Below, piece after piece: positions 1-64,000 of a DNA stretch of 64,000 nt. Both the position numbers and the translations under genes were made by a program. The notes beneath the pieces were generated by a model. The model was given only the letters and a program-made list of their open reading frames with translations. It was not told where the DNA came from and did not search any database. Position 1 is the stretch's first letter. The number at the start of each line of letters is the position of its first letter. This stretch comes from Candidatus Gallimonas faecium (GTDB lineage Bacteria > Bacillota > Clostridia > Christensenellales > Borkfalkiaceae): positions 18,113 to 82,112 of the forward strand of contig CAJFHA010000004.1 in NCBI GenBank assembly GCA_904378075.1. Direction: 5' to 3'.

Positions 1-2267
1 TCGATGTCGTGCCCCGCGTCGGAAAGCAGACCTTCAAGCGTGGCGGCACGCTGGGAGAGCGCCGCAAAGGACGCCGCCTGCTCCTGCACCTTGAGACGGA
101 ATTTTTCATACGCCGCCTGCGCTTCCTCTACCTCGGCATCGCAGTCCGCCAGCGCCTTTTTGAGCTTTTCCATCGCCGCTTTCTTGCGCGCGATGCCCTC
201 TTCGCACTCCTTGATGTGCCGTTCGCCCGCCAGAAGATTGCCGCTCTCCCTGCGCCGCGAACCGCCCGTCATCGCGCCCGAGGAGGCGATGGTATCGCCG
301 TCGAGCGTAACGAGCTTGAACGAGCGCGGGTACTTGCGCGCGATGCGCGTGGCGTTGCCAATGGTATCGCAGATGAGCGTATTGTCGAGCAGGTAGCGGA
401 CGATATTGGAATAGTACGGATCGTACTGCACGAGTTCGTCCGCCAGCCCGAGCGCGCCCTCTTCCCGGAGCGCCGCCTGCGCCTCCCTGCTGTTTCCGCG
501 CGGACGCATGGCGTCCACGGGCAGGAAGGTGACGATGCCGCCGTTCGTGCGCTTCAGATATTCGATAAGCCAGCGCGCATCCTCCTGCGTCGCCGTGACG
601 AGGTTCTGCATCGCGCCGCCGATCGCCGTCTCGACGGCGACTTCATACTGCTTTTCCGTGCGCACGATGTCCGCGATCGCACCGCGGATGCGCTTGCCGA
701 TCTCGGGATCGTTCTTTGCCGTCAGCTGGAGTTTGCGCACCGAATCGCGGTAGCCGTCAAACCTGTTTTTCAGATTGACGTACATTTCAAGGTTGTTCTG
801 CAGATTGAGGATGGACGTGTTGCAGTCCACCACGTCTTCGGACAGCTTCTGCCGCGATCGCTCGAGCGCGGAGATCTCGCCCTGCAGTTCCGCCTCGCGT
901 TGCGGCTTTTCGTTGAGAAACGTCTCGCACTTTCCGCGCTCTGTACTGCATTCCGCGATCTGCCGTTCGTATTCCTTTTTCCGGGCGCGCGCCTTCTCGA
1001 GCGCGGCATTCACTTCGCCGATGCGCTCGCCCACGGCGTCCCTGCGCGCGGAAAGGCTGCCCGCGTTTGCGCGCACGTCCGCAAGATTTTCCACCGACGA
1101 AAGCTCGCTGGCACGTTTTTCATCCGAAAGGCGCTCGAAGGCGGCGACGCGCGCCGACATTTCGGCGAGCCGCTTCTCCAACCCCGCGCACTCCTTTTCG
1201 ATCTGCCCGGCGCGCGCGGCGTTCTCCTCCGCCCGCTTTGCGCCCGTCTTTTCCAGACGGTCGATCTCGGCGGTGCGGCGCAGGGAATATTCCACGTCGT
1301 CCGAAGCCGTGCGAAGCTGACGGTGATATGACTGAATGCGTTCGCTCAGCACCTTCGCCTCGCCCGTCTTGTGCTCCATGCCGACCTCAAAGAGGCGCAG
1401 CTTTTCGTTAAGCGAGCGGAGGTCTTCGTCCGCCTTGAAGATGGCTTCGCGCGCCGCGATCTCCTCGGCGTCGAGCGAAGTGAGCCGTTCCTCAACGGTG
1501 GAGAGCTGTGCGGATGCCTTCTCGATCTTTTCGCGCTGTTTGCCCGTCTCATAGGCAAAATTGTCGTATCGCGCAAGATAGGTGTTGACTTCCTCGTGCT
1601 TGAGCTGTTCGGAATAGGCGCGGTATTTTTTTGCCGTCTCCGCCTGCTTTTCCAGAGGGCGGAGCTGATTTTCCGCCTCGTCCATGCGCTGGACGAACAC
1701 CGTGAGGTTGTCCTTTGCGTTTTCGAGCTTGCGCTCGATCTCGCCCTTTTGCGCCTTGAACTTCATGACGCCCGTCGCTTCTTCGAAGATGGCGCGGCGG
1801 TCTTCGGGCTTGGCGTTCATGATCTGCTCGACCTTGCCCTGCCCGATGATGGAGTAGCCCTCCTTGCCGATGCCAACGCCGTGCAGCAGCGCGACGATGT
1901 CCTTGAGCCTGCAGGGCTGCTGATTGAGCAGGTATTCGCTCTCGCCCGAGCGGTACAGGCGGCGCGTCATCGCCACCTCCTCGTACTCGATGTCAAACAT
2001 GTGGTTGGAGTTGTCGAATACGAGCGTCACCTCGCAGAAGGAGAGCTGGCGGCGCGTCTGCGTGCCGCCGAAGATGACGTCCTGCATGGAGGAACCGCGC
2101 AGCGTCTTGGCGGACTGTTCGCCCAGCACCCAGCGCACGGCGTCCGCCACGTTGCTCTTGCCGCAGCCGTTGGGCCCGACGATACAGGTCACGCCGTCGT
2201 CGAATTTGATGGTGGTCTTGTCGGCAAAGGACTTGAACCCGACCAGTTGTATCTCTTTGAAATTCAT
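1..2267 (-). CDS. smc: Chromosome segregation protein SMC, N-terminal ~755 codons (3' end runs off window start)
   Basis: Absent from the ORF track because no stop lies in the window. My translation from the ATG at 2267 reads MNFKEIQLVGFKSFADKTTIKFDDGVTCIVGPNGCGKSNVADAVRWVLGEQSAK (Walker A GPNGCGKSN), followed by coiled-coil-like sequence. The frame is still open at nt 1. ATGA overlap with the rnc stop; canonical rnc-smc order. Confidence 0.9.
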   Translation of the reverse strand, partial: MNFKEIQLVGFKSFADKTTIKFDDGVTCIVGPNGCGKSNVADAVRWVLGEQSAKTLRGSSMQDVIFGGTQTRRQLSFCEVTLVFDNSNHMFDIEYEEVAMTRRLYRSGESEYLLNQQPCRLKDIVALLHGVGIGKEGYSIIGQGKVEQIMNAKPEDRRAIFEEATGVMKFKAQKGEIERKLENAKDNLTVFVQRMDEAENQLRPLEKQAETAKKYRAYSEQLKHEEVNTYLARYDNFAYETGKQREKIEKASAQLSTVEERLTSLDAEEIAAREAIFKADEDLRSLNEKLRLFEVGMEHKTGEAKVLSERIQSYHRQLRTASDDVEYSLRRTAEIDRLEKTGAKRAEENAARAGQIEKECAGLEKRLAEMSARVAAFERLSDEKRASELSSVENLADVRANAGSLSARRDAVGERIGEVNAALEKARARKKEYERQIAECSTERGKCETFLNEKPQREAELQGEISALERSRQKLSEDVVDCNTSILNLQNNLEMYVNLKNRFDGYRDSVRKLQLTAKNDPEIGKRIRGAIADIVRTEKQYEVAVETAIGGAMQNLVTATQEDARWLIEYLKRTNGGIVTFLPVDAMRPRGNSREAQAALREEGALGLADELVQYDPYYSNIVRYLLDNTLICDTIGNATRIARKYPRSFKLVTLDGDTIASSGAMTGGSRRRESGNLLAGERHIKECEEGIARKKAAMEKLKKALADCDAEVEEAQAAYEKFRLKVQEQAASFAALSQRAATLEGLLSDAGHDI

Positions 2268-2881
2268 TGCTCTGTCACTTTCCCGAAAAGAAGTTTCGCT
2301 GCCGCCTGTTCGGCGAGCTTTTTGGTCGCCCCGCGCCCCTGCGCGTTCATGCCGAGCGCATGCGCCTCGCACACGAACAGGGCGCCGTCCGCCGCCGTCT
2401 CGTAGACGGGCGCCGCATATCCGCGCCCCTGCAAATATTCCTGCAGAGCGGATTTATAGTTCTCCGCCTCCGCTTCGACGAGCGTACGGGACAAAAATTC
2501 TTCCGCCGCCCGGTAGCCGCCGTCCAGATAGATCGCGCCCACCGCCGCCTCGTAGAGGTTGGAGGCGGTCTTTCCGCGCAGCGCGTCCGCACCGCCCGCG
2601 TAACGCAGGTATTGCAGCAGCCCCAGCCTGTGTTCCGATGCCTCCAGCGCCTCGCGGGAAACAAAACGCTTCCTGAGTTCGGTGAGCCGCCCTTCGCGCG
2701 CGCCGCTGTCGCGGTACAGCTTCTCCGTCACGTACAGTTCGAGCACCGCATCGCCCAGAAATTCCAGCCGCTCGTTGCTCTCCTCCCCCGCCACGGACGC
2801 GTGCGTGAAGCAGGTGCGCAGCAGGTCCTTTTGCACAAACGTGTAACCGAGCGCCCGCTCCGCGTCCGAACGCTCAGGCAT
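2264..2881 (-). CDS. rnc: Ribonuclease III
   Basis: 205-aa ORF with the RNase III signature ERLEFLGDAVLEL and a C-terminal dsRBD-like tail. Sits between plsX and smc. Confidence 0.93.
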   Translation of the reverse strand: MPERSDAERALGYTFVQKDLLRTCFTHASVAGEESNERLEFLGDAVLELYVTEKLYRDSGAREGRLTELRKRFVSREALEASEHRLGLLQYLRYAGGADALRGKTASNLYEAAVGAIYLDGGYRAAEEFLSRTLVEAEAENYKSALQEYLQGRGYAAPVYETAADGALFVCEAHALGMNAQGRGATKKLAEQAAAKLLFGKVTEQ

Positions 2882-3899
2882 TCTCTTCCCCGTCGGGCGT
2901 TTCGGCGAGCATCTCCTCCATCATGCCGATGAGTCCGCCGCGGCAGGCGTCGAGCGCCTGATAGACGGAGGGTTTGATGCTCTTCGCCTTGGAGGAACCG
3001 TGCGATTTGACGACCACCTTTTTCAGCCCCAGAAATACCGAACCGCCGAAGCGCGAATAGTCGAGCGCCCGCGTCAGCCCCTTGATGGGCTTTTTGGCGA
3101 AGAGATAGCTGAGCTTGCTGCCCAGCGACGCCGTAAATTCCTTTTTGAGCATCTCGGCGACCGTCTTGCCGCAGCCCTCGATGGCCTTCAGGGCGATATT
3201 GCCCGAAAAACCGTCCGACACCGCGACGTCTACGTCGCCGTACATGATGTCGCGCCCCTCGATATTGCCGACAAAGTTGATCCCCTTCGTCTCCTTCAGC
3301 AGGCGGTGCGCCTCCTGATGCAGGGGATCGCCCTTGTGCTCTTCCGTTCCGTTGGTGAGCAGCCCGACCTTGGGCTCCTTCACGCCGAACGCCGCGCGCG
3401 CATACGCCGACGCCATGACGCCGAACTGTGCGAGGTAGGCGGGCTTGCATTCCGCGTTCGCGCCGCAGTCGCAAAGCAACGTCTGCGTGCCGCGCACATT
3501 GGGGATACCGGGGCAGAGCGCGGGGCGCATGACGCCCTTGATGCGGCCGATGAACATGATCCCGCCCGTGAGCACTGCGCCCGTCGAACCCGCCGAGACG
3601 AATCCGCCCGCCGAAATGTCGTTTTTCAGCAGGTTCAGCCCGACCACGAGGGAGCTGTCACGCTTGGAGCGGACGGCGGAAGTGGGAACGTCGTCGTTCG
3701 TGATGACCTGCGAACAGTGGACGATCTCCACGCGCGAAGCGTCATAGGTATATTTATCGAGTTCGTATTTGACGAGCGATTCGTCGCCCGTGAAAATGAC
3801 TTTGAAATCTCCCCTGTCGGCAAGCGCATCGAGCGCGCCCTTGACGATCTCGGAAGGCGCGTTGTCGCCCCCCATTGCGTCCACAACGATTTTCAGCAT
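2874..3899 (-). CDS. plsX: Phosphate acyltransferase PlsX
   Basis: Track ORF 2874..3989. Internal start MLKIVVDAMGGDNAP at 3899, preceded by GGGAGGGAAC. Typical PlsX N-terminus and length. Confidence 0.9.
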   Translation of the reverse strand: MLKIVVDAMGGDNAPSEIVKGALDALADRGDFKVIFTGDESLVKYELDKYTYDASRVEIVHCSQVITNDDVPTSAVRSKRDSSLVVGLNLLKNDISAGGFVSAGSTGAVLTGGIMFIGRIKGVMRPALCPGIPNVRGTQTLLCDCGANAECKPAYLAQFGVMASAYARAAFGVKEPKVGLLTNGTEEHKGDPLHQEAHRLLKETKGINFVGNIEGRDIMYGDVDVAVSDGFSGNIALKAIEGCGKTVAEMLKKEFTASLGSKLSYLFAKKPIKGLTRALDYSRFGGSVFLGLKKVVVKSHGSSKAKSIKPSVYQALDACRGGLIGMMEEMLAETPDGEENA

Positions 3900-4076
3900 A
3901 GTTCCCTCCCGAAAAAATACGCGGCATGCGCATTCCTTTTTGCCATTATACCATTTTCTGAAAAAAAATACAATGGTTTGCGGCGGCATGCCGCAAAAAA
4001 ACTATATTTTGCGTTTTCCGCGGCGGAAAAGTTCCCCCGCCCGCGCCGATCGCGTCTTTCTTTTCGCAAAGAATCC

Positions 4077-4105
4077 TTGACAAAATCCAACCTGTATTGT
4101 ATAAT
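4077..4105 (+). promoter_or_regulatory. Sigma-A-type promoter, TTGACA-17 nt-TATAAT
   Basis: TTGACA at 4077-4082, 17-nt spacer, TATAAT at 4100-4105. About 40 nt upstream of the 4148 start. Confidence 0.6.
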
Positions 4106-4147
4106 TCTTTTAACAATCGGTTCCTCACGGAACACAGGAGAGAAAAT

Positions 4148-4651
4148 ATGAAAGTTCTCGGTTGGCTCTTCTCTGCAAGTCAGCGCCACTATCACGGGAT
4201 CCGACGCTATGAAAAGGGCGGTACGGGCATACGCATCTTTACCCTCTTTCTCATGCTCGCCTTCTCCGCCGCCGCGCTCGCGCTCGAATGGTGGTCGATC
4301 TCCCTCTTGGCGGAAAATTTCCTCGTCGGACTCCTTGCCTTCATATTCCTGGCGGTCGTGTTCTGTCTTGCCGCCGCGGAATTCTCGCTCGTCTATGCGC
4401 TGGTGGCATTCCGCATGTTCTTCTGGGGCGTAGCGGAACGCGCCGCCTACCGCGCCGCCAAAAAGCGCGCAAAAGAACAGGCCGCGCAGGCCGCACAGCC
4501 CGATACGGCGCAGGCTCTCCCCGCAGACGCCCCCGCACAGGAAGCGCCCAAAACGCACCGCGCCTTCGACATGTTCCTCTTCCTGTTCGGCTTGGCCCTC
4601 AGCGTCGGCATCATCATTGCGTTCATCGCCTGTTTCGTGGCGTGGGCGTGA
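4148..4651 (+). CDS. Hypothetical multi-pass membrane protein
   Basis: Track ORF 4097..4651. Start MKVLGW at 4148 behind an AGGAGAG RBS. Several hydrophobic helices and an A/Q/P-rich loop. No family recognised. Confidence 0.65.
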   Translation: MKVLGWLFSASQRHYHGIRRYEKGGTGIRIFTLFLMLAFSAAALALEWWSISLLAENFLVGLLAFIFLAVVFCLAAAEFSLVYALVAFRMFFWGVAERAAYRAAKKRAKEQAAQAAQPDTAQALPADAPAQEAPKTHRAFDMFLFLFGLALSVGIIIAFIACFVAWA

Positions 4652-4690
4652 CGCACTCGGAATAAACATCAAAACAGCGCCGTTTACGGC

Positions 4691-4734
4691 AAAAGTGCAG
4701 TCCGCGCAAATCTTGCGCGGACTGCACTTTTCAT
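4691..4734. terminator. Bidirectional intrinsic terminator
   Basis: AAAA-GTGCAGTCCGCGCAA-loop-TTGCGCGGACTGCAC-TTTT, between convergent genes. Confidence 0.75.
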
Positions 4735-4758
4735 CTGATTTGTTTGCGGGACGGGAAG

Positions 4759-5895
4759 CTATTCCCGCTCGACCGTGACGACGGGTTCATAATCGCCGAG
4801 AAGCCGCACAGCACGGGAAACGGTGTTCTCCACCTCTCTCTCGCTCATGGGACAATTGAACGGGATACCCACTTCGAATACCGCCTTTTTGGTCGAGCCG
4901 CGCACAAGACGGAAATCATGGATATTCATGCCCTCCACCGTTCCCTCGACGGCGGCCCGCAGACGGGTCTCCAGCTCCTTCGCCTCCTCGTCGCCCACGA
5001 CGACAGGGTCGAGGTGCAGCGTCATGACGACGCCCGTTTCGGCAAGGATGCGTTTTTCCAGTCCGTCCAGCACTGCATGCGATTCAAGGGCAGATATCTG
5101 TGCGTCCATTTCGGCGTGCGCAGTGGCGAATGTTACGCCTTTGCCGTAGCCGTATACTCTGAGATCGTGCACACCGAGAACGCCCTCTCCCGTGAGCAGG
5201 ATACTGCGAAGCTGCGCGACAAGCGCTTCGTCGGGCGCCTGCCCCAAAAGTTTGGACCCCGCCTCCAACAGAAGTTTCACGCCCTGCCAGCCAATGAAAA
5301 TTGCGACAAGGATCCCCATCCAGCCATCGGCTGAAATGCCCGCAAACTGCGACAAAAGCGCACCCGCAAGCACGGCGAGCGTCGCAACACAGTCGCATGC
5401 GGAATCTGTCGCCGCAGCGCGCAAGGGATCGCAGTCCGTCTTCTTTGCCACGACGCGGTAGCCTACAAACATGCACGCCTTGACAAAGACGGAAATGCCG
5501 AGCACGAGATACACCCACCACACGCTGGCGCTTTCCGTCCCTGCGACTATTTTGTCCAGCGACTCGCGCGCAAATTCGACGGCAAGCACCAGCACGAGAA
5601 AGGCAATGCACATGGATGCGACGTATTCGGCGCGGCGGTGTCCGTACGGATGCTCGCGGTCGGCGGGCTTTTGCGCGACGCGGAAGGAAATGAGCGCCAC
5701 GACGCTGGAAGCGCAGTCGCTCAGATTGTTCACCCCGTCGGCAAGCACGGACAAAAGCCCCGTCACGGCGCCCGCGGCGATCTTGCCCGCCGCAAGCAGC
5801 AGATTGCAGACCATGCCGAGGGCGCTCGCGCGCGCCTCGGCGGAAAATTTTCCGTTCATACGCCCCATTATACGCGCTTTTTTGCGGGCTGTCAA
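4759..5895 (-). CDS. Cation diffusion facilitator (CDF) family metal efflux transporter
   Basis: 378 aa, six TM helices. Contains SVLADGVNNLSDC and DREHPYGHRRAEY motifs and a C-terminal cytoplasmic CDF domain. Confidence 0.85.
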   Translation of the reverse strand: MTARKKARIMGRMNGKFSAEARASALGMVCNLLLAAGKIAAGAVTGLLSVLADGVNNLSDCASSVVALISFRVAQKPADREHPYGHRRAEYVASMCIAFLVLVLAVEFARESLDKIVAGTESASVWWVYLVLGISVFVKACMFVGYRVVAKKTDCDPLRAAATDSACDCVATLAVLAGALLSQFAGISADGWMGILVAIFIGWQGVKLLLEAGSKLLGQAPDEALVAQLRSILLTGEGVLGVHDLRVYGYGKGVTFATAHAEMDAQISALESHAVLDGLEKRILAETGVVMTLHLDPVVVGDEEAKELETRLRAAVEGTVEGMNIHDFRLVRGSTKKAVFEVGIPFNCPMSEREVENTVSRAVRLLGDYEPVVTVERE

Positions 5896-6008
5896 CGTCC
5901 TCCGAAGGTATAAATTTCACGCAGGGTGGCCATGATTCTCATGCGGTGCGCAAAAATCCGAGCCGTTACATACAATGATAACGGAGAATTCGCACCGAAG
6001 AGGAAGTT

Positions 6009-6377
6009 ATGGTCGTCAAACGCGGAGAACTGTATTATGCCGATCTTTCCCCCGTCGTGGGGAGCGAACAGGGCGGCGTGCGCCCCGTCCTCATCGTGCA
6101 GAACGACACGGGGAACAAGTACTCGCCCACCATTATTGCGGCGGCGGTGACGAGCAAGATCGGCAAAGCCCGCCTGCCCACGCATATCGAACTGCCGCAC
6201 GCGTTCGGGCTGGCAAAGGACAGCGTCATCCTGCTCGAACAGATCCGCACGCTCGACAAGCGGCGGCTGCTCTCGCGGATCGGCGCGCTTCCCCCCGCCA
6301 CCATGTCCCGCGTGGACCGCGCCATTCTCATCAGCCTGGGCTTCGACGTCCACGGCATGCCCGAAGCAAAAGCTTGA
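6009..6377 (+). CDS. mazF: MazF/PemK-family type II toxin endoribonuclease
   Basis: 122 aa: [36 protein letters not shown]...PTHIEL...[17 protein letters not shown], a typical EndoA/MazF fold signature. GAGGAAG RBS. Confidence 0.88.
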
Positions 6378-6490
6378 CGACGAGCGAAAAAATCGGCGCA
6401 ACGCCGCAAGCAAAGCGCGCCGCCGCCCGAAAATATGCAGCTGCGCGGCGGGGCATATGCCCCGCCGCGCACATCATGCTCCGCACAGAT

Positions 6491-6529
6491 GCCGCCCGCC
6501 GCATGATCTGCGGCGGGCGGCGATTTTGT
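6491..6529 (+). terminator. Intrinsic terminator after mazF
   Basis: GCCGCCCGCCGCA-TGAT-TGCGGCGGGCGGC followed by ATTTTGTTT. A second GC hairpin lies at 6443-6470. Confidence 0.7.
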
Positions 6530-7912
6530 TTATTTGCGCTCTTTGAGCGGAACGTAGCTTCTGCGCTCGGACACGCTGGCATAGGCGGGACGGATGATCT
6601 TGCCCGCGTTGACGAGTTCCTCCATGCGGTGCGCGCTCCAGCCCGCCATGCGCGCGATCGCAAAGATGGGCGTATACAGTTCGACGGGGATGTTCAGAAG
6701 CCGATAGGCAAACCCGCTGTAAAAGTCCACATTCGCCGAGACGCCCTTGTAGATCTTGCGCTTTTTGCCGATGATCTCGGGCGCGAGCTTTTCCACGCGC
6801 GTGTACAGTTCGTACTCCTCGTGCAGTCCCTTTTCGTACGAAAGTTTTTCCACGAATTCCTTGAAGATCTTCGCGCGCGGATCGGAAATGCTGTAGACGG
6901 CATGCCCGATGCCGTAAATGAGCCCCGCGCCGTCAAACGCCTTGCCGTCCACGAGCGCGTTCAGATACTCTGCAAGCTGCCCGTCGTCCCGCGTATCGAT
7001 ATGCTTTTTCATGTCGTCGAACATCTGCATGACGCGGATATTCGCGCCGCCGTGGCGCGGTCCCTTCAGAGAAGCGAGCGCCGCCGCGATCGCCGAATAT
7101 GTATCCGTTCCCGAAGACGTGACGACGTGCGTCGTAAACGAAGAGTTGTTGCCGCCGCCGTGCTCCGCATGCAGCACGAGCGCCATGTCCAGAACGCGCG
7201 CCTCCAGCTCGGTATAGCGGCAGTCCTGCCGCAGCATGTAGAGGATATTTTCCGCCATGGAGAGGGACGGTTGCGGGCGGTGGATGACGAGCGAATCGTT
7301 GTTGTTATAGAAATTCGCCGCCGCATAGCTGTATACCGCGAAAATGGGCACTTCGGCAATGAGCTGCAGACACTGCCGCATGACGTTCTCCGGCGAAGTG
7401 TTGTTGGGATCCGGATCGTACGGGAACAGCGACAGAACGCACCGCATGAGCGTGTTCATCATGTCCGACGAGGGCGACTTCATGATGATGTCGCGCACGA
7501 AGTTCTTGGGCAGCGTATAGAACTCGCCCAACAGCGAGCAGAAGGATTTCAGTTCGCGCTCGGTGGGAAGTTTGCCCGTCAGAAGCAGATAGGTCGTCTC
7601 CTCAAAGCCCGCGCGCCCGTCCTGCAGAAAGCCCTTGACCAGCTCGTTCACGTTGATGCCGCGGTAATAGAGTTCTCCCTCTACAGGGACGCGCTTTCCG
7701 TCCACCGTATCCATCGAGCGGATCTCGGAGATCTCCGTAAGCCCCGCCAGCACGCCCCGCCCGTCCAGATCGCGGAGCCCCTTTTTGACGTCATACTGCT
7801 CGTAAAATTTCGGATCGATGCGGCACGCATCCGCGCATTGGCGGGTGAGATCGCCGATCTTCATCCATTCGTCCTTGGTAAGGAAGCCGTCTTCCCGTTC
7901 ATTGACAGCCAT
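6530..7912 (-). CDS. gltA: Citrate synthase
   Basis: Track ORF 6530..7945. Start MAVNERE at 7912 behind AAAGGAGG. Contains GLIYGIGHAVY and HAEHGGGNNS citrate synthase motifs. Confidence 0.88.
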   Translation of the reverse strand: MAVNEREDGFLTKDEWMKIGDLTRQCADACRIDPKFYEQYDVKKGLRDLDGRGVLAGLTEISEIRSMDTVDGKRVPVEGELYYRGINVNELVKGFLQDGRAGFEETTYLLLTGKLPTERELKSFCSLLGEFYTLPKNFVRDIIMKSPSSDMMNTLMRCVLSLFPYDPDPNNTSPENVMRQCLQLIAEVPIFAVYSYAAANFYNNNDSLVIHRPQPSLSMAENILYMLRQDCRYTELEARVLDMALVLHAEHGGGNNSSFTTHVVTSSGTDTYSAIAAALASLKGPRHGGANIRVMQMFDDMKKHIDTRDDGQLAEYLNALVDGKAFDGAGLIYGIGHAVYSISDPRAKIFKEFVEKLSYEKGLHEEYELYTRVEKLAPEIIGKKRKIYKGVSANVDFYSGFAYRLLNIPVELYTPIFAIARMAGWSAHRMEELVNAGKIIRPAYASVSERRSYVPLKERK

Positions 7913-8163
7913 ATCTTTGCCTCCTTTGCCGCGCGAAGCGGTCACGCGGCTGTTTTCACCTTATCATATTTTTCGGATTTTGTCAAATCGTCCGCGCGGA
8001 GAAGCCGCCGCTCCGCCGCTTTTTCACGTGACTTTCGCACATTTTTCTCTATGACGACCGTTTTTTGCGCCATGGAAACCGTCATTTAGCCCGACGCAAC
8101 AGATGGCGCTTGCATCCCCTCAGGGAGTGAAGGAAGAATTCCCCCATACCGTCGTCTGTAAAA

Positions 8164-8197
8164 TTGCGCCGCGGGACAACTGTCCCGCGGCGCAACG
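8164..8197 (-). terminator. Intrinsic terminator of gene 8207..8629
   Basis: Minus strand reads TTGCGCCGCGGGACA-GTTG-TCCCGCGGCGCAA followed by TTTTACA. Confidence 0.65.
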
Positions 8198-8206
8198 GTT
8201 TTGGTT

Positions 8207-8629
8207 CTATGCATCATCTTCCAATCTGATCAGCCTGATTCCTTCCTTCCGCAATTTTGTTTTATAAACCTGTTCCGCTCTCTCCCTTGCAAGCATCTGA
8301 CGCGCATCGCAATCCGCCGCAGGATAGTCGCGCTCTGCAAGCATTTCCGCAAGTTTTTCCAAGCATACGTCCTGTTCAAATTGTGCAAGATATTCCTGCA
8401 CGCTGTCGTAAATTCTGTCCCGTACGTCGGCAATCTCATTCTCTTCAATCGCATCCGCATCTGAAAACTTTCCGATTTGCAGACATTGCATACGGTATAA
8501 CTTCTGCGCGACCGCTCTGTGTTCCCATCTGATTTCCTGCGGCATCCGGCATGCATTGACTGCATACTCCCCCAAAAAGACCAGCTGCAAAAGTTTTTCC
8601 CAATCCGACCGCTCCAATTCGATATTCAT
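8207..8629 (-). CDS. Hypothetical protein (140 aa, acidic, helical) in an AT-richer islet
   Basis: Clean ORF with non-shadow amino-acid composition. Divergent from the XRE gene. No family recognised. Confidence 0.6.
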   Translation of the reverse strand: MNIELERSDWEKLLQLVFLGEYAVNACRMPQEIRWEHRAVAQKLYRMQCLQIGKFSDADAIEENEIADVRDRIYDSVQEYLAQFEQDVCLEKLAEMLAERDYPAADCDARQMLARERAEQVYKTKLRKEGIRLIRLEDDA

Positions 8630-8775
8630 ATGCTACCTCCGTTCCCTGTCATTTCCTCCAAATTTGTGCAGTTTTGGAATACTGTTACATTTTGGGCGTG
8701 AACGTATTATATCATAATAACGTGTTACAGTCTACCAAAACTGTACTCTTTTTTCGATCGATCCGTAAAAAAATC

Positions 8776-9237
8776 ATGGCTATCTCCTCTGCTTTTCAAA
8801 ATCGAATCAAAGATCTGACAGATGAAGTCACTGCCACGCAGAACATCAGGAAGTCTTCACTTCCGAAGCGCATGGGGATTGACTATTCTTCGCTGTCCAA
8901 CGCGTTGGAATACGGAATTCTACCGACGCCGCGTATCGCCATGCGCATGGCGGACTATTTCCATTGTTCGATCCCCTATTTGTTCGGAACGAGCGACGAC
9001 GAATATTTTGAACATTCCAAAGAACCGCATTCCTTTTCCGAACGTATTTTACTTTTATGCGAAGAAAGAAACGTCAAGTACAAGGACGTCTGTGAGCATT
9101 GCGGCTTTTACAGAGGATATCTTGCACGTTGGATCAAGAATAATTATATCCCCTCTTGGGATTATCTGGATGATCTCGCGAAATTTTTCGACGTCTCCGT
9201 TGATTATCTGCTGGGCAGGACGGACGACAAAAAATAA
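8776..9237 (+). CDS. XRE-family transcriptional regulator with two tandem HTH modules
   Basis: Track ORF 8674..9237; start MAISSAF at 8776. Two repeats each end in the XRE-type tail (IPYLFGTSDD and VDYLLGRTDD). Confidence 0.75.
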   Translation: MAISSAFQNRIKDLTDEVTATQNIRKSSLPKRMGIDYSSLSNALEYGILPTPRIAMRMADYFHCSIPYLFGTSDDEYFEHSKEPHSFSERILLLCEERNVKYKDVCEHCGFYRGYLARWIKNNYIPSWDYLDDLAKFFDVSVDYLLGRTDDKK

Positions 9238-9251
9238 CTACGGTACAAAAA

Positions 9252-9284
9252 AATTCCCGAACCGAGGTTCGGGAATTTTTGTTT
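9252..9284. terminator. Bidirectional intrinsic terminator
   Basis: AAAAAAATTCCCGAAC-CGAG-GTTCGGGAATTTTTGTTT, between convergent XRE and pnp genes. Confidence 0.8.
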
Positions 9285-9293
9285 CCGATATGA

Positions 9294-11384
9294 TTACGAA
9301 AGTTTTTCGAGCAGCTTGAAGTCGATGCCCTTTTCGCCGATCTTGATGATCTTGACCTTGACCACGTCGCCGATCGAAAGCACGTCTTCCACCTTTTCGA
9401 TGCGCCGATCCGCCATTTTGGAGATGTGGATCATGCCGTCTTTGCCGGGGGCAAATTCAACGAACGCACCCATCGTGGACAGAATGCGCACGACGCGTCC
9501 GATGAACATATCGCCCACTTCGGGATCGCGCACGATGCTCTCGACGATCGCCTTTGCGCGCAGCGCCGCCTCCGAATCGCCAAAGGAGGCAATGCACACC
9601 GTGCCGTCGTCCTCGATGTCGATCTTGGTGCCCGTTTCCGCAATGATGGAGTTGATGACCTTGCCCTGTTTGCCGACCACGTCGCCGATTTTTTCGGGAT
9701 CGATATGGAAGGAAATGATGCGGGGCGCATACTTGGAAAGATCGGAAGCGACCTCGGGCACGCACTCGAGCATCTTGGAGAGGATGAACGTCCTGCCCTC
9801 GTTCGCCTGCTCGATCGCCGTGTGCATGATCTCTTCCGAGATGCCCTTGATCTTGATGTCCATCTGAATGGCGGTGATGCCCTTCTGCGTTCCCGCCACC
9901 TTGAAGTCCATATCGCCGAGGAAGTCCTCAAGCCCCTGAATGTCCGTCATGACGCGGAATTCGCCCGTTTCCTGATTCTTGATCAGTCCCATGGCGACGC
10001 CCGCGACGGGCGCCTTGATGGGAACGCCGGCGTCCATCAGCGCCATGGTGGAACCGCAGACGGAAGCCATCGACGACGAACCGTTGGAAGACATGATGTC
10101 GTTGACGACACGGATGGCGTAAGGGAACTCCTCTGCCGAGGGAAGGACGGGGATGAGGGCGCGCTCCGCAAGGGCGCCGTGCCCGATCTCGCGCCTGCCT
10201 GCGCCGCGGATCGCCTTCGCTTCGCCCGTGCAGTAGCCGGGGAAGTTATACTGATGCATATAGCGCTTGCTCGTCTCGTCGTCCAGCCCCTCCAGCTTCT
10301 GCGCGTCGGCAAGCATACCCAGCGTGCAGGTGGTGAGCGTCTGCGTCTGACCGCGCGTGAAGACGGCGCTGCCGTGGACGCGGGGCAGCACGTGCCGCTC
10401 GCACCAGATGGGACGCACGTCTTTGAGTCCTCTGCCGTCGGGACGGATGCCCTTATCGAAGATCTTGGCGCGCACCTTCTCCTTGGTCAGATAATAGACG
10501 GAATCTTTCAGCTCGCGCGTGTTGTCGGGATAAATGTCCGCAAAATGCTCCAGAATCTCCTTTTCCGCCTCGTCCTGGCGCGCCTCGCGCTCCTGGCGGT
10601 CAAAGGTGTCGAGCGCCCAGTCGAGCTTGTCCGAAGCGTACGCGCGCACGGCGGCGTCGAGTTCTTCGGGAATGTGATACAGCTCGATCTGCTGCTTGGG
10701 CTTGCCGACTGCGGGAACGATGACTTCTTCGATATACTTGCAGATCTTGGAAATTTCCTGCTGACCGAACATGATCGCGCCGACCATCTCGTCATTGGAA
10801 ACTTCGTCCGCGCCCGCTTCGATCATGAGGATGGCGTCCTTCATGCCGGCGAGATTCAGATGAATGGTGCTCTTTTCGCGCTGCGCCGCGTCGGGATTGA
10901 TGACGTATTCGCCGTCCACAAGCCCCACGACGACCGAGCCCGTGGGACCGCCCCAGGGAATATCGGAAATGGAGAGCGCGACCGAAGAGCCGATCATGGC
11001 AAGGGGTTCGGGGCTCACGTCGGGCTCGACGGAGAGCGCCGTTGCAACGACGACGACGTCGTTGAACAGTCCCTTCGGGAACAGCGGGCGCAGCGGCCTG
11101 TCGATGAGGCGGGCAGTCAGGATCGCCTTGTCCGAAGCCCTGCCCTCCCTGCGCTTGAAGCTGCCGGGGATCTTGCCGACCGCGTACATCTTCTCTTCAT
11201 AGTCCACCTGCAGAGGGAAGAAGTCGATGCCGTCCCTCGGCGTCTTGGACATGCACACCGTCACCATGACGGCGGTCTCGCCGCAGCGCACGACGCAGGC
11301 GCCGTTCGCCTGTTCCGCGTACTTACCGGTCTCGACGACGACCTCGCGGCCGCCGACATTGAATCTGAATTCCTGGTAGTTCAT
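9294..11384 (-). CDS. pnp: Polyribonucleotide nucleotidyltransferase (PNPase)
   Basis: 696 aa. Two RNase PH domains, then KH and S1 (GRVVRILSTMGAFVEF). Canonical rpsO-pnp order. Confidence 0.95.
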   Translation of the reverse strand: MNYQEFRFNVGGREVVVETGKYAEQANGACVVRCGETAVMVTVCMSKTPRDGIDFFPLQVDYEEKMYAVGKIPGSFKRREGRASDKAILTARLIDRPLRPLFPKGLFNDVVVVATALSVEPDVSPEPLAMIGSSVALSISDIPWGGPTGSVVVGLVDGEYVINPDAAQREKSTIHLNLAGMKDAILMIEAGADEVSNDEMVGAIMFGQQEISKICKYIEEVIVPAVGKPKQQIELYHIPEELDAAVRAYASDKLDWALDTFDRQEREARQDEAEKEILEHFADIYPDNTRELKDSVYYLTKEKVRAKIFDKGIRPDGRGLKDVRPIWCERHVLPRVHGSAVFTRGQTQTLTTCTLGMLADAQKLEGLDDETSKRYMHQYNFPGYCTGEAKAIRGAGRREIGHGALAERALIPVLPSAEEFPYAIRVVNDIMSSNGSSSMASVCGSTMALMDAGVPIKAPVAGVAMGLIKNQETGEFRVMTDIQGLEDFLGDMDFKVAGTQKGITAIQMDIKIKGISEEIMHTAIEQANEGRTFILSKMLECVPEVASDLSKYAPRIISFHIDPEKIGDVVGKQGKVINSIIAETGTKIDIEDDGTVCIASFGDSEAALRAKAIVESIVRDPEVGDMFIGRVVRILSTMGAFVEFAPGKDGMIHISKMADRRIEKVEDVLSIGDVVKVKIIKIGEKGIDFKLLEKLS

Positions 11385-11486
11385 TGTTACTTTATCTCCT
11401 TATCTTTAACGCCTTTCGTTCTTTGTCCCTGCGCCCCGACGGCGCAGAAACGGTGCGGGACGGCCGCTTCTGCCTGCGGAAGTCCC

Positions 11487-11514
11487 AAAAAAAGAGCGGC
11501 AAAAAGCCGCCCCT
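11487..11514 (-). terminator. Intrinsic terminator/attenuator between rpsO and pnp
   Basis: Minus strand reads GGGGCGGC-TTTTT-GCCGCTC followed by TTTTTTT. Confidence 0.75.
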
Positions 11515-11524
11515 TTTCAAAGCC

Positions 11525-11779
11525 TCACTTTCTGAGCTCGAGCGCCGCGATGACCGCTCTGTAACGCTCGATGTCTTTTGCCTTGAGATAGTCCAGAAGC
11601 CCTCTGCGGCGACCGACCATCTTCAGAAGCCCGCGACGGGAGTGATTGTCGTGCTTGTGCTCCTTCAGGTGCTCGTTGAGGTGGTTGATGCGCTCGGTGA
11701 GGAGCGCGATCTGCACTTCGGGCGAACCCGTATCGCCTTCGTGCGCCGCGAACTTGGCAATGATCTCCTGCTTTTCCAT
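11525..11779 (-). CDS. rpsO: 30S ribosomal protein S15
   Basis: 84 aa: [65 protein letters not shown]. Confidence 0.95.
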
Positions 11780-11863
11780 TTGCGTTTATCCTCCTATGGA
11801 ATATTTTGCCGCGCACGCCAAGAAAAAGGTGGAGAGCCGTTCTCCTCGCGTACGTCGAGAATA

Positions 11864-11892
11864 ATCATACCATTTTTTCGCGCGCTTGTCAA
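11864..11892 (-). promoter_or_regulatory. rpsO promoter, TTGACA-17 nt-TATGAT with TG extension
   Basis: Minus strand reads TTGACAAGCGCGCGAAAAAATGGTATGAT, about 85 nt upstream of the rpsO ATG. Confidence 0.6.
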
Positions 11893-12035
11893 AGATTTTT
11901 CCGCGCTTTCCGCAAACCTGCCGCGAAATTTTGCGGCGGCAGCGGTCCGCGTCTGCCAGATGCGCCGGCGGACATCTGTCCGCCGGCGCATCCCGATACG
12001 ATTTTTCGATTTCTGCCCCGCGGGACATATGCGCG

Positions 12036-12467
12036 TCAGCGCAGGATCACGGATCCCGAGACCGCGCAGATCTCCTCGCCGTCCTTCAGAACGACGGTGT
12101 CGCCGTGCGAAAAGGTGCGCACGAGCCCGCCCACGCGCAGTTTGAACGTGTGCGCCGCGTCATTGGAAGCAAGCAGCGTGTAGGTCCCCGGCAGAAGCTC
12201 CCCGTCCTTTTGCGCGCGGTAGGTCTTGCCCGCAGCCAGAACGAAGTCCCCTTCGGCATGCGACACATTGACCGCGCCGCCGCGTTCGACGGACGGATCC
12301 GCCGAATAGCGCACGCCGTCTTTTACGATCACCTCATCGGCGTAGCGCGAACCCGCCGCATTTTTCTTTTGTTCCGCGCGGTACCTGACATACAGCACGA
12401 CGGCGCAGACGAGCGCCGCGGCAAGCGCGATTGAAAGTACCAGAATGACGATCTGTTCCGTTGTCAT
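12036..12467 (-). CDS. Hypothetical single-pass membrane protein
   Basis: Track ORF 12036..12563; start MTTEQIVILVLSIALAAALV at 12467 behind GGAGGGG. N-terminal TM helix plus a beta-rich ectodomain. Confidence 0.65.
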   Translation of the reverse strand: MTTEQIVILVLSIALAAALVCAVVLYVRYRAEQKKNAAGSRYADEVIVKDGVRYSADPSVERGGAVNVSHAEGDFVLAAGKTYRAQKDGELLPGTYTLLASNDAAHTFKLRVGGLVRTFSHGDTVVLKDGEEICAVSGSVILR

Positions 12468-12569
12468 AAGACCCCTCCGCGCGCCGTCCGGGGCGCGCCC
12501 GATTTCCCCTTCAATATACCACAGCACGGCGGCTTTGTCAAGATATGTCTGCAAATTCCGCATCCGCCA

Positions 12570-12598
12570 TTGACAAACCGCGCAAAAGCGACTATAAT
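12570..12598 (+). promoter_or_regulatory. Sigma-A-type promoter, TTGACA-17 nt-TATAAT
   Basis: TTGACA at 12570-12575 and TATAAT at 12593-12598, upstream of the 12626 start. Confidence 0.6.
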
Positions 12599-12625
12599 GA
12601 TAAAAAACGTCTGCGGGGGGAACGT

Positions 12626-13126
12626 ATGCAGCCCATCAAAAAAGCATTGCGCAAAAGTCTCTTTCTCTGTGTCGTTCTGACGCTCTGTCTGCCGCTCGGC
12701 GGCGTCATGATGGGCGTCGGATTCGCCATATCGCAGCCCGCCGTCTGGGGGATCGGCATCGGTCTGCTCGCCGTCGGCTTCTACGGAACGGCGATCGGCT
12801 GGACGACCGCCTATGCGCCCAAAAAGGCGCTCTACCGCGTCGTGAGCGCGGTCATGGAAGAGCATTTACATACGGTAAACGAGATCGCCGTGCAACTGTC
12901 CATGTCCGAAAAGGACGTGCGCAACCAGCTCGACGCCTGCTTCCGCAAGCGCTACCTGCCCGGCATCAAACGGGACGGCGATACGCTCATCCTCAACGAA
13001 AACCAGGAACTCGGCAAGCAGGAATTTTACGCCGAATGCACCGCCTGCGGCGCGCGTTTTCTGTACACGAAGGACAGCAAATGCTGCCCCTACTGCGGTA
13101 CGCCCGTCAGGAACCCGAAAAAATAA
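12626..13126 (+). CDS. Hypothetical membrane protein with C-terminal zinc ribbon
   Basis: Track ORF 12545..13126; start MQPIKKAL at 12626. Two TM helices, then CTACGARF...CCPYCGTPV (CxxC...CxxC). Confidence 0.65.
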   Translation: MQPIKKALRKSLFLCVVLTLCLPLGGVMMGVGFAISQPAVWGIGIGLLAVGFYGTAIGWTTAYAPKKALYRVVSAVMEEHLHTVNEIAVQLSMSEKDVRNQLDACFRKRYLPGIKRDGDTLILNENQELGKQEFYAECTACGARFLYTKDSKCCPYCGTPVRNPKK

Positions 13127-13139
13127 CCGCGATCAGCAG

Positions 13140-13173
13140 CACCCCGCGCTCGGCGAGCGCGGGGTGTTTTTTT
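13140..13173 (+). terminator. Intrinsic terminator
   Basis: CACCCCGCGCTC-GGCG-AGCGCGGGGTG followed by TTTTTTT. Confidence 0.8.
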
Positions 13174-13211
13174 GCAGACTGTTTTGCATGCCGAAAGAGC
13201 GGCCGTATCCG

Positions 13212-14588
13212 TTACGTTGCGGAAAACAGCGCTTCCCGCTCGGCAATGAGCTGCGGGACCTTGGCAAGATATGTGGGAATATCCTTGGGGCTGCCGTGGC
13301 GCTCGATGCGCTTTCCGCCCGCGAACAGCTTTTTGGAGACGGCGTTCGCGCCGACGGCAAGGTTGTCGCAGGTCTCCTCCATCACGTCCACGTTATAGAC
13401 GCACGCTTTCCCGGGTTTGGTCCAGCCGACGTTCTCGTGCGCGCCCGCCATATACTTCTGACGGTAGAGGTAGTACGGTCCGTACCCCGCCCGCGACAGC
13501 GCCGCGCGCGAATAGGCGATCATGTCCGAGAGCCGCCCCTCCTCCAGACGGGACGTCTCCTCCTTGAGCCGCGCGCCCTTTTTCAGACACAGCGTATGTA
13601 CGGTAATGTTGTCGGGCGCGAGGGCGATCGCCTCGTCCACGCTCGCGCAGAACGCTTCGAACGTCTCCCCCGTCAGCCCCGCAATCAGATCGCAGTTGAC
13701 GGAAAACCCGAAGGGCGCGGCGAGTTCGAACGCGTCGCGTACCGCCTGCGCGGTGTGTTTTCTGCCGATCCGCACCAGCGTCGCGTCCGAGAAACTCTGC
13801 GCGTTGATGCAGATGCGCGTCACGCCATACGTTTTGCACACTTCCAGCTTTTCGCGCGTAAAGGTATCCGGTCTGCCCGCCTCCACCGTATATTCGCAGC
13901 CGTTCGTTCTGAGCGGTGCAACGGCTTCCAGCACCGCGGCAAGCTCTTCCGCTTCGAGAGCAAAGGGCGTGCCGCCGCCGATATAGACGGAGCGCAGGTT
14001 CCCGATGAGCGGTCCCGCCGCCGCGAGCTCCTCTTTCAGCGCGGAAAGATAGCCCGGTAAATACTTTCTGGTCGCCGCGATCGGCGCGGTGATGAAGGAA
14101 CAGTATTCGCACTTCGTCGGACAGAACGGGAGAGAGACGAACAGATCGCAATTGCCCTCCCGCCGCTCGTAAACGGCTTTTTGCCCCGCAATGACGTCGC
14201 GCACGAGCGCGATGTTGTCGGCAGAGACGCGCATGCGCTCGAAGAGCGGCTCAAAGGGCCGCCCGGCATCCAGCTCGGCATACGCAAGGCGCGTCGGACG
14301 GATGCCCGTCAGCGCGCCCCACGGAAGGCGTATGCCCGTCTCCTCGCTGAGCGCGGCGTAGAGCGCAAGCTTGGCGTACCGCTTTGCGAGGCTCTTGTAC
14401 TGCAACGCGTCCTGCACGCACGCCTCGTCCGAAAAGGCGCGCACGCGCCCGTTCAGCGCGACGGTGTTTTCAAACGTGTTCCCCGTAAAGCGCATCGTAT
14501 GTACGATCTCCGTGTCCTGCGCGCCGTCGAACAGGCGCACCACGTCCATGAGTTCGGGTTCAAGAAATTTTGTATCGCTCGTCAGCAT
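13212..14588 (-). CDS. hemZ: Radical SAM protein, HemN/HemZ family (coproporphyrinogen dehydrogenase-like)
   Basis: Track ORF 13212..15149, but its Arg-rich first 187 codons overlap the MBL gene. True start MLTSDTKFLEPEL at 14588. CxxxCxxC cluster motif LPFCPTKCEYCSF. Confidence 0.8.
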   Translation of the reverse strand: MLTSDTKFLEPELMDVVRLFDGAQDTEIVHTMRFTGNTFENTVALNGRVRAFSDEACVQDALQYKSLAKRYAKLALYAALSEETGIRLPWGALTGIRPTRLAYAELDAGRPFEPLFERMRVSADNIALVRDVIAGQKAVYERREGNCDLFVSLPFCPTKCEYCSFITAPIAATRKYLPGYLSALKEELAAAGPLIGNLRSVYIGGGTPFALEAEELAAVLEAVAPLRTNGCEYTVEAGRPDTFTREKLEVCKTYGVTRICINAQSFSDATLVRIGRKHTAQAVRDAFELAAPFGFSVNCDLIAGLTGETFEAFCASVDEAIALAPDNITVHTLCLKKGARLKEETSRLEEGRLSDMIAYSRAALSRAGYGPYYLYRQKYMAGAHENVGWTKPGKACVYNVDVMEETCDNLAVGANAVSKKLFAGGKRIERHGSPKDIPTYLAKVPQLIAEREALFSAT

Positions 14589-15190
14589 TGCCGCACCGAT
14601 CCGTTGTATTTCCGCTCCCGTCCGAGCGTCGTATCCTCGCCGTGTCCGGGAAAGACGGGAAGATCCCCTTCGAGCGCGTACAGCTTCTGCACGCTCGCCG
14701 CAAGCTGCGCGCCGCTGCCCGTGGGAAGGTCGCACCTGCCCACGTCGCCCGCAAACAGCGTGTCGCCCGTGAACAGACTGCCGCCCGCAAGAAAACAGGC
14801 GCCGCCCGCCGTATGCCCGGGCGTGGCGATCACGGTCAGTTTTATTCCGCAAAGCTCCAGCACGTCGCCGTCCGAAAAAGTGAAATCGATCCCGAACGCG
14901 GGCACGCGCCTGCCGAAGTATGCCGCCATGTTGCCGTCTCCCAACACAAGCGGCTTTTCCGCATCGAGACACCCGATCTTTGCGCCCGCTTGCTGCAGCG
15001 CGGCGCACCCGCCGATATGGTCGAAATGCCCGTGCGTCAGCAGCGCGTACTCCACGCGCAGCCCGAGGCGCGCAGCCTCGTCCGCGACGCGCGGCTGCGC
15101 GGGATCGATGGCGACGGCGGTTTTTCCGTCCTCCGTCAGAAGGTAGCAATTGGCGGCAAAGCCCCTGGGGGCGATCTTGTATCTTAGCAT
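14582..15190 (-). CDS. MBL-fold metallo-hydrolase (glyoxalase II-like)
   Basis: 202 aa with THGHFDHIGG (HxHxDH) and downstream His/Asp ligands. 7-nt overlap with the hemZ start. Confidence 0.85.
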   Translation of the reverse strand: MLRYKIAPRGFAANCYLLTEDGKTAVAIDPAQPRVADEAARLGLRVEYALLTHGHFDHIGGCAALQQAGAKIGCLDAEKPLVLGDGNMAAYFGRRVPAFGIDFTFSDGDVLELCGIKLTVIATPGHTAGGACFLAGGSLFTGDTLFAGDVGRCDLPTGSGAQLAASVQKLYALEGDLPVFPGHGEDTTLGRERKYNGSVRQC

Positions 15191-15194
15191 GTCG

Positions 15195-17324
15195 TCAGTT
15201 GGAGAGACGGCGCACGTCCAGAATTTTTGCGTGCGACCGGATCTTGCCGATGAGGACTTCGACGTCCTGCCGGCTCAGCAGGCTGACCGTCACATCGACG
15301 ATCGCGGAACCGTTTTTATCATACCTGCCGTTGATGGAGGTGATCTCCAGATGCATTTCGGACACGGAAGCGGAGATCGCGGAGAGCGCCGCGCCCTGAT
15401 CTTCCGCGGTGACGACGATCGCCGCCTTGAAGCGCGCATCCCCCTCCTTGACCAGCCACTCCGCCGCCTGCAGCCTTGCGGGATCGACGTTCTTCATGTT
15501 GGGGCAGTCCTTTCTGTGGATCACGATGCCCCTGCCGCGCGTGACGAACCCAACGATCTCGTCGCCGGGAACGGGCGAACAACACCCCGCAAAGGAGACG
15601 AGCATCCCCGTCATGCCGTTGATGGTGACGGAACCCTTGGCGTTCTTCGCCTTGAAGGGCTGGGGAATGATGGGCGCGGGCGCCTCCTTGCGGAAATAGT
15701 CGAGCAGTTTGAAGATGACCTGATTGACGGTCACCGCGCCGTAACCGATGGCGGAATACATTTCGTCGGGCGTATCGAAGGAGAGCTTTTCGGAGACCTT
15801 TTTGAAGCTCTCGGGCGTGACCAGCTCGGAAAGCGCCATGCCCCTGCGCTTGGCGGCCTCCTCCAGCATGCTCTTGCCCAGGCGGATGTTCTCCTCCTTC
15901 ATCTCCTTCTTGTAGAAGGACTTGATCTTGGCGCGCGCAGACGAAGATTTGATGAATTTCAGCCAGTCGCGCGAAGGGCCCTTGCTGTTCGGAGAGGTAA
16001 TGATCTCCACCACGTCGCCCGTTTCGAGCTTGGTGTTGAGCGGGACGATCTTGCCGTTCACCTTGGCGCCCGTACACTTGTTGCCCACTTCCGAGTGAAT
16101 GGCATATGCAAAGTCGACGGGCGTGGCGCCCGCGGGGAGCGAGATGACCTTGCTCTGCGGCGTGAACACCAAAAGCTCGGTCGAGTACAGCTCGCCCTTG
16201 ACGGTGTCCATGAACTCCTTGGAGTCCTTCAGCCCTCCCTGCAGCTCCATGACCTCGCGGATCCAGGCGATGCGTGCGTCGAGCGAAGATTCCTCGCTGC
16301 GGTTTTCCTTGTACTTCCAATGCGCCGCGATACCGTATTCCGCCGTGCGGTGCATTTCCTCCGTACGGATCTGAATTTCGAAGGGCTGCCCGAAGTTGGT
16401 GACGACCGTCGTGTGCAGCGACTGATAGAGGTTGGGCTTGGGCGTTGCGATATAGTCCTTGATGCGCCCGGGCACGGGCTTCCACTTCTTATGGATCTTG
16501 CCCAGCACCTCGTAACACTCGTCCACCGTGCCGACAATGACGCGGACGGCGGTGAGATCATAGATCTGATCGAGCGTCTTGTGCTTGTCCTTCATCTTCT
16601 TGTAGATGGAGTAGAAGTGCTTGGGACGTCCGAACACTTCGCCGTGGATCCTGCTCTCTTCCAGGATGCCGTTGATCTCCTCCACCACAAAATCCACAAA
16701 GCGGTTGCGCTCTTCCAACTTCTGGTGAATGTTCTCCACCAGATATTCGAAGGCGGCGGGATCGAGGTACTTCAGGCACAGGTCCTCCAGCTCGCACTTG
16801 ACCTGCGAAATACCGAGCCTGCCCGCAATGGGTGCGTAGATGTCCAGCGTCTCGCGCGCCATCTTCTGCTGGCGCTCCTTGGACAGGAAGTTGAGGGAGC
16901 GCATGTTATGCAGACGGTCTGCAAGTTTGATGATGATGACGCGGATATCCTTCGCCATCGCAATGAAGATCTTGCGGAAGTTTTCCGCCTCCTCCTCTTC
17001 CTGCGATTTGAAGACGATCTTGTCGAGTTTGGTGACGCCCGCAACGAGCGTCAGGACGCCTTCGCCGAATTCACGGCGCACGTCTTCCTCGGTGACGGGC
17101 GTATCCTCGATGACGTCGTGCAGAAGCGCCGCCGCGATCGTCTCGGCGTCCAGCCCGAGATCGACCAGGATCTCCGCGACCGCGCACGGATGGATGAAAT
17201 AAGGTTCGCCCGAAGCGCGCTTCTGATTGCGGTGCGCATCGCGCGCAAAATCGTAGGCATGCAGCAGCATGTCTCTTTCCGCGCCCGTATAGAATTCATA
17301 GATCTTCATGAGGATGGATTCCAC
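15195..17324 (-). CDS. relA: Bifunctional (p)ppGpp synthetase/hydrolase RelA/SpoT (Rel)
   Basis: Has the HD hydrolase (HDVIEDT), synthetase, TGS and ACT regions. A GTG at 17324 sits 6 nt after GGAGG; an alternative ATG lies at 17309. Confidence 0.92.
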   Translation of the reverse strand: MESILMKIYEFYTGAERDMLLHAYDFARDAHRNQKRASGEPYFIHPCAVAEILVDLGLDAETIAAALLHDVIEDTPVTEEDVRREFGEGVLTLVAGVTKLDKIVFKSQEEEEAENFRKIFIAMAKDIRVIIIKLADRLHNMRSLNFLSKERQQKMARETLDIYAPIAGRLGISQVKCELEDLCLKYLDPAAFEYLVENIHQKLEERNRFVDFVVEEINGILEESRIHGEVFGRPKHFYSIYKKMKDKHKTLDQIYDLTAVRVIVGTVDECYEVLGKIHKKWKPVPGRIKDYIATPKPNLYQSLHTTVVTNFGQPFEIQIRTEEMHRTAEYGIAAHWKYKENRSEESSLDARIAWIREVMELQGGLKDSKEFMDTVKGELYSTELLVFTPQSKVISLPAGATPVDFAYAIHSEVGNKCTGAKVNGKIVPLNTKLETGDVVEIITSPNSKGPSRDWLKFIKSSSARAKIKSFYKKEMKEENIRLGKSMLEEAAKRRGMALSELVTPESFKKVSEKLSFDTPDEMYSAIGYGAVTVNQVIFKLLDYFRKEAPAPIIPQPFKAKNAKGSVTINGMTGMLVSFAGCCSPVPGDEIVGFVTRGRGIVIHRKDCPNMKNVDPARLQAAEWLVKEGDARFKAAIVVTAEDQGAALSAISASVSEMHLEITSINGRYDKNGSAIVDVTVSLLSRQDVEVLIGKIRSHAKILDVRRLSN

Positions 17325-17325
17325 G

Positions 17326-19623
17326 TTACGCCTCCCTGAGCGCCGCCACCGCCGTATAGAGCGGCGAAGCGGCGAGCTCCGTCTTTTTTCCGCGGGCAAG
17401 CTGCAGCCGTCCGCCGTCCAGCGCGATCAGCCCGAGCTCCTCGAATACGGCGAGCGCGAAGATAAACTCCTCCGTCCCGAACCCGAGACAATCGCACGAC
17501 TTGGCAGCCTCCGCGTAGCTCTCGCCCGTCACGCGGGCGCCCTGCGCGCGCAGGGCGGCGAACACGGCGAGCAGGTCTTCCCGCTGCGTCGAGAGGGCGT
17601 ACAGCCGCTCTCTGCCGCTGATCTCCCCGTTCACGCGCACCCGCGCGCCGCCCGTCTGCAGCGCGTTTGCGGGGGGCATGTCCAGGAACACCACGTCGCG
17701 GTATCCCGAAAGGTCGCACCCCGGATCGGGCGCGACCAGCACCACGTTTTCGCAGTTGCCCGAGGAAAGGCGGAACACGTCGGCGGGAAGCGCGCGCAGC
17801 GCGGGGAACGCCGCCAGCGTCGCAACGTCGTAGCACACGGCGCACAGACCGTAGGCGCACGCGGCGCAGCGCTGCTCCAAAAAGCCGTTCAGCTCCTCCG
17901 TCGCCGCATCCGCCCGCACGGGCGCGCCGCGCAGGGCAAGCAGCGTATTTTCAAAGATCTCGGGCGCGGCAATGCCGCCGCCCGCGGGCAGCACCGCCCG
18001 CACGAAACCTTTCAGATACTCCCTGCCGCGGAACACGGAGAGATTGTATTCGAACACGAGCGTCTTTTTAAGATCGCTCCGCAAAAATTTGAGATCCTTT
18101 GCTCCGCCGAAGTACATGAGATCCAGCCCGCCCGCGCTCAGCGACAGGTGCGGCGAGAGCGGCTTGACGGGGTGCGCGTCGAGGCTGCCCGTTTCCATCG
18201 TAAACAGGGGGCGGCGGTTGCCGATGCCGAATGGTTCGAGCATGGCAAGCTCGTGCGCGACCTGAGCGTGATCCTCCCCCTCTCCGACGACGTACAGCTT
18301 TGCCGCGAGATCTTCCCGCGAGTAATGGGAGCCGATATATTCGCCGAGCGCGCGCTTGAGATCTTCAAACTTGTCCGCGCGCACGTTGACGCCCGCCGCC
18401 TGCGAATGACCGCCGAACTCTTCGATATACTGCGAGCACGCCTTGAGCGCTTCGAAGATATTCACGCCCTCGACGCTGCGCGCGCTGCCGCGCAGCATGT
18501 CGCCGCGCCGCACGAACAGCAGCGCGGGACGGGAAAATTCTTCCGCAATGCGCGCCGCCACGATGCCGACGAACCCCGCGTTCCAATTGTCCGCCGCCAG
18601 CATGACGACGCTCTGATACGCACCCTCCCGGCGGACGCTCTCGAGCGCCTGCGCATACAGTTCGTCGCAGGCACGCTGCCGCTCCGCATTGTAGAGGTTG
18701 AGCTTTTCCGCAAGGGCGGCGATCGCCTCCTCGTTTTCCGTCGTGAACAGGGAGAGCGCCGCGTGCGCGTCCCCCATCCTGCCCGCCGCGTTGATGCGGG
18801 GCGCGATCGTGAAGGCGAGCGTCTGCGCCGTCACCTCGTTCGTCTTGCCGAGCAGAGCGGAAAACGCGGGACGGGGATGCTTTTCCATGCGCCGCAGCCC
18901 TTCCGCCACGATGTCGCGGTTTTCGCCGAGCAGCGGCACGCTGTCCGCGACCGTGGAGAGCGCGGCAAAGTCCACAAGCTCCATCGCGCGGTCGCCGATG
19001 AGCGCCGTGGCAAGTTTGAACGCGACGCCCGCGCCGCACAGGTTGTCGTACGGATAGTCGTCCGCAAATTTCGGATTGACCGTCACGCAGTCGGGAAGGA
19101 TGTCGGGCAGCTCGTGATGGTCGGTGACGATGACGTATGCACCCGATTCCTGCGCGTAGGCAACTTCGGCGGCATTGGATATGCCGCAGTCCACCGTGAC
19201 GATGAGATCGGGCATGAATTCGTCGAAGATCTTGTCGAGCGCCGCCGCACTCATGCCGTATCCTTCAACGCGCTCGGGGACATAGAGGTATGGTTCGATG
19301 CCGAACATCTGCAGCGCACGGGAGAGCACGGCGAGCGCGCCGATGCCGTCTGCGTCATAGTCGCCGAACAGCGCGACTCTCCAGCCTTCGTCGCGCGCCT
19401 GCGTCAGAAGCGCGACCGCCTCCTTCATCCCCTTCATGAGGAAGGGCGAGAGAAAGTGCCGTGCGCCCGGCCGCAGGAAGGCACGCATCTTTTCCGCCGT
19501 ATCCATGCCCCGCGCATAGAGAATGCGCGCCGTCGTAGGCGTAATGCCGAGCGAGGCGGCGCACGCTTGTACCTCCGCTTCCTGCGCGGCGGTCAATTGA
19601 AATTCATGCACGAGTTTTTTCAT
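17326..19623 (-). CDS. recJ: Single-stranded-DNA-specific exonuclease RecJ
   Basis: Track ORF 17326..19743; start MKKLVHEF at 19623. DHH motifs (FGDYDADGI, VTVDCGI, TDHH) and a DHHA1 domain. Confidence 0.9.
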   Translation of the reverse strand: MKKLVHEFQLTAAQEAEVQACAASLGITPTTARILYARGMDTAEKMRAFLRPGARHFLSPFLMKGMKEAVALLTQARDEGWRVALFGDYDADGIGALAVLSRALQMFGIEPYLYVPERVEGYGMSAAALDKIFDEFMPDLIVTVDCGISNAAEVAYAQESGAYVIVTDHHELPDILPDCVTVNPKFADDYPYDNLCGAGVAFKLATALIGDRAMELVDFAALSTVADSVPLLGENRDIVAEGLRRMEKHPRPAFSALLGKTNEVTAQTLAFTIAPRINAAGRMGDAHAALSLFTTENEEAIAALAEKLNLYNAERQRACDELYAQALESVRREGAYQSVVMLAADNWNAGFVGIVAARIAEEFSRPALLFVRRGDMLRGSARSVEGVNIFEALKACSQYIEEFGGHSQAAGVNVRADKFEDLKRALGEYIGSHYSREDLAAKLYVVGEGEDHAQVAHELAMLEPFGIGNRRPLFTMETGSLDAHPVKPLSPHLSLSAGGLDLMYFGGAKDLKFLRSDLKKTLVFEYNLSVFRGREYLKGFVRAVLPAGGGIAAPEIFENTLLALRGAPVRADAATEELNGFLEQRCAACAYGLCAVCYDVATLAAFPALRALPADVFRLSSGNCENVVLVAPDPGCDLSGYRDVVFLDMPPANALQTGGARVRVNGEISGRERLYALSTQREDLLAVFAALRAQGARVTGESYAEAAKSCDCLGFGTEEFIFALAVFEELGLIALDGGRLQLARGKKTELAASPLYTAVAALREA

Positions 19624-19752
19624 GGTCGGTGTCCCGTAACGGATATTTTTTCTATTATACCACAGAATGCGCCGTTTGCGCAAAATATTTTTTCCCTTTG
19701 CGCAAAAACGCAAAACGGCGGGAAACTTCCCGCCGTCGTTCATTCAGATCGT

Positions 19753-20790
19753 TCAGGCTTCGGCGTCCGCCTTTGCCGATTTTTTCTTGCCTTCATAGCG
19801 CGCATGCTTTTTCTTCATGCGGTCGAAATGCGCCTTGATCCTGACGTGCAGCGCAGGCGCAAGCAGCATGGAGGAATACAGCCCCGCCGCCACGGGAACG
19901 AGCGCGCCCGCGAACACGAACACGGCGCCCGTCGTTACGGTGCATGCCGCGCAGACGGCGATCATGACGAGCGTGATGCCTGCGGCAAGCCAAACCGTCT
20001 TGTCCGTCGCCTTGCAGGCGCCCGCCACCGCTTCCTCCGCAGAGAGCGCGTTTGCGGCGGGATCCTTTGCATCGTCGCGCAGCTTCATGCAGCGGATGAG
20101 CCAGAACACCGCGGACGCGACTGCCGCGATCGCGGCGTACAGCATGGGCGCAAACGCATACACGGGAATGCGCGCAATGGCAAAGATGGCAAGCGTCAGG
20201 AACGCATCGTTGACGCAGGCGACCAGCCCCGTCAGCGCGCAGCCCATTCCGAACCGGATGGCAACGTAGATGAGCGCCACGATGGCGGCGACCGCCACGG
20301 CGACCGCGCCCCGCCACATTGCTTCATTCATGGACTGAAGGGTGAGCGTATCGTAGGAGACGAATGTTTCGGCGGGAGACAGGAAGGTCTCGTCGCCGTC
20401 GATCCTCTCCTCGACCGCCGCCTTGACGGCGGCAAGCGTCTCGTCGGAGACGTCCGCGGAGAACGTGTAGCGCAGCAGGAAATCATTCCCCGTTTCGGTG
20501 AACGCGCCCTGCGACTGCGACACGGGGGCAGACTGCCCTTCGAGCGTCTCCTTGTTTTCGTATTCGATGCCCGCATCCGCAAACGCGTCTTCGCTGTATC
20601 TTTCGAGCGCGGCTTTTCTGCCCGCGTCAAGGTCCACGACGACGTTGTAATAGACGTCAAAGGTCTTGCTGTCGGGGCGGTCCAGGCTCTCGTTAAAACC
20701 GAGCAGCGCCATCAGAACGATCCCCGCAATGATGATGACCGCCGAAATCGCCGCCCAAACGGGAAGCAGGTTCAAACGCTTGTTACTCAT
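19753..20790 (-). CDS. secF: SecF-like protein-export membrane protein (divergent)
   Basis: 345 aa. N-terminal TM, periplasmic domain, then a six-TM RND-like block. Position secD-secF-recJ-relA is typical of Firmicutes. Confidence 0.55.
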   Translation of the reverse strand: MSNKRLNLLPVWAAISAVIIIAGIVLMALLGFNESLDRPDSKTFDVYYNVVVDLDAGRKAALERYSEDAFADAGIEYENKETLEGQSAPVSQSQGAFTETGNDFLLRYTFSADVSDETLAAVKAAVEERIDGDETFLSPAETFVSYDTLTLQSMNEAMWRGAVAVAVAAIVALIYVAIRFGMGCALTGLVACVNDAFLTLAIFAIARIPVYAFAPMLYAAIAAVASAVFWLIRCMKLRDDAKDPAANALSAEEAVAGACKATDKTVWLAAGITLVMIAVCAACTVTTGAVFVFAGALVPVAAGLYSSMLLAPALHVRIKAHFDRMKKKHARYEGKKKSAKADAEA

Positions 20791-22288
20791 CTTCCACTTC
20801 CTCCCGCTTGAAGTTGCAGAACTTGCCGGGCTGTTTGGAAGTGCCCATCATCACCGCCCAACCGAAGCGGTTGACAAGGAGCGTCGCCACGCCGGAGAAC
20901 AGCGTTCCGAGCCCGAGTACGAACGCCGCCGTCTGCAGGCTCGTGAGCGCGATCGCGTACACAAGGAACGCGATGATCGCAACGACGATATGCAGATCGA
21001 ACAGCTTCCAGAAACACTTTTTGTAGCCCGTCTTGACGGAAGAAGTCATCGTCTTGCCGAGCGCGTACTCCTTGCGCGCGTTTTCGAACGCAACGGCGTC
21101 GCTCACGCACAGAAGCACCGATGCAAGCATGAACGCAAGGAAGGTCTCCACGCTCAGATACAGGAACGGGATGGACCAGCCGCACAGGATCATGGCAAAC
21201 AGGAACAGCAGATAGGTATACAGGTGCACGAAGCCCAGGCGATGGTAGCGGATGAAGAAGAACGCCATCATCGCGACGAAGAAAATGCCGAACGCAATGT
21301 AGAGCATCCAGACCGTATTCGAACCGTACAGCGCCGGATGGAAGTATGCATCGCTGGGCGTGAACGTCAGATCGTCCGACGTTCCGGAGATCGCGCTGTT
21401 GAGCAGCACCGCAACGGTATTCGCCGTCTCCGGCGTATAGCTGCCGCTGATGTAGAGAGTGTTCTGGTCGTACACTTCGTTAACGGAGAGCTGCAGAACG
21501 GACGTATCGCCGACATAGAAGAAGAGGGTGACCGCCGTCTCCGCCGCGCCCGACGTCGCGCTTGCCAGCGCGGACTGTCCGGCTTCCGTGAACAGGAACT
21601 CAATGTAGCCCGTGCTTCCGGACGTACGCGCGCGCACCGACTGCACATAGTCGGCGACCGTCTCATCCGGACGAACGGTGAACAGATCGGTCGCGGACGC
21701 CTCGTCCGAACCGTATTTGATGTTCAGCTCTCCCGTATAGGAGAAGAAATTGATCGCGGTGTATTCGCCGTCCATCATGGCGGGCAGGAACACGCGGATC
21801 GCGTAATCCCCCACCGATTCGACGCGCGCCCCGTCCACGCGAAGGAGGGCATAGCGCTGCGTCACGGTTTCCAGAGCCGACGCAAACGCCGCTTTGAACC
21901 CTTCCGTCATCACGCCGTTGTCGTCGCAGGCAACGCCCTTTTCCAGGTAGACGGAACCGTTTTCGTCGGGATAGCGGACGTAATCCGCCGCATAATCCTC
22001 CCGCTCCTCGTCGCTCATGTCGCGGGTATCGTCTTCGTATTCCTTGGCGGTGATGACGCCTTCGGGATAGTACACGGCGGAATAGCCGCCGCCGAGATAC
22101 GCGCCCGTATCGGCGTTCGCGCCGTACGCAAGCCCGAGATCGGCGTCCTTCTCCATCATACGCATGACGGAGCTGAACGCATGCAGATTGTCCGTTCCGT
22201 AGGAAAACGAAACGGTACAGATAAAGCACAAAACGGCGATCAACAGGGTATAGATCACCAGCAGGACCACCGATTTTTTCTTGCCCAT
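20783..22288 (-). CDS. secD: SecD-like protein-export membrane protein (divergent)
   Basis: 501 aa. The TM block LLCVSDAVAFENARKEY parallels the SecD GMAVDANVLIFERIKEE motif. 8-nt overlap with secF. Confidence 0.6.
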   Translation of the reverse strand: MGKKKSVVLLVIYTLLIAVLCFICTVSFSYGTDNLHAFSSVMRMMEKDADLGLAYGANADTGAYLGGGYSAVYYPEGVITAKEYEDDTRDMSDEEREDYAADYVRYPDENGSVYLEKGVACDDNGVMTEGFKAAFASALETVTQRYALLRVDGARVESVGDYAIRVFLPAMMDGEYTAINFFSYTGELNIKYGSDEASATDLFTVRPDETVADYVQSVRARTSGSTGYIEFLFTEAGQSALASATSGAAETAVTLFFYVGDTSVLQLSVNEVYDQNTLYISGSYTPETANTVAVLLNSAISGTSDDLTFTPSDAYFHPALYGSNTVWMLYIAFGIFFVAMMAFFFIRYHRLGFVHLYTYLLFLFAMILCGWSIPFLYLSVETFLAFMLASVLLCVSDAVAFENARKEYALGKTMTSSVKTGYKKCFWKLFDLHIVVAIIAFLVYAIALTSLQTAAFVLGLGTLFSGVATLLVNRFGWAVMMGTSKQPGKFCNFKREEVEDE

Positions 22289-22327
22289 TGCCTCCTCCTG
22301 TAACGCGCCGCTTTTCGTATTTTTTGC

Positions 22328-23635
22328 CTAATTTTCGCGCGACTTGCGCTCTGCAAGCACGTGCATCGCGCACTCGATGCGCTTTTTCATCATCGCGCAG
22401 GTCATTTCATACGGCTTGTTGATGTCGCCGTTATAGTGATAGTTGTTCGCGCTGCAGCCGCCCGAACAGATGAATTTGGCAAAACAGTCGCCGCACTTTT
22501 CGCGCGTGAACAGGCTGGACGACGCAAACAAGCTGCGGATCTGCGGATCGATCACGCCCTCATACACACTGCCCATGCGCCATTTTTTGTCGCCTGCAAA
22601 CTGATGGCAGGGATAGAGATCGCCGTTCGGCACGACGGAGAGGTACTCATTCCCCGCGCCGCACGCCGAAACGCGCTTCTGAAGGCAGGGACCGCCTTCG
22701 AGATCGATATGGAAGTGGAAGAAGGAGAAGCCCTTCCCCTCCGCTTCGCGGCGGATATACTCGTCGCACAGCTTTTCATATTCCGCCTCGATCACGGGCA
22801 GGTGTTCCTCTCTGATCTGCAGTTCGGGAATGTCCGTGACGACGGGCTCGACCGAAAGGGAATCGAAGCCCTGATCGGCAAGGAAAAGCACGTCCTTGGA
22901 AAAATCGAGGTTCTTTGCCGTAAACGTGCCGCGCACATAGTAGTGCTTGTCCCCGCGGATCTTCACGAAGTTTCTGATCTTATCGATGACCGCGTCGAAG
23001 CTCCCCTTTCCGGAGACCGTCTTCCGCACGGCGTCGTGCACTTCCTTTCTGCCGTCGAGGGAGAGGACGACGTTTTCCATCTCCGCATTGAGAAATTCCA
23101 CTGCATCGTCGTTTAAAAGCAGACCGTTGGTCGTAGTGGTAAACAGGAACCGCTTGCCGCGCTTTGCCGCTTCTTCCTTGGCATAGGCGACCGTCTGTTT
23201 GATGACGTCCAGATTCATGAGCGGTTCGCCGCCGAAGAAGTCCACTTCGAGCACCTTGCGCGCGCCGCTGTTCGCAATGAGGAAGTCGATCGCCTTTTTT
23301 GCCGTTTCCGGGCTCATCATCTCGCGCGCGGCATGATAGGCGCCCTCGTCCGCAAAACAGTACTTGCAGCGAAGGTTGCAGTCGTGGCAGATGTGAATGC
23401 AGAGCGCCTTGAGCTCCTGCGATTTGACGGGCGCTACGGTCGTCTCCTCCGCATACAGCAGCCCTGCGTTTTTAAGCCCCTCGATGTCCGCGAGCGTCTC
23501 TTTCAGCTCCTCGTCGGTAAATTCGACGCTCTCCCCCGCAAGGTGACGCGCGGTCTTTTCGTCGCACTCATGGAGCGCGCCGCTGCCCGTGTCGTAGACG
23601 TAGTGATGTCCGTGGTAATGAAAAACGTGTACCAT
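22328..23635 (-). CDS. scfB: Radical SAM/SPASM thioether-forming SCIFF peptide maturase
   Basis: Track ORF 22328..23668; start MVHVFHYHGHHYVYDTGSGALH at 23635. CHDCNLRCKYC rSAM cluster and a C-terminal Cys-rich SPASM region (CGAGNEYL...CGDCFAKFICSGGC). Immediately downstream of the SCIFF peptide. Confidence 0.88.
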   Translation of the reverse strand: MVHVFHYHGHHYVYDTGSGALHECDEKTARHLAGESVEFTDEELKETLADIEGLKNAGLLYAEETTVAPVKSQELKALCIHICHDCNLRCKYCFADEGAYHAAREMMSPETAKKAIDFLIANSGARKVLEVDFFGGEPLMNLDVIKQTVAYAKEEAAKRGKRFLFTTTTNGLLLNDDAVEFLNAEMENVVLSLDGRKEVHDAVRKTVSGKGSFDAVIDKIRNFVKIRGDKHYYVRGTFTAKNLDFSKDVLFLADQGFDSLSVEPVVTDIPELQIREEHLPVIEAEYEKLCDEYIRREAEGKGFSFFHFHIDLEGGPCLQKRVSACGAGNEYLSVVPNGDLYPCHQFAGDKKWRMGSVYEGVIDPQIRSLFASSSLFTREKCGDCFAKFICSGGCSANNYHYNGDINKPYEMTCAMMKKRIECAMHVLAERKSREN

Positions 23636-23716
23636 ATTCGTGTGCGGATAACATCCGAAAAAGCGCAAAACAAGGAGCAGCGCAAAGGCGCCGCTCCCCG
23701 TCTTTTGGCGGTCGTG

Positions 23717-23869
23717 TTATTTTCTCTCGATCTTCTCTTCTCTCGTGACGCGCTCGCAGGACTGATTGCCAACGGTGCAGCTCGTCTTGCAAGCGGACTG
23801 GCAGGTGCTTCTGCATTCGCCGCAGCCCGTCACTTTCTTTGCCTGAGGTTTTGCGATCGTACGGATCAT
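23717..23869 (-). CDS. scfA: SCIFF (six-cysteines-in-forty-five) ribosomal peptide precursor
   Basis: Below the track size cut-off. My translation: MIRTIAKPQAKKVTGCGECRSTCQSACKTSCTVGNQSCERVTREEKIERK (50 aa, six Cys, GCGEC..C...C...C motif). GGAGAA RBS. Confidence 0.88.
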   Translation of the reverse strand: MIRTIAKPQAKKVTGCGECRSTCQSACKTSCTVGNQSCERVTREEKIERK

Positions 23870-23898
23870 AACATTTTCTCCTGTCTTCGTTTTTTTCC

Positions 23899-23927
23899 AT
23901 TATACAACGGCGCGGCGAAATTTGCAA
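23899..23927 (-). promoter_or_regulatory. SCIFF promoter, TTGCAA-17 nt-TATAAT
   Basis: Minus strand reads TTGCAAATTTCGCCGCGCCGTTGTATAAT, about 30 nt upstream of the scfA ATG. Confidence 0.6.
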
Positions 23928-23955
23928 GTGTTTTTTCGGATCCGCGCAAATCTTT

Positions 23956-24330
23956 TCATTCCTTGCGCAGTTTCACGCCCGCAAGCGCGCCGAGCCCGCC
24001 CAGCGCGCCGCACACGAGCAGTTCGACAAGAAAGAGCGCATTGAGGCGGAAGCCCCCGCCGATGGCGGCAAACAGCAGCATGGCGAGCAGCGTTGCCGCG
24101 ACGCCCGCAGCGATCCCCTTGAAGAACGCGCGCCCGTGATGGACGAACAGGAGCGGGAATAAAAACGCGCCCGCGCATTTGATCACCCAATTGACGGCAA
24201 GCACCGCGCCGTCCGCGGGCGCATACGCGCGCACAAAGACGGCGGCAAGCGCCGTCGCCACCAGATAGAACAGCGTACAAAAGAGTGCGGCAAGCGCGAC
24301 TTCCTTGACGACTCTGCCGAAACCTTCCAT
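23956..24330 (-). CDS. Small four-helix membrane protein
   Basis: 124 aa, almost entirely hydrophobic helices with Gly-rich turns. No family assigned with certainty. Confidence 0.65.
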   Translation of the reverse strand: MEGFGRVVKEVALAALFCTLFYLVATALAAVFVRAYAPADGAVLAVNWVIKCAGAFLFPLLFVHHGRAFFKGIAAGVAATLLAMLLFAAIGGGFRLNALFLVELLVCGALGGLGALAGVKLRKE

Positions 24331-24370
24331 AAAAACCCCCGCATCCGTGATATTCTACGGTATGCGGGGG
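24331..24370 (-). terminator. Intrinsic terminator abutting the next start codon
   Basis: Minus strand reads CCCCCGCAT...ATGCGGGGG followed by TTTTT and then the ATG at 24330. Confidence 0.6.
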
Positions 24371-24415
24371 CTTGTTCCGTTATGACGTTTCAGAGCAGGG
24401 TGCCGTAAAGATCTT

Positions 24416-24863
24416 TTAAGAATTCTCTTCGCTTTCGTGCCAGATTCTTATTCGGTTTCCGTTATTATAAAATATTGAAATATCTGCGACAACGACTGTC
24501 CATAGAACATCATTATATCCTGTAAATTTATCCGTCATCATAATTGCAACGCAATCGCCGTATGTGCCATGGTATCGGATAATTTTGAAATCGTCCGCAG
24601 ACGCTTCCGCATTCTTATATTCTTGGCGGTAATTATATGCCGACGTCTCACAGATCTTCCAAGACGTTTCCTCGCTCAATTCCTGCGGATCTTTCGGTAT
24701 GGGAACATAATCTTCCCCCATGATCGCTTCATTTCCACGCGTCATAGGCTCCCTGCAAAGAATAAAATTCTCCGAACGGAGGACTGCCTTTACAGCCCGC
24801 AAGTCCGACGCACATTCCTGCCGCCATGATCCCCGCAAGAATCACACAACCTGCTCTCTTCAT
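24416..24863 (-). pseudogene. Lipoprotein gene interrupted by a 1-nt frameshift
   Basis: An ATG at 24863 behind AAAGGAGG gives MKRAGCVILAGIMAAGMCVGLAGC (lipobox) ...FYSLQGAYDAWK and a stop at 24729. The body continues in another frame as track ORF 24416..24838 (...NEAIMGEDYVPIPKD...). The junction is in GGAAATGAAG. Confidence 0.55.
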
Positions 24864-25007
24864 CTTTTCACCTCCTTTCGGATCATCAAAAATACAAAAC
24901 GGCACTGCCGATTTTGAATTGGGGTGCCGTTCGTCCTGTTCATCATTCTCGCCTCCGACCGATGCGTTATATCTGCCCTTTCCTCTTTTTGTTGTAAATC
25001 TGTAAAT

Positions 25008-25036
25008 ATACTATCATAAATATCGTCCCTTGTCAA
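25008..25036 (-). promoter_or_regulatory. Sigma-A-type promoter, TTGACA-17 nt-TAGTAT with TG extension
   Basis: Minus strand reads TTGACAAGGGACGATATTTATGATAGTAT, upstream of the lipoprotein gene. Confidence 0.5.
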
Positions 25037-25065
25037 CCCCCGTTTTAAACGACTGCCCGCGCATT

Positions 25066-25100
25066 AAAAACGCCCGACGCGTAAAAAACGCGTCGGGCGT
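25066..25100 (-). terminator. Intrinsic terminator of degV
   Basis: Minus strand reads ACGCCCGACGCG-TTTTTTA-CGCGTCGGGCGT followed by TTTTTAAT. Confidence 0.8.
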
Positions 25101-25112
25101 GAATCCTTCTGA

Positions 25113-25991
25113 TTATTTTTCCAACGGAACGGGGCGCTTATCTCCCACAAAGATGACGCCCAGCGTTCCGGGCCCGCAGTGCGATCCGATGACGGGACCG
25201 ACGATCTGCCGCACCACTTTGGCGTTCGGGCGCTTTTCCAGAATGAGATCGCGGAGCTTATCGCCCTCTTCGGCACAGTCTGCATCCACAACGTAGACGG
25301 GGCAGCTTTCGTCGGTGAGTTCCTGCGCAACTTTGTCGGCAAGCGTGCGGATCGCCTTCTTTCTGCCCGCGATCTTGGAGAGCACGCAGAGCCCGCCGTC
25401 CGCCCCCACCGAGAGCATGGGCTTGAGCCCCAGAACGGTGCCTGCGACCGCTGCAAGCCCCGAGCATCTGCCGCCGCGCTTCAGGTGCATGAGGTCGTCT
25501 ACGACAAAATAGACGCAGACGCGGTCGGTAAATGCGGCAAGGAAATCGAGGATCTCCCGATCGGACGCGCCCTTTTGCCTGAGCAGCGCCGCCTGTTCCG
25601 CCTGAATGCCCGCGCCCAGAGAGATGCTGTTGGTATTAAACACCGTGCATTTACGGTCGGGATAGGTCTCTTTCAGCTCGCGCAGGGCAAGATCGAGCGA
25701 TTGGAACGTACCGCTCAGCTTGTGCGAAAAGCTGATGTACAGAATGTCTTCGCCGCGCTCGAAATAGGGCGTCAGAAACTTTTTGTAGTCCTCCGGATTG
25801 AGTGCCTGCGTCTTGGGGATGTTCCCCGCGCGCACCAGGTCGTAAAATTTACGGAAATCCGTCGCCTTGCCGAGATCGTAAAAATATTCCTGCCCGTCGA
25901 TATAGTAGGGCATGGAGATATAGTCGAGCCCGAGCTCCTCGGCGCGCGTGTACCACAGCTCGCCGTTGGAATCAAAGATCATTGTACTCAT
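25113..25991 (-). CDS. degV: DegV-family fatty-acid-binding protein
   Basis: 292 aa with typical DegV features (SFSHKLSGTFQS, VVDDLMHLKRGGR, GSHCGPGTLGV). Confidence 0.88.
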   Translation of the reverse strand: MSTMIFDSNGELWYTRAEELGLDYISMPYYIDGQEYFYDLGKATDFRKFYDLVRAGNIPKTQALNPEDYKKFLTPYFERGEDILYISFSHKLSGTFQSLDLALRELKETYPDRKCTVFNTNSISLGAGIQAEQAALLRQKGASDREILDFLAAFTDRVCVYFVVDDLMHLKRGGRCSGLAAVAGTVLGLKPMLSVGADGGLCVLSKIAGRKKAIRTLADKVAQELTDESCPVYVVDADCAEEGDKLRDLILEKRPNAKVVRQIVGPVIGSHCGPGTLGVIFVGDKRPVPLEK

Positions 25992-26120
25992 GGAATTTTC
26001 CTCGTTCTGTCATTGATTTTTGTGACTTTCGTCGTCTTTATTTTACTCCCGCGCGCGCCGTTTGTCAACAAGATATAACATAATATTTACTTTATCAACC
26101 ATCGGACGCTGTTCCAAATG

Positions 26121-26149
26121 TTGACAGACACATAAAACTCTGCTATAAT
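26121..26149 (+). promoter_or_regulatory. Consensus promoter, TTGACA-17 nt-TATAAT, 6 nt before the GNAT ATG
   Basis: TTGACA at 26121-26126 and TATAAT at 26144-26149, then GCCCGC and the ATG at 26156. No SD sequence. Confidence 0.6.
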
Positions 26150-26155
26150 GCCCGC

Positions 26156-26599
26156 ATGATACGCAAGCTGACGCCACAGGACGAAGCGGTCTTTGTTGCC
26201 ATGTCCGAAGAATTTTACGCATCCCCCGCCGTGGAGCACGCCGTGCCCCGCGACTATCATACGCGCGCCTTCCGCGAGCTGATGCGCTCGGACGAATATC
26301 TCGAAGGGTATCTGCTGTGCGACGGCGAAACGCCCGCAGGCTATGCCCTGCTGCAAAAGACCTATTCGCGCGAAGTGGGCGGACTTGCCCTGTGGATCGA
26401 CGAGATTTACCTGCGTCCCGCCTTCCGCGGCAAGGGGCTTGCCAAAGAATTTTTTGCCTTTGCGGAAACATTCGGCGCACCGCGCCTGCGGCTGGAAGTC
26501 GAACCGGAAAACGAACGCGCGGTCGCGCTCTATGGAAAACTCGGCTACCGCTATCTGGAATACCGTTCCATGGTAAAAGACCAAAGCTCGAACGGATGA
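26156..26599 (+). CDS. GNAT-family N-acetyltransferase
   Basis: 147 aa. Acetyl-CoA motif IYLRPAFRGKGLAKEFF and C-terminal LYGKLGY. Confidence 0.85.
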   Translation: MIRKLTPQDEAVFVAMSEEFYASPAVEHAVPRDYHTRAFRELMRSDEYLEGYLLCDGETPAGYALLQKTYSREVGGLALWIDEIYLRPAFRGKGLAKEFFAFAETFGAPRLRLEVEPENERAVALYGKLGYRYLEYRSMVKDQSSNG

Positions 26600-26642
26600 C
26601 CGCCCGTAGGAAACAAAGGTTTTATAATTTATTGATATGCAC

Positions 26643-26669
26643 GGGGCGCGGACAGTTTGTCCGCGCCCC
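26643..26669. terminator. Bidirectional GC-rich hairpin between convergent genes
   Basis: GGGGCGCGGACA-GTT-TGTCCGCGCCCC. Confidence 0.6.
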
Positions 26670-26677
26670 GCGCAATA

Positions 26678-27670
26678 TTATTTTACCCATTCCAGAAATG
26701 CCCTGAATGCCGAAGGCAGGGCATATATGGCGGAAATTTCATATGCGGTCGCCCACACATAGGGGGGAAGCTCCTCGCCGACGGGGATGAGTTTGCCCCG
26801 CATGTGCCATTCCACATGTGTGAAGACGTGCTTTGCGCGCTTTTCCGCCGACGGCGCTCCGAAATCGGGCGCTTCGCCCTCGAAAAACGGGAACTGCCAC
26901 AGCCCCGCCAGCAGTCCCTTTGCGGGACGCTTTTCCAGCGCGTACTTTTCGCCGCATTTCAGTACGCAGACCGTGGCTTCGACAATGCGCCGCGCCTTTT
27001 TTTCGCTGCGCACGGGAAACGCCTCTTCCCTGCCCGCAAGATGCGCGCGGCACACGTCCGCCCACGGACAGTTCCCGCACGCGGGCGCTCCGTTGGGCAC
27101 GCAGACGATGGCGCCCAGCTCCATGAGCGCTTCGCAGAAGTCCGCCGTCTCGGGCGGATAAACCGCCCGCAGAAGGTGCGCGTATTTTACCCGCACGGCG
27201 CCGTCATCCACGTTCGACCCGTCCGCATACAGCCGGCTCAGGATGCGCAATACGTTCCCGTCCACGGCGGGCGCGGGGATCCCGAGTGCGATGGAGCAGA
27301 CTGCGCCCGCGGTGTAATCCCCCACGCCGGGCAGCGCGCGCACCCCTTCGAACGTTGCGGGAAATCCATGCTCCGCAATGACCTTCGCCGCCCTGTGCAG
27401 GTTGCGCGCGCGGGAGTAATAGCCGAGCCCCTCCCACAGTTTGAGGACTTCCTCTTCATCGGCGGCGGCGAGCGCCTCCGCCGTGGGAAACGCCGCCAGA
27501 AACTGCACATAGCGTTCCTTCACCGCCTCCACGCGCGTCTGCTGGAGCATGAGTTCGGCAACGAGCGCGGTGTACGGATTGCGGTTCCTGCGCCACGGGA
27601 GATCTCTTTTGCAAACGCGGTACCACTCCAGAAGGGGCGGTACCGCGTCTTTCAATAACCGGATCTCCAT
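26678..27670 (-). CDS. mutY: A/G-specific adenine DNA glycosylase MutY
   Basis: 330 aa. HhH-GPD (LPGVGDYTAGAV), 4Fe-4S loop CVPNGAPACGNCPWADVC and a C-terminal NUDIX-like domain. 1-nt TGATG overlap with fhs. Confidence 0.88.
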   Translation of the reverse strand: MEIRLLKDAVPPLLEWYRVCKRDLPWRRNRNPYTALVAELMLQQTRVEAVKERYVQFLAAFPTAEALAAADEEEVLKLWEGLGYYSRARNLHRAAKVIAEHGFPATFEGVRALPGVGDYTAGAVCSIALGIPAPAVDGNVLRILSRLYADGSNVDDGAVRVKYAHLLRAVYPPETADFCEALMELGAIVCVPNGAPACGNCPWADVCRAHLAGREEAFPVRSEKKARRIVEATVCVLKCGEKYALEKRPAKGLLAGLWQFPFFEGEAPDFGAPSAEKRAKHVFTHVEWHMRGKLIPVGEELPPYVWATAYEISAIYALPSAFRAFLEWVK

Positions 27671-29334
27671 CAGAACAGACCTGTGATGACGCCGTTTTCA
27701 TCCACGTCGATCTTCTCGGCGGCGGGAACGGGCGGCAGCCCCGGCATGGTCAGGATATTGCCCGTGAACACGACGACGAAGCCCGCGCCCGCGGAGATCT
27801 TTACGCTGCGCACCGTGACGATGAAATGCTCGGGCGCGCCCAATTTTTTTGCATCGTCCGAGAAAGAGTACTGCGTCTTCGCCATACAGACAGGCGTCCT
27901 GCCGAAGCCGAGCGCCTCCAGCCGCGCGATGCCCTCCTCCGCTTCGGGCGTATACTCCACCCCGTCGCCGCCGTATACCTTTTTGACGATCGCGGCGATC
28001 TTCGCCTTGATGGGCATGGTCTCGTCGTAACAGTAGCGGAACTCACTTTTGGTCTCGCACAGCGCGACGACCGCCTTCGCAAGCGCTTCGCCCCCCTTTC
28101 CGCCCTCCGCCCAGACGGTGGAAAGCACGGTCTCGACGCCCAGCTTTTTGCATTCCTCCATGACGAGCGCGATCTCCGCGTCCGTATCGGTGGGGAAGCG
28201 GTTGAGCGCAACGACCGCGGGCAGACCGTATACTTCCTTCATGTTGCGCACATGGCGCAGAAGGTTGGGCAGTCCCGCTTCGAGTGCGGACAGATTTTCC
28301 TGCGAAAGGTCCGCCTTGGCAACGCCGCCGTGCATTTTGAGCGCGCGGACGGTCGCCACCACGACGCACGCCGCAGGCCTGAGCCCTGCAAAGCGGCACT
28401 TGATGTCGAGAAATTTTTCCGCACCGAGATCGGCGCCGAATCCCGCTTCCGTGACGACGTAATCGCCCAGCCGCAGCGCCGTGCGCGTCGCGACGACCGA
28501 ATTGCAGCCGTGCGCGATATTGGCGAACGGCCCGCCGTGCACGATGGCGGGCGTTCCCTCCAGCGTCTGTACAAGGTTTGGTTTCAACGCGTCCTTCAGG
28601 AGCGCGCACATGGCGCCCGCCGCCTTCAGATCGCCCGCGGTGACGGGCTTGCCCTCATAGGTATAGCCGACGACGATGCGCTCCAGCCGCGCCTTGAGAT
28701 CGGAGAGCGAAGTGGCAAGGCAGAGGATCGCCATGACCTCGCTGGCGACGGTGATCTCGAACCCGTCTTTCCGGGGAACGCCGTTCTTGCCGCCGCCCAG
28801 GCCGTCTTCCAGATAGCGGAGCTGACGGTCGTTCATGTCCACGCACCGTTTCCACGTGATGCGGTCCTTATCGATGCCGAGCGCATTCCCCTGGAAAATA
28901 TGGTTGTCGAGCATGGCGGCGAGCAGATTGTTTGCCGCGCCCACGGCGTGCGCATCCCCCGTGAAATGCAGGTTGATATCCTCCATGGGAACGACCTGCG
29001 CATAGCCGCCGCCCGCAGCGCCCCCCTTCACGCCGAATACGGGACCGAGCGAAGGCTCGCGCAGCGCCACCACGACCTTTTTGCCGATGCGGCGCATGCC
29101 GTCGGCAAGCCCGATGGTGGTGGTCGTCTTGCCCTCGCCCGCGGGTGTGGGCGTGATGGCGGTGACAAGGATGAGTTTGCCGTCCTTTCCCGCACGCTCC
29201 ATGACGGGCAGCCCGATCTTCGCCTTATACTTTCCGTAGTACTCGATGTCGTCCTCGCTCAGTCCGACGCTCTTCGCCACGTCGAGAATGGGCTTTAATT
29301 TTGCGCTCTGCGCGATCTCAATATCCGTCAGCAT
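27670..29334 (-). CDS. fhs: Formate--tetrahydrofolate ligase
   Basis: 554 aa. [17 protein letters not shown]-terminus and the [16 protein letters not shown]-loop. Confidence 0.95.
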
Positions 29335-29393
29335 GTTCCTCTCCGTCCGTCTTCTTCCTTGCCGCCTTTTACAGGCGGCGCCCGGTCTCCCGA

Positions 29394-32300
29394 TCAGTTA
29401 AAATACTTCACCGCGCTTTCGAACAGCTTCATATCGTATTCGCCGGGGACGTTCCTGTAAAGCCCCGCGCCCTTGCGCTCGGAATGCCCCATCTTGCCGA
29501 ACACCCTGCCGTCCGGCGAGAGGATGCCCTCGATCGCCGCCGCGCTGCCGTTCGGATTGAAATGCACGTCCATGGTGGCGTTGTCCGAAAGATCGACGTA
29601 CTGCGTCATGATCTGACCGTTTTCCGCGAGCTTTTCAATGAGCGCGGGACTTGCCACAAATTTGCCCTCGCCGTGCGAGATCGGCACGGAGAATACCTCC
29701 CCTGCCTCGACGAGCGAAAGCCACGGCGACTGCACGCTTGCCACGCGCACGCGCACGATGCGCGACTGGTGGCGCGCAATGTTGTTATAGGTGAGCGTGG
29801 GGCAGAATTCGTCCGTATCGATGATCTTGCCGTACGGCACGAGCCCGAGCTTGATGAGCGCCTGGAACCCGTTGCAGATGCCGCCCATCAGCCCCTGTCT
29901 GTCGTCCAGCAGCCGCGCGACCTGTTCCCTGACGCGTTCGCCGCGGAAAAACGCGGTGATGAACTTGCCCGAACCGTCCGGCTCGTCGCCGCCCGAGAAT
30001 CCGCCGGGAATAAACACGATCTGCGAATTTGCCATCTTTGCGGCAAACTCTTCCGCCGCCTGCGCAACTTCCGCCGCCGTGCGGTTGCGGATGACGTAGA
30101 TCTCCGGCTCCGCGCCCGCATCTGCAAACGCCTTGGCGGTATCGTACTCGCAGTTGGTGCCCGGGAACACGGGAATGAGCACTCTGGGTTTGGCGAATTT
30201 TACCTCGCTCGCAAGCGCGCTGCGCGTGCGGAAGGTGAAGTTGCGCACCGCTTCCGCAGGCGTTGCGATATTGCAGGCATATACGGGCTCCAGCTTGTCC
30301 TCGTAAATTCTGAGCAGATCGGACAGGAAGAGCCGTTCGCCGCCCATCGAGATCGCGCCGAGCGCCGTCGTCTCGCCCAAAGGCGTTCCGACGGGCAGAT
30401 CCTCCGCAAGTTCGAGGATGAACGCACCGTACCGATAGCCGAAAATGTCCTCCGTCGAAACGCCGTCGGCATACCGGAACCCGACCATGTTGCCGAAGCA
30501 CATCTTCATGACGCCCTCGGCAATGCCGCCGAAGCCGGGCGTCCACACGGAGAGCGCACGCCCCGCCCGCAGCAACGAAGTCACTTTGGCGAACACGCTC
30601 ATCAGGGAAGCCGTGACGGGGAGCCCCGTCTCGTCATATTCGGGTGCGAGCAGCACGACCTTGTGTCCCGCCGCCTTGAATTCGGGAGAGACGACCTCGC
30701 CCGCCCTGCCGGTGGTGACCGCAAAGGAGACGAGCGTGGGCGGGACGTCGATATGCTCGAACGTACCGCTCATGGAGTCCTTGCCGCCGATGGCGGCGAT
30801 GCCCAGAGCCTTCTGCGCCTCGAACGCCCCCAGCAGCGCGGCGAGCGGCTGCCCCCAGCGCGCGGGATCATGCCCGGGCTTCAGGAAGTATTCCTGGAAA
30901 GAGAGGTATGTGTCCGCCGTGGATGCGCCGGAGGCAACGAGCTTCGCGACGCTCTCGACGACGGCGAGGTATGCCCCGTGATAGGGACTCTTTTCGGTGA
31001 TATAGGGATTTCCGCCCCATGCCATGTAGGAGACGGTGTCCGTATGTCCCTTTTCGACGGAGACAAGGTGCGCCATCGCCTGCGGCGGCGTGAGCTGATA
31101 CTTCCCGCCGAACGGCATTAAAACGGTGCCTGCGCCGATGGTAGAATCGAACCGCTCGGAAAGTCCGCGCTTGGAACAGACGTTGAGATCGCCCGCCAGA
31201 CGGCTGTAATTTTCGGCGAACGTACCCTTGACCTCGCGCTGCCATTCGCCGCACTTTGCGGGCGCAACGCTGATATGCTTTTCCGCGCCGTTGGAATTGA
31301 GAAATTCGCGCGAGACGTCCACGATGGTCCTGCCGTTCCAGCGCATGACGAGGCGGGGTTCCTCCGTGACGGAAGCGACGACGGTCGCCTCCAGATTTTC
31401 CTGTTCCGCGAGTTCGATGAACTTGTCCGCTTTATCCGCCTCCACGACGACCGCCATGCGCTCCTGCGATTCGGAGATGGCAAGTTCGGTGCCGTCCAGC
31501 CCGTCATACTTCTTGGGCACGGCGTTGAGATCGATGTCCAGCCCGTCGGCGAGTTCGCCGATGGCGACGGATACGCCGCCCGCGCCGAAATCGTTGCAGC
31601 GTTTGACGAGCAGCATCGCCTCCCGGTTGCGGAAGAGACGCTGCAGTTTGCGTTCTTCGGGCGCATTGCCCTTCTGTACTTCGGCGCCGCAGTGCGTGAG
31701 CGACTCGAGCGTATGCGACTTGGAAGAGCCCGTTGCGCCGCCGCATCCGTCGCGCCCCGTCCTGCCGCCCAGAAGGATGACCTTATCGCCGGGCGCGGGG
31801 ACCTCCCTGCGCACGTTTTCGGCGGGCGTCGCCGCGATGACCGCGCCGATCTCCAGCCGCTTTGCGACATAGCCGGGGTGATAGAGCTCGTCCACCTGCC
31901 CTGTAGCGAGACCGATCTGGTTGCCGTAGGAAGAATATCCCGCCGCCGCCGTGGTGACGATCTTGCGCTGCGGGAGCTTGCCCTTCATCGTGTCCCTGAC
32001 GGGAACGAGCGGATCGCCCGCGCCCGTGACGCGCATGGCGGCATAGACGTAGCTTCTGCCCGAAAGCGGATCGCGGATGGCGCCGCCGATGCAGGTCGCC
32101 GCGCCGCCGAACGGCTCGATCTCCGTCGGGTGATTGTGCGTCTCGTTCTTGAAGAGGAGCAGCCAGTCCTGCGGCTCGCCGTCCACGTCCACCTTGATCT
32201 TGACGGTGCAGGCGTTGATCTCCTCCGATTCGTCGAGTTTTTCCAGCATGCCGCGCTTTTTCAGCAATTTCGCGGCGATGGTGCCTACGTCCATGAGATT

Positions 32301-33083
32301 GACGGGCTTGGTCCTGCCGATCTCCTCGCGCGCGGCAAGATAGTCCTCGTACGCCTTCTGCAGCAGTTCGTCTTCAAAGGTGACGGAATCGATGGTCGTG
32401 AGGAAGGTGGTGTGGCGGCAGTGATCGGACCAATAGGTGTCGATCATGCGGATCTCCGTGAGCGTGGGATCGCGCCCCTCCTTCCGGAAATATTCCTGAC
32501 AGAACGCCGCGTCGTCCGCATCCATCGCAAGCTCATACTTGCCGACAAACGCGGCAAGCCCTTCCTCGTCCAGCTGCAAAAAGCCCGTGAGCGTGGGCAC
32601 TTCGGAGGGAACGGGATGGGAAATTTTCAGCGTTTCGGGAACGGCGAGCGACGCTTCCCGGCTCTCAACGGGGTTGATGACGTATTTTTTGATCGCCTCC
32701 AGCTCGTCCTCGGAGACCATGCCGTACACCGCGTACACCTTTGCGGTACGGATGACGGGACGCGGCTTCATGGAGATGAGCTGGATGCACTGCGCCGCCG
32801 AATCCGCGCGCTGATCGAACTGTCCGGGCAGATATTCCGCCGCGAACACGCGCGCCCCCGCAAGATCGACGCCCTCGGACGCGCTGTCCATCTGCGGCTC
32901 GGAAAATACCGTATGCACGCACTGCCGGAAGAGCGCTTCGTCAATGTCCTCCGCGTCGTAGCGGTTGAGGATGCGGATACGCGTCACGCCCGCAATGCCG
33001 AGAAGTTCCCTGACGTCCGAAAGAAGGGCGCGCGCCTCGTTGTCGAACCCCTCTCTCTTCTCCACATAGACTCTGTAGACCAT
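29394..33083 (-). CDS. purL: Phosphoribosylformylglycinamidine synthase, single-chain large form
   Basis: 1229 aa with PurS-like, PurL and C-terminal glutaminase regions ([10 protein letters not shown]). Confidence 0.93.
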
Positions 33084-34357
33084 TATCTGTCCTCCATTGC
33101 AGCCAACGCGCGCCTGCCGATGTCGCGGCGCATATAGGCGTTTTCAAAGTGAATTTTATCCGCAAGCGCATACGCGTGCGCGATCGCGTCCTTCAGGGTG
33201 TCCGCCGTGGCGACCGCGCCGAGCACTCTGCCGCCCGCAGTCAGCAGTCTGCCGTTCTCCAGCTTCGCCCCCGCAACGTAGATGTCCTCGTTCGCGCCCG
33301 GCTCGGGCATGGTGATGGGGAAACCCGTGTCATACTTCTTCGGATAGCCCTCGGACGCGAGCACGACGCAGCACGCCGCGCCCTTTTTGAAGCGCACCAT
33401 GTCCGCTTTCAGGCTGCCGCCGCGCACCGCGAGCATGATCTCCAGAAGATCGCTCATCAGAAGGGGCAGCACCACCTGCGTCTCGGGATCGCCGAAACGG
33501 CAGTTATATTCGATGACCTTGGGGCCGTCTTTGGTGAGCATCAGCCCGAAGTACAGACAGCCCTTGAAGGTGCGTCCTTCGGCGTTCATCGCGTTGATCG
33601 TGGGCAGGAAGATCTTCTGCATGCACGTTTCGGCGATCTCCTCCGTATAGTACGGGTTGGGCGCAACGGTACCCATGCCGCCCGTGTTCAGCCCTTCGTC
33701 GCCGTCCTTTGCGCGCTTGTGGTCCATGGAGGAGACCATGGGCACGACGATCTTGCCGTCCGTAAAGGAGAGCACGGAGACCTCGGGCCCCGTAAGGAAC
33801 TCTTCGACCAAAATCCTGTCGCCGCTCGCGCCGAACACCCTGTCCACCATCATTTCATTGACGGTCTTTTCCGCTTCTTCAAAGCTGTTTACGATGACCG
33901 CGCCCTTGCCGAGCGCAAGTCCGTCCGCCTTGATCACGGTGGGATAGGACGCCGTCTTCAGATAGGAGATCGCCGCGGCGGGATCGGTGAACGTCTCGCT
34001 TGCCGCGGTGGGGATGCCGTACTTCTTCATGAGATTTTTGGAGAAGACCTTGCTCCCTTCGATGACGGCCGCGTCCTTGGTGGGCCCGAAGCAGGGAACG
34101 CCGACGGCTTCCAGCGCGTCCACGCAACCGAGACAGAGCGGATCATCGGGCGTGACGACCGCGAAATCCACATTTTTCTCGCGCGCAAAGCGCACGATGC
34201 CGTCGATATCCGTCGCCTTCACGGGCACGCACTCCGCGTCCTGCGCGATGCCGCCGTTCCCGGGAAGCGCATAAATTTTTCCCGCGCGCCTGCTCTTTTT
34301 CAGCGCCTTGATGACGGCGTGTTCTCTGCCGCCGCCGCCGACTACCAGAATATCCAT
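33083..34357 (-). CDS. purD: Phosphoribosylamine--glycine ligase
   Basis: Track ORF 33083..34540; start MDILVVGGGGREHA at 34357. ATP-grasp architecture. Confidence 0.93.
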   Translation of the reverse strand: MDILVVGGGGREHAVIKALKKSRRAGKIYALPGNGGIAQDAECVPVKATDIDGIVRFAREKNVDFAVVTPDDPLCLGCVDALEAVGVPCFGPTKDAAVIEGSKVFSKNLMKKYGIPTAASETFTDPAAAISYLKTASYPTVIKADGLALGKGAVIVNSFEEAEKTVNEMMVDRVFGASGDRILVEEFLTGPEVSVLSFTDGKIVVPMVSSMDHKRAKDGDEGLNTGGMGTVAPNPYYTEEIAETCMQKIFLPTINAMNAEGRTFKGCLYFGLMLTKDGPKVIEYNCRFGDPETQVVLPLLMSDLLEIMLAVRGGSLKADMVRFKKGAACCVVLASEGYPKKYDTGFPITMPEPGANEDIYVAGAKLENGRLLTAGGRVLGAVATADTLKDAIAHAYALADKIHFENAYMRRDIGRRALAAMEDR

Positions 34358-34436
34358 AAAAATTCCCTCGTAAAAGAAATGCTTGCGCGCAAACCTGCTA
34401 AAAATGCAGGTTTGCGCGTCCGTTTTTGATGTCCGG

Positions 34437-35621
34437 TCAGTGATGGAACAGGCGCATGCCCGTGAACGCCATGACCATGTTATGGCTGTCCGCCGCCTCG
34501 ATGACGAGATCGTCCCGCACCGAGCCGCCCGGCTCCGCAACGTACGTCACGCCGCTTCTGTAGGCACGCTCGATATTGTCGGAGAACGGGAAGAACGCGT
34601 CGCTCCCCAGCGAGACGCCCTTGATCGTGGCAAGGTACGCCGCCTTTTCCTCCCGCGTGAAGGGCTCGGGACGGACGGCGAAATTTTTCTGCCATGCGCC
34701 TTCGGCAAGCACTTCGTCCGCATCATCGGAGAGGTACAGATCGATGATGTTGTTCTTTTCCGGTCTGCCTACCCCTTCCGCAAACTGCAGGGAGAGCACC
34801 TTTTCGTGCTGACGCAGATGCCAGAGGTCCGCCTTCTGCGCCGCAAGGCGGGTGCAGTGGATGCGCGACTGCTGTCCCGCGCCCACGCCGATCGCCTGTC
34901 CGTCCGTCGCAAAACAGACGGAATTGGACTGCGTGTATTTTAAGGTAATGAGCGAAATGATGAGGTCGATCGCCTTGTCCTCGGGCAGCTGCTTGTTCTT
35001 CGTCACGAGATTGCCGAGCGTGGCGCGGTCGATCTTATAATTGTTGCGCCCCTGTTCAAACGTGATGCCGAACACCTGCTTGCGCTCGATCTCGGCGGGA
35101 ACATAGGCAGGATCGATTTTGACGATGTTGTACGCTCCCTTCTTTTTGCCCTTCAGAATCTCGAGCGCCTTGGGAGAATAGGCGGGCGCAATGATGCCGT
35201 CGGAGACTTCGCGCGCGATGATCCGCGCCGTTACCTCGTCGCATTCATCGGACAGGGCGATCCAGTCGCCGAAGGAGGACATCCTGTCCGTTCCGCGCGC
35301 CCGTGCATAGGCGCAGGCGAGCGGGGAATCGTCAAGCCCCTCGATGTCGTCCACAAAGCAGGACTTTTTGAGCGCGGGCGAGAGCTTTTTGCCCACCGCC
35401 GCCGACGTGGGCGAGACGTGCTTGAAGCTGGTCGCCGCAGCCATACCCGTCGCCTCCTTCACCTCTTTGACGAGCTGCCAGGAATTGAAGGCGTCCAGAA
35501 AGTTGATATATCCGGGTCTTCCGTTCAAAATTTCTACGGGAAGGTCGCCGCCGTCCGCCATAAAGATGCGCGCGGGCTTCTGATTGGGATTGCACCCGTA
35601 TTTTAACTGAAATTCGTTCAT
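34437..35621 (-). CDS. purH: AICAR formyltransferase (PurH transformylase domain only)
   Basis: Track ORF 34437..35819; start MNEFQLKYGCNPNQ at 35621. 394 aa, ends ...FTGMRLFHH. No MGS-like IMP cyclohydrolase domain. Confidence 0.85.
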   Translation of the reverse strand: MNEFQLKYGCNPNQKPARIFMADGGDLPVEILNGRPGYINFLDAFNSWQLVKEVKEATGMAAATSFKHVSPTSAAVGKKLSPALKKSCFVDDIEGLDDSPLACAYARARGTDRMSSFGDWIALSDECDEVTARIIAREVSDGIIAPAYSPKALEILKGKKKGAYNIVKIDPAYVPAEIERKQVFGITFEQGRNNYKIDRATLGNLVTKNKQLPEDKAIDLIISLITLKYTQSNSVCFATDGQAIGVGAGQQSRIHCTRLAAQKADLWHLRQHEKVLSLQFAEGVGRPEKNNIIDLYLSDDADEVLAEGAWQKNFAVRPEPFTREEKAAYLATIKGVSLGSDAFFPFSDNIERAYRSGVTYVAEPGGSVRDDLVIEAADSHNMVMAFTGMRLFHH

Positions 35622-35776
35622 CGCTTTTTCTCCTGTCGTTGTGTACCGCCTCTTCCTTTCAAAAGAAGCAAGCAGCTGATGCCTCCGGCATCCATATTTG
35701 TGCCCGATTCCCGCGCGGGCAAAGCCGCGCCTTGCGCCGGCGCCGCGCTTCGTCACGATCCGAAAATTCCGGAAAC

Positions 35777-36496
35777 TTATTTCGTGAACTTGTTGATCAG
35801 CACATTCTCTTCCTGCCACGTTCTCAGCGTGACGGCGCGGCAGTAGAGCGAAATTTTATTGTCGGGATCGAGATTTTCCCAGATCTCGCGGGCAAATTCG
35901 TTGACGTCGTTGGGAATGGAGACGCGCTCCGGTTCGCCCATGAAGGTGGGCAGCGGGTTCCCGTCCTTTTCATAGGTGTGCAGGAAATGCCCCGTGCCGT
36001 TGACGGGCTCGTAATCGAACGTGAAACGGTTGCACTTTTCGCCCTTGCCGTCCGCGCTCTTCAGAATGGACATCTCATAGGTAAAACCGCCCTTTTTGAG
36101 ATGGATGATGCCGCTGATACGGGGCGTATAGTTGGGCGCGTCCGGCTCGAAAGTGCGCGTCTTCAGGGCACAGCGGAAACACTTGCCCATGTTCAGATAC
36201 TCTTCGATGGTATCCGTCTGATCGCCGTTGGTGACGATAATATCGTTCCCCACCCGCTTGACGGGCGAATAGATGATGAGGGAAGGATCTTCCACCTTGC
36301 TTGCATCGAACGGATAGATGGTGACGGCGTCCCCCTCTTCAACGAACACGCGGTTGCGGGAATTTTCGCTCCTGCCCATGATGAAGTAGGCGAACATCGC
36401 CTTTCTTCCGTCCGAACTCTTGCCGATGACGATTCCGCGCCCGGGATAGGAATTTCCCGCCAGCGCGCGCTTCATGCTCTTTCTTACGTAGCCCAT
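35777..36496 (-). CDS. purO: IMP cyclohydrolase, archaeal PurO-like type
   Basis: Track ORF 35777..36682; start MGYVRKSM at 36496 behind AAAGGAGAG. YPGRGIVIGKSSDGRKAMFAYFIMGRSENSRNR resembles PurO N-termini. Lies within the pur operon. Confidence 0.7.
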   Translation of the reverse strand: MGYVRKSMKRALAGNSYPGRGIVIGKSSDGRKAMFAYFIMGRSENSRNRVFVEEGDAVTIYPFDASKVEDPSLIIYSPVKRVGNDIIVTNGDQTDTIEEYLNMGKCFRCALKTRTFEPDAPNYTPRISGIIHLKKGGFTYEMSILKSADGKGEKCNRFTFDYEPVNGTGHFLHTYEKDGNPLPTFMGEPERVSIPNDVNEFAREIWENLDPDNKISLYCRAVTLRTWQEENVLINKFTK

Positions 36497-36539
36497 AATC
36501 TCTCCTTTGTAATTCAGTGATCGGCGCGGGAATGCCGTC

Positions 36540-37157
36540 TCAGGCATTTTCCCGCGAAAGCAACTCTTTGCAAACGGTCTCCACCGCCTGCGGCAGAATG
36601 ATCCACTCCGCCTCGCGCATGACGCGCTTTTGCAGGGTTTCGGGTGTGTCGCCCTCTTCGACGGCGACCGCCTTCTGCGCAATGATGGGACCGCCGTCGC
36701 AGACTTCGTTCACGTAATGCACCGTGGCGCCCGTCACCTTCACCCCGCGCGCAAGCGCCGCCTCGTGCACCTTCAGCCCGTAAAACCCGGGACCGCAGAA
36801 GCTCGGAATGAGGGAAGGATGCACGTTGATCATGCGCATCTCATACTGTCTGGTGAACGCTTCGCTCAGAATGGTCATAAACCCCGCAAGCACCACCAGC
36901 CCGATGCCGTTTTCTGCGAGCGCGGCGGAAATTTTCGCCTCCCGCTCGCGGCGGTCCGGGACTGCCTTTTTGTCGGCGACAAAGGTGGCGACGCCCGCCG
37001 CCTTCGCCCGTTCGAGCGCATAGGCGGACGCGTTGTCGGATACGACGAGCGCGATCTCCCCCGAGGGGATCTTTCCCGCCGCCTGCGCATCCAGGATCGC
37101 CTGCAGATTGGTACCGCCGCCCGAACAGAGGACGGCGACGCGGATCTTCCTCAGCAC
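36540..37157 (-). CDS. purN: Phosphoribosylglycinamide formyltransferase
   Basis: 205 aa with [19 protein letters not shown] and ATVHYV motifs. Confidence 0.92.
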
Positions 37158-38185
37158 AGCGTTACCCCGTCGCCCTTGACGATCTCGCCGAGGACGTACG
37201 CATCCTCGCCCTGCGCCTTCAGGACGGAGACCGCCCTGTCGGCGTCTTCTTTGGCGACGACGATGCTCATGCCGACGCCCATGTTGAAAGTATTAAACAT
37301 ATCGTGCTCGGAGATCTTCCCCGTCTTTTGGATAAGATCGAACACGGGCAGCACTTTGACGTCTGCCTTTCTGATCTTCACGCCCAGCCCCGCGGGAATG
37401 GAACGCGGCATATTTTCATAAAATCCGCCGCCCGTAATGTGAGAGATCCCCTTGACTGCGACCTCCCTGAGGAGCGCAAGCACGGGCTTTACATAGATTT
37501 TGGTGGGCGTGAGGAGCGTTTCTCCGAGGCCCTTCCCGCCAAGCTCGGCGACGGGCGCCGAAAGATCGCAGTGTTCTACGTCAAAGACCTTCCGCACGAG
37601 CGAGAATCCGTTGGAATGCACGCCCGAGGAGGGCAGCGCGAGCATCACGTCCCCTTCCTTCATTGCGGAATTGTCGATGACCTTCGACTGATCGACCACG
37701 CCGACCGCGAAGCCCGCAAGGTCGTATTCCTCCTCGGGCATGAGCCCGGGGTGCTCGGCCGTCTCGCCGCCGATGAGCGCACAGCCCGCGCGCACGCAGC
37801 CCTCCGCCACGCCGCCCACGATGGAGGCGATCTTTTCGGGAAAGTTCCTTCCGCAGGCGATATAGTCGAGGAAGAACAGCGGTTTCGCGCCGCAGCAAAC
37901 AATGTCGTTGACGCACATGGCAACGCAGTCGATGCCCACCGTGTCGTGCTTGTCCATGAGGAAAGCGAGTTTGATCTTGGTGCCCACGCCGTCCGTCCCG
38001 GAGACGAGCACGGGCTTTTCCATGCCCGCCATGTCCAGGGGGAACAGTCCGCCGAAGCCGCCGATGTCCGCCCTGCCCTCGGGCATGGTACGGGCGACGT
38101 GCTTTTTCATCAGCTCCACCGCCTGATAGCCCGCGGTGATGTCTACGCCCGCCGCCTTGTAGCTGTCCGAATAACTCTTGTCCAT
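37151..38185 (-). CDS. purM: Phosphoribosylformylglycinamidine cyclo-ligase (AIR synthetase)
   Basis: 344 aa. YKAAGVDI N-terminus and the DGVGTK motif. Confidence 0.93.
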
Positions 38186-38206
38186 GTCGTTCTCCTTCTT
38201 GGGAAG

Positions 38207-39664
38207 TCAGTTCTCCTTGCGGAACTTGGGATTTTCACTGATCGGTCTGCCGGAGATGGGACGCTCGAACCGGTCCTTGCTCGGCTCCTTGGGGATCTCC
38301 GTGGGATACACGCCGTCGAAGCAGGCACAGCAGAACCCGCTGCCGTCGCCGCCCGCCAGAAGCCGCGCGTGTTCGATATCGAGATAGCCGACCGAATCCG
38401 CGCCGATGATCTTGGCGATCTCCTCCGTCGAATGGTGGCAGGCGATGAGATTTTCGCGCGAATCGATGTCCGTGCCGTAGTAGCAGGGATTGAGGAACTT
38501 GGGCGCGGAGGAAAGGAAATGCACCTCCGTGGCGCCCGCCTCGCGCAGCTGTCTGACGATGGGACGGCTGGTCGTACCGCGGACGATGGAATCGTCCACC
38601 AGGATGACGCGCTTGCCCCTGACCGCCGAAGCGATGACGTTGAGCTTGATCTTCACCTTGTCCTCGCGCACCTTCTGATCGGGCGCGATGAACGTTCTGC
38701 CGATATATTTGTTTTTCAGAAATCCGATGCCGTAGGGAATGCCGGACGCCTGCGCATAGCCGAGCGCCGCATCCAGTCCCGAGTCGGGAACGCCGACGAC
38801 GATATCGGCGTCGATCTTATACTTTTCCGCCAAAAACGCGCCCGCACGCTTTCTTGCGTCGTGCACGTAGCAGCCGTCGATCTCCGAATCGGGGCGGGCT
38901 GTATAGAAGTACTCAAACACGCAGAACGCCTTTTTGCCGCCGCAGTGCGAGGTGTCGTTCTTGATGCCGTCCTTGGTGATGACGAGCATCTCGCCCGGTT
39001 CGATCTCGCGCACCTTGTGCGCGCTGACCGCATTGAGCGCGCACGACTCGGACGCGATCAGATAGCTGCCGTCGTCGCGCTTGCCGAAGCAGAGCGGACG
39101 GAAGCCGTGAGGATCGCGCGCGGCGATGAGCTTGGAGGGAGACATGACGACGAGCGAATACGCCCCCTTGAGCCTGTCCATCGCGGCTAGCACCGCTTCC
39201 TCGATGGAACGCGCCTTGACGCGCTCCCTGGTGATGACGTAGGCGATGACCTCGGTATCCGAAGTGGTGTGGAAGATGCAGCCCTCGTTCTCCAGTTCCT
39301 CCCGCAGCTCGGTGGCGTTGATGAGGTTCCCGTTGTGCGCGAGCGCCATGTTTCCCTTCAGGTGATTGACGACGATGGGCTGCGCGTTCTCCCTGCCGCT
39401 CGTGCCCGTTGTGCCGTAGCGGACGTGCCCGATCGCCATGTTCCCCAGCCCGAGCTTTGCAAGCACGTCGGGCGTGAACACGTCGTTGACCAGTCCCACG
39501 TCCTTATAGGAAGAGAACACGCCGTCGTTGTTGACGACGATGCCCGCCGATTCCTGTCCCCTGTGCTGCAGGGCGAACAGAGCATAATATGCAGTGGACG
39601 CGACGTTCTGCGCTTCGGGCGCAAAGATGCCGAAGACGCCGCACTCCTCGTGGATCTCGTGCAT
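38207..39664 (-). CDS. purF: Amidophosphoribosyltransferase
   Basis: 485 aa. N-terminal ECGVFGIF (Ntn Cys), a PRTase motif (VILVDDSIVRGTT) and C-terminal Fe-S cysteines. Confidence 0.93.
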   Translation of the reverse strand: MHEIHEECGVFGIFAPEAQNVASTAYYALFALQHRGQESAGIVVNNDGVFSSYKDVGLVNDVFTPDVLAKLGLGNMAIGHVRYGTTGTSGRENAQPIVVNHLKGNMALAHNGNLINATELREELENEGCIFHTTSDTEVIAYVITRERVKARSIEEAVLAAMDRLKGAYSLVVMSPSKLIAARDPHGFRPLCFGKRDDGSYLIASESCALNAVSAHKVREIEPGEMLVITKDGIKNDTSHCGGKKAFCVFEYFYTARPDSEIDGCYVHDARKRAGAFLAEKYKIDADIVVGVPDSGLDAALGYAQASGIPYGIGFLKNKYIGRTFIAPDQKVREDKVKIKLNVIASAVRGKRVILVDDSIVRGTTSRPIVRQLREAGATEVHFLSSAPKFLNPCYYGTDIDSRENLIACHHSTEEIAKIIGADSVGYLDIEHARLLAGGDGSGFCCACFDGVYPTEIPKEPSKDRFERPISGRPISENPKFRKEN

Positions 39665-39670
39665 ACGGCG

Positions 39671-40384
39671 TTACTCCCCTTTCGTCACGCGCTTGAAGAT
39701 CTCTGCGTACGCGTCCTCAACGCCGCCCATATCGCGGCGGAATCTGTCCTTATCCAGCTTTTCGTTGGTCTTTGCGTCCCAGAAACGGCAGGTATCGGGC
39801 GAGATCTCGTCCGCAAGCACGATGGTGCCGTCGGGCAGGCGCCCGAACTCCAGCTTGAAGTCGATGAGCTTGACGCCCAGGTGAAGGAAATATGCCTTGA
39901 GCACTTCGTTCACCTTGAACGCATACTTTTCGATGGTTGCGATCTCTTCCTTGGTCGCAAGCTTCAAAGCAAGCGCGTGATAGGAATTGATCAGCGGATC
40001 GCCCAGATCGTCGTTCTTATAGGAGAACTCGATGGTCGGTTCGTCGAACACGATGCCCTCTTCCACGCCGTAACGCTTGGCGAAGGAGCCGGCGGACACG
40101 TTGCGGATGATGACTTCGAGGGGAACGATCTTCACCTTCTTGACAAGGGTATCCCTGTCGGAAAGTTCCTTGACGAAGTGGGTGGGAACGCCCGCCTTTT
40201 CCAAAAGCTGCATCAAGAGGTTGGTCATGCGGTTGTTGACCACGCCCTTGCCCGCAATGGTGCCCTTTTTGAGCCCGTTGAACGCGGTGGCGTCGTCCTT
40301 GTACGAGACGATGCACAGGTTTTCATCCGTGGTGGCATACACTTTTTTCGCTTTGCCTTCATAGAGCTGAACGGTCTTTTCCAT
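39671..40384 (-). CDS. purC: SAICAR synthase
   Basis: Track ORF 39671..40447; start [16 protein letters not shown] at 40384. Confidence 0.92.
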
Positions 40385-40415
40385 AACTGTATCTCCTTTT
40401 TTCTTCTGAAAATTG

Positions 40416-40910
40416 TTACTTGTTGTATTTTGCGGCGATCTCCGCATCTTTTTTCAATACCTTCTCCGTCGCCGCGCGGCGGGCATTCATGAGCTTTTCG
40501 TGCAGCTTTTCGTCAGAGACGGCAAGGATCTGCACCGCGAGCAGCGCGGCGTTCTGCGCGCCGTCGATGGCGACCGTCGCCACGGGAATGCCCGAGGGCA
40601 TCTGCACCGTGGACAGCAGCGCGTCCAGCCCGTCGAGCGTGGAACTTTTGACGGGGATGCCGATGACGGGCAGCACCGTGTTCGCCGCAATGGAACCGGC
40701 AAGGTGCGCGGCCTTCCCCGCCGCCGCGATGATCGCGCCGAATCCCTCGTCCGCGGCGCTCTGCGCAAACATGCGCGCCTCTACGGGCGTGCGGTGCGCC
40801 GAATAAACGTGTACCTCGTAGGGAACGCCGTACTCCTCAAACACGGAAAATGCCTTTTCCACGACGGGAAGATCGCTGTCGCTTCCCATGATAACTGCCA
40901 CTTTCTTCAT
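40416..40910 (-). CDS. purE: PurE (N5-CAIR mutase or AIR carboxylase class undetermined)
   Basis: 164 aa: [17 protein letters not shown]...[11 protein letters not shown]...PVIGIPV. No purK in the operon. Confidence 0.9.
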
Positions 40911-41079
40911 ACTGTAAGCCTCCGTAACGCGGGCGCCGCCCGCGGTTTTCTCTCCCGTTGCCGTTTTTCCGAAAAATGAAAAAGAGCAGTTTTTTTCTAT
41001 GCGAAAAAAACCGGCTCTACCTTCCCTTCGATTGACTGCTCTTCTGCCGTATGCGGCAGAACTTCACCTGCCTTTTCAT
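40911..41079 (-). promoter_or_regulatory. Structured ~170-nt 5' leader of the pur operon (candidate attenuator/riboswitch, class not recognised)
   Basis: Mutually exclusive hairpins GGCAG-GUGAAGUU-CUGCC and CUGCCG-CAUA-CGGCAG. These are followed by a long stem AGAGCAGU...ACUGCUCU enclosing U7C/GA7, with a UUUUUCAUUUUU tail. Confidence 0.45.
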
Positions 41080-41085
41080 GATATT

Positions 41086-41114
41086 ATTATACCAAACGTC
41101 CCGCGCCCCGTCAA
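41086..41114 (-). promoter_or_regulatory. pur operon promoter, TTGACG-17 nt-TATAAT with TG extension
   Basis: Minus strand reads TTGACGGGGCGCGGGACGTTTGGTATAAT. Confidence 0.65.
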
Positions 41115-41176
41115 GCGTTCCGCAGGTTTTTTTCGGGAATTTCGGAAGACTTGCGTACGAAGTCCCCGTAAAGGCC

Positions 41177-42016
41177 TCAGCGTTGGTTGAATTTCCGCCG
41201 CACCGCCCAGTCGGTGACGCGCTCGGGCAGCATGCGTACGAGCGCGCGCAGCGCGATGTTCCTGCCGCCGGCCGCCGCGACGGCGGGCGGATTGCGCCGC
41301 TGCGCAAGTTTTATGACGGCGTCCGCCACGAGAGAGGGCTCCATGCCGCCCTGTTCGAGATTGGCGAGCGCCGCACCCGCCCTGCGCATGGCGTGAAAGT
41401 ACTCCTCGCTCTCCTCCTCGCCGTAGACGGTGCGCTTGTCGGTGAATCCCGTGGCGGTCCCGCCGGGCAGCAGCGCGCTCACCCGCACGCCGCGGCTGCG
41501 CCACTCCATGTCCGTCTCCCGCGCGAGCATGGCGAGCGCCGCCTTGGAGGCAGAATAAAAACCGTCGTAGGGAATGGGCATCTCGCCGCCCATCGAGCCC
41601 ACGAGCACCGCGCGCCCTCCCCGTTTGCGCAAAAACGGCGCGGCGGCGCGCAGACACTCCACGGCGCCGAAGTAGTTGACTTCGAACAGATAGCGGTAGT
41701 CCTCGCTCTTGGCGTACGCCACGGGCGCAAGGCAGGAATAGCCCGCGCAATAGATCAGCAGGTCGAGCCCGCCCGTCTCCCTGCAGACGTTCTCGATCGC
41801 GCGCGCAAACGCGCCTTCCTCGGAGGCGTCCGCGGTGATCGTGCGCACGGGCGGGACGGATGCGGTGCGCGAAAGATTGAACACCGTATCCCCGCGCGCG
41901 GCGAGGCGGAGCGCCGTCTCCCTGCCGATGCCCGAAGACGCGCCCACGACGATCGCACACCTGCCCTTCTTTTTGCCTTTTGTTTCCGTCTTTTCCGTAT
42001 TTTTCCGCGCTTTCAT
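41177..42016 (-). CDS. Short-chain dehydrogenase/reductase (SDR)
   Basis: 279 aa with VVGASSGIG, the catalytic YSASK and a Lys-rich N-terminal extension. Confidence 0.85.
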   Translation of the reverse strand: MKARKNTEKTETKGKKKGRCAIVVGASSGIGRETALRLAARGDTVFNLSRTASVPPVRTITADASEEGAFARAIENVCRETGGLDLLIYCAGYSCLAPVAYAKSEDYRYLFEVNYFGAVECLRAAAPFLRKRGGRAVLVGSMGGEMPIPYDGFYSASKAALAMLARETDMEWRSRGVRVSALLPGGTATGFTDKRTVYGEEESEEYFHAMRRAGAALANLEQGGMEPSLVADAVIKLAQRRNPPAVAAAGGRNIALRALVRMLPERVTDWAVRRKFNQR

Positions 42017-42052
42017 ACCGTCAGCATGACCGTTCCGCCGGAAATTATGCGC

Positions 42053-42835
42053 TCAGCCGAGGGCGACGTCCAGAATCATCATCAGGCAGAACCCGATCAC
42101 CACGCCGGAGGTGGCGAGCGTCTTGTTCCCCGAAAAGCATTCGGGGATGAGCTCGGAACACACGACGGCGACCATCGCCCCCGCGGAAAAGGCGAGCGCC
42201 CACGGCAGAAGACTGCCGATCGCGCTTGCAGCCAGCGCGCCCAGCACGCATGCGGGCACTTCCACGGCGCCCGATCCCTGCGCGAACAGAAAACTGCGCA
42301 GCGGAGACATGCCGCGCGCCCGCATGGGAAAGGCGACGCACATGCCCTCGGGAAAATTCTGCACGGCGATGCCGAGCGCCAGCAAAAGCCCCGCAAGCGC
42401 ACCGCCCCCGCCCGCGGCAAGTCCCGCCCCCGCAGCGAACGCCACCCCCACCGCCATGCCCTCCGGCACGTTGTGCAGCGTGACGGCAAAGTACAAGAGA
42501 GCCGTGCGCTTATCGCCGATGGCGGTAAAAGAGCGCTGCGTACGGGAGAGCAGCAGATCGCTCCCTACAATGAACGCACCGCCCAGCAAAAAGCCGATCG
42601 TCACCGTAAGATAGGCGGGGAGCGGCCCTTCCGCCTCGATGGCTGGCAGAAGCAGGGAGAAGAAGCTCGCCGCGATCATGATGCCCGCGGAGGCCCCGAG
42701 GAGCACGGTGAGAACGCCCTCTTTGGGGCGTTTGGATAAAAAGACGCACGCCGCGCCGAGCGTCGTCATCGCATACATGACGAGGGAGGCGAGCAGCGCC
42801 TGAAGCCAAGCCTCCAGAGAAAAAAACCATTGCAT
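42053..42835 (-). CDS. zupT: ZIP-family (ZupT-like) metal transporter
   Basis: Track ORF 42053..42925; start MQWFFSLEAW at 42835. HNVPEGMAVG and QNFPEGMCVA motifs. Confidence 0.8.
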   Translation of the reverse strand: MQWFFSLEAWLQALLASLVMYAMTTLGAACVFLSKRPKEGVLTVLLGASAGIMIAASFFSLLLPAIEAEGPLPAYLTVTIGFLLGGAFIVGSDLLLSRTQRSFTAIGDKRTALLYFAVTLHNVPEGMAVGVAFAAGAGLAAGGGGALAGLLLALGIAVQNFPEGMCVAFPMRARGMSPLRSFLFAQGSGAVEVPACVLGALAASAIGSLLPWALAFSAGAMVAVVCSELIPECFSGNKTLATSGVVIGFCLMMILDVALG

Positions 42836-43015
42836 TCGTACGACTCCCGTTTGCCCGGAAAGGGCAGTCGCTCCATCGTATGCGCAAAGCGCCCCGCCGC
42901 GTTCCGCGCGCGTCCGCGTCCGCACGCGATTTTTTTCACGGAAATTTTACCGGGCGTCTTGACAAGCCGAAAAAGCCGTATTATAATAGAGAAAAGCAGT
43001 TTGGGGGGAAATACA

Positions 43016-43477
43016 ATGGTTGCATTGGGCGTTATCACGCTGATCCTGTTGGTATTCGCGCTCATCTTTTACGCGTATCTTGCCAACTATTCCGAGCATG
43101 ACGTCTCCTTTTTTATGAGCGTCAGCCTGATCCTGCTCGTCATGAACCTCTGCACGAATGCAAGCGGTTCGTTCGGGCTTTCCTGGCTCTACCTCGTCGT
43201 AGCGGTGCTCTTTCTCGGGCTCGGCTTTGCGGTGGACGCGCACGAATCGGTCGAATTTTACAAATCGATCGGTCCCTGGTTCAAATCGACATTCTCCGAC
43301 GTGACGCTTTTGGGCTGGAAAGCGCTCTCGCTGGTGTTCTTCCCCGCCGGGATCGCATGCTATTTTGCCATGTACAACGGCAAGCCCGCGCTTGCGCGCA
43401 CCTGCGGAAAGTGCGGGATCTGGGGGCTTCTGCTGTGGGCGGTCCTGCTTTGGGCGATTTTGGGACTTGCGCTTTGA
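43016..43477 (+). CDS. Hypothetical four-TM membrane protein
   Basis: Track ORF 42830..43477; start MVALGVITLILLVF at 43016. Hydrophobic helices throughout. Confidence 0.65.
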   Translation: MVALGVITLILLVFALIFYAYLANYSEHDVSFFMSVSLILLVMNLCTNASGSFGLSWLYLVVAVLFLGLGFAVDAHESVEFYKSIGPWFKSTFSDVTLLGWKALSLVFFPAGIACYFAMYNGKPALARTCGKCGIWGLLLWAVLLWAILGLAL

Positions 43478-43525
43478 GAGAGATTTTTTTCCGGCGCCAA
43501 AACCGCCGGATCCATTCTCCGATCT

Positions 43526-43570
43526 GAAAAAAGACAGCGTTCGGGCAATTGCCCGAACGCAGTCTTTTTT
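43526..43570. terminator. Bidirectional intrinsic terminator (perfect palindrome)
   Basis: AAAAAAGAC-GCGTTCGGGCAATTGCCCGAACGC-GTCTTTTTT. Confidence 0.8.
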
Positions 43571-43684
43571 AACCTTTCACCGTCATCCGAAGGGAGCGCG
43601 TCAGCGCGACGTGAGCCCCGTGACATCCGTAGTTCCGAGGAACAAAGCGACGAGCCCCTCTAAAGGGGAACATTGCCCAAACTT

Positions 43685-43727
43685 AAAGGGCAGCCCTGAA
43701 ATTTGTTTCAGGGCTGCCCTTTTTTTG
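43685..43727. terminator. Bidirectional intrinsic terminator closing the fibre operon
   Basis: AAGGGCAGCCCTGAAA-TTTG-TTTCAGGGCTGCCCTT with flanking A and T runs. Confidence 0.8.
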
Positions 43728-43771
43728 TTATCATTCGCGGTTGGCGTTTGCCGCTCTGTATTTGGCAGCGC

Positions 43772-44305
43772 TTACTCGGAAACCAATGTATTATCGATCA
43801 GCGTACCATTTCCGCCATACGCAGGCGTTGTGCTGCCATCAAAAATTCCGCCGTTCACAATGACCGTATCTGAACTCTGCGCCGTGTAGATATGAGGCTG
43901 ATTCCCGCTCCGGGTAAATGTACCGCTTTCAATCGTACAAGTGCTATTGCATTCCAAATAAACACAATACCGATTCTGCGCCGTGATCGTCACATTTCGA
44001 AGAGTAGCCGTCGAATTTCCTACAACCTGTACCCCTCCCCTCAACGTAACATTGTCGATCAATACATTTTTGGCACCCGATGTGACATAAAGCGGATAGG
44101 CACTATTTTCATAACTGTCTTGCTGGACGATACCGTTCTTCAGCGTGATCCCGTTCGCAGCCAATCCAAAGACGCTCCCATAAACACTGATTCCGCTTCC
44201 GATCGGTTCAACCGTTACGGTATGTCCGCCCAAATCGATCGTTACATCCGGAACAGTGATATAAGTATCAACCTTACTTTTTGAATGAAAGCTGATCATC
44301 GACAC
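43772..44305 (-). CDS. Signal-less right-handed beta-helix module, probably the detached C-terminus of the upstream giant protein
   Basis: 177 aa: VTIDLGGHTVTV, NVLIDNVTLRGG, ATLRNVTITAQN, TCTIESGTFT, TVIVNGGIFDG turns. No signal peptide or SD. GTG/ATG starts (44305/44299) lie inside the upstream gene, in the +1 frame. Confidence 0.6.
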   Translation of the reverse strand: MSMISFHSKSKVDTYITVPDVTIDLGGHTVTVEPIGSGISVYGSVFGLAANGITLKNGIVQQDSYENSAYPLYVTSGAKNVLIDNVTLRGGVQVVGNSTATLRNVTITAQNRYCVYLECNSTCTIESGTFTRSGNQPHIYTAQSSDTVIVNGGIFDGSTTPAYGGNGTLIDNTLVSE

Positions 44306-47300
44306 GCGCGATCTTCTGCTCTGCGTCCTCTGTGTTCGTATAATTTACACCCACAAAAAAGACTTGGGAATCGTTGTTATACGCAAACAGATCTTTGCAA
44401 GCGCCGTTGACCGTGATCCGATCTTCCGTTGTCGTGGAAATATTGTAGACGATCAGCGCGCCGCGCTTAAGCGTGCTGCCTTCGGGGACGGGAATTTCAG
44501 CAGGCTTATCATTGCTCATCCATACCTGCAGATTACCGACGATGCCCGCGGCAAAGGTCTCCCCCTGAATGCGTTCCGCTTCGTTCAGACAGTTTTGTAC
44601 AAGACCTGCATCATACAGCGTACCGACGATCCCGCCGCCGTCGTTCCCGCCGTCGATCGTGCCGCTGTTGCTGCACCCGATGACTTGGATCGGCGCCTTT
44701 GTCTGATAATCGGCGACCGCGCCGCTATAACGGATCCACCCGACGATCCCGCCCGTTCCGTACGCCGCCGTGTTTGTATTGACGATATTCGCCGTGTTCA
44801 CACAGTCTGTAACGGCGCCGTAATTCTGCTGTTCGCCGACGATCCCGCCGATCGACGCGCCATTGCCCGCCACCGCTCCGCTGTTGGTACAATCCGAAAC
44901 GTATGCAGAGCTGAGTCCGACGATTCCGCCCGCCCCCATACAGGCAGCCGTGACCGTCCCCGTATTCGTGCAGTTCGTGATATGCATTGCCTGCGATTCA
45001 TCCGCATAAATGCCGGTATAGTACGCCGCACCGACGATTCCGCCGACATTGCCGCTGGTTACGCTTGTTGCCGTAATCGACGCATGGTTGTTACAATTTT
45101 CGATCGTACCCGAGACGGTCATTCTGCCGACGATCCCGCCGTTCCCGCGCACCGCCGTCACGCTTCCGCTTTCTACCGTAACGCCGGACACCGTCGCGCC
45201 GTTGATCATCAGTCCCGCGACAGCCCCCACGCATTCGCCATCCGTAACGTTGACAGACACATTTGCAAGCGTCAGATCTTTCACGACGCCGCCGTTCAGT
45301 ACGCCGATCAAGCCAAAAGCATTGTCATCCCCGTATGCGCCGCTGAATGTCAGATTGGAAACGGTCTTTCCGTTTCCGTCGAATGTACCGCTGAACGACT
45401 TTCCGCCTTCTGCAAGCCCGCTGCCGCTGCGCATTCCCTGCCCGATGGGCGTCCAGGAAATGCCGGACAGATTGATGTCGGCTTCCAGAACAATATCGCA
45501 GACAATGTTCCCGCTCACCTTACCGAGATCGGCAAGCGCTGCCGCCGTCCAGACGTGCAGGACATCGTTCCGCCCGACGTCGCCAAGATCGCCCGTAAAA
45601 TCAGACTTCTCGTCTCCGCCGAGGAAATGAACCCCTTCGTACCAGTCGCATTCCGCGTCTTCCCTGAACAAACGATTGATGGAATAGACGTCCGTTCCGA
45701 TCGCAAAAATTTCATACCCGCTTTCATTTTCGATCGTCACATCCTGCGCGATTCTGCCGTCTTCCAACGCCCAATTGGAATTCGTGCTCTTTGTTGCCCA
45801 GTCATAGTAGGATACTGGGAATTCTCCCTTACATACAAGCTGCAAGCCTGCTCCGAGCGTTACGTTCAGCGCGTTTGTCGCGTCGACTTCCGCGTAGTCT
45901 CCTTGACTGGGGTTGACTCCGTACCCGTGAGAATGCAGCGTGACCGCAGAACCGGAAGGATTGATCCCGTTTGCAGGACGCGTACCGAGTTCTGCTTCCC
46001 CGTTGCATTCGATCGTTCCGCCGATCAGATTCAGCGTTCCCATCTTGGCGTCGATCCCCGCATACAGGCCCTTCACATAGGCGTTCCCTTCCATGGTAAG
46101 CGTTGCGGCATTGGGAACATAGATCCCCGTTCCGTCATGGCTGATCACGGAAGCATTCCCGGAAAGTTCGATCGTCATGGTGCCGTTCGTATTGTTGCCG
46201 TCCAGCCCGTAGAGGTATGCTTCGATTCCGGCATCATCCGTCATGACAACGCGCGCACCCGTTCCGAGGACCGGTCCGGACGGAACGACCATCTGCGCCG
46301 AATCCTTCATCAGGACGACCGATTTCGTGCGGACGCGCATGGCGTCTGCGCCCTCCTGATCCTGTTCCCCGTCGTTCAGAATATAATTCGTGTTCCCTGC
46401 AAAGGTGACTTCCGCCGCCTGCTCGGCAAGCATCCCGCAAATCTGATAGGACGCCGCATTGGAAAAGTCAATGGAGATCTCGCAGTCCGTAAACGTGACC
46501 TGAGCACCGTTGAAGTGCATCGCCTGCGACTGCGGCGTCTCATCATTTACGGCATCGTTGTCATAGTCGATATCGAAAGAAGTATTTTCAAATACGGCAC
46601 CCCCTCCCGAAACAACGACTGCGCTCATGGCGGCAGCATCGGCAGAGGCAACAAGCCCGTTTGCCCGGACGGACGAATCTGTCATGATAAGGGTGGCGCC
46701 CTGAACATTGAGCGCCGTTTTACCGGTCGCCTGTACAGCCACGTTTTCCAATGCGACCTGTCCCTGCGAACGCGTACGTGCCGCGAGGCCGTTCTGTGCC
46801 CCGACCGTCACGCCGTTTTCAATGGTCAGATTCCGCAGGGTGACATTCTGAGGAAGAGCGAGCGGCGCATCGTCGGACGTGGTAAGCAGCGCATCCCCGT
46901 ATCCTTCTATCACGACCGATTTCCCGGAAAGCGCATCGAAAGCATTGGCATCCAATTCATGCACGCCGTCCCCTGCAGAAAGAACGACTTCCGCTTCTTC
47001 GCTCTCCGCAGCCGCTTCGATCGCCTCGGTCAGCGTTCCGTAATCATTTCCGTCAAAATTGGCATTCCCCGTGAAGGCATTCGCCTGAACGGCGCGCACG
47101 ACAAGGGTGATCTCGCTGTTGACGCTCGACGCAGCGCCCCATGCAAGACCGATATGGAAGGAAAGTTCCGCGATCTGCCCCTGCTCTGTTCCCGCCGTCA
47201 CCCAGCCGCCGACGCCTTCGGTCTGCGTCAGGAAATAAGAAGAACCCGTGCCGTTCATGACGCCGCCGCCGAAGGTATAGGCGGAAGCGTTGCCGTCCAG

Positions 47301-47702
47301 CGAGAGATAGGCGACATACTTCATGGCGACCGTACTCGCGTTCTCAACGGTGAGCGTGAAATCGGCGGTCGTGCCCTGCGCAAGCGTCATGGTGATCTGC
47401 TCCCCGTTGACCGCCGCGCTGCCGTAGCCGTTTTCAAGCGTGATCGCGTTCTCCGAAGCGTTGCCGTCGCCCTGCGCGTTATCCGCAACGGACGTTGCGT
47501 CCGAATCCGCTTCCCCGCGGTAAGACATGGAATCGAGCGTCAGTGCGGACGAAATGCTGATCTCGCCGCTATGCACGTTGAAAGAATATTCCTGCGAGCT
47601 TGTAAACGCCGCAACCGTTGCGCCGACAATGAGCGCGCCGCAGCACCCGATGGTGAGCGCGGACATGACGATCGCTTTCGTTTTCCCCGTCTTCCCTTTC
47701 AT
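44274..47702 (-). CDS. Giant secreted protein B: TasA/camelysin-like N-domain plus beta-helix and GLUG-like repeats
   Basis: Track ORF 44274..47816; start MKGKTGKTKAIVMSALTIGCCGALIVGATVAAFTSSQEY at 47702 behind GAGGAG. The N-domain ends at VRAVQANAFTG. The C-terminal third has about seven G-G-I-V-G repeats. Confidence 0.8.
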   Translation of the reverse strand: MKGKTGKTKAIVMSALTIGCCGALIVGATVAAFTSSQEYSFNVHSGEISISSALTLDSMSYRGEADSDATSVADNAQGDGNASENAITLENGYGSAAVNGEQITMTLAQGTTADFTLTVENASTVAMKYVAYLSLDGNASAYTFGGGVMNGTGSSYFLTQTEGVGGWVTAGTEQGQIAELSFHIGLAWGAASSVNSEITLVVRAVQANAFTGNANFDGNDYGTLTEAIEAAAESEEAEVVLSAGDGVHELDANAFDALSGKSVVIEGYGDALLTTSDDAPLALPQNVTLRNLTIENGVTVGAQNGLAARTRSQGQVALENVAVQATGKTALNVQGATLIMTDSSVRANGLVASADAAAMSAVVVSGGGAVFENTSFDIDYDNDAVNDETPQSQAMHFNGAQVTFTDCEISIDFSNAASYQICGMLAEQAAEVTFAGNTNYILNDGEQDQEGADAMRVRTKSVVLMKDSAQMVVPSGPVLGTGARVVMTDDAGIEAYLYGLDGNNTNGTMTIELSGNASVISHDGTGIYVPNAATLTMEGNAYVKGLYAGIDAKMGTLNLIGGTIECNGEAELGTRPANGINPSGSAVTLHSHGYGVNPSQGDYAEVDATNALNVTLGAGLQLVCKGEFPVSYYDWATKSTNSNWALEDGRIAQDVTIENESGYEIFAIGTDVYSINRLFREDAECDWYEGVHFLGGDEKSDFTGDLGDVGRNDVLHVWTAAALADLGKVSGNIVCDIVLEADINLSGISWTPIGQGMRSGSGLAEGGKSFSGTFDGNGKTVSNLTFSGAYGDDNAFGLIGVLNGGVVKDLTLANVSVNVTDGECVGAVAGLMINGATVSGVTVESGSVTAVRGNGGIVGRMTVSGTIENCNNHASITATSVTSGNVGGIVGAAYYTGIYADESQAMHITNCTNTGTVTAACMGAGGIVGLSSAYVSDCTNSGAVAGNGASIGGIVGEQQNYGAVTDCVNTANIVNTNTAAYGTGGIVGWIRYSGAVADYQTKAPIQVIGCSNSGTIDGGNDGGGIVGTLYDAGLVQNCLNEAERIQGETFAAGIVGNLQVWMSNDKPAEIPVPEGSTLKRGALIVYNISTTTEDRITVNGACKDLFAYNNDSQVFFVGVNYTNTEDAEQKIARVDDQLSFKK

Positions 47703-47926
47703 ATAGCTCTTCTCCTCACTTGAATTTTGCTTTGGGCGGAACAGAGCGCTCCTGCGCGCCCCTTCCCGATCTGCCCGTCCGCGGCTTTCCGCGGACGGGA
47801 TTTTGTTTTGAACCATGCTCCCCGATCGGGCTCCCGCAAAAAGACAAAGTATTTCTGCGGGACAGCATCGGGTTTCACGCCCCGATTGGGGGCGTCGCCT
47901 TCGGCTCCTTTGAATGGCGCAAAGCC

Positions 47927-50900
47927 TTACGCCTGTTCTTCGGAAGCGGGAACGACCTGCCAGCCGCCTTCGACTTCAGACAGTTCGAATCCTTCCGCAA
48001 GGTACGCCTTGACAAAATCGGAAGTAAACGTGCCGCCTGCGATCTCAATGGCGGGAGCATCCGCCGCAACGGTGAATCTGAGCGTAACGTCAAACGTACC
48101 CGTGCATCCGGCTTCGACCTTCCAGACCGTCTTGGACTGCCAGCCTTCCCACATATTCTGAGCGCCGTATTCGATCTTTCCGGAAACTTTGCCCGTGAAA
48201 TCGGACGCAAAGACCACGGAAACACCGTCTTCATAAGTCGTGCTCATTCCATACCAAAGGTCAAAAGCAACCCCTGCCGGATTCGTACTGCTTGCGATGA
48301 TCTGCGTGTTGCCCTTGATCGTCGTCGTGCCGCAGTTGCTGGAAACAACATACTGCATATTCGGATCATCGGATGCATCCAGCACCATGTCCTGCAACGT
48401 CAGATCATTGTACTTCTGAATGAGGATATATCCCTCCGTAGCCTCGCTCTTGACCGAACCGTTCATCATGACAACGGTGGAGCCCTTCAGAAGCTGGAAC
48501 AAATTGGTCTCCGTACCCGCAGAACCGACGGTGGGATCGACGCCAACAAACGTCTTGCCCGCGAAATCGATGACGATGTTCTGTCCCGCAGAAACCTTAA
48601 CGCCGCTGCCATAGACGGTATCCTCTGCGGCAATGAACGTGATCGTCTTCTGCGTGTTATCGGTGGGAACGTCGGCTACCGCATATCCGAGCGAGGAATA
48701 TGCCATGCTGTCCATCATAACGACCATGCCGGCAGCCGCCGCTTCCTCGGGCGTACCCACATAGTAGGTGCCGTCAACTTCCCATGCGACATAGCCTTCA
48801 CCAAGGAAGCTCTCGGCGGGATTTTCCGTTGTGCTGTTGGCGGGATTGTAGTTAACAAACGCGCCGCCCGTAACATTAAACGTCGATTGACTGTTGTCAA
48901 CTTTATTTAAAATCCACGTTCTATTATCATACGATCCGATTGCAGAGAAAGTACCGCCATGGATATTCGCCGTTGCCTTGTTGTCGATTTGAACCGCCGT
49001 CAGCCCACACACATATGTGCCACCCGTGATAGTGAGCGTAGGACTGGGATAAGCGGGTTGCGTAGAACCGAGTCTGAACAGGTAGCCGAGTTCAGAATCT
49101 TCGCTCTGTATCATGCTGCCGTTGCCAATCGTAAATACAACATTGTTGTAAATATCGATCAAGCCGTCCTGATTGAAATACATGGTATAGCCGTTCAAAT
49201 CAATGTTGACCGTGCGCTTCGGCATAAGCGGTCCCTGAAAGCGCAAGGTATCGTTGACCGTGATGTCGTTGCCGAGCGTAAGATCCAAATTGGAAGTAAT
49301 GGTGAGGGGCTGCATCAGAAGCACTTCAATGCCGGCTTTCGTAAATTCACTGAGCTGTGCAAGCGTATATGCGTATGCAACCGTATCTTTGAACGTGCCG
49401 CCCGTGATCTTATAGGTCACTTTCTCGGCAATCGAATAATCGCCGACTGTTCGGACAAACCCGACAAGGTCGCCCTCGAACGTACCGCCCGTGATCGTCG
49501 TCAGACCGTCGCCGATCATTTCCTGATTGTAACCACTCAAAACAGCCATGGGACTGCCGACAAATTCACCGCCGGAAATTGTAAGCACATCCCAATTCAA
49601 AACGGATGCCTGCGCAGCGTTTTCGAATCTGCCGCCCAGAATGGTCAGCTCGCACATACCGTCGTTCTTAACAACATTCAGACCGCCGCGGAACGTACCG
49701 CCCGTGATCGTAAGAGACGCATTTCCACTCAAATCCTGGGGACCGGAATTGTCGATCAGGCTGCTATAGCCGTCTTTCATAACGATCAGTCCGTCGTTCA
49801 GCGTTGCCGTGCCATGGTTGTAGAAGGTATACCAGCTGTTGCCGTTGCCGTTGCCGCCATCAGGATCGTAAGTACCGGCAGCCTTACTTCTGGTCAACGT
49901 ACCGCCGTTCATAGTAAACACGCCGCTTGGATTGTTGTAGACAGCCGCCGTTCCATGCGCCAAAGCATCGACCACGGTGCCCTCTTCGATCGTAAGCGTA
50001 CCGTTGTTGATAACGGTATGATCGACTCCCGCTTTACCGCCGTCCGACGTGAGCGCCGTACCGGAAATCGTTGCCTCTGCGCCCGCACCTACTGTCAGCG
50101 CCGTGCCGTTTTGATTGACGACCTTGCTGTTGGAAAGCGTAAGCGTGCCGCCATTGAGGGTGATTGCACCGTTTTCCACCATGGAATTGACGATGGTGAC
50201 GTTTGCGTTGGTCGCCGTGACGGAGCCCTTGAAGGTGACGCCGTCGAACATTGCCGTGCCGCCCTCGGCCTCGGTCGCCGCGTTGGAAAACGCCATGAGC
50301 GACATGGTGGAGATGCCTGCGATCTGATCGTCGGAGATGGTCACGCTGCCGTTGATGGTCGCGTCCTCGATGCTCGCGTTGGAGGTAGCCACGACGTTGC
50401 CTTCGACGGTGACGTCTTTGAGCGTGACGTTTGCGGGGATGTAAAGCGTGCCGTTATCCGCAGCCTCGATGGTGGTGAGCGATTCGCCCGCACCGACAAC
50501 GGCAAGCGGCTTGTCGCCGAGCTGCGCAGCTTCTTCCTGCGTCAGCCAGGTCGCGTTCACGTTTCTGCCGAGGGAGACCGTCTCGTTATTGGCCGCCTGC
50601 ACCATGGCTTCGGCAAGTGTTTCGTACGTCGTATCGCCCACGGAAATGGTGCCCGTGTAAGCGTTCGCCTGCAGCGCTTCCAGAACGACCGTCATGGAAA
50701 CGGACTGCGGCTCGGTCACGCCCTCGCCTTCGGCGGGATCGAACACTTCAAGCGCGCTCCAGGGAAGGCTGATCTCGAACGCGAGCGTCGCGTCCTCTTC
50801 GGGGATCGCCTGCCCCGCTTCCACCGTCTGCCAGTCGAGCAGGGAGACTTCGTCGTCCTCCAGCGACTTGTTCACGCCGTCCACGGAGAACTGAAGTGCC

Positions 50901-51310
50901 TGACGAAGTTCGCTGCCGCCCTCGCTTACAAGAACGGTGACGGAATACTTCATGTCCACCGCGCTTGCGTTGGTGACGGCAAGTTCGAATGCCGCGCCGT
51001 CGCCGAGGGACATGTTGTTGATCGTGATATTGCTGCCGTCCGTAATGGCAACCGTGCCGCCCTGCGGAAGGGTTGCCGTGTTGTCGATGACCGTCGCTTC
51101 TTCGCGTTCGTTCGTGGACTGCCCCTGCGACCACGCCTGCGTCAGAGTAAGCTCGCCCTGCACGTCGATCTTGCCCGTGTTGACGCCGATCTGGTACTCG
51201 CGTCTCGAGGTGAACAGCGCGAACGTCGCGCCCAAGATCACCGCAAGGCACATGACCACAACGAGCACGGAAAGAAGGATAGCTCTGCTTTTCGTCTGTT
51301 TGCTTTGCAT
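47927..51310 (-). CDS. Giant secreted protein A: TasA/camelysin-like N-domain plus ~900-aa beta-helix passenger
   Basis: 1127 aa: MQSKQTKSRAILLSVLVVVMCLAVILGATFALFTSRREY...LEALQANAYTG. This is followed by repeated NGGTLT / ITGGTF / NIDLNGYT turns. GAGGAG RBS. Confidence 0.8.
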   Translation of the reverse strand: MQSKQTKSRAILLSVLVVVMCLAVILGATFALFTSRREYQIGVNTGKIDVQGELTLTQAWSQGQSTNEREEATVIDNTATLPQGGTVAITDGSNITINNMSLGDGAAFELAVTNASAVDMKYSVTVLVSEGGSELRQALQFSVDGVNKSLEDDEVSLLDWQTVEAGQAIPEEDATLAFEISLPWSALEVFDPAEGEGVTEPQSVSMTVVLEALQANAYTGTISVGDTTYETLAEAMVQAANNETVSLGRNVNATWLTQEEAAQLGDKPLAVVGAGESLTTIEAADNGTLYIPANVTLKDVTVEGNVVATSNASIEDATINGSVTISDDQIAGISTMSLMAFSNAATEAEGGTAMFDGVTFKGSVTATNANVTIVNSMVENGAITLNGGTLTLSNSKVVNQNGTALTVGAGAEATISGTALTSDGGKAGVDHTVINNGTLTIEEGTVVDALAHGTAAVYNNPSGVFTMNGGTLTRSKAAGTYDPDGGNGNGNSWYTFYNHGTATLNDGLIVMKDGYSSLIDNSGPQDLSGNASLTITGGTFRGGLNVVKNDGMCELTILGGRFENAAQASVLNWDVLTISGGEFVGSPMAVLSGYNQEMIGDGLTTITGGTFEGDLVGFVRTVGDYSIAEKVTYKITGGTFKDTVAYAYTLAQLSEFTKAGIEVLLMQPLTITSNLDLTLGNDITVNDTLRFQGPLMPKRTVNIDLNGYTMYFNQDGLIDIYNNVVFTIGNGSMIQSEDSELGYLFRLGSTQPAYPSPTLTITGGTYVCGLTAVQIDNKATANIHGGTFSAIGSYDNRTWILNKVDNSQSTFNVTGGAFVNYNPANSTTENPAESFLGEGYVAWEVDGTYYVGTPEEAAAAGMVVMMDSMAYSSLGYAVADVPTDNTQKTITFIAAEDTVYGSGVKVSAGQNIVIDFAGKTFVGVDPTVGSAGTETNLFQLLKGSTVVMMNGSVKSEATEGYILIQKYNDLTLQDMVLDASDDPNMQYVVSSNCGTTTIKGNTQIIASSTNPAGVAFDLWYGMSTTYEDGVSVVFASDFTGKVSGKIEYGAQNMWEGWQSKTVWKVEAGCTGTFDVTLRFTVAADAPAIEIAGGTFTSDFVKAYLAEGFELSEVEGGWQVVPASEEQA

Positions 51311-51429
51311 GTTTCTATTCTCCTCATTATAATTTTCGTTTTATATGCACGGCGTTCCCCCTTTGCGGACTTGCGCCGTCGTTTCTTGTGCTTTGTTGCT
51401 CCTTAAAATGACGGGAACCGCCGAAAACG

Positions 51430-52086
51430 TCAGTTCAGTCCGAGCGCCTCGTTCAGATCGGCGTCGGATGCGTTCGCCTGACCCGCATAGATCGTGAACT
51501 CGATGGAAGCGTTCGTGATGAAGTCCTCCGCCGCGCCGTCGTCCCCGAAGGTCTGTTCGGCGTCTTTATCGAGCTCCACGGTAATCTCGAGCGTGACGGA
51601 ACTTCCGGGCGCGATCTCCGTTTCCGCCCAGGTCCCGAACGAAAATGCGCCGCCGCCTTCCGCCGTGATCGCATAGTTCAAGCTGTCTTCCGCGCCTTCC
51701 GCGCCCGTGACGCTTGGCGTGTAGTCCACGCGGAACCGCGCGGCGGATTTACCCGTGTTGGTGATGGTGAGCGTGAACTCCGCCTTATCCCCCGGGACCA
51801 TCTGCGACAGCGAAATGCTGCCGTTCTGCCCGTCGATGGAGGCGCTGCCGCCCGTTGCGAAATTCAGGCTGCCCGTGGGCTGTGCGTCCGTGCTCTCGGG
51901 CGTCAGACTGTACAGCGTCAGGCTGTCCGTGTCAAACTCGGCGGCAATGTCCACGCTGCCCGTTGTGACGGTCACTTCGCGCTGTTTCTGCGTGCCGAAG
52001 AGCGCAAACGTGGCGCCGACGATGATCGCCGCGCACAGCAGGACGGTGAGTCCCGCCGTCAGCAAAGCCGTTCTCTTGCTTTTCAT
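51430..52086 (-). CDS. TasA/camelysin-like secreted fibre-subunit candidate (218 aa)
   Basis: N-terminus MKSKRTALLTAGLTVLLCAAIIVGATFALFGTQKQREVTVTTGSVDI, parallel to TasA GGGTWAAFND...ASGTLDL. Beta-rich body. Confidence 0.75.
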   Translation of the reverse strand: MKSKRTALLTAGLTVLLCAAIIVGATFALFGTQKQREVTVTTGSVDIAAEFDTDSLTLYSLTPESTDAQPTGSLNFATGGSASIDGQNGSISLSQMVPGDKAEFTLTITNTGKSAARFRVDYTPSVTGAEGAEDSLNYAITAEGGGAFSFGTWAETEIAPGSSVTLEITVELDKDAEQTFGDDGAAEDFITNASIEFTIYAGQANASDADLNEALGLN

Positions 52087-52132
52087 ATCCCTTTATCTCC
52101 TTATATGAAGATTTTTTTCTTATAACAAAGGC

Positions 52133-52795
52133 TCAGACCTTCTGCGTCGCCGTTACGGTGACGTTGAAAGAAAGGTCCGCGTTCATGATGGTCGCGCCCG
52201 TTCCGTCGTCGAGCACGTCCGATTCCAGAGGAAGTTCGACCTTCAGCAAAAAGGTCCGCGTTTCGTTTGCCGCGGAGACCGAACCGAGCGGGAGCGCGCC
52301 GCGCTCTACCATGCCCGCAAGCGTGGTGCCGGGATCGGTGAGCACGTTGCCCTCCGCGTCCGTGACCGTAACGAGCAGTTTGCCGGCAAGACGCTGTTCG
52401 GGAGAATTGTCCGCAGGCGTTTCGGCGTAAAAGAATGCGACCGAATAGTCGAACGCCACGCTGCCGCGGTTTTCGATCTCGAGCGTCGCTTCCTGCCAGA
52501 CGCCGGGAACGCTGTTGCCGCCGAACGTAAAGACGGTATCGTCCGGATCGTCCGTCTGCGCTTCGGTGAGGTCAACGCGCGCCGTATCGGTGGCGACCGC
52601 CTGCAGGACGCCGTTCTCATCCGCCGTGCGTCCCGTCAGATTGGTGCGCGCCAATCCGATCTCCAGCGTGCCCGCCTGCAGGTAATTGACGACCGTCGCC
52701 GAATCGGAAAACAGCGCGAAGGACGCCGTGACCAGAATGACGGCGCTCATCAGCGCGACGAGAACGGACATGACGATGGCTTTGGATTTGTTCAT
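52133..52795 (-). CDS. TasA/camelysin-like secreted fibre-subunit candidate (220 aa)
   Basis: N-terminus MNKSKAIVMSVLVALMSAVILVTASFALFSDSATVVNYLQAGTLEIGL, the closest match in the window to the TasA signal/N-terminal motif. Confidence 0.78.
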   Translation of the reverse strand: MNKSKAIVMSVLVALMSAVILVTASFALFSDSATVVNYLQAGTLEIGLARTNLTGRTADENGVLQAVATDTARVDLTEAQTDDPDDTVFTFGGNSVPGVWQEATLEIENRGSVAFDYSVAFFYAETPADNSPEQRLAGKLLVTVTDAEGNVLTDPGTTLAGMVERGALPLGSVSAANETRTFLLKVELPLESDVLDDGTGATIMNADLSFNVTVTATQKV

Positions 52796-52810
52796 ACCGC
52801 CCTCCTTGCC

Positions 52811-53683
52811 TTATTCTTCGGCGGGCGGCGTCGCGGGCTGCGCGCTCTCTTCTTCCGCAGGCTGCTGCGCAGGCGGTTCTGCTTCCGATGCCTGCTGCTG
52901 CGCCGCGGCGGCTTCCTCCGCCGCCTTCTTTTCGGCTTCGCGCTTGAGCCTGCGCTGTTCGCGGCGGGCGGCTTTCTTTTCCTCCTCGCGGCGGGCGCGC
53001 TCCTCTGCGAAGTCGCTGTATGTAATATCGATGATGTTCTTGATATGGTCGATGGTCTCCGCCGATTCCACGCGCACGTCGATGGGCTTTTCCTTGATGT
53101 TCAGCCCCTCTTTGTCCGTGTAGGCGATGAAATCGTTGTTCTGCACGGTCAGGCGCGCCGTGATGCGGCCGCGGCGCAGCAGGATGCGGACGAGCAGCTT
53201 CTTTCCGTAATAGACGCTCGCGCTCCTGTCGTTGATGACTTTCTTTGCGCCCTCTTTGGCTTCGGCATACGCGACGATCTCGTCCACGCAACTCTTTTCG
53301 ATGGGCGAGAGCTGTTCGTACGCTTCGGGATAGGGCACCGTCTCGTTGCGGCGCAGAAGGACCATGCCCTCGGTATCGACGGGCTCCTCCTCCGGCTCTT
53401 CTTCAACCTCCGGCTCCTCAACGGGCGCGGGCGGTTCCTCGGTCGGTGCGGGCTGCGGTGCGGGCTCTTCGACCGGCTGCGGCACGGTACGGGAAGCGGC
53501 TTCGGCGATCGCCGCCTTATCCCCGACGCGCACAAGCACATACGCCGTATCGTCCACGACGACGACTCTGCCCGCATCCCCCTCTTTCTTCGCGCGCGCA
53601 AGCGAGACGATCAGCCAGACGACGAGCGCCAGAGCGACGACGCAAATGAGTACGACGCACACGATGAACAATGCTTGAGTCAT
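52811..53683 (-). CDS. Membrane-anchored protein of unknown function (TM, P/E-rich spacer, globular core, K/E/R-rich then A/Q/P/E-rich tail)
   Basis: 290 aa. ATGA overlap with the sipW stop. Composition is unlike an antisense shadow. Confidence 0.7.
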   Translation of the reverse strand: MTQALFIVCVVLICVVALALVVWLIVSLARAKKEGDAGRVVVVDDTAYVLVRVGDKAAIAEAASRTVPQPVEEPAPQPAPTEEPPAPVEEPEVEEEPEEEPVDTEGMVLLRRNETVPYPEAYEQLSPIEKSCVDEIVAYAEAKEGAKKVINDRSASVYYGKKLLVRILLRRGRITARLTVQNNDFIAYTDKEGLNIKEKPIDVRVESAETIDHIKNIIDITYSDFAEERARREEEKKAARREQRRLKREAEKKAAEEAAAAQQQASEAEPPAQQPAEEESAQPATPPAEE

Positions 53684-54429
53684 TTTTCTTCACCTCTCTT
53701 TAATTCCTCCAGCTCCGCGCGCAGGCGCTCGATCTCCCGCTCGCGGGCATCCGATTCCTCTTGCTGCTTCCGATGCCTGTCCGCGCGCACGATGCGCGCG
53801 ATATTGAAAATTTCGTAAATCAGAATGAGTGCCGCGGGCACGATGAGGCACACCACGATGCCCGTCGTCGAACACAGGAAATACAGGAATGCGCCCAGCC
53901 CGTAATTGCTCCAGGTCACTTTGCCGATGACGTCGTCCTCGCCGATCGGCTGCGCGTCGGGGGCATCGTTGGCGTCTCCCTGCGTGGTGAACGTAAAGCC
54001 CGTTTCCGTCCCGTTTATTTCAACAATGCGGTGGGTATTGACGACGGGATCGTCCTGCGTCCCCGTGCGCGTCCAGTCATTGAACGTGATGATGTCGCCC
54101 ACCTGCAGCGATGCGAAAAATTCCTGCCGCTGCGCCTCGTCCTCGGGCGCGACCTGAATGCCCACAATGGAGCGGGTGCGGAGGGAATCCTCCCGATCGC
54201 CCTCCATGGAGCCCGTGAGCACGATGCGGTACTGCATGCCGCCGACGGTCAGCGTCTCGCCCTGCGCGCGGTAGCAGATCGCAACGATGAGCGCGGCGAC
54301 CGCCGCGACCAGCACGACGGCGATCACGATGCCCGAAACGACGGACAAGACGCGCGCCGCGCCGCTCTTTTTTCTGCCTGCGGCAGGTTCGTCCCCCGCC
54401 GGCATGGGAGCCATCACGGGCGCCGTCAT
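53680..54429 (-). CDS. sipW: Signal peptidase I, archaeal/ER type (SipW-like)
   Basis: Track ORF 53680..54468. The ATG at 54429 overlaps the upstream stop (ATGA). LTGSMEG (Ser), NTHRIVEI (His) and QGDANDAPD boxes. Second TM plus a charged coiled-coil tail. Confidence 0.82.
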   Translation of the reverse strand: MTAPVMAPMPAGDEPAAGRKKSGAARVLSVVSGIVIAVVLVAAVAALIVAICYRAQGETLTVGGMQYRIVLTGSMEGDREDSLRTRSIVGIQVAPEDEAQRQEFFASLQVGDIITFNDWTRTGTQDDPVVNTHRIVEINGTETGFTFTTQGDANDAPDAQPIGEDDVIGKVTWSNYGLGAFLYFLCSTTGIVVCLIVPAALILIYEIFNIARIVRADRHRKQQEESDAREREIERLRAELEELKRGEEK

Positions 54430-54887
54430 ACAGCGCCCTCCAGCGCATACTGCGCCGTAACGGTGCATGCCGCGCCCTGCGCCTCGTTGCCGACGCCGGC
54501 GTCCATGCGATAGGTCACCGTAAAGGCAAATTCACCCTCGACGTCCGCGCGGTATTCCTTGCCCGCGCAGTCCGCGAGCCCGCCATCATACAGCACCTCG
54601 TCTCCCGCCGCAATGCGGACGGAGAGGAAGCGGGCGAGCGCGCCGTCGTCCGCCGTCAGCGAAACGACAAGCGAAGCAGGGGAAGCGGACTCCCCCCGAT
54701 AGGAACAGGCGCGCTCCTGCCCGGGCGCAAGGCCGTCGATGACGACCTCCTCGCGGAAGGTATCCCCTTCGCCCTCGAGCGCCAGCCCGTTGTTCTGATT
54801 GGTCATGAGATATGCTGCGCCCAGTCCCGTGCAGACGAGCACGACGGCAAGAGCGGCAATGAGTACGATCAGCGCAGACTTTTTCAT
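54426..54887 (-). CDS. Small secreted beta-rich protein, first gene of the operon (positional analogue of TapA)
   Basis: 153 aa: MKKSALIVLIAALAVVLVCTGLGAAYLMTNQ signal-like N-terminus. GGGAG RBS. Confidence 0.7.
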   Translation of the reverse strand: MKKSALIVLIAALAVVLVCTGLGAAYLMTNQNNGLALEGEGDTFREEVVIDGLAPGQERACSYRGESASPASLVVSLTADDGALARFLSVRIAAGDEVLYDGGLADCAGKEYRADVEGEFAFTVTYRMDAGVGNEAQGAACTVTAQYALEGAV

Positions 54888-54999
54888 GAGCGATCTCCCG
54901 TATCGGAACGGTGGGAATCCCGGACATGGGTCCCGCCGTCAGGCGCGCCTCGCGCATATACGCGCGGAGCGTTTTTTTCTCCGACACTTTTACGCTTAT

Positions 55000-55030
55000 A
55001 TTATAACATACACCCCCCCCCGATTGTCAA
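55000..55030 (-). promoter_or_regulatory. Fibre-operon promoter, TTGACA-19 nt (contains G9)-TATAAT with TG extension
   Basis: Minus strand reads TTGACAATCGGGGGGGGGTGTATGTTATAAT. -35 at 55030-55025 and -10 at 55005-55000, about 113 nt upstream of the ATG at 54887. Confidence 0.6.
55013..55021. repeat. C9/G9 homopolymer
   Basis: Nine consecutive C on the plus strand. This agrees with the track translation ...TYTPPR (ACC CCC CCC CGA). It is the longest G/C run I noticed in the window. Confidence 0.9.
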
Positions 55031-55249
55031 CTATCATTCAATATTTTCAAGAGCGGCGGACGCGGACGCGTTTTGACCGAAATTGTCGCAAAATGAGCGG
55101 AACGCTCCGCGGAAACTGTAAAAATCCGGGGTTTTCCGGACACAAAAGAAAAAAATATCCGAAAAAATTTTCTTTCACACGTCGCGCACTTTTTACGACA
55201 CCGCCTGCGAAAGGCGCGCAAAGCACCCCCGGAGCATGCAAAAAAGCCT

Positions 55250-55278
55250 TTGCATTCGGGCGCGCTTTCTGCTATAAT
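55250..55278 (+). promoter_or_regulatory. Promoter, TTGCAT-17 nt-TATAAT, only 10 nt before the HD-protein ATG
   Basis: TTGCAT at 55250-55255 and TATAAT at 55273-55278, then AGAGGGCGTT and the ATG. Confidence 0.5.
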
Positions 55279-55288
55279 AGAGGGCGTT

Positions 55289-56506
55289 ATGGCACACTAT
55301 GAAGAACTGTCTGAACCGCTGAGCGAGCGCATCCGGGCGGAACACGGCCGCGCACCGCGTTCCCCCTATGCGTTTGACGAAACCAACGCCCTGCGCAGGG
55401 ACTCCAATCCGCACGACGCGGCGACCGCGCTGCGCCCCGCGTTCATCCGCGATGCGGACAAGATCCTCAACTGCCCCTATTACAACCGCTATTCGGATAA
55501 GACGCAGGTCTTTTCGCTGTATAAGAACGACGACATCACCCGCCGCAGCCTGCATGTGCAGCTCGTCTCGCGCATCGGACGCACGATCGGGCGGGCGCTC
55601 GGGCTCAACGAAGATCTGATCGAAGCGATCGCGCTGGGGCACGACATCGGACACACGCCCTTCGGTCACACGGGCGAACGCTTTCTGGACGAACTGTACC
55701 GCGCACACACGGGACAGCGCTTTGCGCACAATCTCCACTCCGTGCGCGTGCTCGACGAGATCTTTCCGCTCAATCTGTGCCTGCAGACGCTGGACGGCAT
55801 CGCCGCGCACAACGGCGAGCTGGAACTGGGCGAATACCGCCCCGCTTCTCTTGCGGACTTCGGCGCGTTCGACGCGCAGATGCAGGCGTGCCGCGCGGAT
55901 GCTTCGAACATCGCAAAACTCGTCCCCTGTACGCTGGAGGGATGCGTGGTGCGCATTTCGGACATCATCGCCTACCTCGGCAAGGACCGCCACGACGCGG
56001 AAAAGAGCAAGGCGCTCGGCGGCGCCGCGTTTGCGGACACGGGCATCGGCACCATCAATGCGGAGATCGTCAACAATCTGATGGTCAACCTTGTGGAAAA
56101 CAGCTTCGGACTGCCCTATCTGCGCCTGGACGAGCAACACTTTGCCGCCCTGAAAGCCGCAAAGCAGGAAAATTACAGGCTCATCTACCGTAACGAGGCC
56201 GTGCAGAACGCCGACGGCGTCATCCGTTCCATGATGGGCGCGATCTACGAAAAGCTGCTCTCCGACCTTAGCGAAGGGAGAAAATCCTCCCCCGTGTTCA
56301 CCCATCACCTTGCCTATCTGGACAGACCGTACTACAACCGCCACCGCCGCATGCCCTACCCCGAAACGGAAAAGAACCTGATCGTGACGGACTATATCGC
56401 GAGCATGACGGACGACTACTTTGTCGATCTGTATTCCTATCTTTTCCCGGACGGCGGGCTGCGCCTCGGTTACGTCGGCTATTTCGACGGAAGGAGGGAG
56501 CCATGA
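55289..56506 (+). CDS. dGTP triphosphohydrolase-like HD-domain protein
   Basis: Track ORF 55250..56506; start MAHYEELSE at 55289. HVQLVSRIG...LGHDIGHTPFGHTGE, a Dgt-family signature. Confidence 0.8.
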   Translation: MAHYEELSEPLSERIRAEHGRAPRSPYAFDETNALRRDSNPHDAATALRPAFIRDADKILNCPYYNRYSDKTQVFSLYKNDDITRRSLHVQLVSRIGRTIGRALGLNEDLIEAIALGHDIGHTPFGHTGERFLDELYRAHTGQRFAHNLHSVRVLDEIFPLNLCLQTLDGIAAHNGELELGEYRPASLADFGAFDAQMQACRADASNIAKLVPCTLEGCVVRISDIIAYLGKDRHDAEKSKALGGAAFADTGIGTINAEIVNNLMVNLVENSFGLPYLRLDEQHFAALKAAKQENYRLIYRNEAVQNADGVIRSMMGAIYEKLLSDLSEGRKSSPVFTHHLAYLDRPYYNRHRRMPYPETEKNLIVTDYIASMTDDYFVDLYSYLFPDGGLRLGYVGYFDGRREP

Positions 56507-56892
56507 CGCAGGTGGTCGCCGCGCTCATCGGGCGCGAAGGAAAGCTGCTCATCTGCCGCCGCCCCGCGCACAAGGCGCGGGCGCTCCTGTGGGAGTTTGC
56601 GGGCGGCAAGGTGGAAGCGGGCGAGACGAAGGAAGAGGCGCTCGTGCGCGAATGCCGCGAAGAACTCGGGATCCGCGTCCGCGTCGGAGCGGTCTATGCC
56701 GAGGTCACGCACGTCTATCCCGATCTGACCATTCATCTGACCTTGTTCCGCGCTTCCGTCGCCGAAGGCGAGCCGCAGCCGCTCGAACACAGCGAGGTGC
56801 GCTGGGTGACGCCGCAGGAGATCGAGGCTTTCGACTTCTGCCCCGCCGACAGGGAGATCGTGCACACGATCGCAAAGACGTATTCCGAATAA
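56503..56892 (+). CDS. mutT: NUDIX hydrolase, MutT-like (8-oxo-dGTP diphosphatase family)
   Basis: 129 aa. Nudix box GGKVEAGETKEEALVRECREELG. ATGA overlap with the upstream gene. Confidence 0.8.
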   Translation: MTQVVAALIGREGKLLICRRPAHKARALLWEFAGGKVEAGETKEEALVRECREELGIRVRVGAVYAEVTHVYPDLTIHLTLFRASVAEGEPQPLEHSEVRWVTPQEIEAFDFCPADREIVHTIAKTYSE

Positions 56893-56902
56893 GGAGACCT
56901 GC

Positions 56903-57943
56903 ATGCTTGCCTATACCTATCTTGCAAAAGGAACATTCGCGCTGACGCAGAAGCCGAAGCCGCGGCTGCTCGGTCCGCGCGATGCTGTTGTCCGCGTGAC
57001 GCTCGCCAGCATCTGCACGAGCGATCTGCACATCCGCAACGGTGCGGTGCCGCGCGCCGTGCCGGGGATCGCCGTCGGGCACGAGTTCGTGGGCGTCGTG
57101 GAGGAAGCGGGGGATGCCGTCCGCCACGTGCGCAGGGGCGACCGCGTTGCGGTCAACGTGGAGACGTACTGCGGCGAATGCTTCTTCTGCCGGAACGGCT
57201 GGGTGAACAACTGCACCCATCCGCTGGGCGGCTGGGCGCTCGGCTGCCGCATCGACGGCGGACAGGCGGAGTACGCGCGCATCCCCTTTGCGGACACCAA
57301 CCTGATCCCCATTCCCGACGGCGTGAGCGACGAGCGCGCGCTGTTCACGGGCGACCTGCTCTCCACGGGCTATTGGGCTGCAAAGATCGCCGAAATCCGC
57401 AAGGGCGATACCGTACTTGTGATCGGCGCAGGCCCCGCGGGCTACTGCGCAGCCCTGTGCGCGCTGCTGCATGCGCCCGCCCGCCTTGTGGTGTGCGAAA
57501 GCGATCCCTTCCGCCGCGCGTTCCTGCAGGAACACATTCCGCAGGCGGAAGCCGTCTCTCCCGCGCAGGCGCTTCCCCTGCTCTCCCGCACGGAGCGCGG
57601 CGGCGCGGACGCCGTCATCGAGGCGGCGGGCACCAAGGAAAGTTTCCGCCTGGCATGGGAGTGCGCGCGCCCCAACGCCGTTGTGGCGGTCGTCGCCATG
57701 TACGAAGAGGCGCAGACGCTTCCCCTGCCGGACATGTACGGCAAGAACCTTACCTTCAAGACGGGCGGCGTGGACGGCTGCGACTGCCGGAAGGTCATGG
57801 AACTCATCGCCGCGGGCGCGCTGGACGCGACGCCGCTCATCACTCACCGCGTTCCGTTTTCCGAAATCGACCGCGCATACGAACTGTTCGAGGCAAAAAA
57901 AGACGGCGTCATGAAGATCGCCGTACAGATGGAACATATGTGA
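56903..57943 (+). CDS. Zinc-dependent medium-chain alcohol dehydrogenase family oxidoreductase
   Basis: 346 aa with GHEFVGVV, the structural-zinc CGECFFCRNGWVNNC and the Rossmann motif VIGAGPAG. Confidence 0.85.
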   Translation: MLAYTYLAKGTFALTQKPKPRLLGPRDAVVRVTLASICTSDLHIRNGAVPRAVPGIAVGHEFVGVVEEAGDAVRHVRRGDRVAVNVETYCGECFFCRNGWVNNCTHPLGGWALGCRIDGGQAEYARIPFADTNLIPIPDGVSDERALFTGDLLSTGYWAAKIAEIRKGDTVLVIGAGPAGYCAALCALLHAPARLVVCESDPFRRAFLQEHIPQAEAVSPAQALPLLSRTERGGADAVIEAAGTKESFRLAWECARPNAVVAVVAMYEEAQTLPLPDMYGKNLTFKTGGVDGCDCRKVMELIAAGALDATPLITHRVPFSEIDRAYELFEAKKDGVMKIAVQMEHM

Positions 57944-57962
57944 CATATGGGCTCTCCCACAC

Positions 57963-57999
57963 AAAAAGCCCGCCGCAGAATTTCTGCGGCGGGCTTTTG
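57963..57999. terminator. Bidirectional intrinsic terminator
   Basis: AAAAAGCCCGCCGCAGA-ATT-TCTGCGGCGGGCTTTTG. Confidence 0.8.
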
Positions 58000-58006
58000 C
58001 CTGCTT

Positions 58007-58363
58007 TTATTTTGATACTTCCAAAAGTTCATCGGAAAGCGACACGATCTTTTCCGCATACTTTTTCTTGCGCGACTTTAAGATCATCCGATAGAAAAAA
58101 TAGTCGGAGACGACCATCGCAATGCCGACGACGCCGATCACGATGCCAAGCGGCATGAGACTCCCGATCACTTCCATGGCAAGGCACATGCCTATGCCGA
58201 GCACGAGCGCTCCGACGATGCCGAACGTGTAAGCGAAGATCTCCGCAGGACGGCGCGCCGCCCTGTCGAGCTGCTGCAGCTGTTCCAGCTTGCTCGCCTC
58301 ATCGCTTTGCGGCGCATACGCCGCACGCACTCTTTCCGCCAAATTTCTTTCCTGTTCTTCCAT
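58007..58363 (-). CDS. Small two-TM protein, paralogue of 59401..59790
   Basis: Track ORF 58007..58498; start MEEQERNL at 58363 behind AAAGGAGG. Shares the RAAY...KLE.L..L...2 TM...KKKYAEKIVSLSDELL layout with its paralogue. Confidence 0.7.
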   Translation of the reverse strand: MEEQERNLAERVRAAYAPQSDEASKLEQLQQLDRAARRPAEIFAYTFGIVGALVLGIGMCLAMEVIGSLMPLGIVIGVVGIAMVVSDYFFYRMILKSRKKKYAEKIVSLSDELLEVSK

Positions 58364-58507
58364 AACTGTTGCCTCCTTTTGATTTACGCCCCTATGATAA
58401 CGGAAGGATGTTTCCGAATGTTTGCCCTTTTGTAAACGAAACGTAACTTGTTTGTAAAAGAAATGTAAACGCCCGCCTGCATATGCAGGCGGGCGCACGC
58501 GACCGGT

Positions 58508-59284
58508 TCAGACGATCTGAATATCGAGTTTTCTGAGTTTTTCGAAAAGTTCCTCTTCCTCCGACGGAAGGTCCTCTGCCTTTTCGATCTTCTGCCGCAG
58601 CGCAAGCATCTCTTCGTCCGTACGGGCGATGACGTCGGCACAGCCGCGCAGGCGGTCAACGACCTCCTGCTGCCCGGGGATACTGCGCTTGTATTTGATC
58701 TGATGCTCCAGGCTTGCCCAAAAATCCATGGCGATGGTGCGGATCTGCACCTCCACGTTGACGTCCTTTTTCTGCTCGGCAAAAAACACGGGAATGCTGA
58801 CGATCAGATGCAGACTTCTGTAGCCGTTCGGCTTGGGGTTCCGGATGTAGTCCTTCCGCGCGATCAGCCGGATGTCGTCCTGCTTGAGCAGCGCGTCGGC
58901 GATCATGTAAATGTCGTCGATATACGAACACACCACGCGGATCCCCGCGATGTCGTAGATATTTTTTTCGACGCTCTCGAGCGACAGCGGCAGGTTGCGT
59001 GCCAGCAGTTTTCTTGCGGTGCTCTCCGTACTCTTCAGGCGCGTCGAGATCGAACTGATGGGATTGCGGCTGTACTTGACGTTAAATTCGGTGTTCAGCA
59101 CATCAAACTTCGTCCTGATCTCTTTGAGCGCGCAGGCGTACATCATGCGCATTTCCTTGTAGCGCACGGCGGACCACATGATCTTTTTGGTCCTGTCATA
59201 GAGGGCGTCCGGCGAGGAGAGCAGATCGAGGGACAATTCCGCCGCCTGCGCTCCGGGCAGGAGATCTTCGTCTTCTTTCATCAT
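58508..59284 (-). CDS. Small alarmone synthetase (RelQ/RelP-type GTP pyrophosphokinase)
   Basis: Track ORF 58508..59404; start MMKEDE at 59284. DIAGIRVVC, NGYRSLHLIV and EVQIRTIAMDFWASLEH motifs. No HD, TGS or ACT domains. Confidence 0.85.
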   Translation of the reverse strand: MMKEDEDLLPGAQAAELSLDLLSSPDALYDRTKKIMWSAVRYKEMRMMYACALKEIRTKFDVLNTEFNVKYSRNPISSISTRLKSTESTARKLLARNLPLSLESVEKNIYDIAGIRVVCSYIDDIYMIADALLKQDDIRLIARKDYIRNPKPNGYRSLHLIVSIPVFFAEQKKDVNVEVQIRTIAMDFWASLEHQIKYKRSIPGQQEVVDRLRGCADVIARTDEEMLALRQKIEKAEDLPSEEEELFEKLRKLDIQIV

Positions 59285-59400
59285 GTTTCCTTCCCATATC
59301 TGATTTCGGATCATGTCCGTCAGTATAACAATACCCGCCCCAACGGGCGGGTAACCGTGAAAACGGTAAAAATTCCGTGAAATTCTCCGCGCGGATGCAC

Positions 59401-59790
59401 TCACCGTCCGTCATCGTCGCCGAGCAGTTCTTCGGAGAGGCGGACGATCTCTTCGCCGTATTTTTCCTTTCCGCGCCGCAAAACAAAATTATAGGCGGGT
59501 GCGGCCGCCGCCATGGGCAGCACGCCGGCGGCAGAAACCGCCACGCCGCCCGCAAGAATGCCCCATTCAAGGATCATCGTCATGCCCAGCCCGAACACCA
59601 GCAGCCCCAAAACGCCCAGCGTCAGCGCAACGGACATGGCGACGTTCTTTACGCGCGCGTTGAGACGGCGCAGGCGCTCCAGCTTCTCCGAACGAACGTC
59701 CTTCCGATAGGCGGCGCGGATGCTCTCGATCTCCCTGCGCTCTTCCTCCGTGGGCGCGGTATAGGTATAACGAAACTTTTTATCGCTCAT
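59401..59790 (-). CDS. Small two-TM protein, paralogue of 58007..58363
   Basis: Track ORF 59401..59811; start MSDKKFRYTYT at 59790 behind GGGAGG. Ends KEKYGEEIVRLSEELL. Confidence 0.7.
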   Translation of the reverse strand: MSDKKFRYTYTAPTEEERREIESIRAAYRKDVRSEKLERLRRLNARVKNVAMSVALTLGVLGLLVFGLGMTMILEWGILAGGVAVSAAGVLPMAAAAPAYNFVLRRGKEKYGEEIVRLSEELLGDDDGR

Positions 59791-60703
59791 CGGGAACGAC
59801 CTCCCTCTCACTTCTGATTTGTCCCAGCTTACGGCAGGCGCGGATGATCATATACGATCCGAGCGCGATGGTCAGCGCGCATACAAGAAATCCCGTGATG
59901 ATATTCATGACGCGCATGTCCTCGTCAACGCTGCCGTTGACTGCCACAAGCGTGATCTGCAGTGCGAACAGCGAGACGAGCGCGTTTGACAGGTTGATAT
60001 TGCGCAGCGATTGCAGCAGAGGATCGCCCGTCTTGCGTACCTTAAATACCTGCACGACGTAAAGAATGACGCGATAGAAGGTGTACGCCGCCGAAGCGAT
60101 CGCCATGACGAGGGAAGGCGTCTGCGGACGGCCGAACAGCACCGTCTGCGTCACAAATACCGCAAGTGCGATTTCCAGCACGAGAAGCGCCGCTCCGCAG
60201 GCGCGGAAAATGCGCCACTTGTCCTCCCTCAGTTTTTCCTCGTCCCCCGCCGCACGCTTTTTTGCGCTTCTTCCGCCCAGAAGAACGCCGCCGCGCATCA
60301 GGCTCAGCAGCAGGTAGTAACCGGCAAGCGCGCCATACCACACCGAACGCCACAGGACGGCAAGCACGATATGCACGATCGCATAGCCTGCATTGACGGC
60401 AAAGGAACAGACGGAAAACGCAACCGTACGATAGCCGTAATCGGAGATCAGATTGCCGGTAAACGCATGTCTGTTTGCCCGTGCGACGATTCCCGCCTTC
60501 ATGCGCGGCGAAAGCCGGACCGCAAGAAAGATCCCGTAGGCGAGAATGACGGCCGCAAGCACATAGACCGCATATGCCCACACCTGCGTGATCTCAAACG
60601 CCACGATCGCAATGCTGCCCGCCACCGCCCCCGGCGCGCACAGCCAGACGAGCGCGGCAAAGGCGAGCGGCGGATCCTTCAAAAACCGAAACAGACGCCT
60701 CAT
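59780..60703 (-). CDS. Polytopic membrane protein of unknown function (~8 TM)
   Basis: Track ORF 59780..61060, whose Arg-rich N-terminus overlaps the kinase. The ATG at 60703 overlaps the kinase stop (ATGA). MRRLFRFLKDPPLAFAALVWL... Confidence 0.7.
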   Translation of the reverse strand: MRRLFRFLKDPPLAFAALVWLCAPGAVAGSIAIVAFEITQVWAYAVYVLAAVILAYGIFLAVRLSPRMKAGIVARANRHAFTGNLISDYGYRTVAFSVCSFAVNAGYAIVHIVLAVLWRSVWYGALAGYYLLLSLMRGGVLLGGRSAKKRAAGDEEKLREDKWRIFRACGAALLVLEIALAVFVTQTVLFGRPQTPSLVMAIASAAYTFYRVILYVVQVFKVRKTGDPLLQSLRNINLSNALVSLFALQITLVAVNGSVDEDMRVMNIITGFLVCALTIALGSYMIIRACRKLGQIRSEREVVPDER

Positions 60704-61776
60704 ATGCGTTCGGGGAGCGTCACGCGGAATGTGCTGCCCCTGCCCTCCTCGCTCTCTACCGAGATCTCGCCGCCCAGCACGTCTATGACCTTTTTGACGA
60801 GCGCAAGCCCCAGGCCGTTCCCCTCCTTCGCGTGGGAAGTGTCGCCCTGATAAAATTGTTCGAAAATGTGCCGTCCCGTCTCCGCAGACATGCCGCAGCC
60901 CGTATCCGAGACGGTGACAACGGCGTGTCCGTGCTCCCGCCCGAGCGCGACGGAGATCCGTCCGCTGTCCGTAAATTTGACGGCGTTGGAGAGCAGGTTG
61001 TTCCAGACGAGTTCCAGACACCCCGCGTCCGAGCGGATGATCGCTTCCTCCAGATCGCACGAAAGCTCCAGCCCCTTTGCCTCGATCGTCTCCTCAAACT
61101 GCAGAATGCACTGCGCGAGCTGCTCGTCAAGACGCACGTCGGAAATTTCCGCGCCGAGCTTGCGGTGCTCGAGGCGGTTGAGCCGCAGCACGTTGTGCAC
61201 AAGCGCGGCAAGGCGCTGCGCCGCCTGGCGCAAAACTTCCAGATATTCCCCGCGCGTCTTTTCATCCAGACCGTCCTTGGAGAGCGCCTGCGCATAGCTC
61301 TGAATGACCGCAAGCGGCGTTTTGATCTCATGCGAGACATTGGAAATAAAGGAAAGACGCGCCTTTTCCGCTTCGGCAAGTTCTTCCGCCGCACGGTTCA
61401 GATCGAGCAGAATCCGGTCGTAAACGTCATAATTTCCGTACACATGCGCAGCGTCTGCGCGCGCCGAAAAATCCCCCTCGGCAATGCGGCGCGCCATATC
61501 GGCAATGCGTCCGACGGGACGGTCCACGGTGACCTTGCGCAACAGCAGTTCAAACACGGTGAGCGCGAGCGAAAGAAACACGACTGCGACCAGCATGACC
61601 GCCGCAACCGCGCCCGTATCGTCTGCAAACGCCTCGGAAGCCGCCTTCTGTACGAACACCGCCACCGTGATGATCGCCGCGACCGCAAGAAAGCGCACGG
61701 CATAGGCGACGATCAGCATCAGCGCACGCCTTCCGCCCGGGCGCATGCCCCGTTCCCCGGAGGACGCCGCCCTCAT
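60700..61776 (-). CDS. Sensor histidine kinase, intramembrane-sensing type
   Basis: 358 aa. Two TM helices with a ~15-aa loop, a HAMP domain, H-box FISNVSHEIKTPL, and N/G boxes (NLLSNAVKFT, GNGLGLALV). Confidence 0.88.
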   Translation of the reverse strand: MRAASSGERGMRPGGRRALMLIVAYAVRFLAVAAIITVAVFVQKAASEAFADDTGAVAAVMLVAVVFLSLALTVFELLLRKVTVDRPVGRIADMARRIAEGDFSARADAAHVYGNYDVYDRILLDLNRAAEELAEAEKARLSFISNVSHEIKTPLAVIQSYAQALSKDGLDEKTRGEYLEVLRQAAQRLAALVHNVLRLNRLEHRKLGAEISDVRLDEQLAQCILQFEETIEAKGLELSCDLEEAIIRSDAGCLELVWNNLLSNAVKFTDSGRISVALGREHGHAVVTVSDTGCGMSAETGRHIFEQFYQGDTSHAKEGNGLGLALVKKVIDVLGGEISVESEEGRGSTFRVTLPERI

Positions 61777-62444
61777 TTCAAAACCGCCTTATAGCCGAGC
61801 CCGTGTACGGTGACGATCTCGAATCCCGTACAGCAGGAAGTCTTTTCGCGCAACTTGGACATATATACGTCCACCGTGCGGGACGTCGCCGAGGAGTCGT
61901 AATCCCAGAATTCGTCCATGAGCTGCGTGCGCGTGAAGGTCCGCCGCGGGAAGGAAAGAAGTTTGAACAGCAAATCAAATTCGCGCACGGTGAGCGGAAG
62001 CTCTTCCCCGTCCGCATACGCCGTGTGCTCGTCCTTGTTCATGGTCAGATTTCCGACGGTCAGCGTACGGCTGCGCTCGATGTTCGCGCGCCGCAGCAGC
62101 GCGCCCACCCGCAGCAGAAGAATATCCGTATCGAAAGGTTTGACCACATAGTCGTCCGCGCCGAGCGCAAATCCGCGCTGTTCGGCGGTCTTATCGTCGA
62201 GCGCCGTCATGAAGAGAATGGGGATGCGTCCGTCTGTCCGGCGCACCTGTTCGGCAAGCCCGAATCCGTCGAGCGCGGGCATCATGACGTCGGTGACGAT
62301 CATGTCGATCCCGCCCTGCTCAAACGCAGCGAGCGCCTGCGCGCCGTCCGCACAGGCGACCGTCCCGTACCCGCCGTTCTGAAGCGCCGTACAGACGAGC
62401 TTTAAAAGCGCCGCGTCGTCCTCCGCCACAAGAATTCTGACCAT
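61773..62444 (-). CDS. OmpR/PhoB-family response regulator
   Basis: Track ORF 61773..62462; start MVRILVAEDD at 62444 behind GGGAGGGG. Receiver Asp in MIVTDVMMP and a winged-helix C-terminus (LTVREFDLLFKL...GLGYK). Confidence 0.9.
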   Translation of the reverse strand: MVRILVAEDDAALLKLVCTALQNGGYGTVACADGAQALAAFEQGGIDMIVTDVMMPALDGFGLAEQVRRTDGRIPILFMTALDDKTAEQRGFALGADDYVVKPFDTDILLLRVGALLRRANIERSRTLTVGNLTMNKDEHTAYADGEELPLTVREFDLLFKLLSFPRRTFTRTQLMDEFWDYDSSATSRTVDVYMSKLREKTSCCTGFEIVTVHGLGYKAVLK

Positions 62445-62538
62445 ACCCGTCCCCTCCCGCAAACGATCTTACCATGCGCCTGTTGCCGAATTGCTAAAAA
62501 GTTGTTAAAAATTTGTAAAAGCAGCGCGGCGCATGTTC

Positions 62539-62567
62539 AGTATACCATGCGCCGCGCCCGGATGCAA
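62539..62567 (-). promoter_or_regulatory. Two-component operon promoter, TTGCAT-17 nt-TATACT with TG extension
   Basis: Minus strand reads TTGCATCCGGGCGCGGCGCATGGTATACT. Confidence 0.55.
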
Positions 62568-62629
62568 CCGATTTTTCCGTTTCGCCTGTCCTCTGCGGAG
62601 GATCGCGCCCGACGCGCTCATGATACGGA

Positions 62630-62662
62630 AAAACCGCCGCCCCGTTCGGGCGGCGGTTTTTT
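62630..62662 (-). terminator. Intrinsic terminator of the DUF4886-like gene
   Basis: Minus strand reads AAAAAACCGCCGCCCGAACGGGGCGGCGGTTTTT. Confidence 0.8.
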
Positions 62663-62670
62663 CGCGTAGT

Positions 62671-63435
62671 TCAGTTCTGCTGTACCGGGGGCAGATAGAT
62701 CTTAAACGCCGCTTTTGCGGCGGCTTCCTGCCCCGTCAGAACGGAGGAATCCGTCTTGGCAAGGTTGAACGCACGGTAGATATACCCGTCCCACCACTCT
62801 TCAGTGATGACCAGATAGCGGTAGGTTTCATTCCCGGGGCGGCTGTCCTGCGCGGCATCCGTCTTCCATGCGTCGGGGCGGTACTGCCAGCCGTCTGCAA
62901 GCACGATCACCGTGCCGACGGGCAACTCTTCCTTGGTGAAGCGCTTGGTCGCAAAGAACTTGGGACTGAGCGACGAGTTGTCCGTTATGGGCGTATTGAA
63001 ATTCTTTTCGTCCGTACTGTTATAAAATCCAGGCGAAAGATCGTAGCTCATCTCCCGATAGCCCATCTCTTCCAATGTCTGCGTCTCTTTGGGGATGTAG
63101 ATCTTCAATGCGTCGTACGCCTCTTCTTCCTTCCCTTCGATGACGGGCAGCCCTACCTTTGCGAGATTGAACGCGCGATACATATATCCGGACCACCACT
63201 CCGGCGTCACGGTGACGACGCGCGCGGTCACGTTGTCCGGACGGGAAGCCTGTACCGCATCCTTCTTCCATGCTTCGGGGCGATACTGCCAGCCGCCTTT
63301 CAGCAAGATGACCGTACCGATCGGAAGTTCTTCGGGCGTGAAACGCTTGGTGGCAAAAAATTTGGGACTGAGATTCCCGTCTTGGGTGATCAACGAATTA
63401 TATTGATTGGGATCGCTGCTGTTATAGAATCCCAA
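62671..63435 (-). CDS. C-terminal part of a secreted SGNH/DUF4886-like protein: two tandem ~125-aa repeat domains (frame B)
   Basis: 254-aa ORF with an internal duplication: GFYNSSDPNQ...LSPKFFATKRFTPEELPIGTVILLKGGWQYRPEAW...YRAFNLAK versus GFYNSTDEKN...LSPKFFATKRFTKEELPVGTVIVLADGWQYRPDAW...YRAFNLAK. Confidence 0.7.
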   Translation of the reverse strand: MGFYNSSDPNQYNSLITQDGNLSPKFFATKRFTPEELPIGTVILLKGGWQYRPEAWKKDAVQASRPDNVTARVVTVTPEWWSGYMYRAFNLAKVGLPVIEGKEEEAYDALKIYIPKETQTLEEMGYREMSYDLSPGFYNSTDEKNFNTPITDNSSLSPKFFATKRFTKEELPVGTVIVLADGWQYRPDAWKTDAAQDSRPGNETYRYLVITEEWWDGYIYRAFNLAKTDSSVLTGQEAAAKAAFKIYLPPVQQN

Positions 63436-64000
63436 CGTGAGCGTATACTCAAGCTCCTTAACTTGCTCAGATCGATGGCAGTCTCCAGCGTATGAGAGGA
63501 CTGCGTCACCTCAAAGGGCGTTTTGACGGCGTTCAGCGCGCTCTCGATGGCGATCGCCTTGTCCTCCGCGATCATGCCGTCGGGCGCGAAAGCGATCTTC
63601 GAAATATCCAGCCCCGTCAGCGTCTGAAGGAACGTCAGCCCCGCAATGTACCGCCCGAGATCGTACGTCAGATGATAGCCGTCGCGGGTGAGCGCATCGC
63701 CGACCACGGAAGTACGGGCATTCTGGATCGCCGTACCGTTCGGAATGACCGCAGAGAAAGCGTCGTTGGTCAGGATCTTGTTCTGCACCGTCTGCACGAT
63801 CATCTGATACATCTTCTGCTGATCGCTGCCATACTTGGGAAATTCCGCATGCGTGCTGCTCTGCTGATACGCCCACGTCATGTGCCAGACAAGCTGCGTG
63901 TGCGCATCGGCGGGGAGCATCTTTCTGACGTAATCGATGAGTTCCTGCAGCTTTCCGTACGTGCTCTCGATGCCGCTGCTGCCGCTTGCCTGCTGCAGAG
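63390..64000 (-). CDS. N-terminal/central part of an SGNH-like (DUF4886-like) protein, 5' end beyond window (frame A)
   Basis: The frame is open from nt 64000 (…GSSGIESTYGKLQELIDYVRKMLPADAHTQLVWHMTWAYQQ…IPNGTAIQNARTS…RDGYHLT…GRY). It ends at 63390, overlapping frame B by 46 nt. Confidence 0.7.
   Translation of the reverse strand, partial: LQQASGSSGIESTYGKLQELIDYVRKMLPADAHTQLVWHMTWAYQQSSTHAEFPKYGSDQQKMYQMIVQTVQNKILTNDAFSAVIPNGTAIQNARTSVVGDALTRDGYHLTYDLGRYIAGLTFLQTLTGLDISKIAFAPDGMIAEDKAIAIESALNAVKTPFEVTQSSHTLETAIDLSKLRSLSIRSRWDSITAAIPINIIR

Follow-up and report, generated by a model that had tools for sequence, protein, structure and literature searches.

The tapA-sipW-tasA operon of Bacillus subtilis and the sipW-tasA-capP-calY operon of B. 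cereus each carry a dedicated ER-type signal peptidase gene, and so does the locus described here, found in a 64,000-nt stretch of DNA (the window) from an as yet uncultured lineage of gut Clostridia, a relative of Ca. Gallimonas. The locus shares with the Bacillus tasA operons a signal peptide type, a cleavage context (G-x-T-aromatic-A↓x-F) and the donor-strand region, and its small first gene (g1) occupies the position of tapA before sipW. Unlike the Bacillus proteins, its subunits are too divergent for the Pfam M73 and TasA equivalog thresholds and number four or five paralogues rather than one or two, two of them fused to ~1000-aa passengers. Compared with TasA, they also have ~35 extra residues inserted behind the donor strand.

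In characterised relatives, subunits assemble by a donor-strand mechanism, with tip, anchor and nucleator roles assigned to particular proteins (PMC9674648, PMC10151520, PMC11821415, PMC12337348, PMC11580942). Haloarchaeal Tafi loci (TafA-G) encode a peptidase, major and minor pilins, a two-domain tip and a membrane anchor, and they resemble our locus in the dedicated peptidase, the pilin paralogues, a TM-anchored pilin-like candidate anchor, putative tips that join an N-terminal pilin-like domain to a C-terminal adhesion domain, and variable structural genes beside conserved enzymatic ones (PMC11821415, PMC12337348). Our locus differs in being bacterial, in using Sec-type rather than Tat signals, in having neither a DUF5305 (TafG) match nor a regulator gene in the operon, in its two ~5x larger beta-helix/GLUG passengers, and in the TM helix of g1, which is N-terminal rather than C-terminal.

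Clostridium perfringens sipW-bsaA-bsaB-bsaC encodes two TasA-like paralogues and a large secreted BsaC with an adhesion-type vWA domain; the Bsa oligomers are held at the membrane by an anchor, and a model in which donor-strand assembly is coupled to SipW has been put forward (PMC11580942, PMC7395162). C. perfringens lacks g1-like and g3-like genes, BsaA is isopeptide-locked, and export needs type IV pilus proteins, genes for which were not seen in the scanned part of the window. AbpX/AbpA loci combine TasA-superfamily subunits with a peptidase, minor subunits, predicted tips and accessories, and their bacterial versions include SLH or LPXTG anchor proteins, for which entry into the fibre through donor-strand complementation is predicted (bioRxiv 10.64898/2026.01.04.697558, PMC9245690). 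The peptidase associated with AbpX has ten TM helices and the one here (g2) two hydrophobic segments; SLH, LPXTG and sortase are absent from our locus, and the AbpX sequence match is weak (E=0.14, profile of the shared N-domain against PDB sequences). Chaperone-usher pili offer a further analogy, since in FimH a pilin-type domain ties an adhesin to a donor-strand polymer, but neither the fold family nor the assembly machinery (periplasmic chaperone, outer-membrane usher) is related. In those pili a terminator subunit stops growth at the base.

The original prediction that this architecture was undescribed was thus too strong: the Tafi, AbpX and bsa layouts are analogous, and proteins joining a TasA-like N-domain to a long passenger form a very large metagenomic family (7,470 clusters at 50% identity). 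The parts are real, and the operon type has close described relatives.

Operon layout and the signal peptidase

The locus reads as a minus-strand operon running from promoter to terminator (55030-43685), and we infer that its genes are co-transcribed. Its features are as follows.

55000..55030, minus strand: promoter, read directly, with TTGACA (55030-55025), a 19-nt spacer and an extended -10, TG-n-TATAAT (55008-55000)
54950..54967, minus strand: hairpin formed by the palindrome CGCGCGTATATGCGCG within the 5' leader of ~100 nt; an A-run comes before it on the transcribed strand
54426..54887, minus strand: g1, 153 aa, N-terminal TM helix (single hydrophobic segment, residues 1-31) and ~120-aa beta-rich domain
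53680..54429, minus strand: g2, 249 aa, ER/archaeal-type signal peptidase I (SipW-like) with a charged helical cytoplasmic tail
52811..53683, minus strand: g3, 290 aa, N-terminal TM segment, Pro/Glu-rich linker, conserved ~120-aa domain and Lys/Arg/Glu-rich helix
52133..52795, minus strand: g4, 220 aa, divergent TasA-superfamily subunit, predicted cleavage TASFA↓LF
51430..52086, minus strand: g5, 218 aa, TasA-superfamily subunit, predicted cleavage GATFA↓LF
47927..51310, minus strand: g6, 1127 aa, TasA-like N-domain (residues 1-~220, 50651-51310) and ~900-aa Gly/Thr/Asn-rich passenger
47971..50184, minus strand: strain-variable, low-G+C passenger cassette in g6 (residues ~375-1113)
47774..47799, no strand assigned: GC-rich 11-bp hairpin in the g6-g7 spacer
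44274..47702, minus strand: g7, 1142 aa as read, TasA-like N-domain (47043-47702) and GLUG/ZmpB-like repeat passenger, frameshift-truncated
44247..44302, minus strand: indel that breaks g7, 55 nt long in the window and 138 nt in L007 (blastn)
43772..44305, minus strand: g8, 177-aa ORF with GTG start, the out-of-frame C-terminal beta-helix part of g7
43685..43722, no strand assigned: 17-bp hairpin at the operon end, terminator-like in both directions

The boundaries largely agree with the original prediction. Its near-consensus promoter lies at exactly 55000-55030 and is read off the sequence directly; both hexamers are perfect consensus, and a scan limited to 16-18-nt spacers missed it because the spacer is 19 nt. 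The terminator called strong does contain a 17-pair hairpin (43685-43722), but its minus-strand tail is merely TTTAAGTTT, the good T-run lying on the plus strand. Every gene from g1 to g7 is preceded by a Shine-Dalgarno-like sequence. As predicted, ATGA overlaps of 4 nt occur at 54426/54429 and 53680/53683; not all gaps are short, with 119 nt between g5 and g6 and 224 nt between g6 and g7. With these two intervals the giants g6 and g7 could be regulated separately, which counts against our best model. Of the GC-rich hairpins in the longer spacer, the one at 47774..47799 has no U-tract on the transcribed strand and is possibly an RNA processing or stability element.

All eight minus-strand reading frames first listed are present, but they make up seven genes. 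We rejected g8 as an eighth: it has no usable ribosome-binding site or signal peptide, and in L007, a 99%-identical strain, the corresponding sequence forms the C-terminal end of one continuous 1337-aa g7. Residues 1-1141 of g7 are 98% identical to the 1337-aa protein P0159, and g8, which matches Pfam Beta_helix, is 92% identical to residues 1167-1337 of the same protein. At the break the frame changes from -3 to -1 (tblastn), a shift caused by the difference in indel length.

The peptidase identification holds up well. The motifs LTGSMEG, NTHRIVEI and GDANDAPD occur in the g2 translation, TIGR02228 matches at 67.7 bits (cutoff 51.85), and on alignment the Ser/His/Asp triad (S74, H133, D152) is unchanged across homologues down to ~30% identity, so a dedicated SipW-type peptidase is present. 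The SipW Bacillus equivalog matches below cutoff (89 bits vs 190). Hydrophobic segments at residues 21-58 and 176-215 give two TM segments. Homology and synteny suggest that the g2 peptidase cleaves the substrates encoded beside it.

A shared SipW-type signal peptide and TasA-superfamily domain

A SipW-type signal peptide followed by a TasA-superfamily beta-sandwich domain is common to four proteins of the locus, g4-g7. BLASTP aligns g5 with the full g6 N-domain (E=4e-18) and g6 with g7 over residues 1-300 (E=3e-27), while hhalign joins the g4 family to the g5/g6/g7 family (98.2%, E=5e-14, 183 columns). The common N-terminus noticed earlier thus reflects true homology rather than chance. The by-eye alignment of that N-terminus to the TasA signal peptide and donor strand is likewise reproduced: the N-domain profile matches the TasA precursor (hhalign 91.9%, E=6.8e-7) over the signal peptide, donor strand and first strands only, with the cleavage sites and an S/T-G-x-L/I-D motif in register and G-A-T-F-A↓L-F aligned with TasA A27↓A28. 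All four paralogues retain the stretch that lines up with the TasA donor strand. Against PDB sequences, the same profile finds TasA (8aur, E=0.008; 5of1, E=0.017).

Family models and structure predictions speak partly for and partly against the link to TasA. TIGR04088 (cutoff 19) matches g4 (23-25 bits) and g7 (19.9 bits), scores below cutoff for g6 and does not match g5. Pfam Peptidase_M73 falls below its gathering score for each protein of the locus (g4, 20.0 bits against 22.5) and is matched weakly by 17 of the 19 g5 family members; g5 also matches DUF11, fn3_5 and Ig-like models. The AF2 model of g5 (pLDDT 81.8; residues 23-41 below 50) retrieves the TasA fibre 8aur first among PDB structures in Foldseek (E=1.1e-3, prob 1.0, TM 0.40) and the AbpA pilus 7ueg second. 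For g6 residues 1-250 (pLDDT 84; residues 33-43 below 50), TasA is not in the Foldseek top 50 and AbpA ranks 12th; TM-scores to TasA reach only ~0.4. The hhalign match, the g5 Foldseek result and TIGR04088 in two of the four proteins support the link to TasA; the scores below cutoff, the low TM-scores, the outcome of the g6 search and the short span of the hhalign alignment count against our best model. The two short proteins, g4 and g5, are TasA-superfamily subunits as originally proposed; we regard g5 as the candidate shaft subunit and g4 as a candidate minor or adapter subunit.

Giant passengers and the conserved proteins g1 and g3

Each giant joins an N-domain homologous to the small subunits to a passenger of ~900-1100 aa, and here too the first reading stands, on BLASTP and hhalign homology for the N-domains and on GLUG and beta-helix evidence for the passengers. 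The g7 passenger has profile matches to a GLUG motif and a ZmpB/D-like stretch. The g6 passenger has no Pfam or PDB match, and we read it from homologues as beta-helix-like. Homologous passengers elsewhere follow an ordinary Sec signal and carry SLH (52/118), dockerin (5) or autotransporter (3) anchors. In this locus no protein has an LPXTG, SLH or Tat motif, and the giants have no other cell-wall anchor.

The passenger of g6 has been swapped wholesale between near-identical strains. Its cassette is unmatched in L007, although the flanks are 99% identical, and its G+C is 0.50-0.55 against 0.60-0.63 in the N-domain part. Orthologues with the same g6 N-terminus range from 985 to 1400 aa. A five-gene core with one or two giants recurs in seven related loci (L002, L003, L007, L009-L012).

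The proteins flanking the peptidase in the core are g1 and g3. "Secreted protein" falls short for g1, which has a TM segment, no TIGR04088 match and no SipW-cognate signal. A profile of seven g1 orthologues aligns with the TasA-like family (hhalign 85.4%, E=5.8e-6), residues 46-145 covering only the C-terminal two-thirds of the domain; g1 is thus probably a TasA-like core that is anchored by its TM helix and lacks a donor strand, and a candidate membrane anchor/terminator or peptidase accessory. It is the first gene in all loci compared and is translationally coupled to sipW. The start of g3 overlaps the end of sipW, which it directly follows in every locus compared. The positive-inside rule predicts an N-out/C-in topology for g3 and therefore a mostly cytoplasmic protein, which sits poorly with its description as a membrane component, nearly its whole mass being predicted cytoplasmic. 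It has no match in Pfam, NCBIfam or PDB, and the best 120 of its 161 homologues, all at least 54% identical, are named nothing beyond "hypothetical protein"; g3 is a clade-restricted accessory protein. TapA does not match g1, nor CapP/DUF4047 g3.

A fibre model and its alternatives

We consider it fairly probable that the locus encodes a sortase-independent, SipW-type-peptidase-dependent TasA-superfamily surface fibre bearing giant adhesins. Of the expanded SipW-dependent fibre in the original prediction, the peptidase, two subunits and two giants are in place; fibre formation and SipW dependence are suggested by homology and synteny.

That same basis for polymerisation leaves space for dedicated secretion without a fibre, in which the peptidase processes its own substrate set, the N-domain serves as a stalk or wall/membrane-association module and the products are monomeric surface or secreted proteins. 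The modest structural likeness to TasA fits this reading, as do the fusion protein P0114, which stands alone at locus L008 with no peptidase or small subunit nearby, and C. perfringens BsaB and the large BsaC, which are not in long polymers (PMC11580942). We nevertheless think it unlikely: every locus conserves two subunit domains of ~190 aa that stand bare and have no other function, all four paralogues keep the stretch matching the TasA donor strand, which the monomer models leave unplaced, and g6 and g7 have no other anchor. Less likely still is a TasA/BsaA-type biofilm matrix, in which g4 and g5 would form bundled, released fibres that the giants decorate or cross-link along their length, possibly isopeptide-locked as in BsaA. 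The characterised bacterial relatives TasA, CalY and BsaA are matrix fibres (PMC9674648, PMC11580942), and the subunit domain of g6 and g7 is complete (donor strand and acceptor core), so it could sit anywhere in a polymer. However, g1 looks like a membrane-tethered, acceptor-only unit, which suggests fibres attached to the cell, and strain-level passenger swaps are typical of adhesins and antigens.

The role of g1 is a separate matter, and it is possible, if doubtful, that g1 and g3 are halves of a split DUF5305-type peptidase accessory, g1 then not being the fibre anchor. Together their topology is that described for DUF5305 (extracellular beta-sandwich, TM, TM, cytoplasmic alpha/beta domain), a protein that accompanies or is fused to the peptidase in Tafi/AbpX loci (bioRxiv 10.64898/2026.01.04.697558), and in all loci sipW shares 4-8 nt with each of its neighbours g1 and g3. 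Yet DUF5305 is matched by neither g1, g3 nor their concatenation, and g1 aligns with the TasA-like core. The latter match is compatible with an accessory role, since in Tafi systems this fold occurs in proteins with several different roles.

In the surface-fibre model that we favour, the proteins would be exported by Sec and then cut by the peptidase at G-A-T-F-A↓L-F. The cut would release the N-terminal strand, which AlphaFold leaves unplaced in the monomer, to insert into the beta-sandwich of a neighbouring subunit, the donor-strand exchange known from TasA, AbpA and Tafi fibres. Tip, shaft and anchor roles, and the polarity of the fibre, are proposed by analogy. The shaft would consist of g5, with g4 as adapter, and g6 and g7 would join the same polymer through their N-domains, holding their passengers off the cell. 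Most likely they would serve as alternative tips and initiate assembly; in a shaft, steric clashes could arise if many subunits bore a ~1000-aa passenger, a point against our best model. At the base, g1, with its TM helix and acceptor fold but no donor strand or SipW-type signal, would accept the final donor strand and fasten the fibre to the membrane. Both g1 and g3, whose conserved domain is predicted cytoplasmic, are translationally coupled to the peptidase gene and would probably form a complex with its product. Recombination would exchange the passengers between strains, and such strain-level exchange fits adhesins or surface antigens under diversifying selection.

Operon layout and gene content

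The operon is a compact row of minus-strand genes between 55030 and 43685. Its seven members are called g1 to g7 here, and one further open reading frame (ORF) lies at its end:

54426-54887, minus strand: g1, protein with an N-terminal transmembrane (TM) segment, 153 aa
53680-54429, minus strand: g2, SipW-type signal peptidase, 249 aa
52811-53683, minus strand: g3, membrane protein with a charged C-terminal part, 290 aa
52133-52795, minus strand: g4, bare TasA-like subunit, 220 aa
51430-52086, minus strand: g5, bare TasA-like subunit, 218 aa
47927-51310, minus strand: g6, TasA-like N-terminal domain followed by a long passenger, 1127 aa
44274-47702, minus strand: g7, the second such giant, 1142 aa
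43772-44305, minus strand: ORF of 177 aa overlapping the end of g7

The genes are tightly packed. ATGA overlaps join g1 to g2 and g2 to g3, the gaps from g3 to g7 measure 15, 46, 119 and 224 nt in order, and a Shine-Dalgarno-like sequence precedes every gene from g1 to g7. The promoter that the original prediction placed upstream is present, with both hexamers perfect (TTGACA at 55030-55025, TG-n-TATAAT at 55008-55000); a scan with 16-18-nt spacers missed it because the hexamers lie 19 nt apart. The operon ends in a 17-bp hairpin (43685-43722) whose better T-run is on the opposite strand. Within the ~100-nt leader between promoter and g1 lies a perfect palindromic hairpin, CGCGCGTATATGCGCG, at 54950-54967, with an A-run before it and no match in Rfam. 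The 224-nt spacer between g6 and g7 (47703-47926) holds a GC-rich 11-bp hairpin at 47774-47799 and two more stem-loops, none with a U-tract after it on the transcribed strand; such hairpins might set the ratio of g6 to g7 by acting on RNA processing or stability. Searches of the whole window for Rfam families, tRNAs and tandem repeats found none.

The surrounding DNA is chromosomal and belongs to an uncultured member of the Clostridia, with Ca. Gallimonas faecavium as the closest named genome found; the genes scanned elsewhere in the window are housekeeping genes, among them those for PurL, RecJ, PNPase and RelA/SpoT. Just downstream, a plus-strand ORF (42830-43477) encoding a 215-aa multi-pass membrane protein without a family match converges on the operon; in two related contigs (L001 and L007) the gene called at this site is 153 aa long. 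Two long plus-strand ORFs lie opposite g7 (44364-47723, 1119 aa) and g6 (48959-51406, 815 aa). Both are Arg/Ala-rich and of low complexity, and they look like by-products of high G+C rather than genes.

The 177-aa ORF, which had been counted as an eighth gene, is not an independent gene: it holds the last ~170 codons of g7, a C-terminal beta-helix part (Pfam Beta_helix) cut off from the rest of the gene. A 99%-identical strain (contig L007) carries the same operon with seven genes, and its intact g7, a 1337-aa protein (P0159), aligns with g7 at 98% identity across residues 1-1141 and with the 177-aa ORF at 92% identity across residues 1167-1337. Nucleotide alignment locates an indel at 44247-44302, where the window has 55 nt and L007 has 138 nt, and the g7 reading frame therefore shifts. 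The ORF starts with GTG and has no signal peptide, and no ribosome-binding site lies at a distance that could serve it. A reading of it as a separate paralogue of the g6 passenger was rejected, since the two are similar only at the level of repeats. The break in g7 may be a genuine change in this strain, inactivating or phase-like, or else an assembly error.

Profile matches identify g2 as a SipW homologue and not as its equivalog. The protein scores 67.7 bits against the archaeal/ER-type signal peptidase I model TIGR02228 (cutoff 51.85; model positions 3-155 of 158), and matches the Bacillus SipW equivalog model NF046067 over its full length at 89.2 bits, far under the cutoff of 190. The three peptidase motifs singled out in the original prediction contain S74 (GSM), H133 (THRI) and D152 (GDAN), which are invariant in six g2 homologues with identities down to ~30% and which we take to be equivalent to SipW S47, H87 and D106. 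Hydrophobic segments flank the catalytic domain on both sides, and the second is followed by a charged, cytoplasmic helical tail (…EIxRLRAxLEE…; window 53680-53800). This tail motif is kept even in the ~30%-identity peptidase homologues of loci L004-L006, and such conservation suggests that the tail has a role beyond membrane anchoring.

TasA-like domains in four proteins and a probable partial copy in a fifth

The N-terminal domains of g4, g5, g6 and g7 are homologous along their whole length. BLASTP aligns g5 with g6 residues 1-250 at E=4e-18, and g6 with g7 at E=3e-27 across the first ~300 residues, beyond which the two giants diverge. The g4 family is more distant and matches the g5/g6/g7 family by hhalign at 98.2%, E=5e-14, over 183 columns. 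Against the SipW-cognate signal model TIGR04088 (cutoff 19 bits), g4 (25.4) and g7 (19.9) score above and g6 (15.9) below, and neither g5 nor g1 matches; all four proteins g4-g7 nonetheless align with each other in the signal region. The Pfam family Peptidase_M73 (PF12389, gathering score 22.5 bits) gave 20.0 bits for g4, 16.5 for g5 and no match for g6 or g7, with sub-threshold matches in 17 of 19 relatives that are confined to the N-terminal ~50 residues.

Profile searches lead to TasA. A 19-sequence profile of the domain, searched against PDB sequences with hmmsearch, found the TasA chains 8aur (E=0.008) and 5of1 (E=0.017), followed by AbpX at 0.14; an earlier 5-sequence profile had not found TasA. 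The TasA match falls in two collinear blocks: one is the strand pair "PGD…N.S", the other the terminal strand "A.Q.N". By hhalign, the 19-sequence profile aligned with part of the TasA precursor at 91.9%, E=6.8e-7, over 78 columns; the precursor sequence used agrees with TasA chain fragments from the PDB in two long stretches. This alignment reproduced the one proposed in the original prediction, pairing G-A-T-F-A/L-F-T-S with G-G-T-W-A/A-F-N-D (the slash marks the predicted cleavage site) and T-G-K-I-D-V with S-G-T-L-D-L. Beyond these paired stretches comes an insertion of ~35 residues that is particular to this domain family.

The AlphaFold model of g5 (pLDDT 81.8) retrieved the TasA fibre first and the archaeal bundling pilus AbpA second in a Foldseek search of the PDB, at TM ~0.4 and E~1e-3, with the Sulfolobus thread lower in the list. 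The model of g6 residues 1-250 is a beta-sandwich (pLDDT 84) for which AbpA ranked 12 and TasA was absent from the top 50. Scores for both are lowered because the models include the signal helix. Right after that helix, both models fall below a pLDDT of 50, in the very stretch that aligns with the TasA donor strand, residues 28-38 of TasA (PMC9674648). The candidate N-terminal donor strand, LFTSRREYQIGV..., and its paralogous counterparts are strand-like and conserved after the cleavage site. We conclude that the g4-g7 domains are divergent members of the TasA superfamily, outside the Pfam camelysin family as now delimited. The best Foldseek match to the g6 N-domain was the uncharacterised Bdellovibrio protein Bd1399 (PDB 8okh; E=8.8e-5, TM ~0.2), listed for the g5 model too and perhaps related, at a distance, to the TasA-like fold.

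A partial copy of the domain is probably present in g1. This protein has a single N-terminal hydrophobic segment (TM residues 1-31), no SipW-cognate signal, and Leu at the position where the others have their -1 Ala. A profile of seven g1 orthologues matches the TasA-like family (hhalign 85.4%, E=5.8e-6), with residues 46-145 aligned to the C-terminal two-thirds of the domain and the donor strand and first hairpin missing; g1 alone, or with three orthologues, reached only 3.5-4.7% against the TasA-like profile.

The remaining protein, g3, has an N-terminal TM helix with Arg/Lys after it, a Pro/Glu-rich linker, a strongly conserved domain of ~120 residues and a Lys/Arg/Glu-rich helix. The positive-inside rule predicts that linker, conserved domain and charged helix are cytoplasmic. 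No relatives beyond its own clade were detected among the homologues listed or in Pfam, NCBIfam and the PDB. Assignments to CapP/DUF4047, TonB or other entries of these databases were rejected because the matches were compositional only. Kinship with a 495-aa membrane protein of the distant locus L004 was also rejected (BLASTP E=1.2, hhalign 0.7%).

Exchangeable passengers and a large fusion family

The giants are modular proteins in which the TasA-like subunit domain occupies the place of the wall anchor in related proteins. Beyond ~220 residues, both run into "…G.T.Y.TL.EA…", a sequence that begins many surface proteins of gut Firmicutes directly after an ordinary Sec signal peptide. Among 118 homologues of g6, ~37 have a SipW-type N-domain, 52 have SLH instead, 5 a dockerin and 3 an autotransporter barrel. 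The g7 passenger consists of GLUG/ZmpB-like repeats and a right-handed beta-helix; the g6 passenger has no match among PDB sequences. LPXTG, SLH and Tat motifs are all absent from g6 and g7, which therefore leaves the N-domain as the only candidate attachment device. A [LIV]PxTG-like motif occurs in none of the eight ORFs, and the gene calls around the operon include no sortase.

Passengers are exchanged as cassettes, as judged from a strain swap, base composition and length range. The stretch at 47971-50184 (g6 residues ~375-1113) has no counterpart in L007, which holds unrelated sequence in its place (L007 7415-9784) between flanks that are 99% identical. The swapped stretch has a G+C of 0.50-0.55, against 0.60-0.63 in the rest of the operon, and orthologues sharing the g6 N-terminus range from 985 to 1400 aa. 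So clean a swap, in strains otherwise 99% identical, points to adhesion that is specific to the strain, or to immune or phage evasion, in a common poultry-gut lineage.

The operon recurs in relatives with its order kept: a g1-like gene, the peptidase, a g3-like gene, two subunits of ~210-220 aa and one or two giants of 590-1520 aa. This arrangement is found in L002 (Ca. Gallimonas faecavium, chicken gut), L003, L007, L009, L010 and L012, and L011 has the core, with little contig beyond it. In L002, L003, L007 and L009-L012, each of the first three genes overlaps its neighbour. A more distant locus, L004 9995-20349, has two SipW-type peptidase genes. Its 495-aa protein has a cytoplasmic part, a TM segment and a beta-rich C-terminus, and in its 1126-aa beta-helix protein a SipW-looking N-terminus leads directly into the passenger. 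The L004 proteins of 238, 488 and 1126 aa have N-termini that are SipW-type by eye; at hhalign 3-18% we excluded them as evidence for TasA-like domains, and no link between L004 and the operon described here was statistically significant.

Fusion of the domain to a passenger is very common in metagenomes. The N-domain profile, run against 1.84 billion representatives, matched 7,470 clusters (50% identity) at E<=1e-3, of which 1,304 reach E<=1e-30. Most of the best-scoring clusters are 400-2,000 aa long; the newly returned best matches have a median of 641 aa, and only 13 of the 148 examined are 260 aa or shorter. In the fusion proteins examined the domain always spans residues 1 to ~220, and passengers sampled include beta-helix, GLUG/M26_N and BspA-type LRR. 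No source searched has a name for these fusion proteins. They are not always encoded in such operons, as a lone 953-aa fusion protein beside spo0A shows (L008 8001-10862; within 8 kb, neither a peptidase nor a small subunit). A tblastn search of PLSDB plasmids with the g6 N-domain found no match.

A possible adhesin-bearing fibre

The operon probably encodes a fibre that carries adhesins. The observed parts are a dedicated peptidase of the ER type, four homologous TasA-superfamily domains whose signals are of the type that goes with it (two of these domains being fused to anchor-less giant passengers) and, in g1, what is probably a TM-bearing partial domain. The mechanism is proposed by analogy with TasA (PMC9674648), TapA (PMC10151520), BsaA (PMC11580942) and Tafi (PMC11821415, PMC12337348). 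Cleavage at A/L(A)-F would free a donor strand, which then fills out the sandwich of the following subunit, and g5, together with g4, would build the shaft. The giants would be incorporated by way of their N-domains; most plausibly they would serve as alternative tips from which assembly begins. Growth would take place at the membrane, one newly cleaved subunit at a time. With no strand to donate and perhaps a retained TM helix, g1 would accept the last strand and anchor the fibre.

In Bacillus and C. perfringens, the core of peptidase and TasA-like protein is already known. Archaeal Tafi and AbpX-type loci have been described with a peptidase, major and minor subunits, a two-domain tip and a membrane anchor. 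Their tip, a pilin-like plus an adhesion domain, is matched by g6 and g7 at the level of domain architecture; their TM anchor with a pilin-like acceptor domain may have its counterpart in g1, with its TM segment and probable partial domain. Those loci also have DUF5305, described as a peptidase accessory (bioRxiv 10.64898/2026.01.04.697558), and g3, perhaps with g1, may instead or also supply peptidase accessory subunits. The combined topology of g1 and g3 is that of DUF5305, but sequence support is absent: neither protein, nor their concatenation, matches it. Sortase-assembled Gram-positive pili differ from the proposed fibre in both their LPXTG signal and their pilus sortase. In the literature searched, we found no bacterial system with ~1000-aa beta-helix/GLUG adhesin passengers fused to a TasA-like subunit domain, and no description of the conserved g1-peptidase-g3 module, of cassette-like passenger exchange or of a fusion family of such size.

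A broader proposal, which we advance tentatively and as one piece, is that TasA-like donor-strand fibres could be the stalk of widespread, undescribed, sortase-independent adhesive pili in many anaerobic Bacillota, beyond the biofilm matrix. Very large, exchangeable adhesin passengers would plug in through an N-terminal subunit domain, with the 7,470 clusters as the adhesin repertoire. The adhesin tip would initiate assembly, SipW cleavage at the membrane would set its pace, and the TM-anchored g1, which lacks a donor strand, would end it.

The locus is a good lead for experiments: its peptidase with two accessory proteins, two subunits and a pair of adhesins form a compact set of parts that can be tested. 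Hardly any of the very many members of the fusion family in metagenomes has a name, so one characterised member would annotate thousands of proteins. If the fibre model is right, gut Clostridia would have a means of surface display without sortase, S-layer homology domains or an outer membrane, and the role of TasA-type fibres would widen from matrix scaffold to adhesin carrier.

Follow-up and report, generated by a model that had tools for sequence, protein, structure and literature searches.

How might large secreted proteins be held at the surface of a Gram-positive cell when they carry no wall-binding module of their own? The question is raised by two adjacent genes of Candidatus Gallimonas faecium, whose products, here termed proteins A and B, had been proposed in a preliminary description to join a fibre-subunit domain to a beta-helix of about 900 residues and to be displayed on a TasA-type fibre. 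We analysed them within a window of 64,000 nucleotides (GCA_904378075.1, CAJFHA010000004.1:18113-82112), from whose first letter all positions are counted; all features described below lie on the minus strand.

A sipW operon encoding two large fusion proteins

The operon opens with a gene for a SipW-type (archaeal/ER-type) signal peptidase I (53680..54468), whose product matches the NCBIfam SipW model (E 3e-25) and scores 67.5 bits against TIGR02228 (sigpep_I_arch), exceeding the cut-off of 51.85. The following gene (52811..53683) overlaps the sipW stop by 4 nt and encodes a 290-aa protein in which a single N-terminal transmembrane helix is joined through an acidic, proline-rich spacer to a globular part, with a charged coiled coil as its tail. 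The helix is followed by positive charges, which points to a cytoplasmic location for most of this protein; Pfam and PDB searches gave no match for it. Two small secreted proteins of 220 aa (class II, 52133..52795) and 218 aa (class I, 51430..52086) are encoded next, followed by A (ORF 47927-51310, 1127 aa) and B (ORF 44274-47702, 1142 aa from an ATG behind a GAGGAG ribosome-binding site). The A-B intergenic spacer (47703..47926) contains several stable hairpins, among them an 11-bp GC stem at 47774-47799; its RNA fold of -105 kcal/mol has a z value of -4.5 against shuffles, and an Rfam search returned no match.

The gene order sipW, 290-aa membrane protein, two small subunits and one to three large fusions recurs in about 15 uncultured gut Clostridia. 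Homologues of the signal peptidase head the related loci; besides its place in the A/B operon at 53680-54468, sipW was found in 20 of the 25, and in 14 related loci it is followed by a homologue of the 290-aa protein (E 1e-13 to 1e-128). Of the 20 sipW-containing loci analysed, 15 have one or more fusions of at least 374 aa, and both small subunit classes are kept in nearly every related locus. Loci L011 and L016 are examples with up to three or four fusions and one small subunit only, while L023 has small subunits without fusions, so the core of a fibre would be independent of the fusions.

All sequence motifs quoted in the preliminary description are present in A and B, which can be aligned in their N-terminal part only (32% identity over 322 residues, E 6e-24). 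Protein A comprises a signal peptide (residues 1-31; 51218..51310) with a predicted SipW cleavage site ATFA↓LF, a short mature extension, a beta-sandwich body (residues 51-222; 50645..51160) ending in LEALQANAYTG, and a passenger (residues 223-1127; 47927..50644). In B, the signal peptide (cleavage ATVA↓AF) and subunit-like module occupy residues 1-214 (47061..47702), end in VRAVQANAFTG and form part of our N-domain alignment; the passenger spans residues 215-1142 (44274..47060), in which GLUG-type repeats occupy about 740-1060 (Pfam GLUG, E 5e-5) and Peptidase_M26_N and the ZmpB/ZmpD N-region are weakly matched.

Fourteen relatives of B (98-99% identity, 1325-1383 aa, mostly 1337) extend 195 residues further, into a Beta_helix segment that is out of frame in the window. 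The remnant (43772..44305; Pfam Beta_helix, E 4e-8) matches residues ~1186-1337 of the 1337-aa relatives, and on this comparison B is a truncated allele; the exact 1142-aa protein was found on 49 contigs. Since the lost segment survives as this out-of-frame ORF, we place the end of the locus near 43772, beyond which a terminator-like hairpin (43685..43722), whose 17-bp stem runs, on the minus strand, into TTTAAGTTT, closes the operon.

The N-terminal module and its relation to TasA

The N-modules of A and B (~185 residues) are, by alignment, full-length homologues of the stand-alone 218-aa protein, which is 30% identical to the A N-domain over 223 residues (E 3e-18) and scores 67 bits against a fusion-only profile. 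All 27 full-length relatives of the 218-aa protein that we found (99-100% query coverage) are themselves 199-229 aa long. The preliminary description had assigned the same domain to both small proteins, which holds for the 218-aa protein but could not be demonstrated for the 220-aa protein: with the latter, BLAST matching is limited to the signal peptide, and the mature part reaches 11 bits against the fusion-domain profile, a score equal to that of Bacillus subtilis TasA. The N-terminus of the 220-aa protein is the closest to TasA (LFSDSATVVNYLQAGTLEI), it scores 23 bits against TIGR04088 (cognate_SipW, cut-off 19), and NCBI names it 'SipW-dependent-type signal peptide-containing protein' (HIX09410.1). 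By these measures it is a different, more TasA-like class than the fusion module.

A profile search retrieved the N-domain, at about residues 27-215, in 2355 cluster representatives, and long C-terminal extensions predominate among those with the best scores. Stand-alone proteins number 7 among the best 150 of the 2355, a count on which the make-up of the profile, built mostly from fusions, has a bearing. In loci L003, L005 and L008, from three related species, a stand-alone protein of 216-225 aa is encoded after the two small subunit genes and before the large fusion genes, which are absent from L008, where the contig ends. These proteins have near-identical N-terminal sequences and match the N-domain profile at E ~1e-51, level with full fusions; representatives P0148 and P0150 are of the same kind.

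AlphaFold2 modelled the N-module of A as an all-beta sandwich (pLDDT 85, pTM 0.81). Foldseek with the module body gave TM-scores of at most 0.37, with carbohydrate-binding modules ranking highest, an archaeal bundling pilin (7ueg) at rank 9 (E 5e-3, TM 0.31) and TasA absent from the top 50. TasA came first in a PDB profile search with the N-domain, at a weak E of 0.1, and hhalign paired the module with TasA at 37% probability. Pfam PF12389 (Peptidase_M73) did not match A or B and scored 16.5 and 20.0 bits for the 218-aa and 220-aa proteins, both under the gathering cut-off of 22.5; it matched 32 of 72 family relatives at E<=1e-3, and the matches inspected span only profile positions ~3-54, corresponding to the signal peptide and first strand. 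As judged from sequence and models, the label 'TasA-like' owes most to gene context and to the ~50 N-terminal residues, similarity in the body being weak.

The N-terminal segment is conserved with TasA-like spacing

A cleavage motif ATFA↓LF, ATVA↓AF or ASFA↓LF occurs in all four secreted proteins, and the T-x-A↓x-F of protein A agrees with the GTWA↓AF of TasA. Residues 6-36 are the sole hydrophobic segment of A in a motif and hydropathy scan, and AlphaFold2 modelled its signal peptide as a helix at residues 9-30. In TasA, both small proteins, A and B alike, Phe occupies P2′, mature position 15 is Gly, and positions +17 and +19 are hydrophobic. In TasA, a SipW substrate typified by a small-x-Ala motif with Phe at P2′ (PMC10269814), residues 28-38 form the donor strand and residues 39-47 a hinge (PMC9674648).

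The mature N-terminal extension of A (residues 32-50; 51161..51217), LFTSRREYQIGVNTGKIDV, is a candidate donor strand. Mature residues 1-13 have pLDDT <50 in both AlphaFold2 monomer models (module and full length). This segment is also the best-conserved stretch of the protein, with 15 of 21 positions invariant or nearly so among 22 orthologues (mean column identity 42%). High conservation together with predicted disorder fits, as indirect evidence, a strand that pairs between molecules.

The passengers are beta-helices without a detectable wall anchor

A full-length AlphaFold2 model of protein A, of the kind proposed earlier, places a sandwich at residues 50-214 and a beta-helix at 243-1090; the passenger has the short-strand pattern of a solenoid, with an N-cap helix followed by two right-handed beta-helix modules at about 243-830 and 887-1090. 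Foldseek matched it to a GH87 beta-helix (E 2e-5), to pertactin (1dab and 2iou, probability ~1.0) and to antigen 43 (7koh), the best matches being enzymes (GH87 alpha-1,3-glucanase and PL6 alginate lyase). The long beta-helix described previously is thus borne out for A by the model and Foldseek; Pfam found no beta-helix in A, and its Beta_helix family matches the B remnant and relatives. The sequence after the N-domain, previously read as a paralogous linker, is instead a conserved part of the passenger, its N-terminal cap: among Sec-secreted relatives, the motif 'AKIGETEYATLAEAVAAA' directly follows an ordinary signal peptide.

Homologous passenger modules elsewhere start right after an ordinary signal peptide and have an SLH, dockerin or autotransporter anchor in the same protein. 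Segments 390-650 and 730-1108 of A recur in such proteins, and A segments are 31-45% identical to parts of proteins with Chlam_PMP and autotransporter, SLH or dockerin domains. The relatives P0134, P0138 and P0020 have the N-module in common and swapped passenger segments. An adhesive, glycan-binding or glycan-cleaving role is the likeliest for the passengers, which are exchanged between strains.

A recognisable wall anchor, the finding that the preliminary description had named as a possible refutation, was not detected in A or B. Searches of Pfam and NCBIfam at E<=0.1 gave no SLH, choline-binding, LysM or sortase signal, Pfam found no PF03797 beta-barrel translocator, and the motif and hydropathy scan showed no LPXTG, no HEXXH, no C-terminal hydrophobic tail and no hydrophobic segment beyond the signal peptide. 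The C-terminal end of the 1337-aa form of B likewise has no wall-binding module. SLH occurs in 1 of 72 family relatives, and PF03797 only in distant passenger relatives (P0105-P0108). The architecture originally put forward therefore stands: a SipW-type signal peptide and a fibre-subunit-like module run into a beta-helix passenger of ~900 residues with no detectable wall anchor.

A model for fibre display and its alternatives

We propose that SipW cuts the TasA-type signal peptide (T/S-x-A↓x-F) from all four secreted proteins, which would free a conserved N-terminal strand of ~15-20 residues. Small subunits, chiefly the 218-aa class, would build the shaft by donor-strand exchange, the 220-aa class being a second, distinct fibre component. 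A and B would be alternative 218-aa-class subunits whose C-terminal end runs into the right-handed beta-helix; this same module would bring them into the fibre, either at one of its ends or scattered along its length, and the fibre would supply stalk and anchor to a passenger without a wall-binding module of its own. Display of A and B on a fibre is probable from sequence, since the sipW operon is conserved, stand-alone module orthologues exist, the N-terminal segment is conserved yet disordered with the donor-strand spacing of TasA, and in other organisms the same passengers come with true anchors, none being found here. Attachment by donor-strand exchange is the best-supported mechanism, and we hold it somewhat likelier to be right than wrong; the chance that the whole mechanism holds, with the locus coding for an extracellular, SipW-dependent fibre system of TasA/BsaA type in uncultured gut Clostridia, is likewise slightly better than even.

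Precedents exist for parts of this model. Fibres form from engineered TasA-cargo fusions (PMC8332661, PMC4982213), tip proteins with several domains have been proposed for archaeal TasA-superfamily filaments (AbpB, PMC9245690; TafC, PMC12337348), and it has been suggested that several TasA/BsaA paralogues of one operon form heteropolymers (PMC11580942). The C-terminal tail is, however, an inter-subunit interface in TasA fibres (PMC9674648), so a 900-residue passenger attached there could hinder assembly.

The scarcity of stand-alone modules among the best 150 representatives, where long fusions dominate, means that the module could act chiefly as leader or stalk for large secreted proteins. 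It might be no more than a SipW-specific export leader and spacer, with A and B soluble or loosely matrix-associated outside any fibre, for instance as polysaccharide-degrading or -binding enzymes. This agrees with the enzymes that head the passenger's Foldseek matches and with the missing anchor, and the large protein BsaC, encoded in the sipW operon of Clostridium perfringens, is secreted in monomeric form (PMC11580942), which counts against fibre display, although no TasA-like domain is described in BsaC (PMC11580942). A leader would not need a folded domain of 185 residues with end-to-end homology to a conserved stand-alone protein from the same operon, nor peak conservation inside a segment predicted to be disordered, and homologous passengers elsewhere are always tethered by SLH, dockerin or autotransporter modules; we consider this reading unlikely.

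Fibre display could also take other forms. A and B each have a candidate donor strand and a complete acceptor domain, engineered TasA fusions give fibres of fusion subunits (PMC8332661), and fusions outnumber the single small subunit in L011 and L016, so that A and B might polymerise by themselves through the N-module into bottle-brush fibres with a passenger on every subunit, independently of the small subunits. The retention of two small subunit classes in nearly every locus, the small-subunit-only locus L023 and the probable steric clash of a rigid 900-residue beta-helix per subunit at TasA-like spacing make this quite improbable. It is more doubtful still that the N-terminal helix stays uncleaved as a membrane signal-anchor, the sandwich spanning the wall as a spacer and the passenger being displayed from the membrane. 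That helix is the only hydrophobic segment and no other anchor was found, and BsaA oligomers are reported to be membrane-anchored through the uncleaved signal peptide of the newest subunit (PMC11580942), but all four proteins keep the small-x-Ala motif and P2′ Phe typical of the SipW substrate TasA (PMC10269814), sipW heads the related operons, and conservation is very high just past the predicted cut.

More broadly, fibre display may be a widespread modular system of gut Clostridia, in which a TasA-superfamily donor-strand module acts as a universal plug through which giant beta-helix adhesins or enzymes, interchangeable with one another, are fixed to a SipW-dependent fibre; we regard this as a tentative proposal, its chances a little under even. 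If true, Gram-positive bacteria would have a natural equivalent of chaperone-usher tip adhesins and of the engineered TasA-cargo fibres, and passenger swapping and truncation between strains would tune fibre binding.

Comparison with known systems

The display principle, which the preliminary description had called different from sortase pili or autotransporters, is less new than this suggests: two-domain adhesins of the FimH kind are classical, the tip proteins AbpB and TafC have been proposed, and engineered TasA-cargo fusions form fibres. FimH is held in its fibre by donor-strand exchange. Like FimH and PapG of chaperone-usher pili, A combines a subunit and a separate domain in one chain in its AlphaFold2 model, and attachment would be by strand complementation rather than covalent wall linkage. 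In contrast to those adhesins, A and B have the reverse order, with the subunit module at the N-terminus and a far larger passenger at the C-terminus, and neither chaperone nor usher is involved in this Gram-positive organism; FimH has no donor strand, whereas A and B keep a candidate one.

With TasA/TapA/SipW of B. subtilis and BsaA/SipW of C. perfringens, the system shares a dedicated SipW-type signal peptidase in the operon, Phe at P2′, an N-terminal strand of ~15 residues followed by Gly and a hydrophobic pattern at equal spacing, a body modelled here as an all-beta sandwich whose last strand ends in E-A-x-Q-x-N, and several paralogous subunits. It differs in a module body barely alignable to TasA, in having the conserved 290-aa membrane protein after sipW in place of a TapA homologue, and in the passengers on some subunits; to our knowledge, no characterised TasA, CalY or BsaA protein bears a beta-helix passenger of ~900 residues.

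AbpB of Pyrobaculum bundling pili and TafC of haloarchaeal Tafi are likewise proposed multi-domain minor components that join a donor-strand filament with their outer domains as adhesin, and their loci also encode several pilin paralogues and a signal peptidase accompanied by an accessory membrane protein (TafD/TafG). These archaeal proteins are much smaller, lack a beta-helix and have a tip or initiator role that is itself only predicted, whereas here one to three alternative giant passengers per operon belong to a family of thousands in gut Clostridia. Right-handed beta-helix passengers are shared with pertactin, antigen 43, the chlamydial Pmp autotransporters and SLH- or dockerin-tethered Firmicutes proteins; unlike these, A and B have no beta-barrel translocator, SLH or dockerin, and their sole candidate tether is the N-terminal module. 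The engineered TasA-cargo fusions of living-material and antigen-display biofilms also carry cargo at the C-terminal end of a TasA-type subunit, with SipW-processed export and cargo-decorated fibres. Those fusions are man-made; A and B would be their natural counterpart, with far larger cargo.

Operon organisation

All genes from sipW to the giant protein B form a single operon on the minus strand. The signal peptidase gene sipW (53680-54468) encodes a product that matched the SipW model of NCBIfam (E 3e-25) and exceeded the threshold set for the archaeal-type signal peptidase I model. Directly after it, and translationally coupled to it by a 4-nt overlap, lies the gene for a 290-aa protein (52811-53683). 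Next are two small genes encoding proteins of 220 aa (52133-52795) and 218 aa (51430-52086), and then those for the giant proteins A (47927-51310, 1127 aa) and B (44274-47702, 1142 aa), the latter starting at an ATG behind a GAGGAG ribosome-binding site. The operon ends in a hairpin with a 17-bp stem and a T-rich tract after it (43685-43722), and a ZIP transporter gene adjoins it. Identical operon proteins are present in GenBank as HIX09409-HIX09413, from a Firmicutes metagenome-assembled genome; NCBI names A, B and the 290-aa protein ‘hypothetical’, the 218-aa protein ‘DUF11 domain-containing’ and the 220-aa protein ‘SipW-dependent-type signal peptide-containing protein’. Elsewhere in the window, G+C content falls to 0.50-0.56 at 8001-10000 and 22001-26000, against a window average of ~0.60.

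The 224-nt spacer between A and B (47703-47926) has a predicted RNA fold of -105 kcal/mol (z -4.5 vs shuffled sequence), including an 11-bp GC hairpin at 47774-47799. It may serve to stabilise the mRNA or to fix the ratio of A to B expression. The window, spacer included, gave no Rfam match, and the hairpin was rejected as a repeated element since it has no repeat in the window. Unusual structure was likewise rejected for the spacer between the 218-aa gene and A (z = 0.0).

In the 290-aa protein a single N-terminal transmembrane helix is accompanied by an acidic proline-rich spacer and a tail rich in lysine and glutamate; the charge distribution suggests that most of the protein is cytoplasmic. 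It had no family or structure match, and a PDB sequence search was empty; a homologue beside sipW is kept in 14 related loci. By analogy with TafG, proposed as an accessory factor of the archaeal peptidase TafD (PMC12337348), it may be a candidate peptidase accessory factor.

An N-terminal module shared by A, B and one small subunit

The preliminary description assigned one N-terminal domain to A, B and both small proteins. The motifs it quoted are all present, and the assignment holds for A, B and the 218-aa protein but not for the 220-aa protein. A and B are 32% identical (E 6e-24), with homology only in the first ~320 residues. The 218-aa protein matches the A N-domain over its full length (30% identity, E 3e-18), and its mature form scores 67 bits against a profile made solely of fusion-protein N-domains. 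Against the same profile the mature 220-aa protein reaches only 11 bits, equal to Bacillus subtilis TasA, and BLAST aligned nothing beyond its signal peptide; it therefore represents a second, distinct small-subunit class (class II, with the 218-aa protein as class I). Its N-terminus is the most TasA-like (AGTLEI vs SGTLDL).

TasA, A, B and both small proteins share a small-x-Ala motif ahead of the cleavage site, Phe at P2′, Gly at position 15 counted from that site, and hydrophobic residues at +17 and +19. The SipW dependence of TasA is due to the Phe at P2′ (PMC10269814), and in the TasA fibre the donor strand spans residues 28-38 and the hinge residues 39-47 (PMC9674648). AlphaFold2 predicts mature A(32-222) as a confident all-beta sandwich (pLDDT 85, pTM 0.81) whose first 13 residues are disordered, in agreement with the full-length A model. 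These disordered residues are the best-conserved part of A: across 22 orthologues whose columns average 42% identity, 15 of the first 21 positions following the predicted cleavage site show little or no variation.

Resemblance to TasA is weak in the module body. When PDB sequences were searched with the profile, the TasA fibre and monomer came top, though only at E 0.1, with two collinear motifs aligned (GD..F.L.v.N and EA.Q.N). The E-A-x-Q-x-N motif closes the module as its final strand (A residues 211-217, window ~50660-50680); its Gln and Asn are invariant in 72 family members, and it is also found in TasA (EATQWNG). Comparison by hhalign with a TasA sequence consistent with the fragments in the PDB profile match gave 37% probability over 34 columns. 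Foldseek against the PDB returned weak generic beta-sandwich matches only (TM-scores <=0.37), with an archaeal bundling pilin at rank 9 and TasA outside the top 50. The Pfam Peptidase_M73 matches that were inspected cover the signal peptide and first strand and nothing further, and mature modules gave scattered sub-threshold matches to Ig-like, CARDB and DUF11 families.

Structure and probable exchange of the passengers

The full-length A model (AlphaFold2, pLDDT 75.5) contains short-strand solenoids at about 243-830 and 887-1090. Foldseek matched the A passenger to right-handed beta-helices, including a GH87 glucanase (E 2e-5), pertactin (probability 1.0), antigen 43 and a PL6 lyase, confirming at the level of the model the beta-helix fold read earlier from sequence turns; PDB sequence searches with the A and B passengers gave no match. 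What had been taken for a paralogous linker is in fact the passenger start: in relatives with ordinary signal peptides, AKIGETEYATLAEAVAAA opens the mature chain, and a short cap helix is modelled at this place in A.

Profile searches bore out the earlier view that neither protein carries a wall anchor (Pfam and NCBIfam, E<=0.1): A had no match at all, and B matched GLUG and, weakly, a Zmp N-region only. Both lack LPXTG, HEXXH and any hydrophobic segment besides the signal peptide. Matches of ‘camelysin’ or M26 type might point to a metalloprotease; this was rejected, as none of the proteins has HEXXH. Two segments of A (390-650 and 730-1108) recur at 31-45% identity within proteins tethered by other means, namely S-layer-homology domains, dockerins, or chlamydial-Pmp repeats with an autotransporter barrel, so these segments constitute a promiscuous surface module that is normally tethered. 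The only candidate tether of the A passenger here is the N-module.

In three relatives of A and B (P0134, P0138 and P0020) the N-module is 57-100% identical while passenger segments are replaced or rearranged; P0138 keeps B residues 1-250 and 737-895 around a different middle part. These alignments suggest cassette exchange, or recombinational swapping of passengers.

B in the window is, by sequence comparison, a truncated allele. Fourteen relatives with 98-99% identity are 1325-1383 aa long, mostly 1337, and run on into a Beta_helix segment. In the window this segment, the last ~150 residues, is out of frame in an ORF at 43772-44305, and ~83 nt are absent at the junction (44274-44340) relative to the 1337-aa proteins. 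The truncation is real: the exact 1142-aa protein is carried on 49 contigs from independent assemblies, so that both alleles are in circulation in the population.

Related loci and family census

We scanned one genome per species with a degenerate pattern from the closer of two alignments (A3), the diverse alignment (A2) having too few conserved stretches for such a scan, and searched the ORFs of the 25 resulting loci with the N-module profile and the window’s SipW and 290-aa protein. The hosts are uncultured Clostridia, Christensenellaceae, Candidatus Gallimonas, Alloclostridium and Borkfalkia, Oscillospiraceae, and Ruminococcus bicirculans. The recurrent order is sipW, 290-aa homologue, class II small subunit, class I small subunit, then one to three large proteins of 374-1625 aa, each with an N-module at its start; most loci have both small classes in that order. 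In three loci, stand-alone proteins of 216-225 aa, their N-terminal sequence near-identical to the A-type module and their score against the N-module profile E ~1e-51, are encoded after the two small subunit genes (L003 9995-10657, L005 6988-7638, L008 10642-11319). They precede large fusion genes in L003 and L005; L008 has no fusions before its contig ends. The N-module thus exists with and without a passenger. A Candidatus Gallimonas intestinalis locus (L023 7578-10699) encodes SipW, the 290-aa homologue and a pair of small subunits, and the 10 kb that follow contain no fusion protein; thus the core system exists without fusions.

Against 1.84 billion representatives, the N-module profile gave 2355 matches at E<=1e-3 (1801 at E<=1e-10). 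Among the best 150 of these the domain always lies at about residues 27-215, with a median protein length of 595 aa and only 7 proteins of <=260 aa, a fused fraction biased upward because most of the sequences behind the profile are fusions. Among full-length relatives of the 218-aa protein (99-100% query coverage), all 27 have lengths of 199-229 aa. A domain scan of 72 family members found 13 with Beta_helix, 10 with GLUG, 4 with Peptidase_M26_N, 3 with a pectate-lyase-like adhesive domain, and one each with a BspA-type LRR and SLH. This single S-layer-homology domain is C-terminal in P0157 (a relative of P0026; compare L010 6053-10930), which might be a wall tether for a fibre instead of cargo displayed on one. 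LPXTG-like strings near the C-terminus of three relatives were dismissed, as no hydrophobic tail follows them. At least five paralogous module-plus-extension proteins of 460-727 aa lie on separate short contigs (L017-L022) of R. bicirculans, represented in the scan by a metagenomic bin. Other strains of this species are cultured, making it a possible experimental entry point.

Discussion

Fibre incorporation of A and B by donor-strand exchange is the best-supported reading of these data, and we infer co-polymerisation with the small subunits. SipW would cut all four precursors, freeing N-terminal strands for donor-strand exchange; the small subunits would make the shaft, and A and B would join it via the same N-module, presenting their beta-helices. 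In the model for BsaA, from the Clostridium perfringens sipW operon, the fibre grows at the membrane with the newest subunit held by its uncleaved signal peptide (PMC11580942), so that the first subunit would be the distal tip. Three rival readings bear on the same proteins. An uncleaved signal-anchor might itself hold A and B, the signal peptide being their one hydrophobic segment. A and B might be secreted in soluble form, as BsaC is, or assemble through their modules into homopolymeric bottle-brush fibres.

If the passengers do ride on the fibre by co-polymerisation, thousands of proteins of abundant, uncultured gut Clostridia would gain a function, and the retention of anchorless giant beta-helix proteins on the cell would be explained. 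Mosaicism between strains and the common truncated B allele suggest contact or antigenic determinants in the gut. TasA-fusion living materials are currently made by trial and error, and natural fusions would supply design rules for cargo size, junction and stoichiometry.

Donor-strand filaments of TasA, BsaA and archaeal type are established. It has been suggested that paralogues form heteropolymers (PMC11580942), AbpB (PMC9245690) and TafC (PMC12337348) are proposed multi-domain tip proteins of archaeal systems, and engineered TasA-cargo fibres work (PMC8332661, PMC4982213). Full-text literature searches gave no description of a natural TasA-type module fused to a giant beta-helix passenger, or of the large Clostridial N-module family. 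Gram-positive bacteria otherwise present large surface proteins through S-layers or through sortase or wall-binding modules; display on such a fibre would be a third route, dependent on non-covalent strand insertion.

Follow-up and report, generated by a model that had tools for sequence, protein, structure and literature searches.

The promoter of a putative SipW-dependent fibre operon carries a poly-G tract between its -35 and -10 hexamers, and the length of this tract is hypervariable in natural populations of an uncultured gut Clostridia lineage. The analysis started from a 64-kb stretch of DNA (the window). Promoter architecture, its conservation among related species and the natural hypervariability of the tract are demonstrated by direct reading and by comparison with related contigs. 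We consider it fairly probable, judging from the position of the tract and from the way in which it varies, that it is a slipped-strand contingency tract that grades the strength of the fibre-operon promoter.

Promoter architecture and conservation

The elements of the promoter and the genes of the operon are listed in Table 1. Direct reading of the minus strand bore out, in coordinates and in wording, what the initial annotation had described at this site, namely TTGACA, TATAAT, a TGn extension and a 19-nt spacer with G9. The A/T-rich stretch 5' of the -35 hexamer is a candidate UP element and may possibly act as such.

Table 1. Features of the fibre-operon promoter and of the operon (window positions unless a contig is given)
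Feature	Position	Strand	Basis or remark
A/T-rich stretch 5' of the -35	55031..55055	(-)	A/T-rich at the equivalent place in five species
-35 hexamer TTGACA	55025..55030	(-)	direct reading; unchanged in all five related species
Promoter spacer ATCGGGGGGGGGTGTATGT, 19 nt	55006..55024	(-)	direct reading
Poly-G tract G9 in spacer (plus-strand C9)	55013..55021	(-)	direct reading; G8 to G10 in the population
TGn extended -10 motif (TGT), last three spacer bases	55006..55008	(-)	TG conserved in five species
-10 hexamer TATAAT	55000..55005	(-)	direct reading; unchanged in all five species
Predicted 5' leader	54888..54994	(-)	start inferred at about 54993-54995 from the position of the -10 hexamer
Ribosome-binding site GGGAGA	54894..54899	(-)	ACGGGAGA conserved in five species
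First operon gene, 153-aa protein with N-terminal hydrophobic segment	54426..54887	(-)	no known family
SipW-type signal peptidase I, 249 aa	53680..54429	(-)	NCBIfam TIGR02228, 67.7 bits (cut-off 51.85)
Membrane-anchored protein, 290 aa, Pro/Glu/Ala-rich	52811..53683	(-)	translation; in-frame repeat indels between strains
220-aa protein, SipW-dependent signal peptide, TasA/camelysin-like N-terminus	52133..52795	(-)	TIGR04088 cognate_SipW, 23 bits (cut-off 19)
218-aa TasA-like beta-sandwich subunit (putative)	51430..52086	(-)	weak, below-cut-off TasA and camelysin matches
1127-aa secreted protein, SipW-type N-terminal signal, N-terminus ...GATFALFTS	47927..51310	(-)	no family matches
1180-aa secreted protein, SipW-type signal and GLUG repeats	44274..47816	(-)	GLUG, 23.6 bits (cut-off 20.5)
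XRE regulator gene and promoter, distant relative	L009 3033-3386, promoter 3423		
XRE regulator gene and promoter, distant relative	L010 3333-3671, promoter 3707		

Six perfect (12/12) sigma-A promoters are present in the window when both strands and spacers of 15-21 nt are considered, compared with about 0.009 expected from base composition. Five of them (4077+, 12570+, 26121+, 42959+ and 5895-) have a spacer of 17 nt, in agreement with the earlier statement that the other consensus-like promoters are spaced in this way, and the fibre-operon promoter alone has 19 nt. The sites that match the consensus at 11 of 12 positions have a 17-nt spacer in four of five cases. The organism thus uses the canonical consensus and spacing, to which the fibre-operon promoter is the exception. 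The density of full-consensus TTGACA-17-TATAAT promoters, five besides the fibre-operon one in 64 kb, is high in itself. A properly spaced alternative that uses the same -10 was rejected since the hexamer that a 17-nt spacer would place at -35 is GACAAT, in which only one of six positions agrees with the -35 consensus. Another alternative that emerged from the promoter scan, TTGAAA-16-GACAAT, is weak.

The G9 tract is also the only G/C homopolymer of more than 6 nt in the window. Runs of four, five and six G or C occur 270, 57 and 9 times, respectively, runs of seven or eight are absent and a run of nine occurs once. About 1.6 runs of this kind would be expected by a plain base-frequency model and about 0.05 by the genome's own steep decay of run lengths.

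Orthologous loci of the window species and of four further species were compared, and the five intergenic regions were aligned. The protein encoded by the first operon gene is 71%, 55% and 54% identical to that of the window in three of the further species; the fourth, assessed by SipW, shows 65% identity. Candidatus Gallimonas faecavium, of an uncultured chicken-gut Clostridia genus, is the closest named relative (SipW identity 66%), and the exact first-gene protein is on record as a protein of a chicken-derived MAG. Invariant stretches longer than a few bases are confined in the alignment to TTGACA, the core of the G-run, TG, TATAAT and the ribosome-binding site ACGGGAGA; the remainder of the intergenic regions has diverged. 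Because of this phylogenetic footprint over five species it is very likely that the site at 55000-55030 is the actual promoter of the operon, and its first assignment as the fibre-operon promoter is thereby upheld.

The leader predicted to follow this promoter is about 80-210 nt long. Its calculated fold (-44.6 kcal/mol, z = -2.2) is of mild stability only, and a search for a riboswitch or known RNA in the leader gave no credible Rfam match at permissive thresholds. A second G-run is present in the predicted leader of the sister species (71% identity), about 17 nt downstream of the -10, with the sequence ...AAAATRA-G6 to G9-TCTGCG (L012, L023-L032, L043-L057). This run also varies between contigs, even between two that are separated by 0 SNPs (G8 in L024, G7 in L026), and some contigs break there.

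Variation of the tract in natural populations

Searches for exact matches to allelic forms of the first-gene protein yielded many metagenome contigs, which come from independent samples and different assemblers. An exact DNA-pattern scan gave no match in the GTDB genomes and a single contig in the JGI metagenomes. Tract variation was determined between samples, by comparison across assembled contigs. Two contigs, L022 and L063, were left out of the counts as chimeras with a Nextera adapter at the tract; in these public metagenome contigs the adapter is fused straight onto the G tract (L022 1-56 and L063 1-27).

Table 2. Tract and spacer lengths in the compared species (number of contigs in brackets)
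Species	Contigs	Tract	Spacer (nt)
Window species (complete promoter; window counted)	25	G8 (3), G9 (13), G10 (9)	18 (5), 19 (10), 20 (9), 21 (1)
Sister species, 71% identity	19	G7 (5), G8 (1), G9 (11), G10 (2)	17 (5), 18 (3), 19 (9), 20 (2)
Ca. Gallimonas faecavium	7	G6 (7)	19 (7)
Species of L008	1	G6	19
Species of L053	1	G6	19

The counts in Table 2 show that the tract is not invariant across strains; invariance was what the initial annotation had named as a finding that would speak against its proposal: G8 to G10 were found in 25 contigs of the window species and G7 to G10 in 19 contigs of the sister species. The run is interrupted by substitutions in the three species that have G6, and their spacer is still 19 nt long; in Ca. 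Gallimonas faecavium the interrupted G6 is invariant in 7/7 contigs.

Change of tract length outpaces point mutation and is homoplastic. Over 8.08 kb, contig L001/L005 shows 0 mismatches to the window and the sole gap is one G in the tract, and L003 (G10) and L006 (G9) are separated by 0 SNPs in 1.7 kb. At least 10 changes of spacer length are required on a 17-tip tree of the window species and at least five on a 15-tip tree of the sister species. The 14 other homopolymers of at least 5 nt within the surrounding 1.84 kb are constant across contigs with one exception in one contig. The runs in this region include a G6 (constant in 24/24 contigs), a T7 (21/21) and an A7 (23/24, with A6 in one contig); the same genomes have no invariant G9-G10 tract that could serve as a matched control. 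The tract calls are moreover consistent within lineages: the five G7 contigs of the sister species share a linked spacer haplotype with GCA before the run (the flanks were seen to be identical in three of them), and three contigs of one allele lineage all have G9, which argues against random assembly noise.

Many contigs start or end at tracts (L021, L067, L068, L048-L052 and L057). Such breaks are expected from mixed tract lengths in a sample, and low read quality after poly-G could also cause them. A different kind of change was noticed in L038 (around 981-1010) and also in L021, where the sequence upstream of the -35 has been swapped exactly at the promoter in some strains. In the new context, another promoter-like sequence with G7, TTGACGGGGGGGTAACATGGTACACT, lies in degenerate form about 75 nt upstream, which suggests recombination between G-run promoters.

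Proposed mechanism and alternative explanations

We propose that a sigma-A promoter with a perfect -35, a TGn extension and a perfect -10 drives the SipW-dependent fibre/adhesin operon and that its poly-G tract presumably gains or loses single G's by slipped-strand mispairing at replication. Each such step would displace the -35 against the -10 by 1 nt and by about 34 degrees. Cells and strains with G8, G9 and G10 would then have spacers of 18, 19 and 20 nt and would differ in transcription of the operon, presumably with more transcription from the shorter spacer, and the predicted order of strength is 18 nt > 19 nt > 20 or 21 nt. The outcome would be a heritable and graded variation of a surface structure that is presumably reversible within a clone. 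Slippage is favoured because the tract changes in steps of one G, because G6 is stable and runs of G7 or more vary, because the run is positioned in a -35-dependent spacer and because the target is a surface structure. The effect of tract length on expression is deduced from spacing rules and from TP0126 of Treponema pallidum and porA of Neisseria meningitidis. An extended -10 of the TGn type may lower the dependence of a promoter on the spacing of the -35, and with TGn present here tract length could have little effect.

Both variable species have 19 nt as their most frequent spacer length, and 19 nt is the sole state seen in the three species with an interrupted G6; it is apparently the usual and ancestral one. 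Since 19 nt is fixed in species that are unable to vary the run, the operon must ordinarily function with 19 nt between the two hexamers, and selection is evidently not for optimal spacing because the 19-nt spacing is kept where the run cannot slip. The 17-nt (G7) allele is absent among the 25 contigs of the window species, in which the spacer ranges from 18 to 21 nt. The initial annotation had taken G9 for a captured weak or OFF configuration and, by implication, G7 for the ON state. This part of its proposal is not supported, given the modal 19-nt spacer, the sole state of the G6 species and the lack of a 17-nt allele among the 25 contigs. Its idea of a phase-variable promoter agrees with the hypervariable tract, and it is the ON/OFF framing that lacks support: graded tuning around an over-long spacer fits better than an ON/OFF switch that was caught OFF. 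The promoter looks over-spaced while its -35, TGn, -10 and A/T-rich upstream stretch match the consensus, and the tract appears to vary around this set-point.

The changes in length could be real and nevertheless silent, if TGn, possibly together with the UP-like element, allows transcription nearly independently of the -35, so that the variation is a neutral by-product of a G-rich spacer. TGn is indeed conserved in five species, alleles of 18-21 nt coexist at high frequency in the window species with no obvious optimum and with 17 nt absent, and the leader G-run of the sister species drifts too, from G6 to G9. However, TTGACA is invariant over five species and its flanks are not, which indicates that the -35 is in use, and a spacer of exactly 19 nt where the run is too short to slip indicates that the spacing is constrained. 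Tract length moreover alters transcription in TP0126 and porA, which have the same layout (PMC7864442). We regard a silent polymorphism as unlikely.

The 19-nt spacing and the G-run could also together form the target of a MerR-like, DNA-distorting activator or of another spacer-binding factor, with the length variation as secondary noise. Spacers of promoters controlled by the MerR family are typically 19-20 bp long, which corresponds to the perfect hexamers with a 19-nt spacer found in five species, as opposed to 17 nt at the other perfect promoters of the window, and the spacer in the L008 species contains an ACAGG-N6-CCTGT dyad. No dyad is common to the five spacers, however, which share the G-run alone; spacers of 18, 20 and 21 nt, which are frequent among the alleles, would be ill-suited to a precisely phased activator site; and the operon has no adjoining regulator gene, its upstream neighbour being different between species. 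No MerR domain was found in about 25 neighbouring proteins that were scanned. The divergent neighbour is an HD phosphohydrolase, and the surrounding genes include one for an OmpR-type response regulator at a distance of about 7 kb. With no shared dyad and no neighbouring regulator, a MerR-type operator was rejected, and control of a long-spacer promoter by any such factor is in our opinion improbable.

That there is one true length and that G8, G9 and G10 are homopolymer errors of short-read assemblies is very improbable: Illumina accuracy drops in long G runs, several contigs break at the tract, two carry the adapter there, and the window and L001 are otherwise identical, but all three lengths were obtained from SPAdes, MEGAHIT-style, scaffolded ENA and Logan assemblies, the calls are reproducible within lineages with G7 travelling with linked SNPs in five contigs, runs of 8-10 nt are normally resolved by consensus assembly at the stated coverages, and the G6 and A7/T7 runs are stable in the same contigs.

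Comparison with known systems

Repeat-driven phase variation is textbook knowledge for Gram-negative and wall-less pathogens. Promoter-repeat switches include the poly-C tracts of fim2/fim3 in Bordetella, the poly-A tracts of vlp in Mycoplasma hyorhinis and the TA repeats of hifA/B in Haemophilus influenzae, which lie in or beside the -35/-10 spacer of genes for fimbriae or surface lipoproteins and switch their expression. These switches differ from a graded poly-G spacer tract in a gut commensal in that they use other repeat types and other hosts, all of them cultured pathogens, and that Bordetella also requires the activator BvgA.

Poly-G tracts at the same position are known as well. According to PMC7864442, a poly-G between -35 and -10 controls expression of porA in Neisseria meningitidis. 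Like the fibre-operon promoter, porA has a G homopolymer within a sigma-70-type spacer upstream of a gene for a surface protein, and slippage by 1 nt there changes the spacing and is described as leading to a graded 'volume control' (PMC7864442). However, porA is a single porin gene of a Gram-negative pathogen with tract lengths that bracket the 17-nt optimum, whereas the present case concerns a Clostridia gut commensal, a fibre operon of at least seven genes, a TGn extended -10 and a spacer centred at 19 nt. In Treponema pallidum, a poly-G is located between -35 and -10 of TP0126, which codes for an OmpW homologue, and transcription is optimal at a spacing of 17 nt; for tprE/G/J/L of the same species, up to eight G's permit transcription and longer tracts lower it (PMC7864442). 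The Treponema tracts have about 7-12 G, which is similar to 7-10 here. In TP0126, from a spirochaete pathogen, the effect was shown by GFP reporters, whereas the fibre-operon tract is known from sequence and the focal species is without a 17-nt allele.

With respect to its gene content, the operon resembles tapA-sipW-tasA of Bacillus subtilis: in both, a small gene comes first, a SipW signal peptidase is encoded and the TasA-like subunits bear signal peptides of the SipW type. Unlike the Bacillus operon, the focal one also encodes two secreted proteins that exceed 1100 aa. The Bacillus operon is under deterministic control by the repressors SinR/SinI and AbrB. Distant Clostridia relatives, with a SipW that is about 30% identical, have a divergent SinR-like XRE gene beside sipW and a perfect TTGACA-17-TATAAT promoter without a G-run (Table 1). 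The focal clade has no adjacent SinR-like XRE gene and has the promoter with the G-run spacer instead. An exchange of deterministic for stochastic control in the focal clade is speculation. It is possible, although we put this forward tentatively, that the Gallimonas-like clade swapped SinR-type repressor control for a genus-wide promoter with a G-run and a 19-nt spacer and that the run passed the slippage threshold in at least two species, which would have turned a fixed, deliberately sub-optimal promoter into one that sets the level of TasA-type fibres and giant adhesins heritably and reversibly. If so, the birth of a contingency locus would have been caught across sister species in metagenomes, and the species series, with a fixed G6 at one end, a variable G7-G10 at the other and always a spacer around 19 nt, offers a natural experiment on the origin of such loci.

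The mechanism class, promoter-spacer repeat switches, is known; new are the occurrence in uncultured gut Clostridia, the operon of the SipW/TasA type and the sister-species series from G6 to a variable run. We found no literature report of repeat-driven phase variation in gut Clostridia and no link in the literature between SipW/TasA loci, or Gallimonas, and repeat-mediated phase variation. If tract length tunes the operon, commensals of the chicken gut would stochastically diversify a major surface or biofilm structure, which would matter for colonisation, for the pressure exerted by immunity (IgA) and phages and for the handling of homopolymer differences in strain-level metagenomics.

The fibre operon and its surroundings

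The designation of the locus as a SipW-dependent secreted fibre/adhesin operon appears justified by the predicted proteins. Of its earlier description as a SipW/TasA-like fibre locus, the SipW part was retained, with a SipW peptidase and SipW-type signal peptides being recognised, and the TasA-like fold found weak support. The 249-aa peptidase matches the SipW model of Bacillus with E = 2.5e-25, which is under the equivalog cut-off of that model, and a Pfam search with this protein revealed no peptidase domain. Exact copies of the 153-aa protein encoded by the first gene are present in many metagenome contigs, and its homologues in the sister species are 54-71% identical.

The 220-aa protein has a weak Peptidase_M73 match. 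An AlphaFold model of the 218-aa protein, based on 19 homologues, has a mean pLDDT of 80. When it was compared with the PDB by Foldseek, the best hits included 7ueg (archaeal bundling pili), 8aur (TasA fibre) and 7pnb (a Sulfolobus filament), all with weak scores (E = 2e-3 to 2e-2, TM 0.3-0.4). A sequence search of the PDB with the small subunits revealed no match to a solved TasA structure. The label 'TasA homologue' for the 218-aa protein is weakly supported by this model. The 1127-aa and 1180-aa proteins, which have no family match apart from GLUG in the latter, may serve as adhesins at the fibre tip or be large substrates of SipW. A ...GATFALF... motif is common to the 218-, 1127- and 1180-aa proteins, and a small protein that matches Beta_helix is encoded downstream of the 1180-aa gene.

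Some further length differences were seen within the operon. In the Pro/Glu-rich region of the 290-aa gene, 18 bp are duplicated in L039, and L021, L038 and L040 differ by an indel of 3 bp; the same gene has a 7-bp duplication in L021 that would be frameshifting. A T7 run is located between the 220-aa and 218-aa genes at window position 52112-52118. The 218-aa gene is 1 nt nearer in L002/L003 than in L001/L004, corresponding to a 1-nt indel in or near the gap between these two genes.

The operon is flanked by housekeeping genes, with the divergent HD phosphohydrolase, NUDIX and ADH genes on one side and genes for a ZIP transporter, an SDR and pur functions on the other, and its upstream neighbour is not constant among species. 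In L003 (507-2694) and L006, the divergent HD gene is replaced by genes for a tyrosine integrase and a SNF2-type helicase, and the junction is located about 235 nt 5' of the -35, near window position 55260. The replacement in these two strains indicates that the operon adjoins a region of variable gene content.
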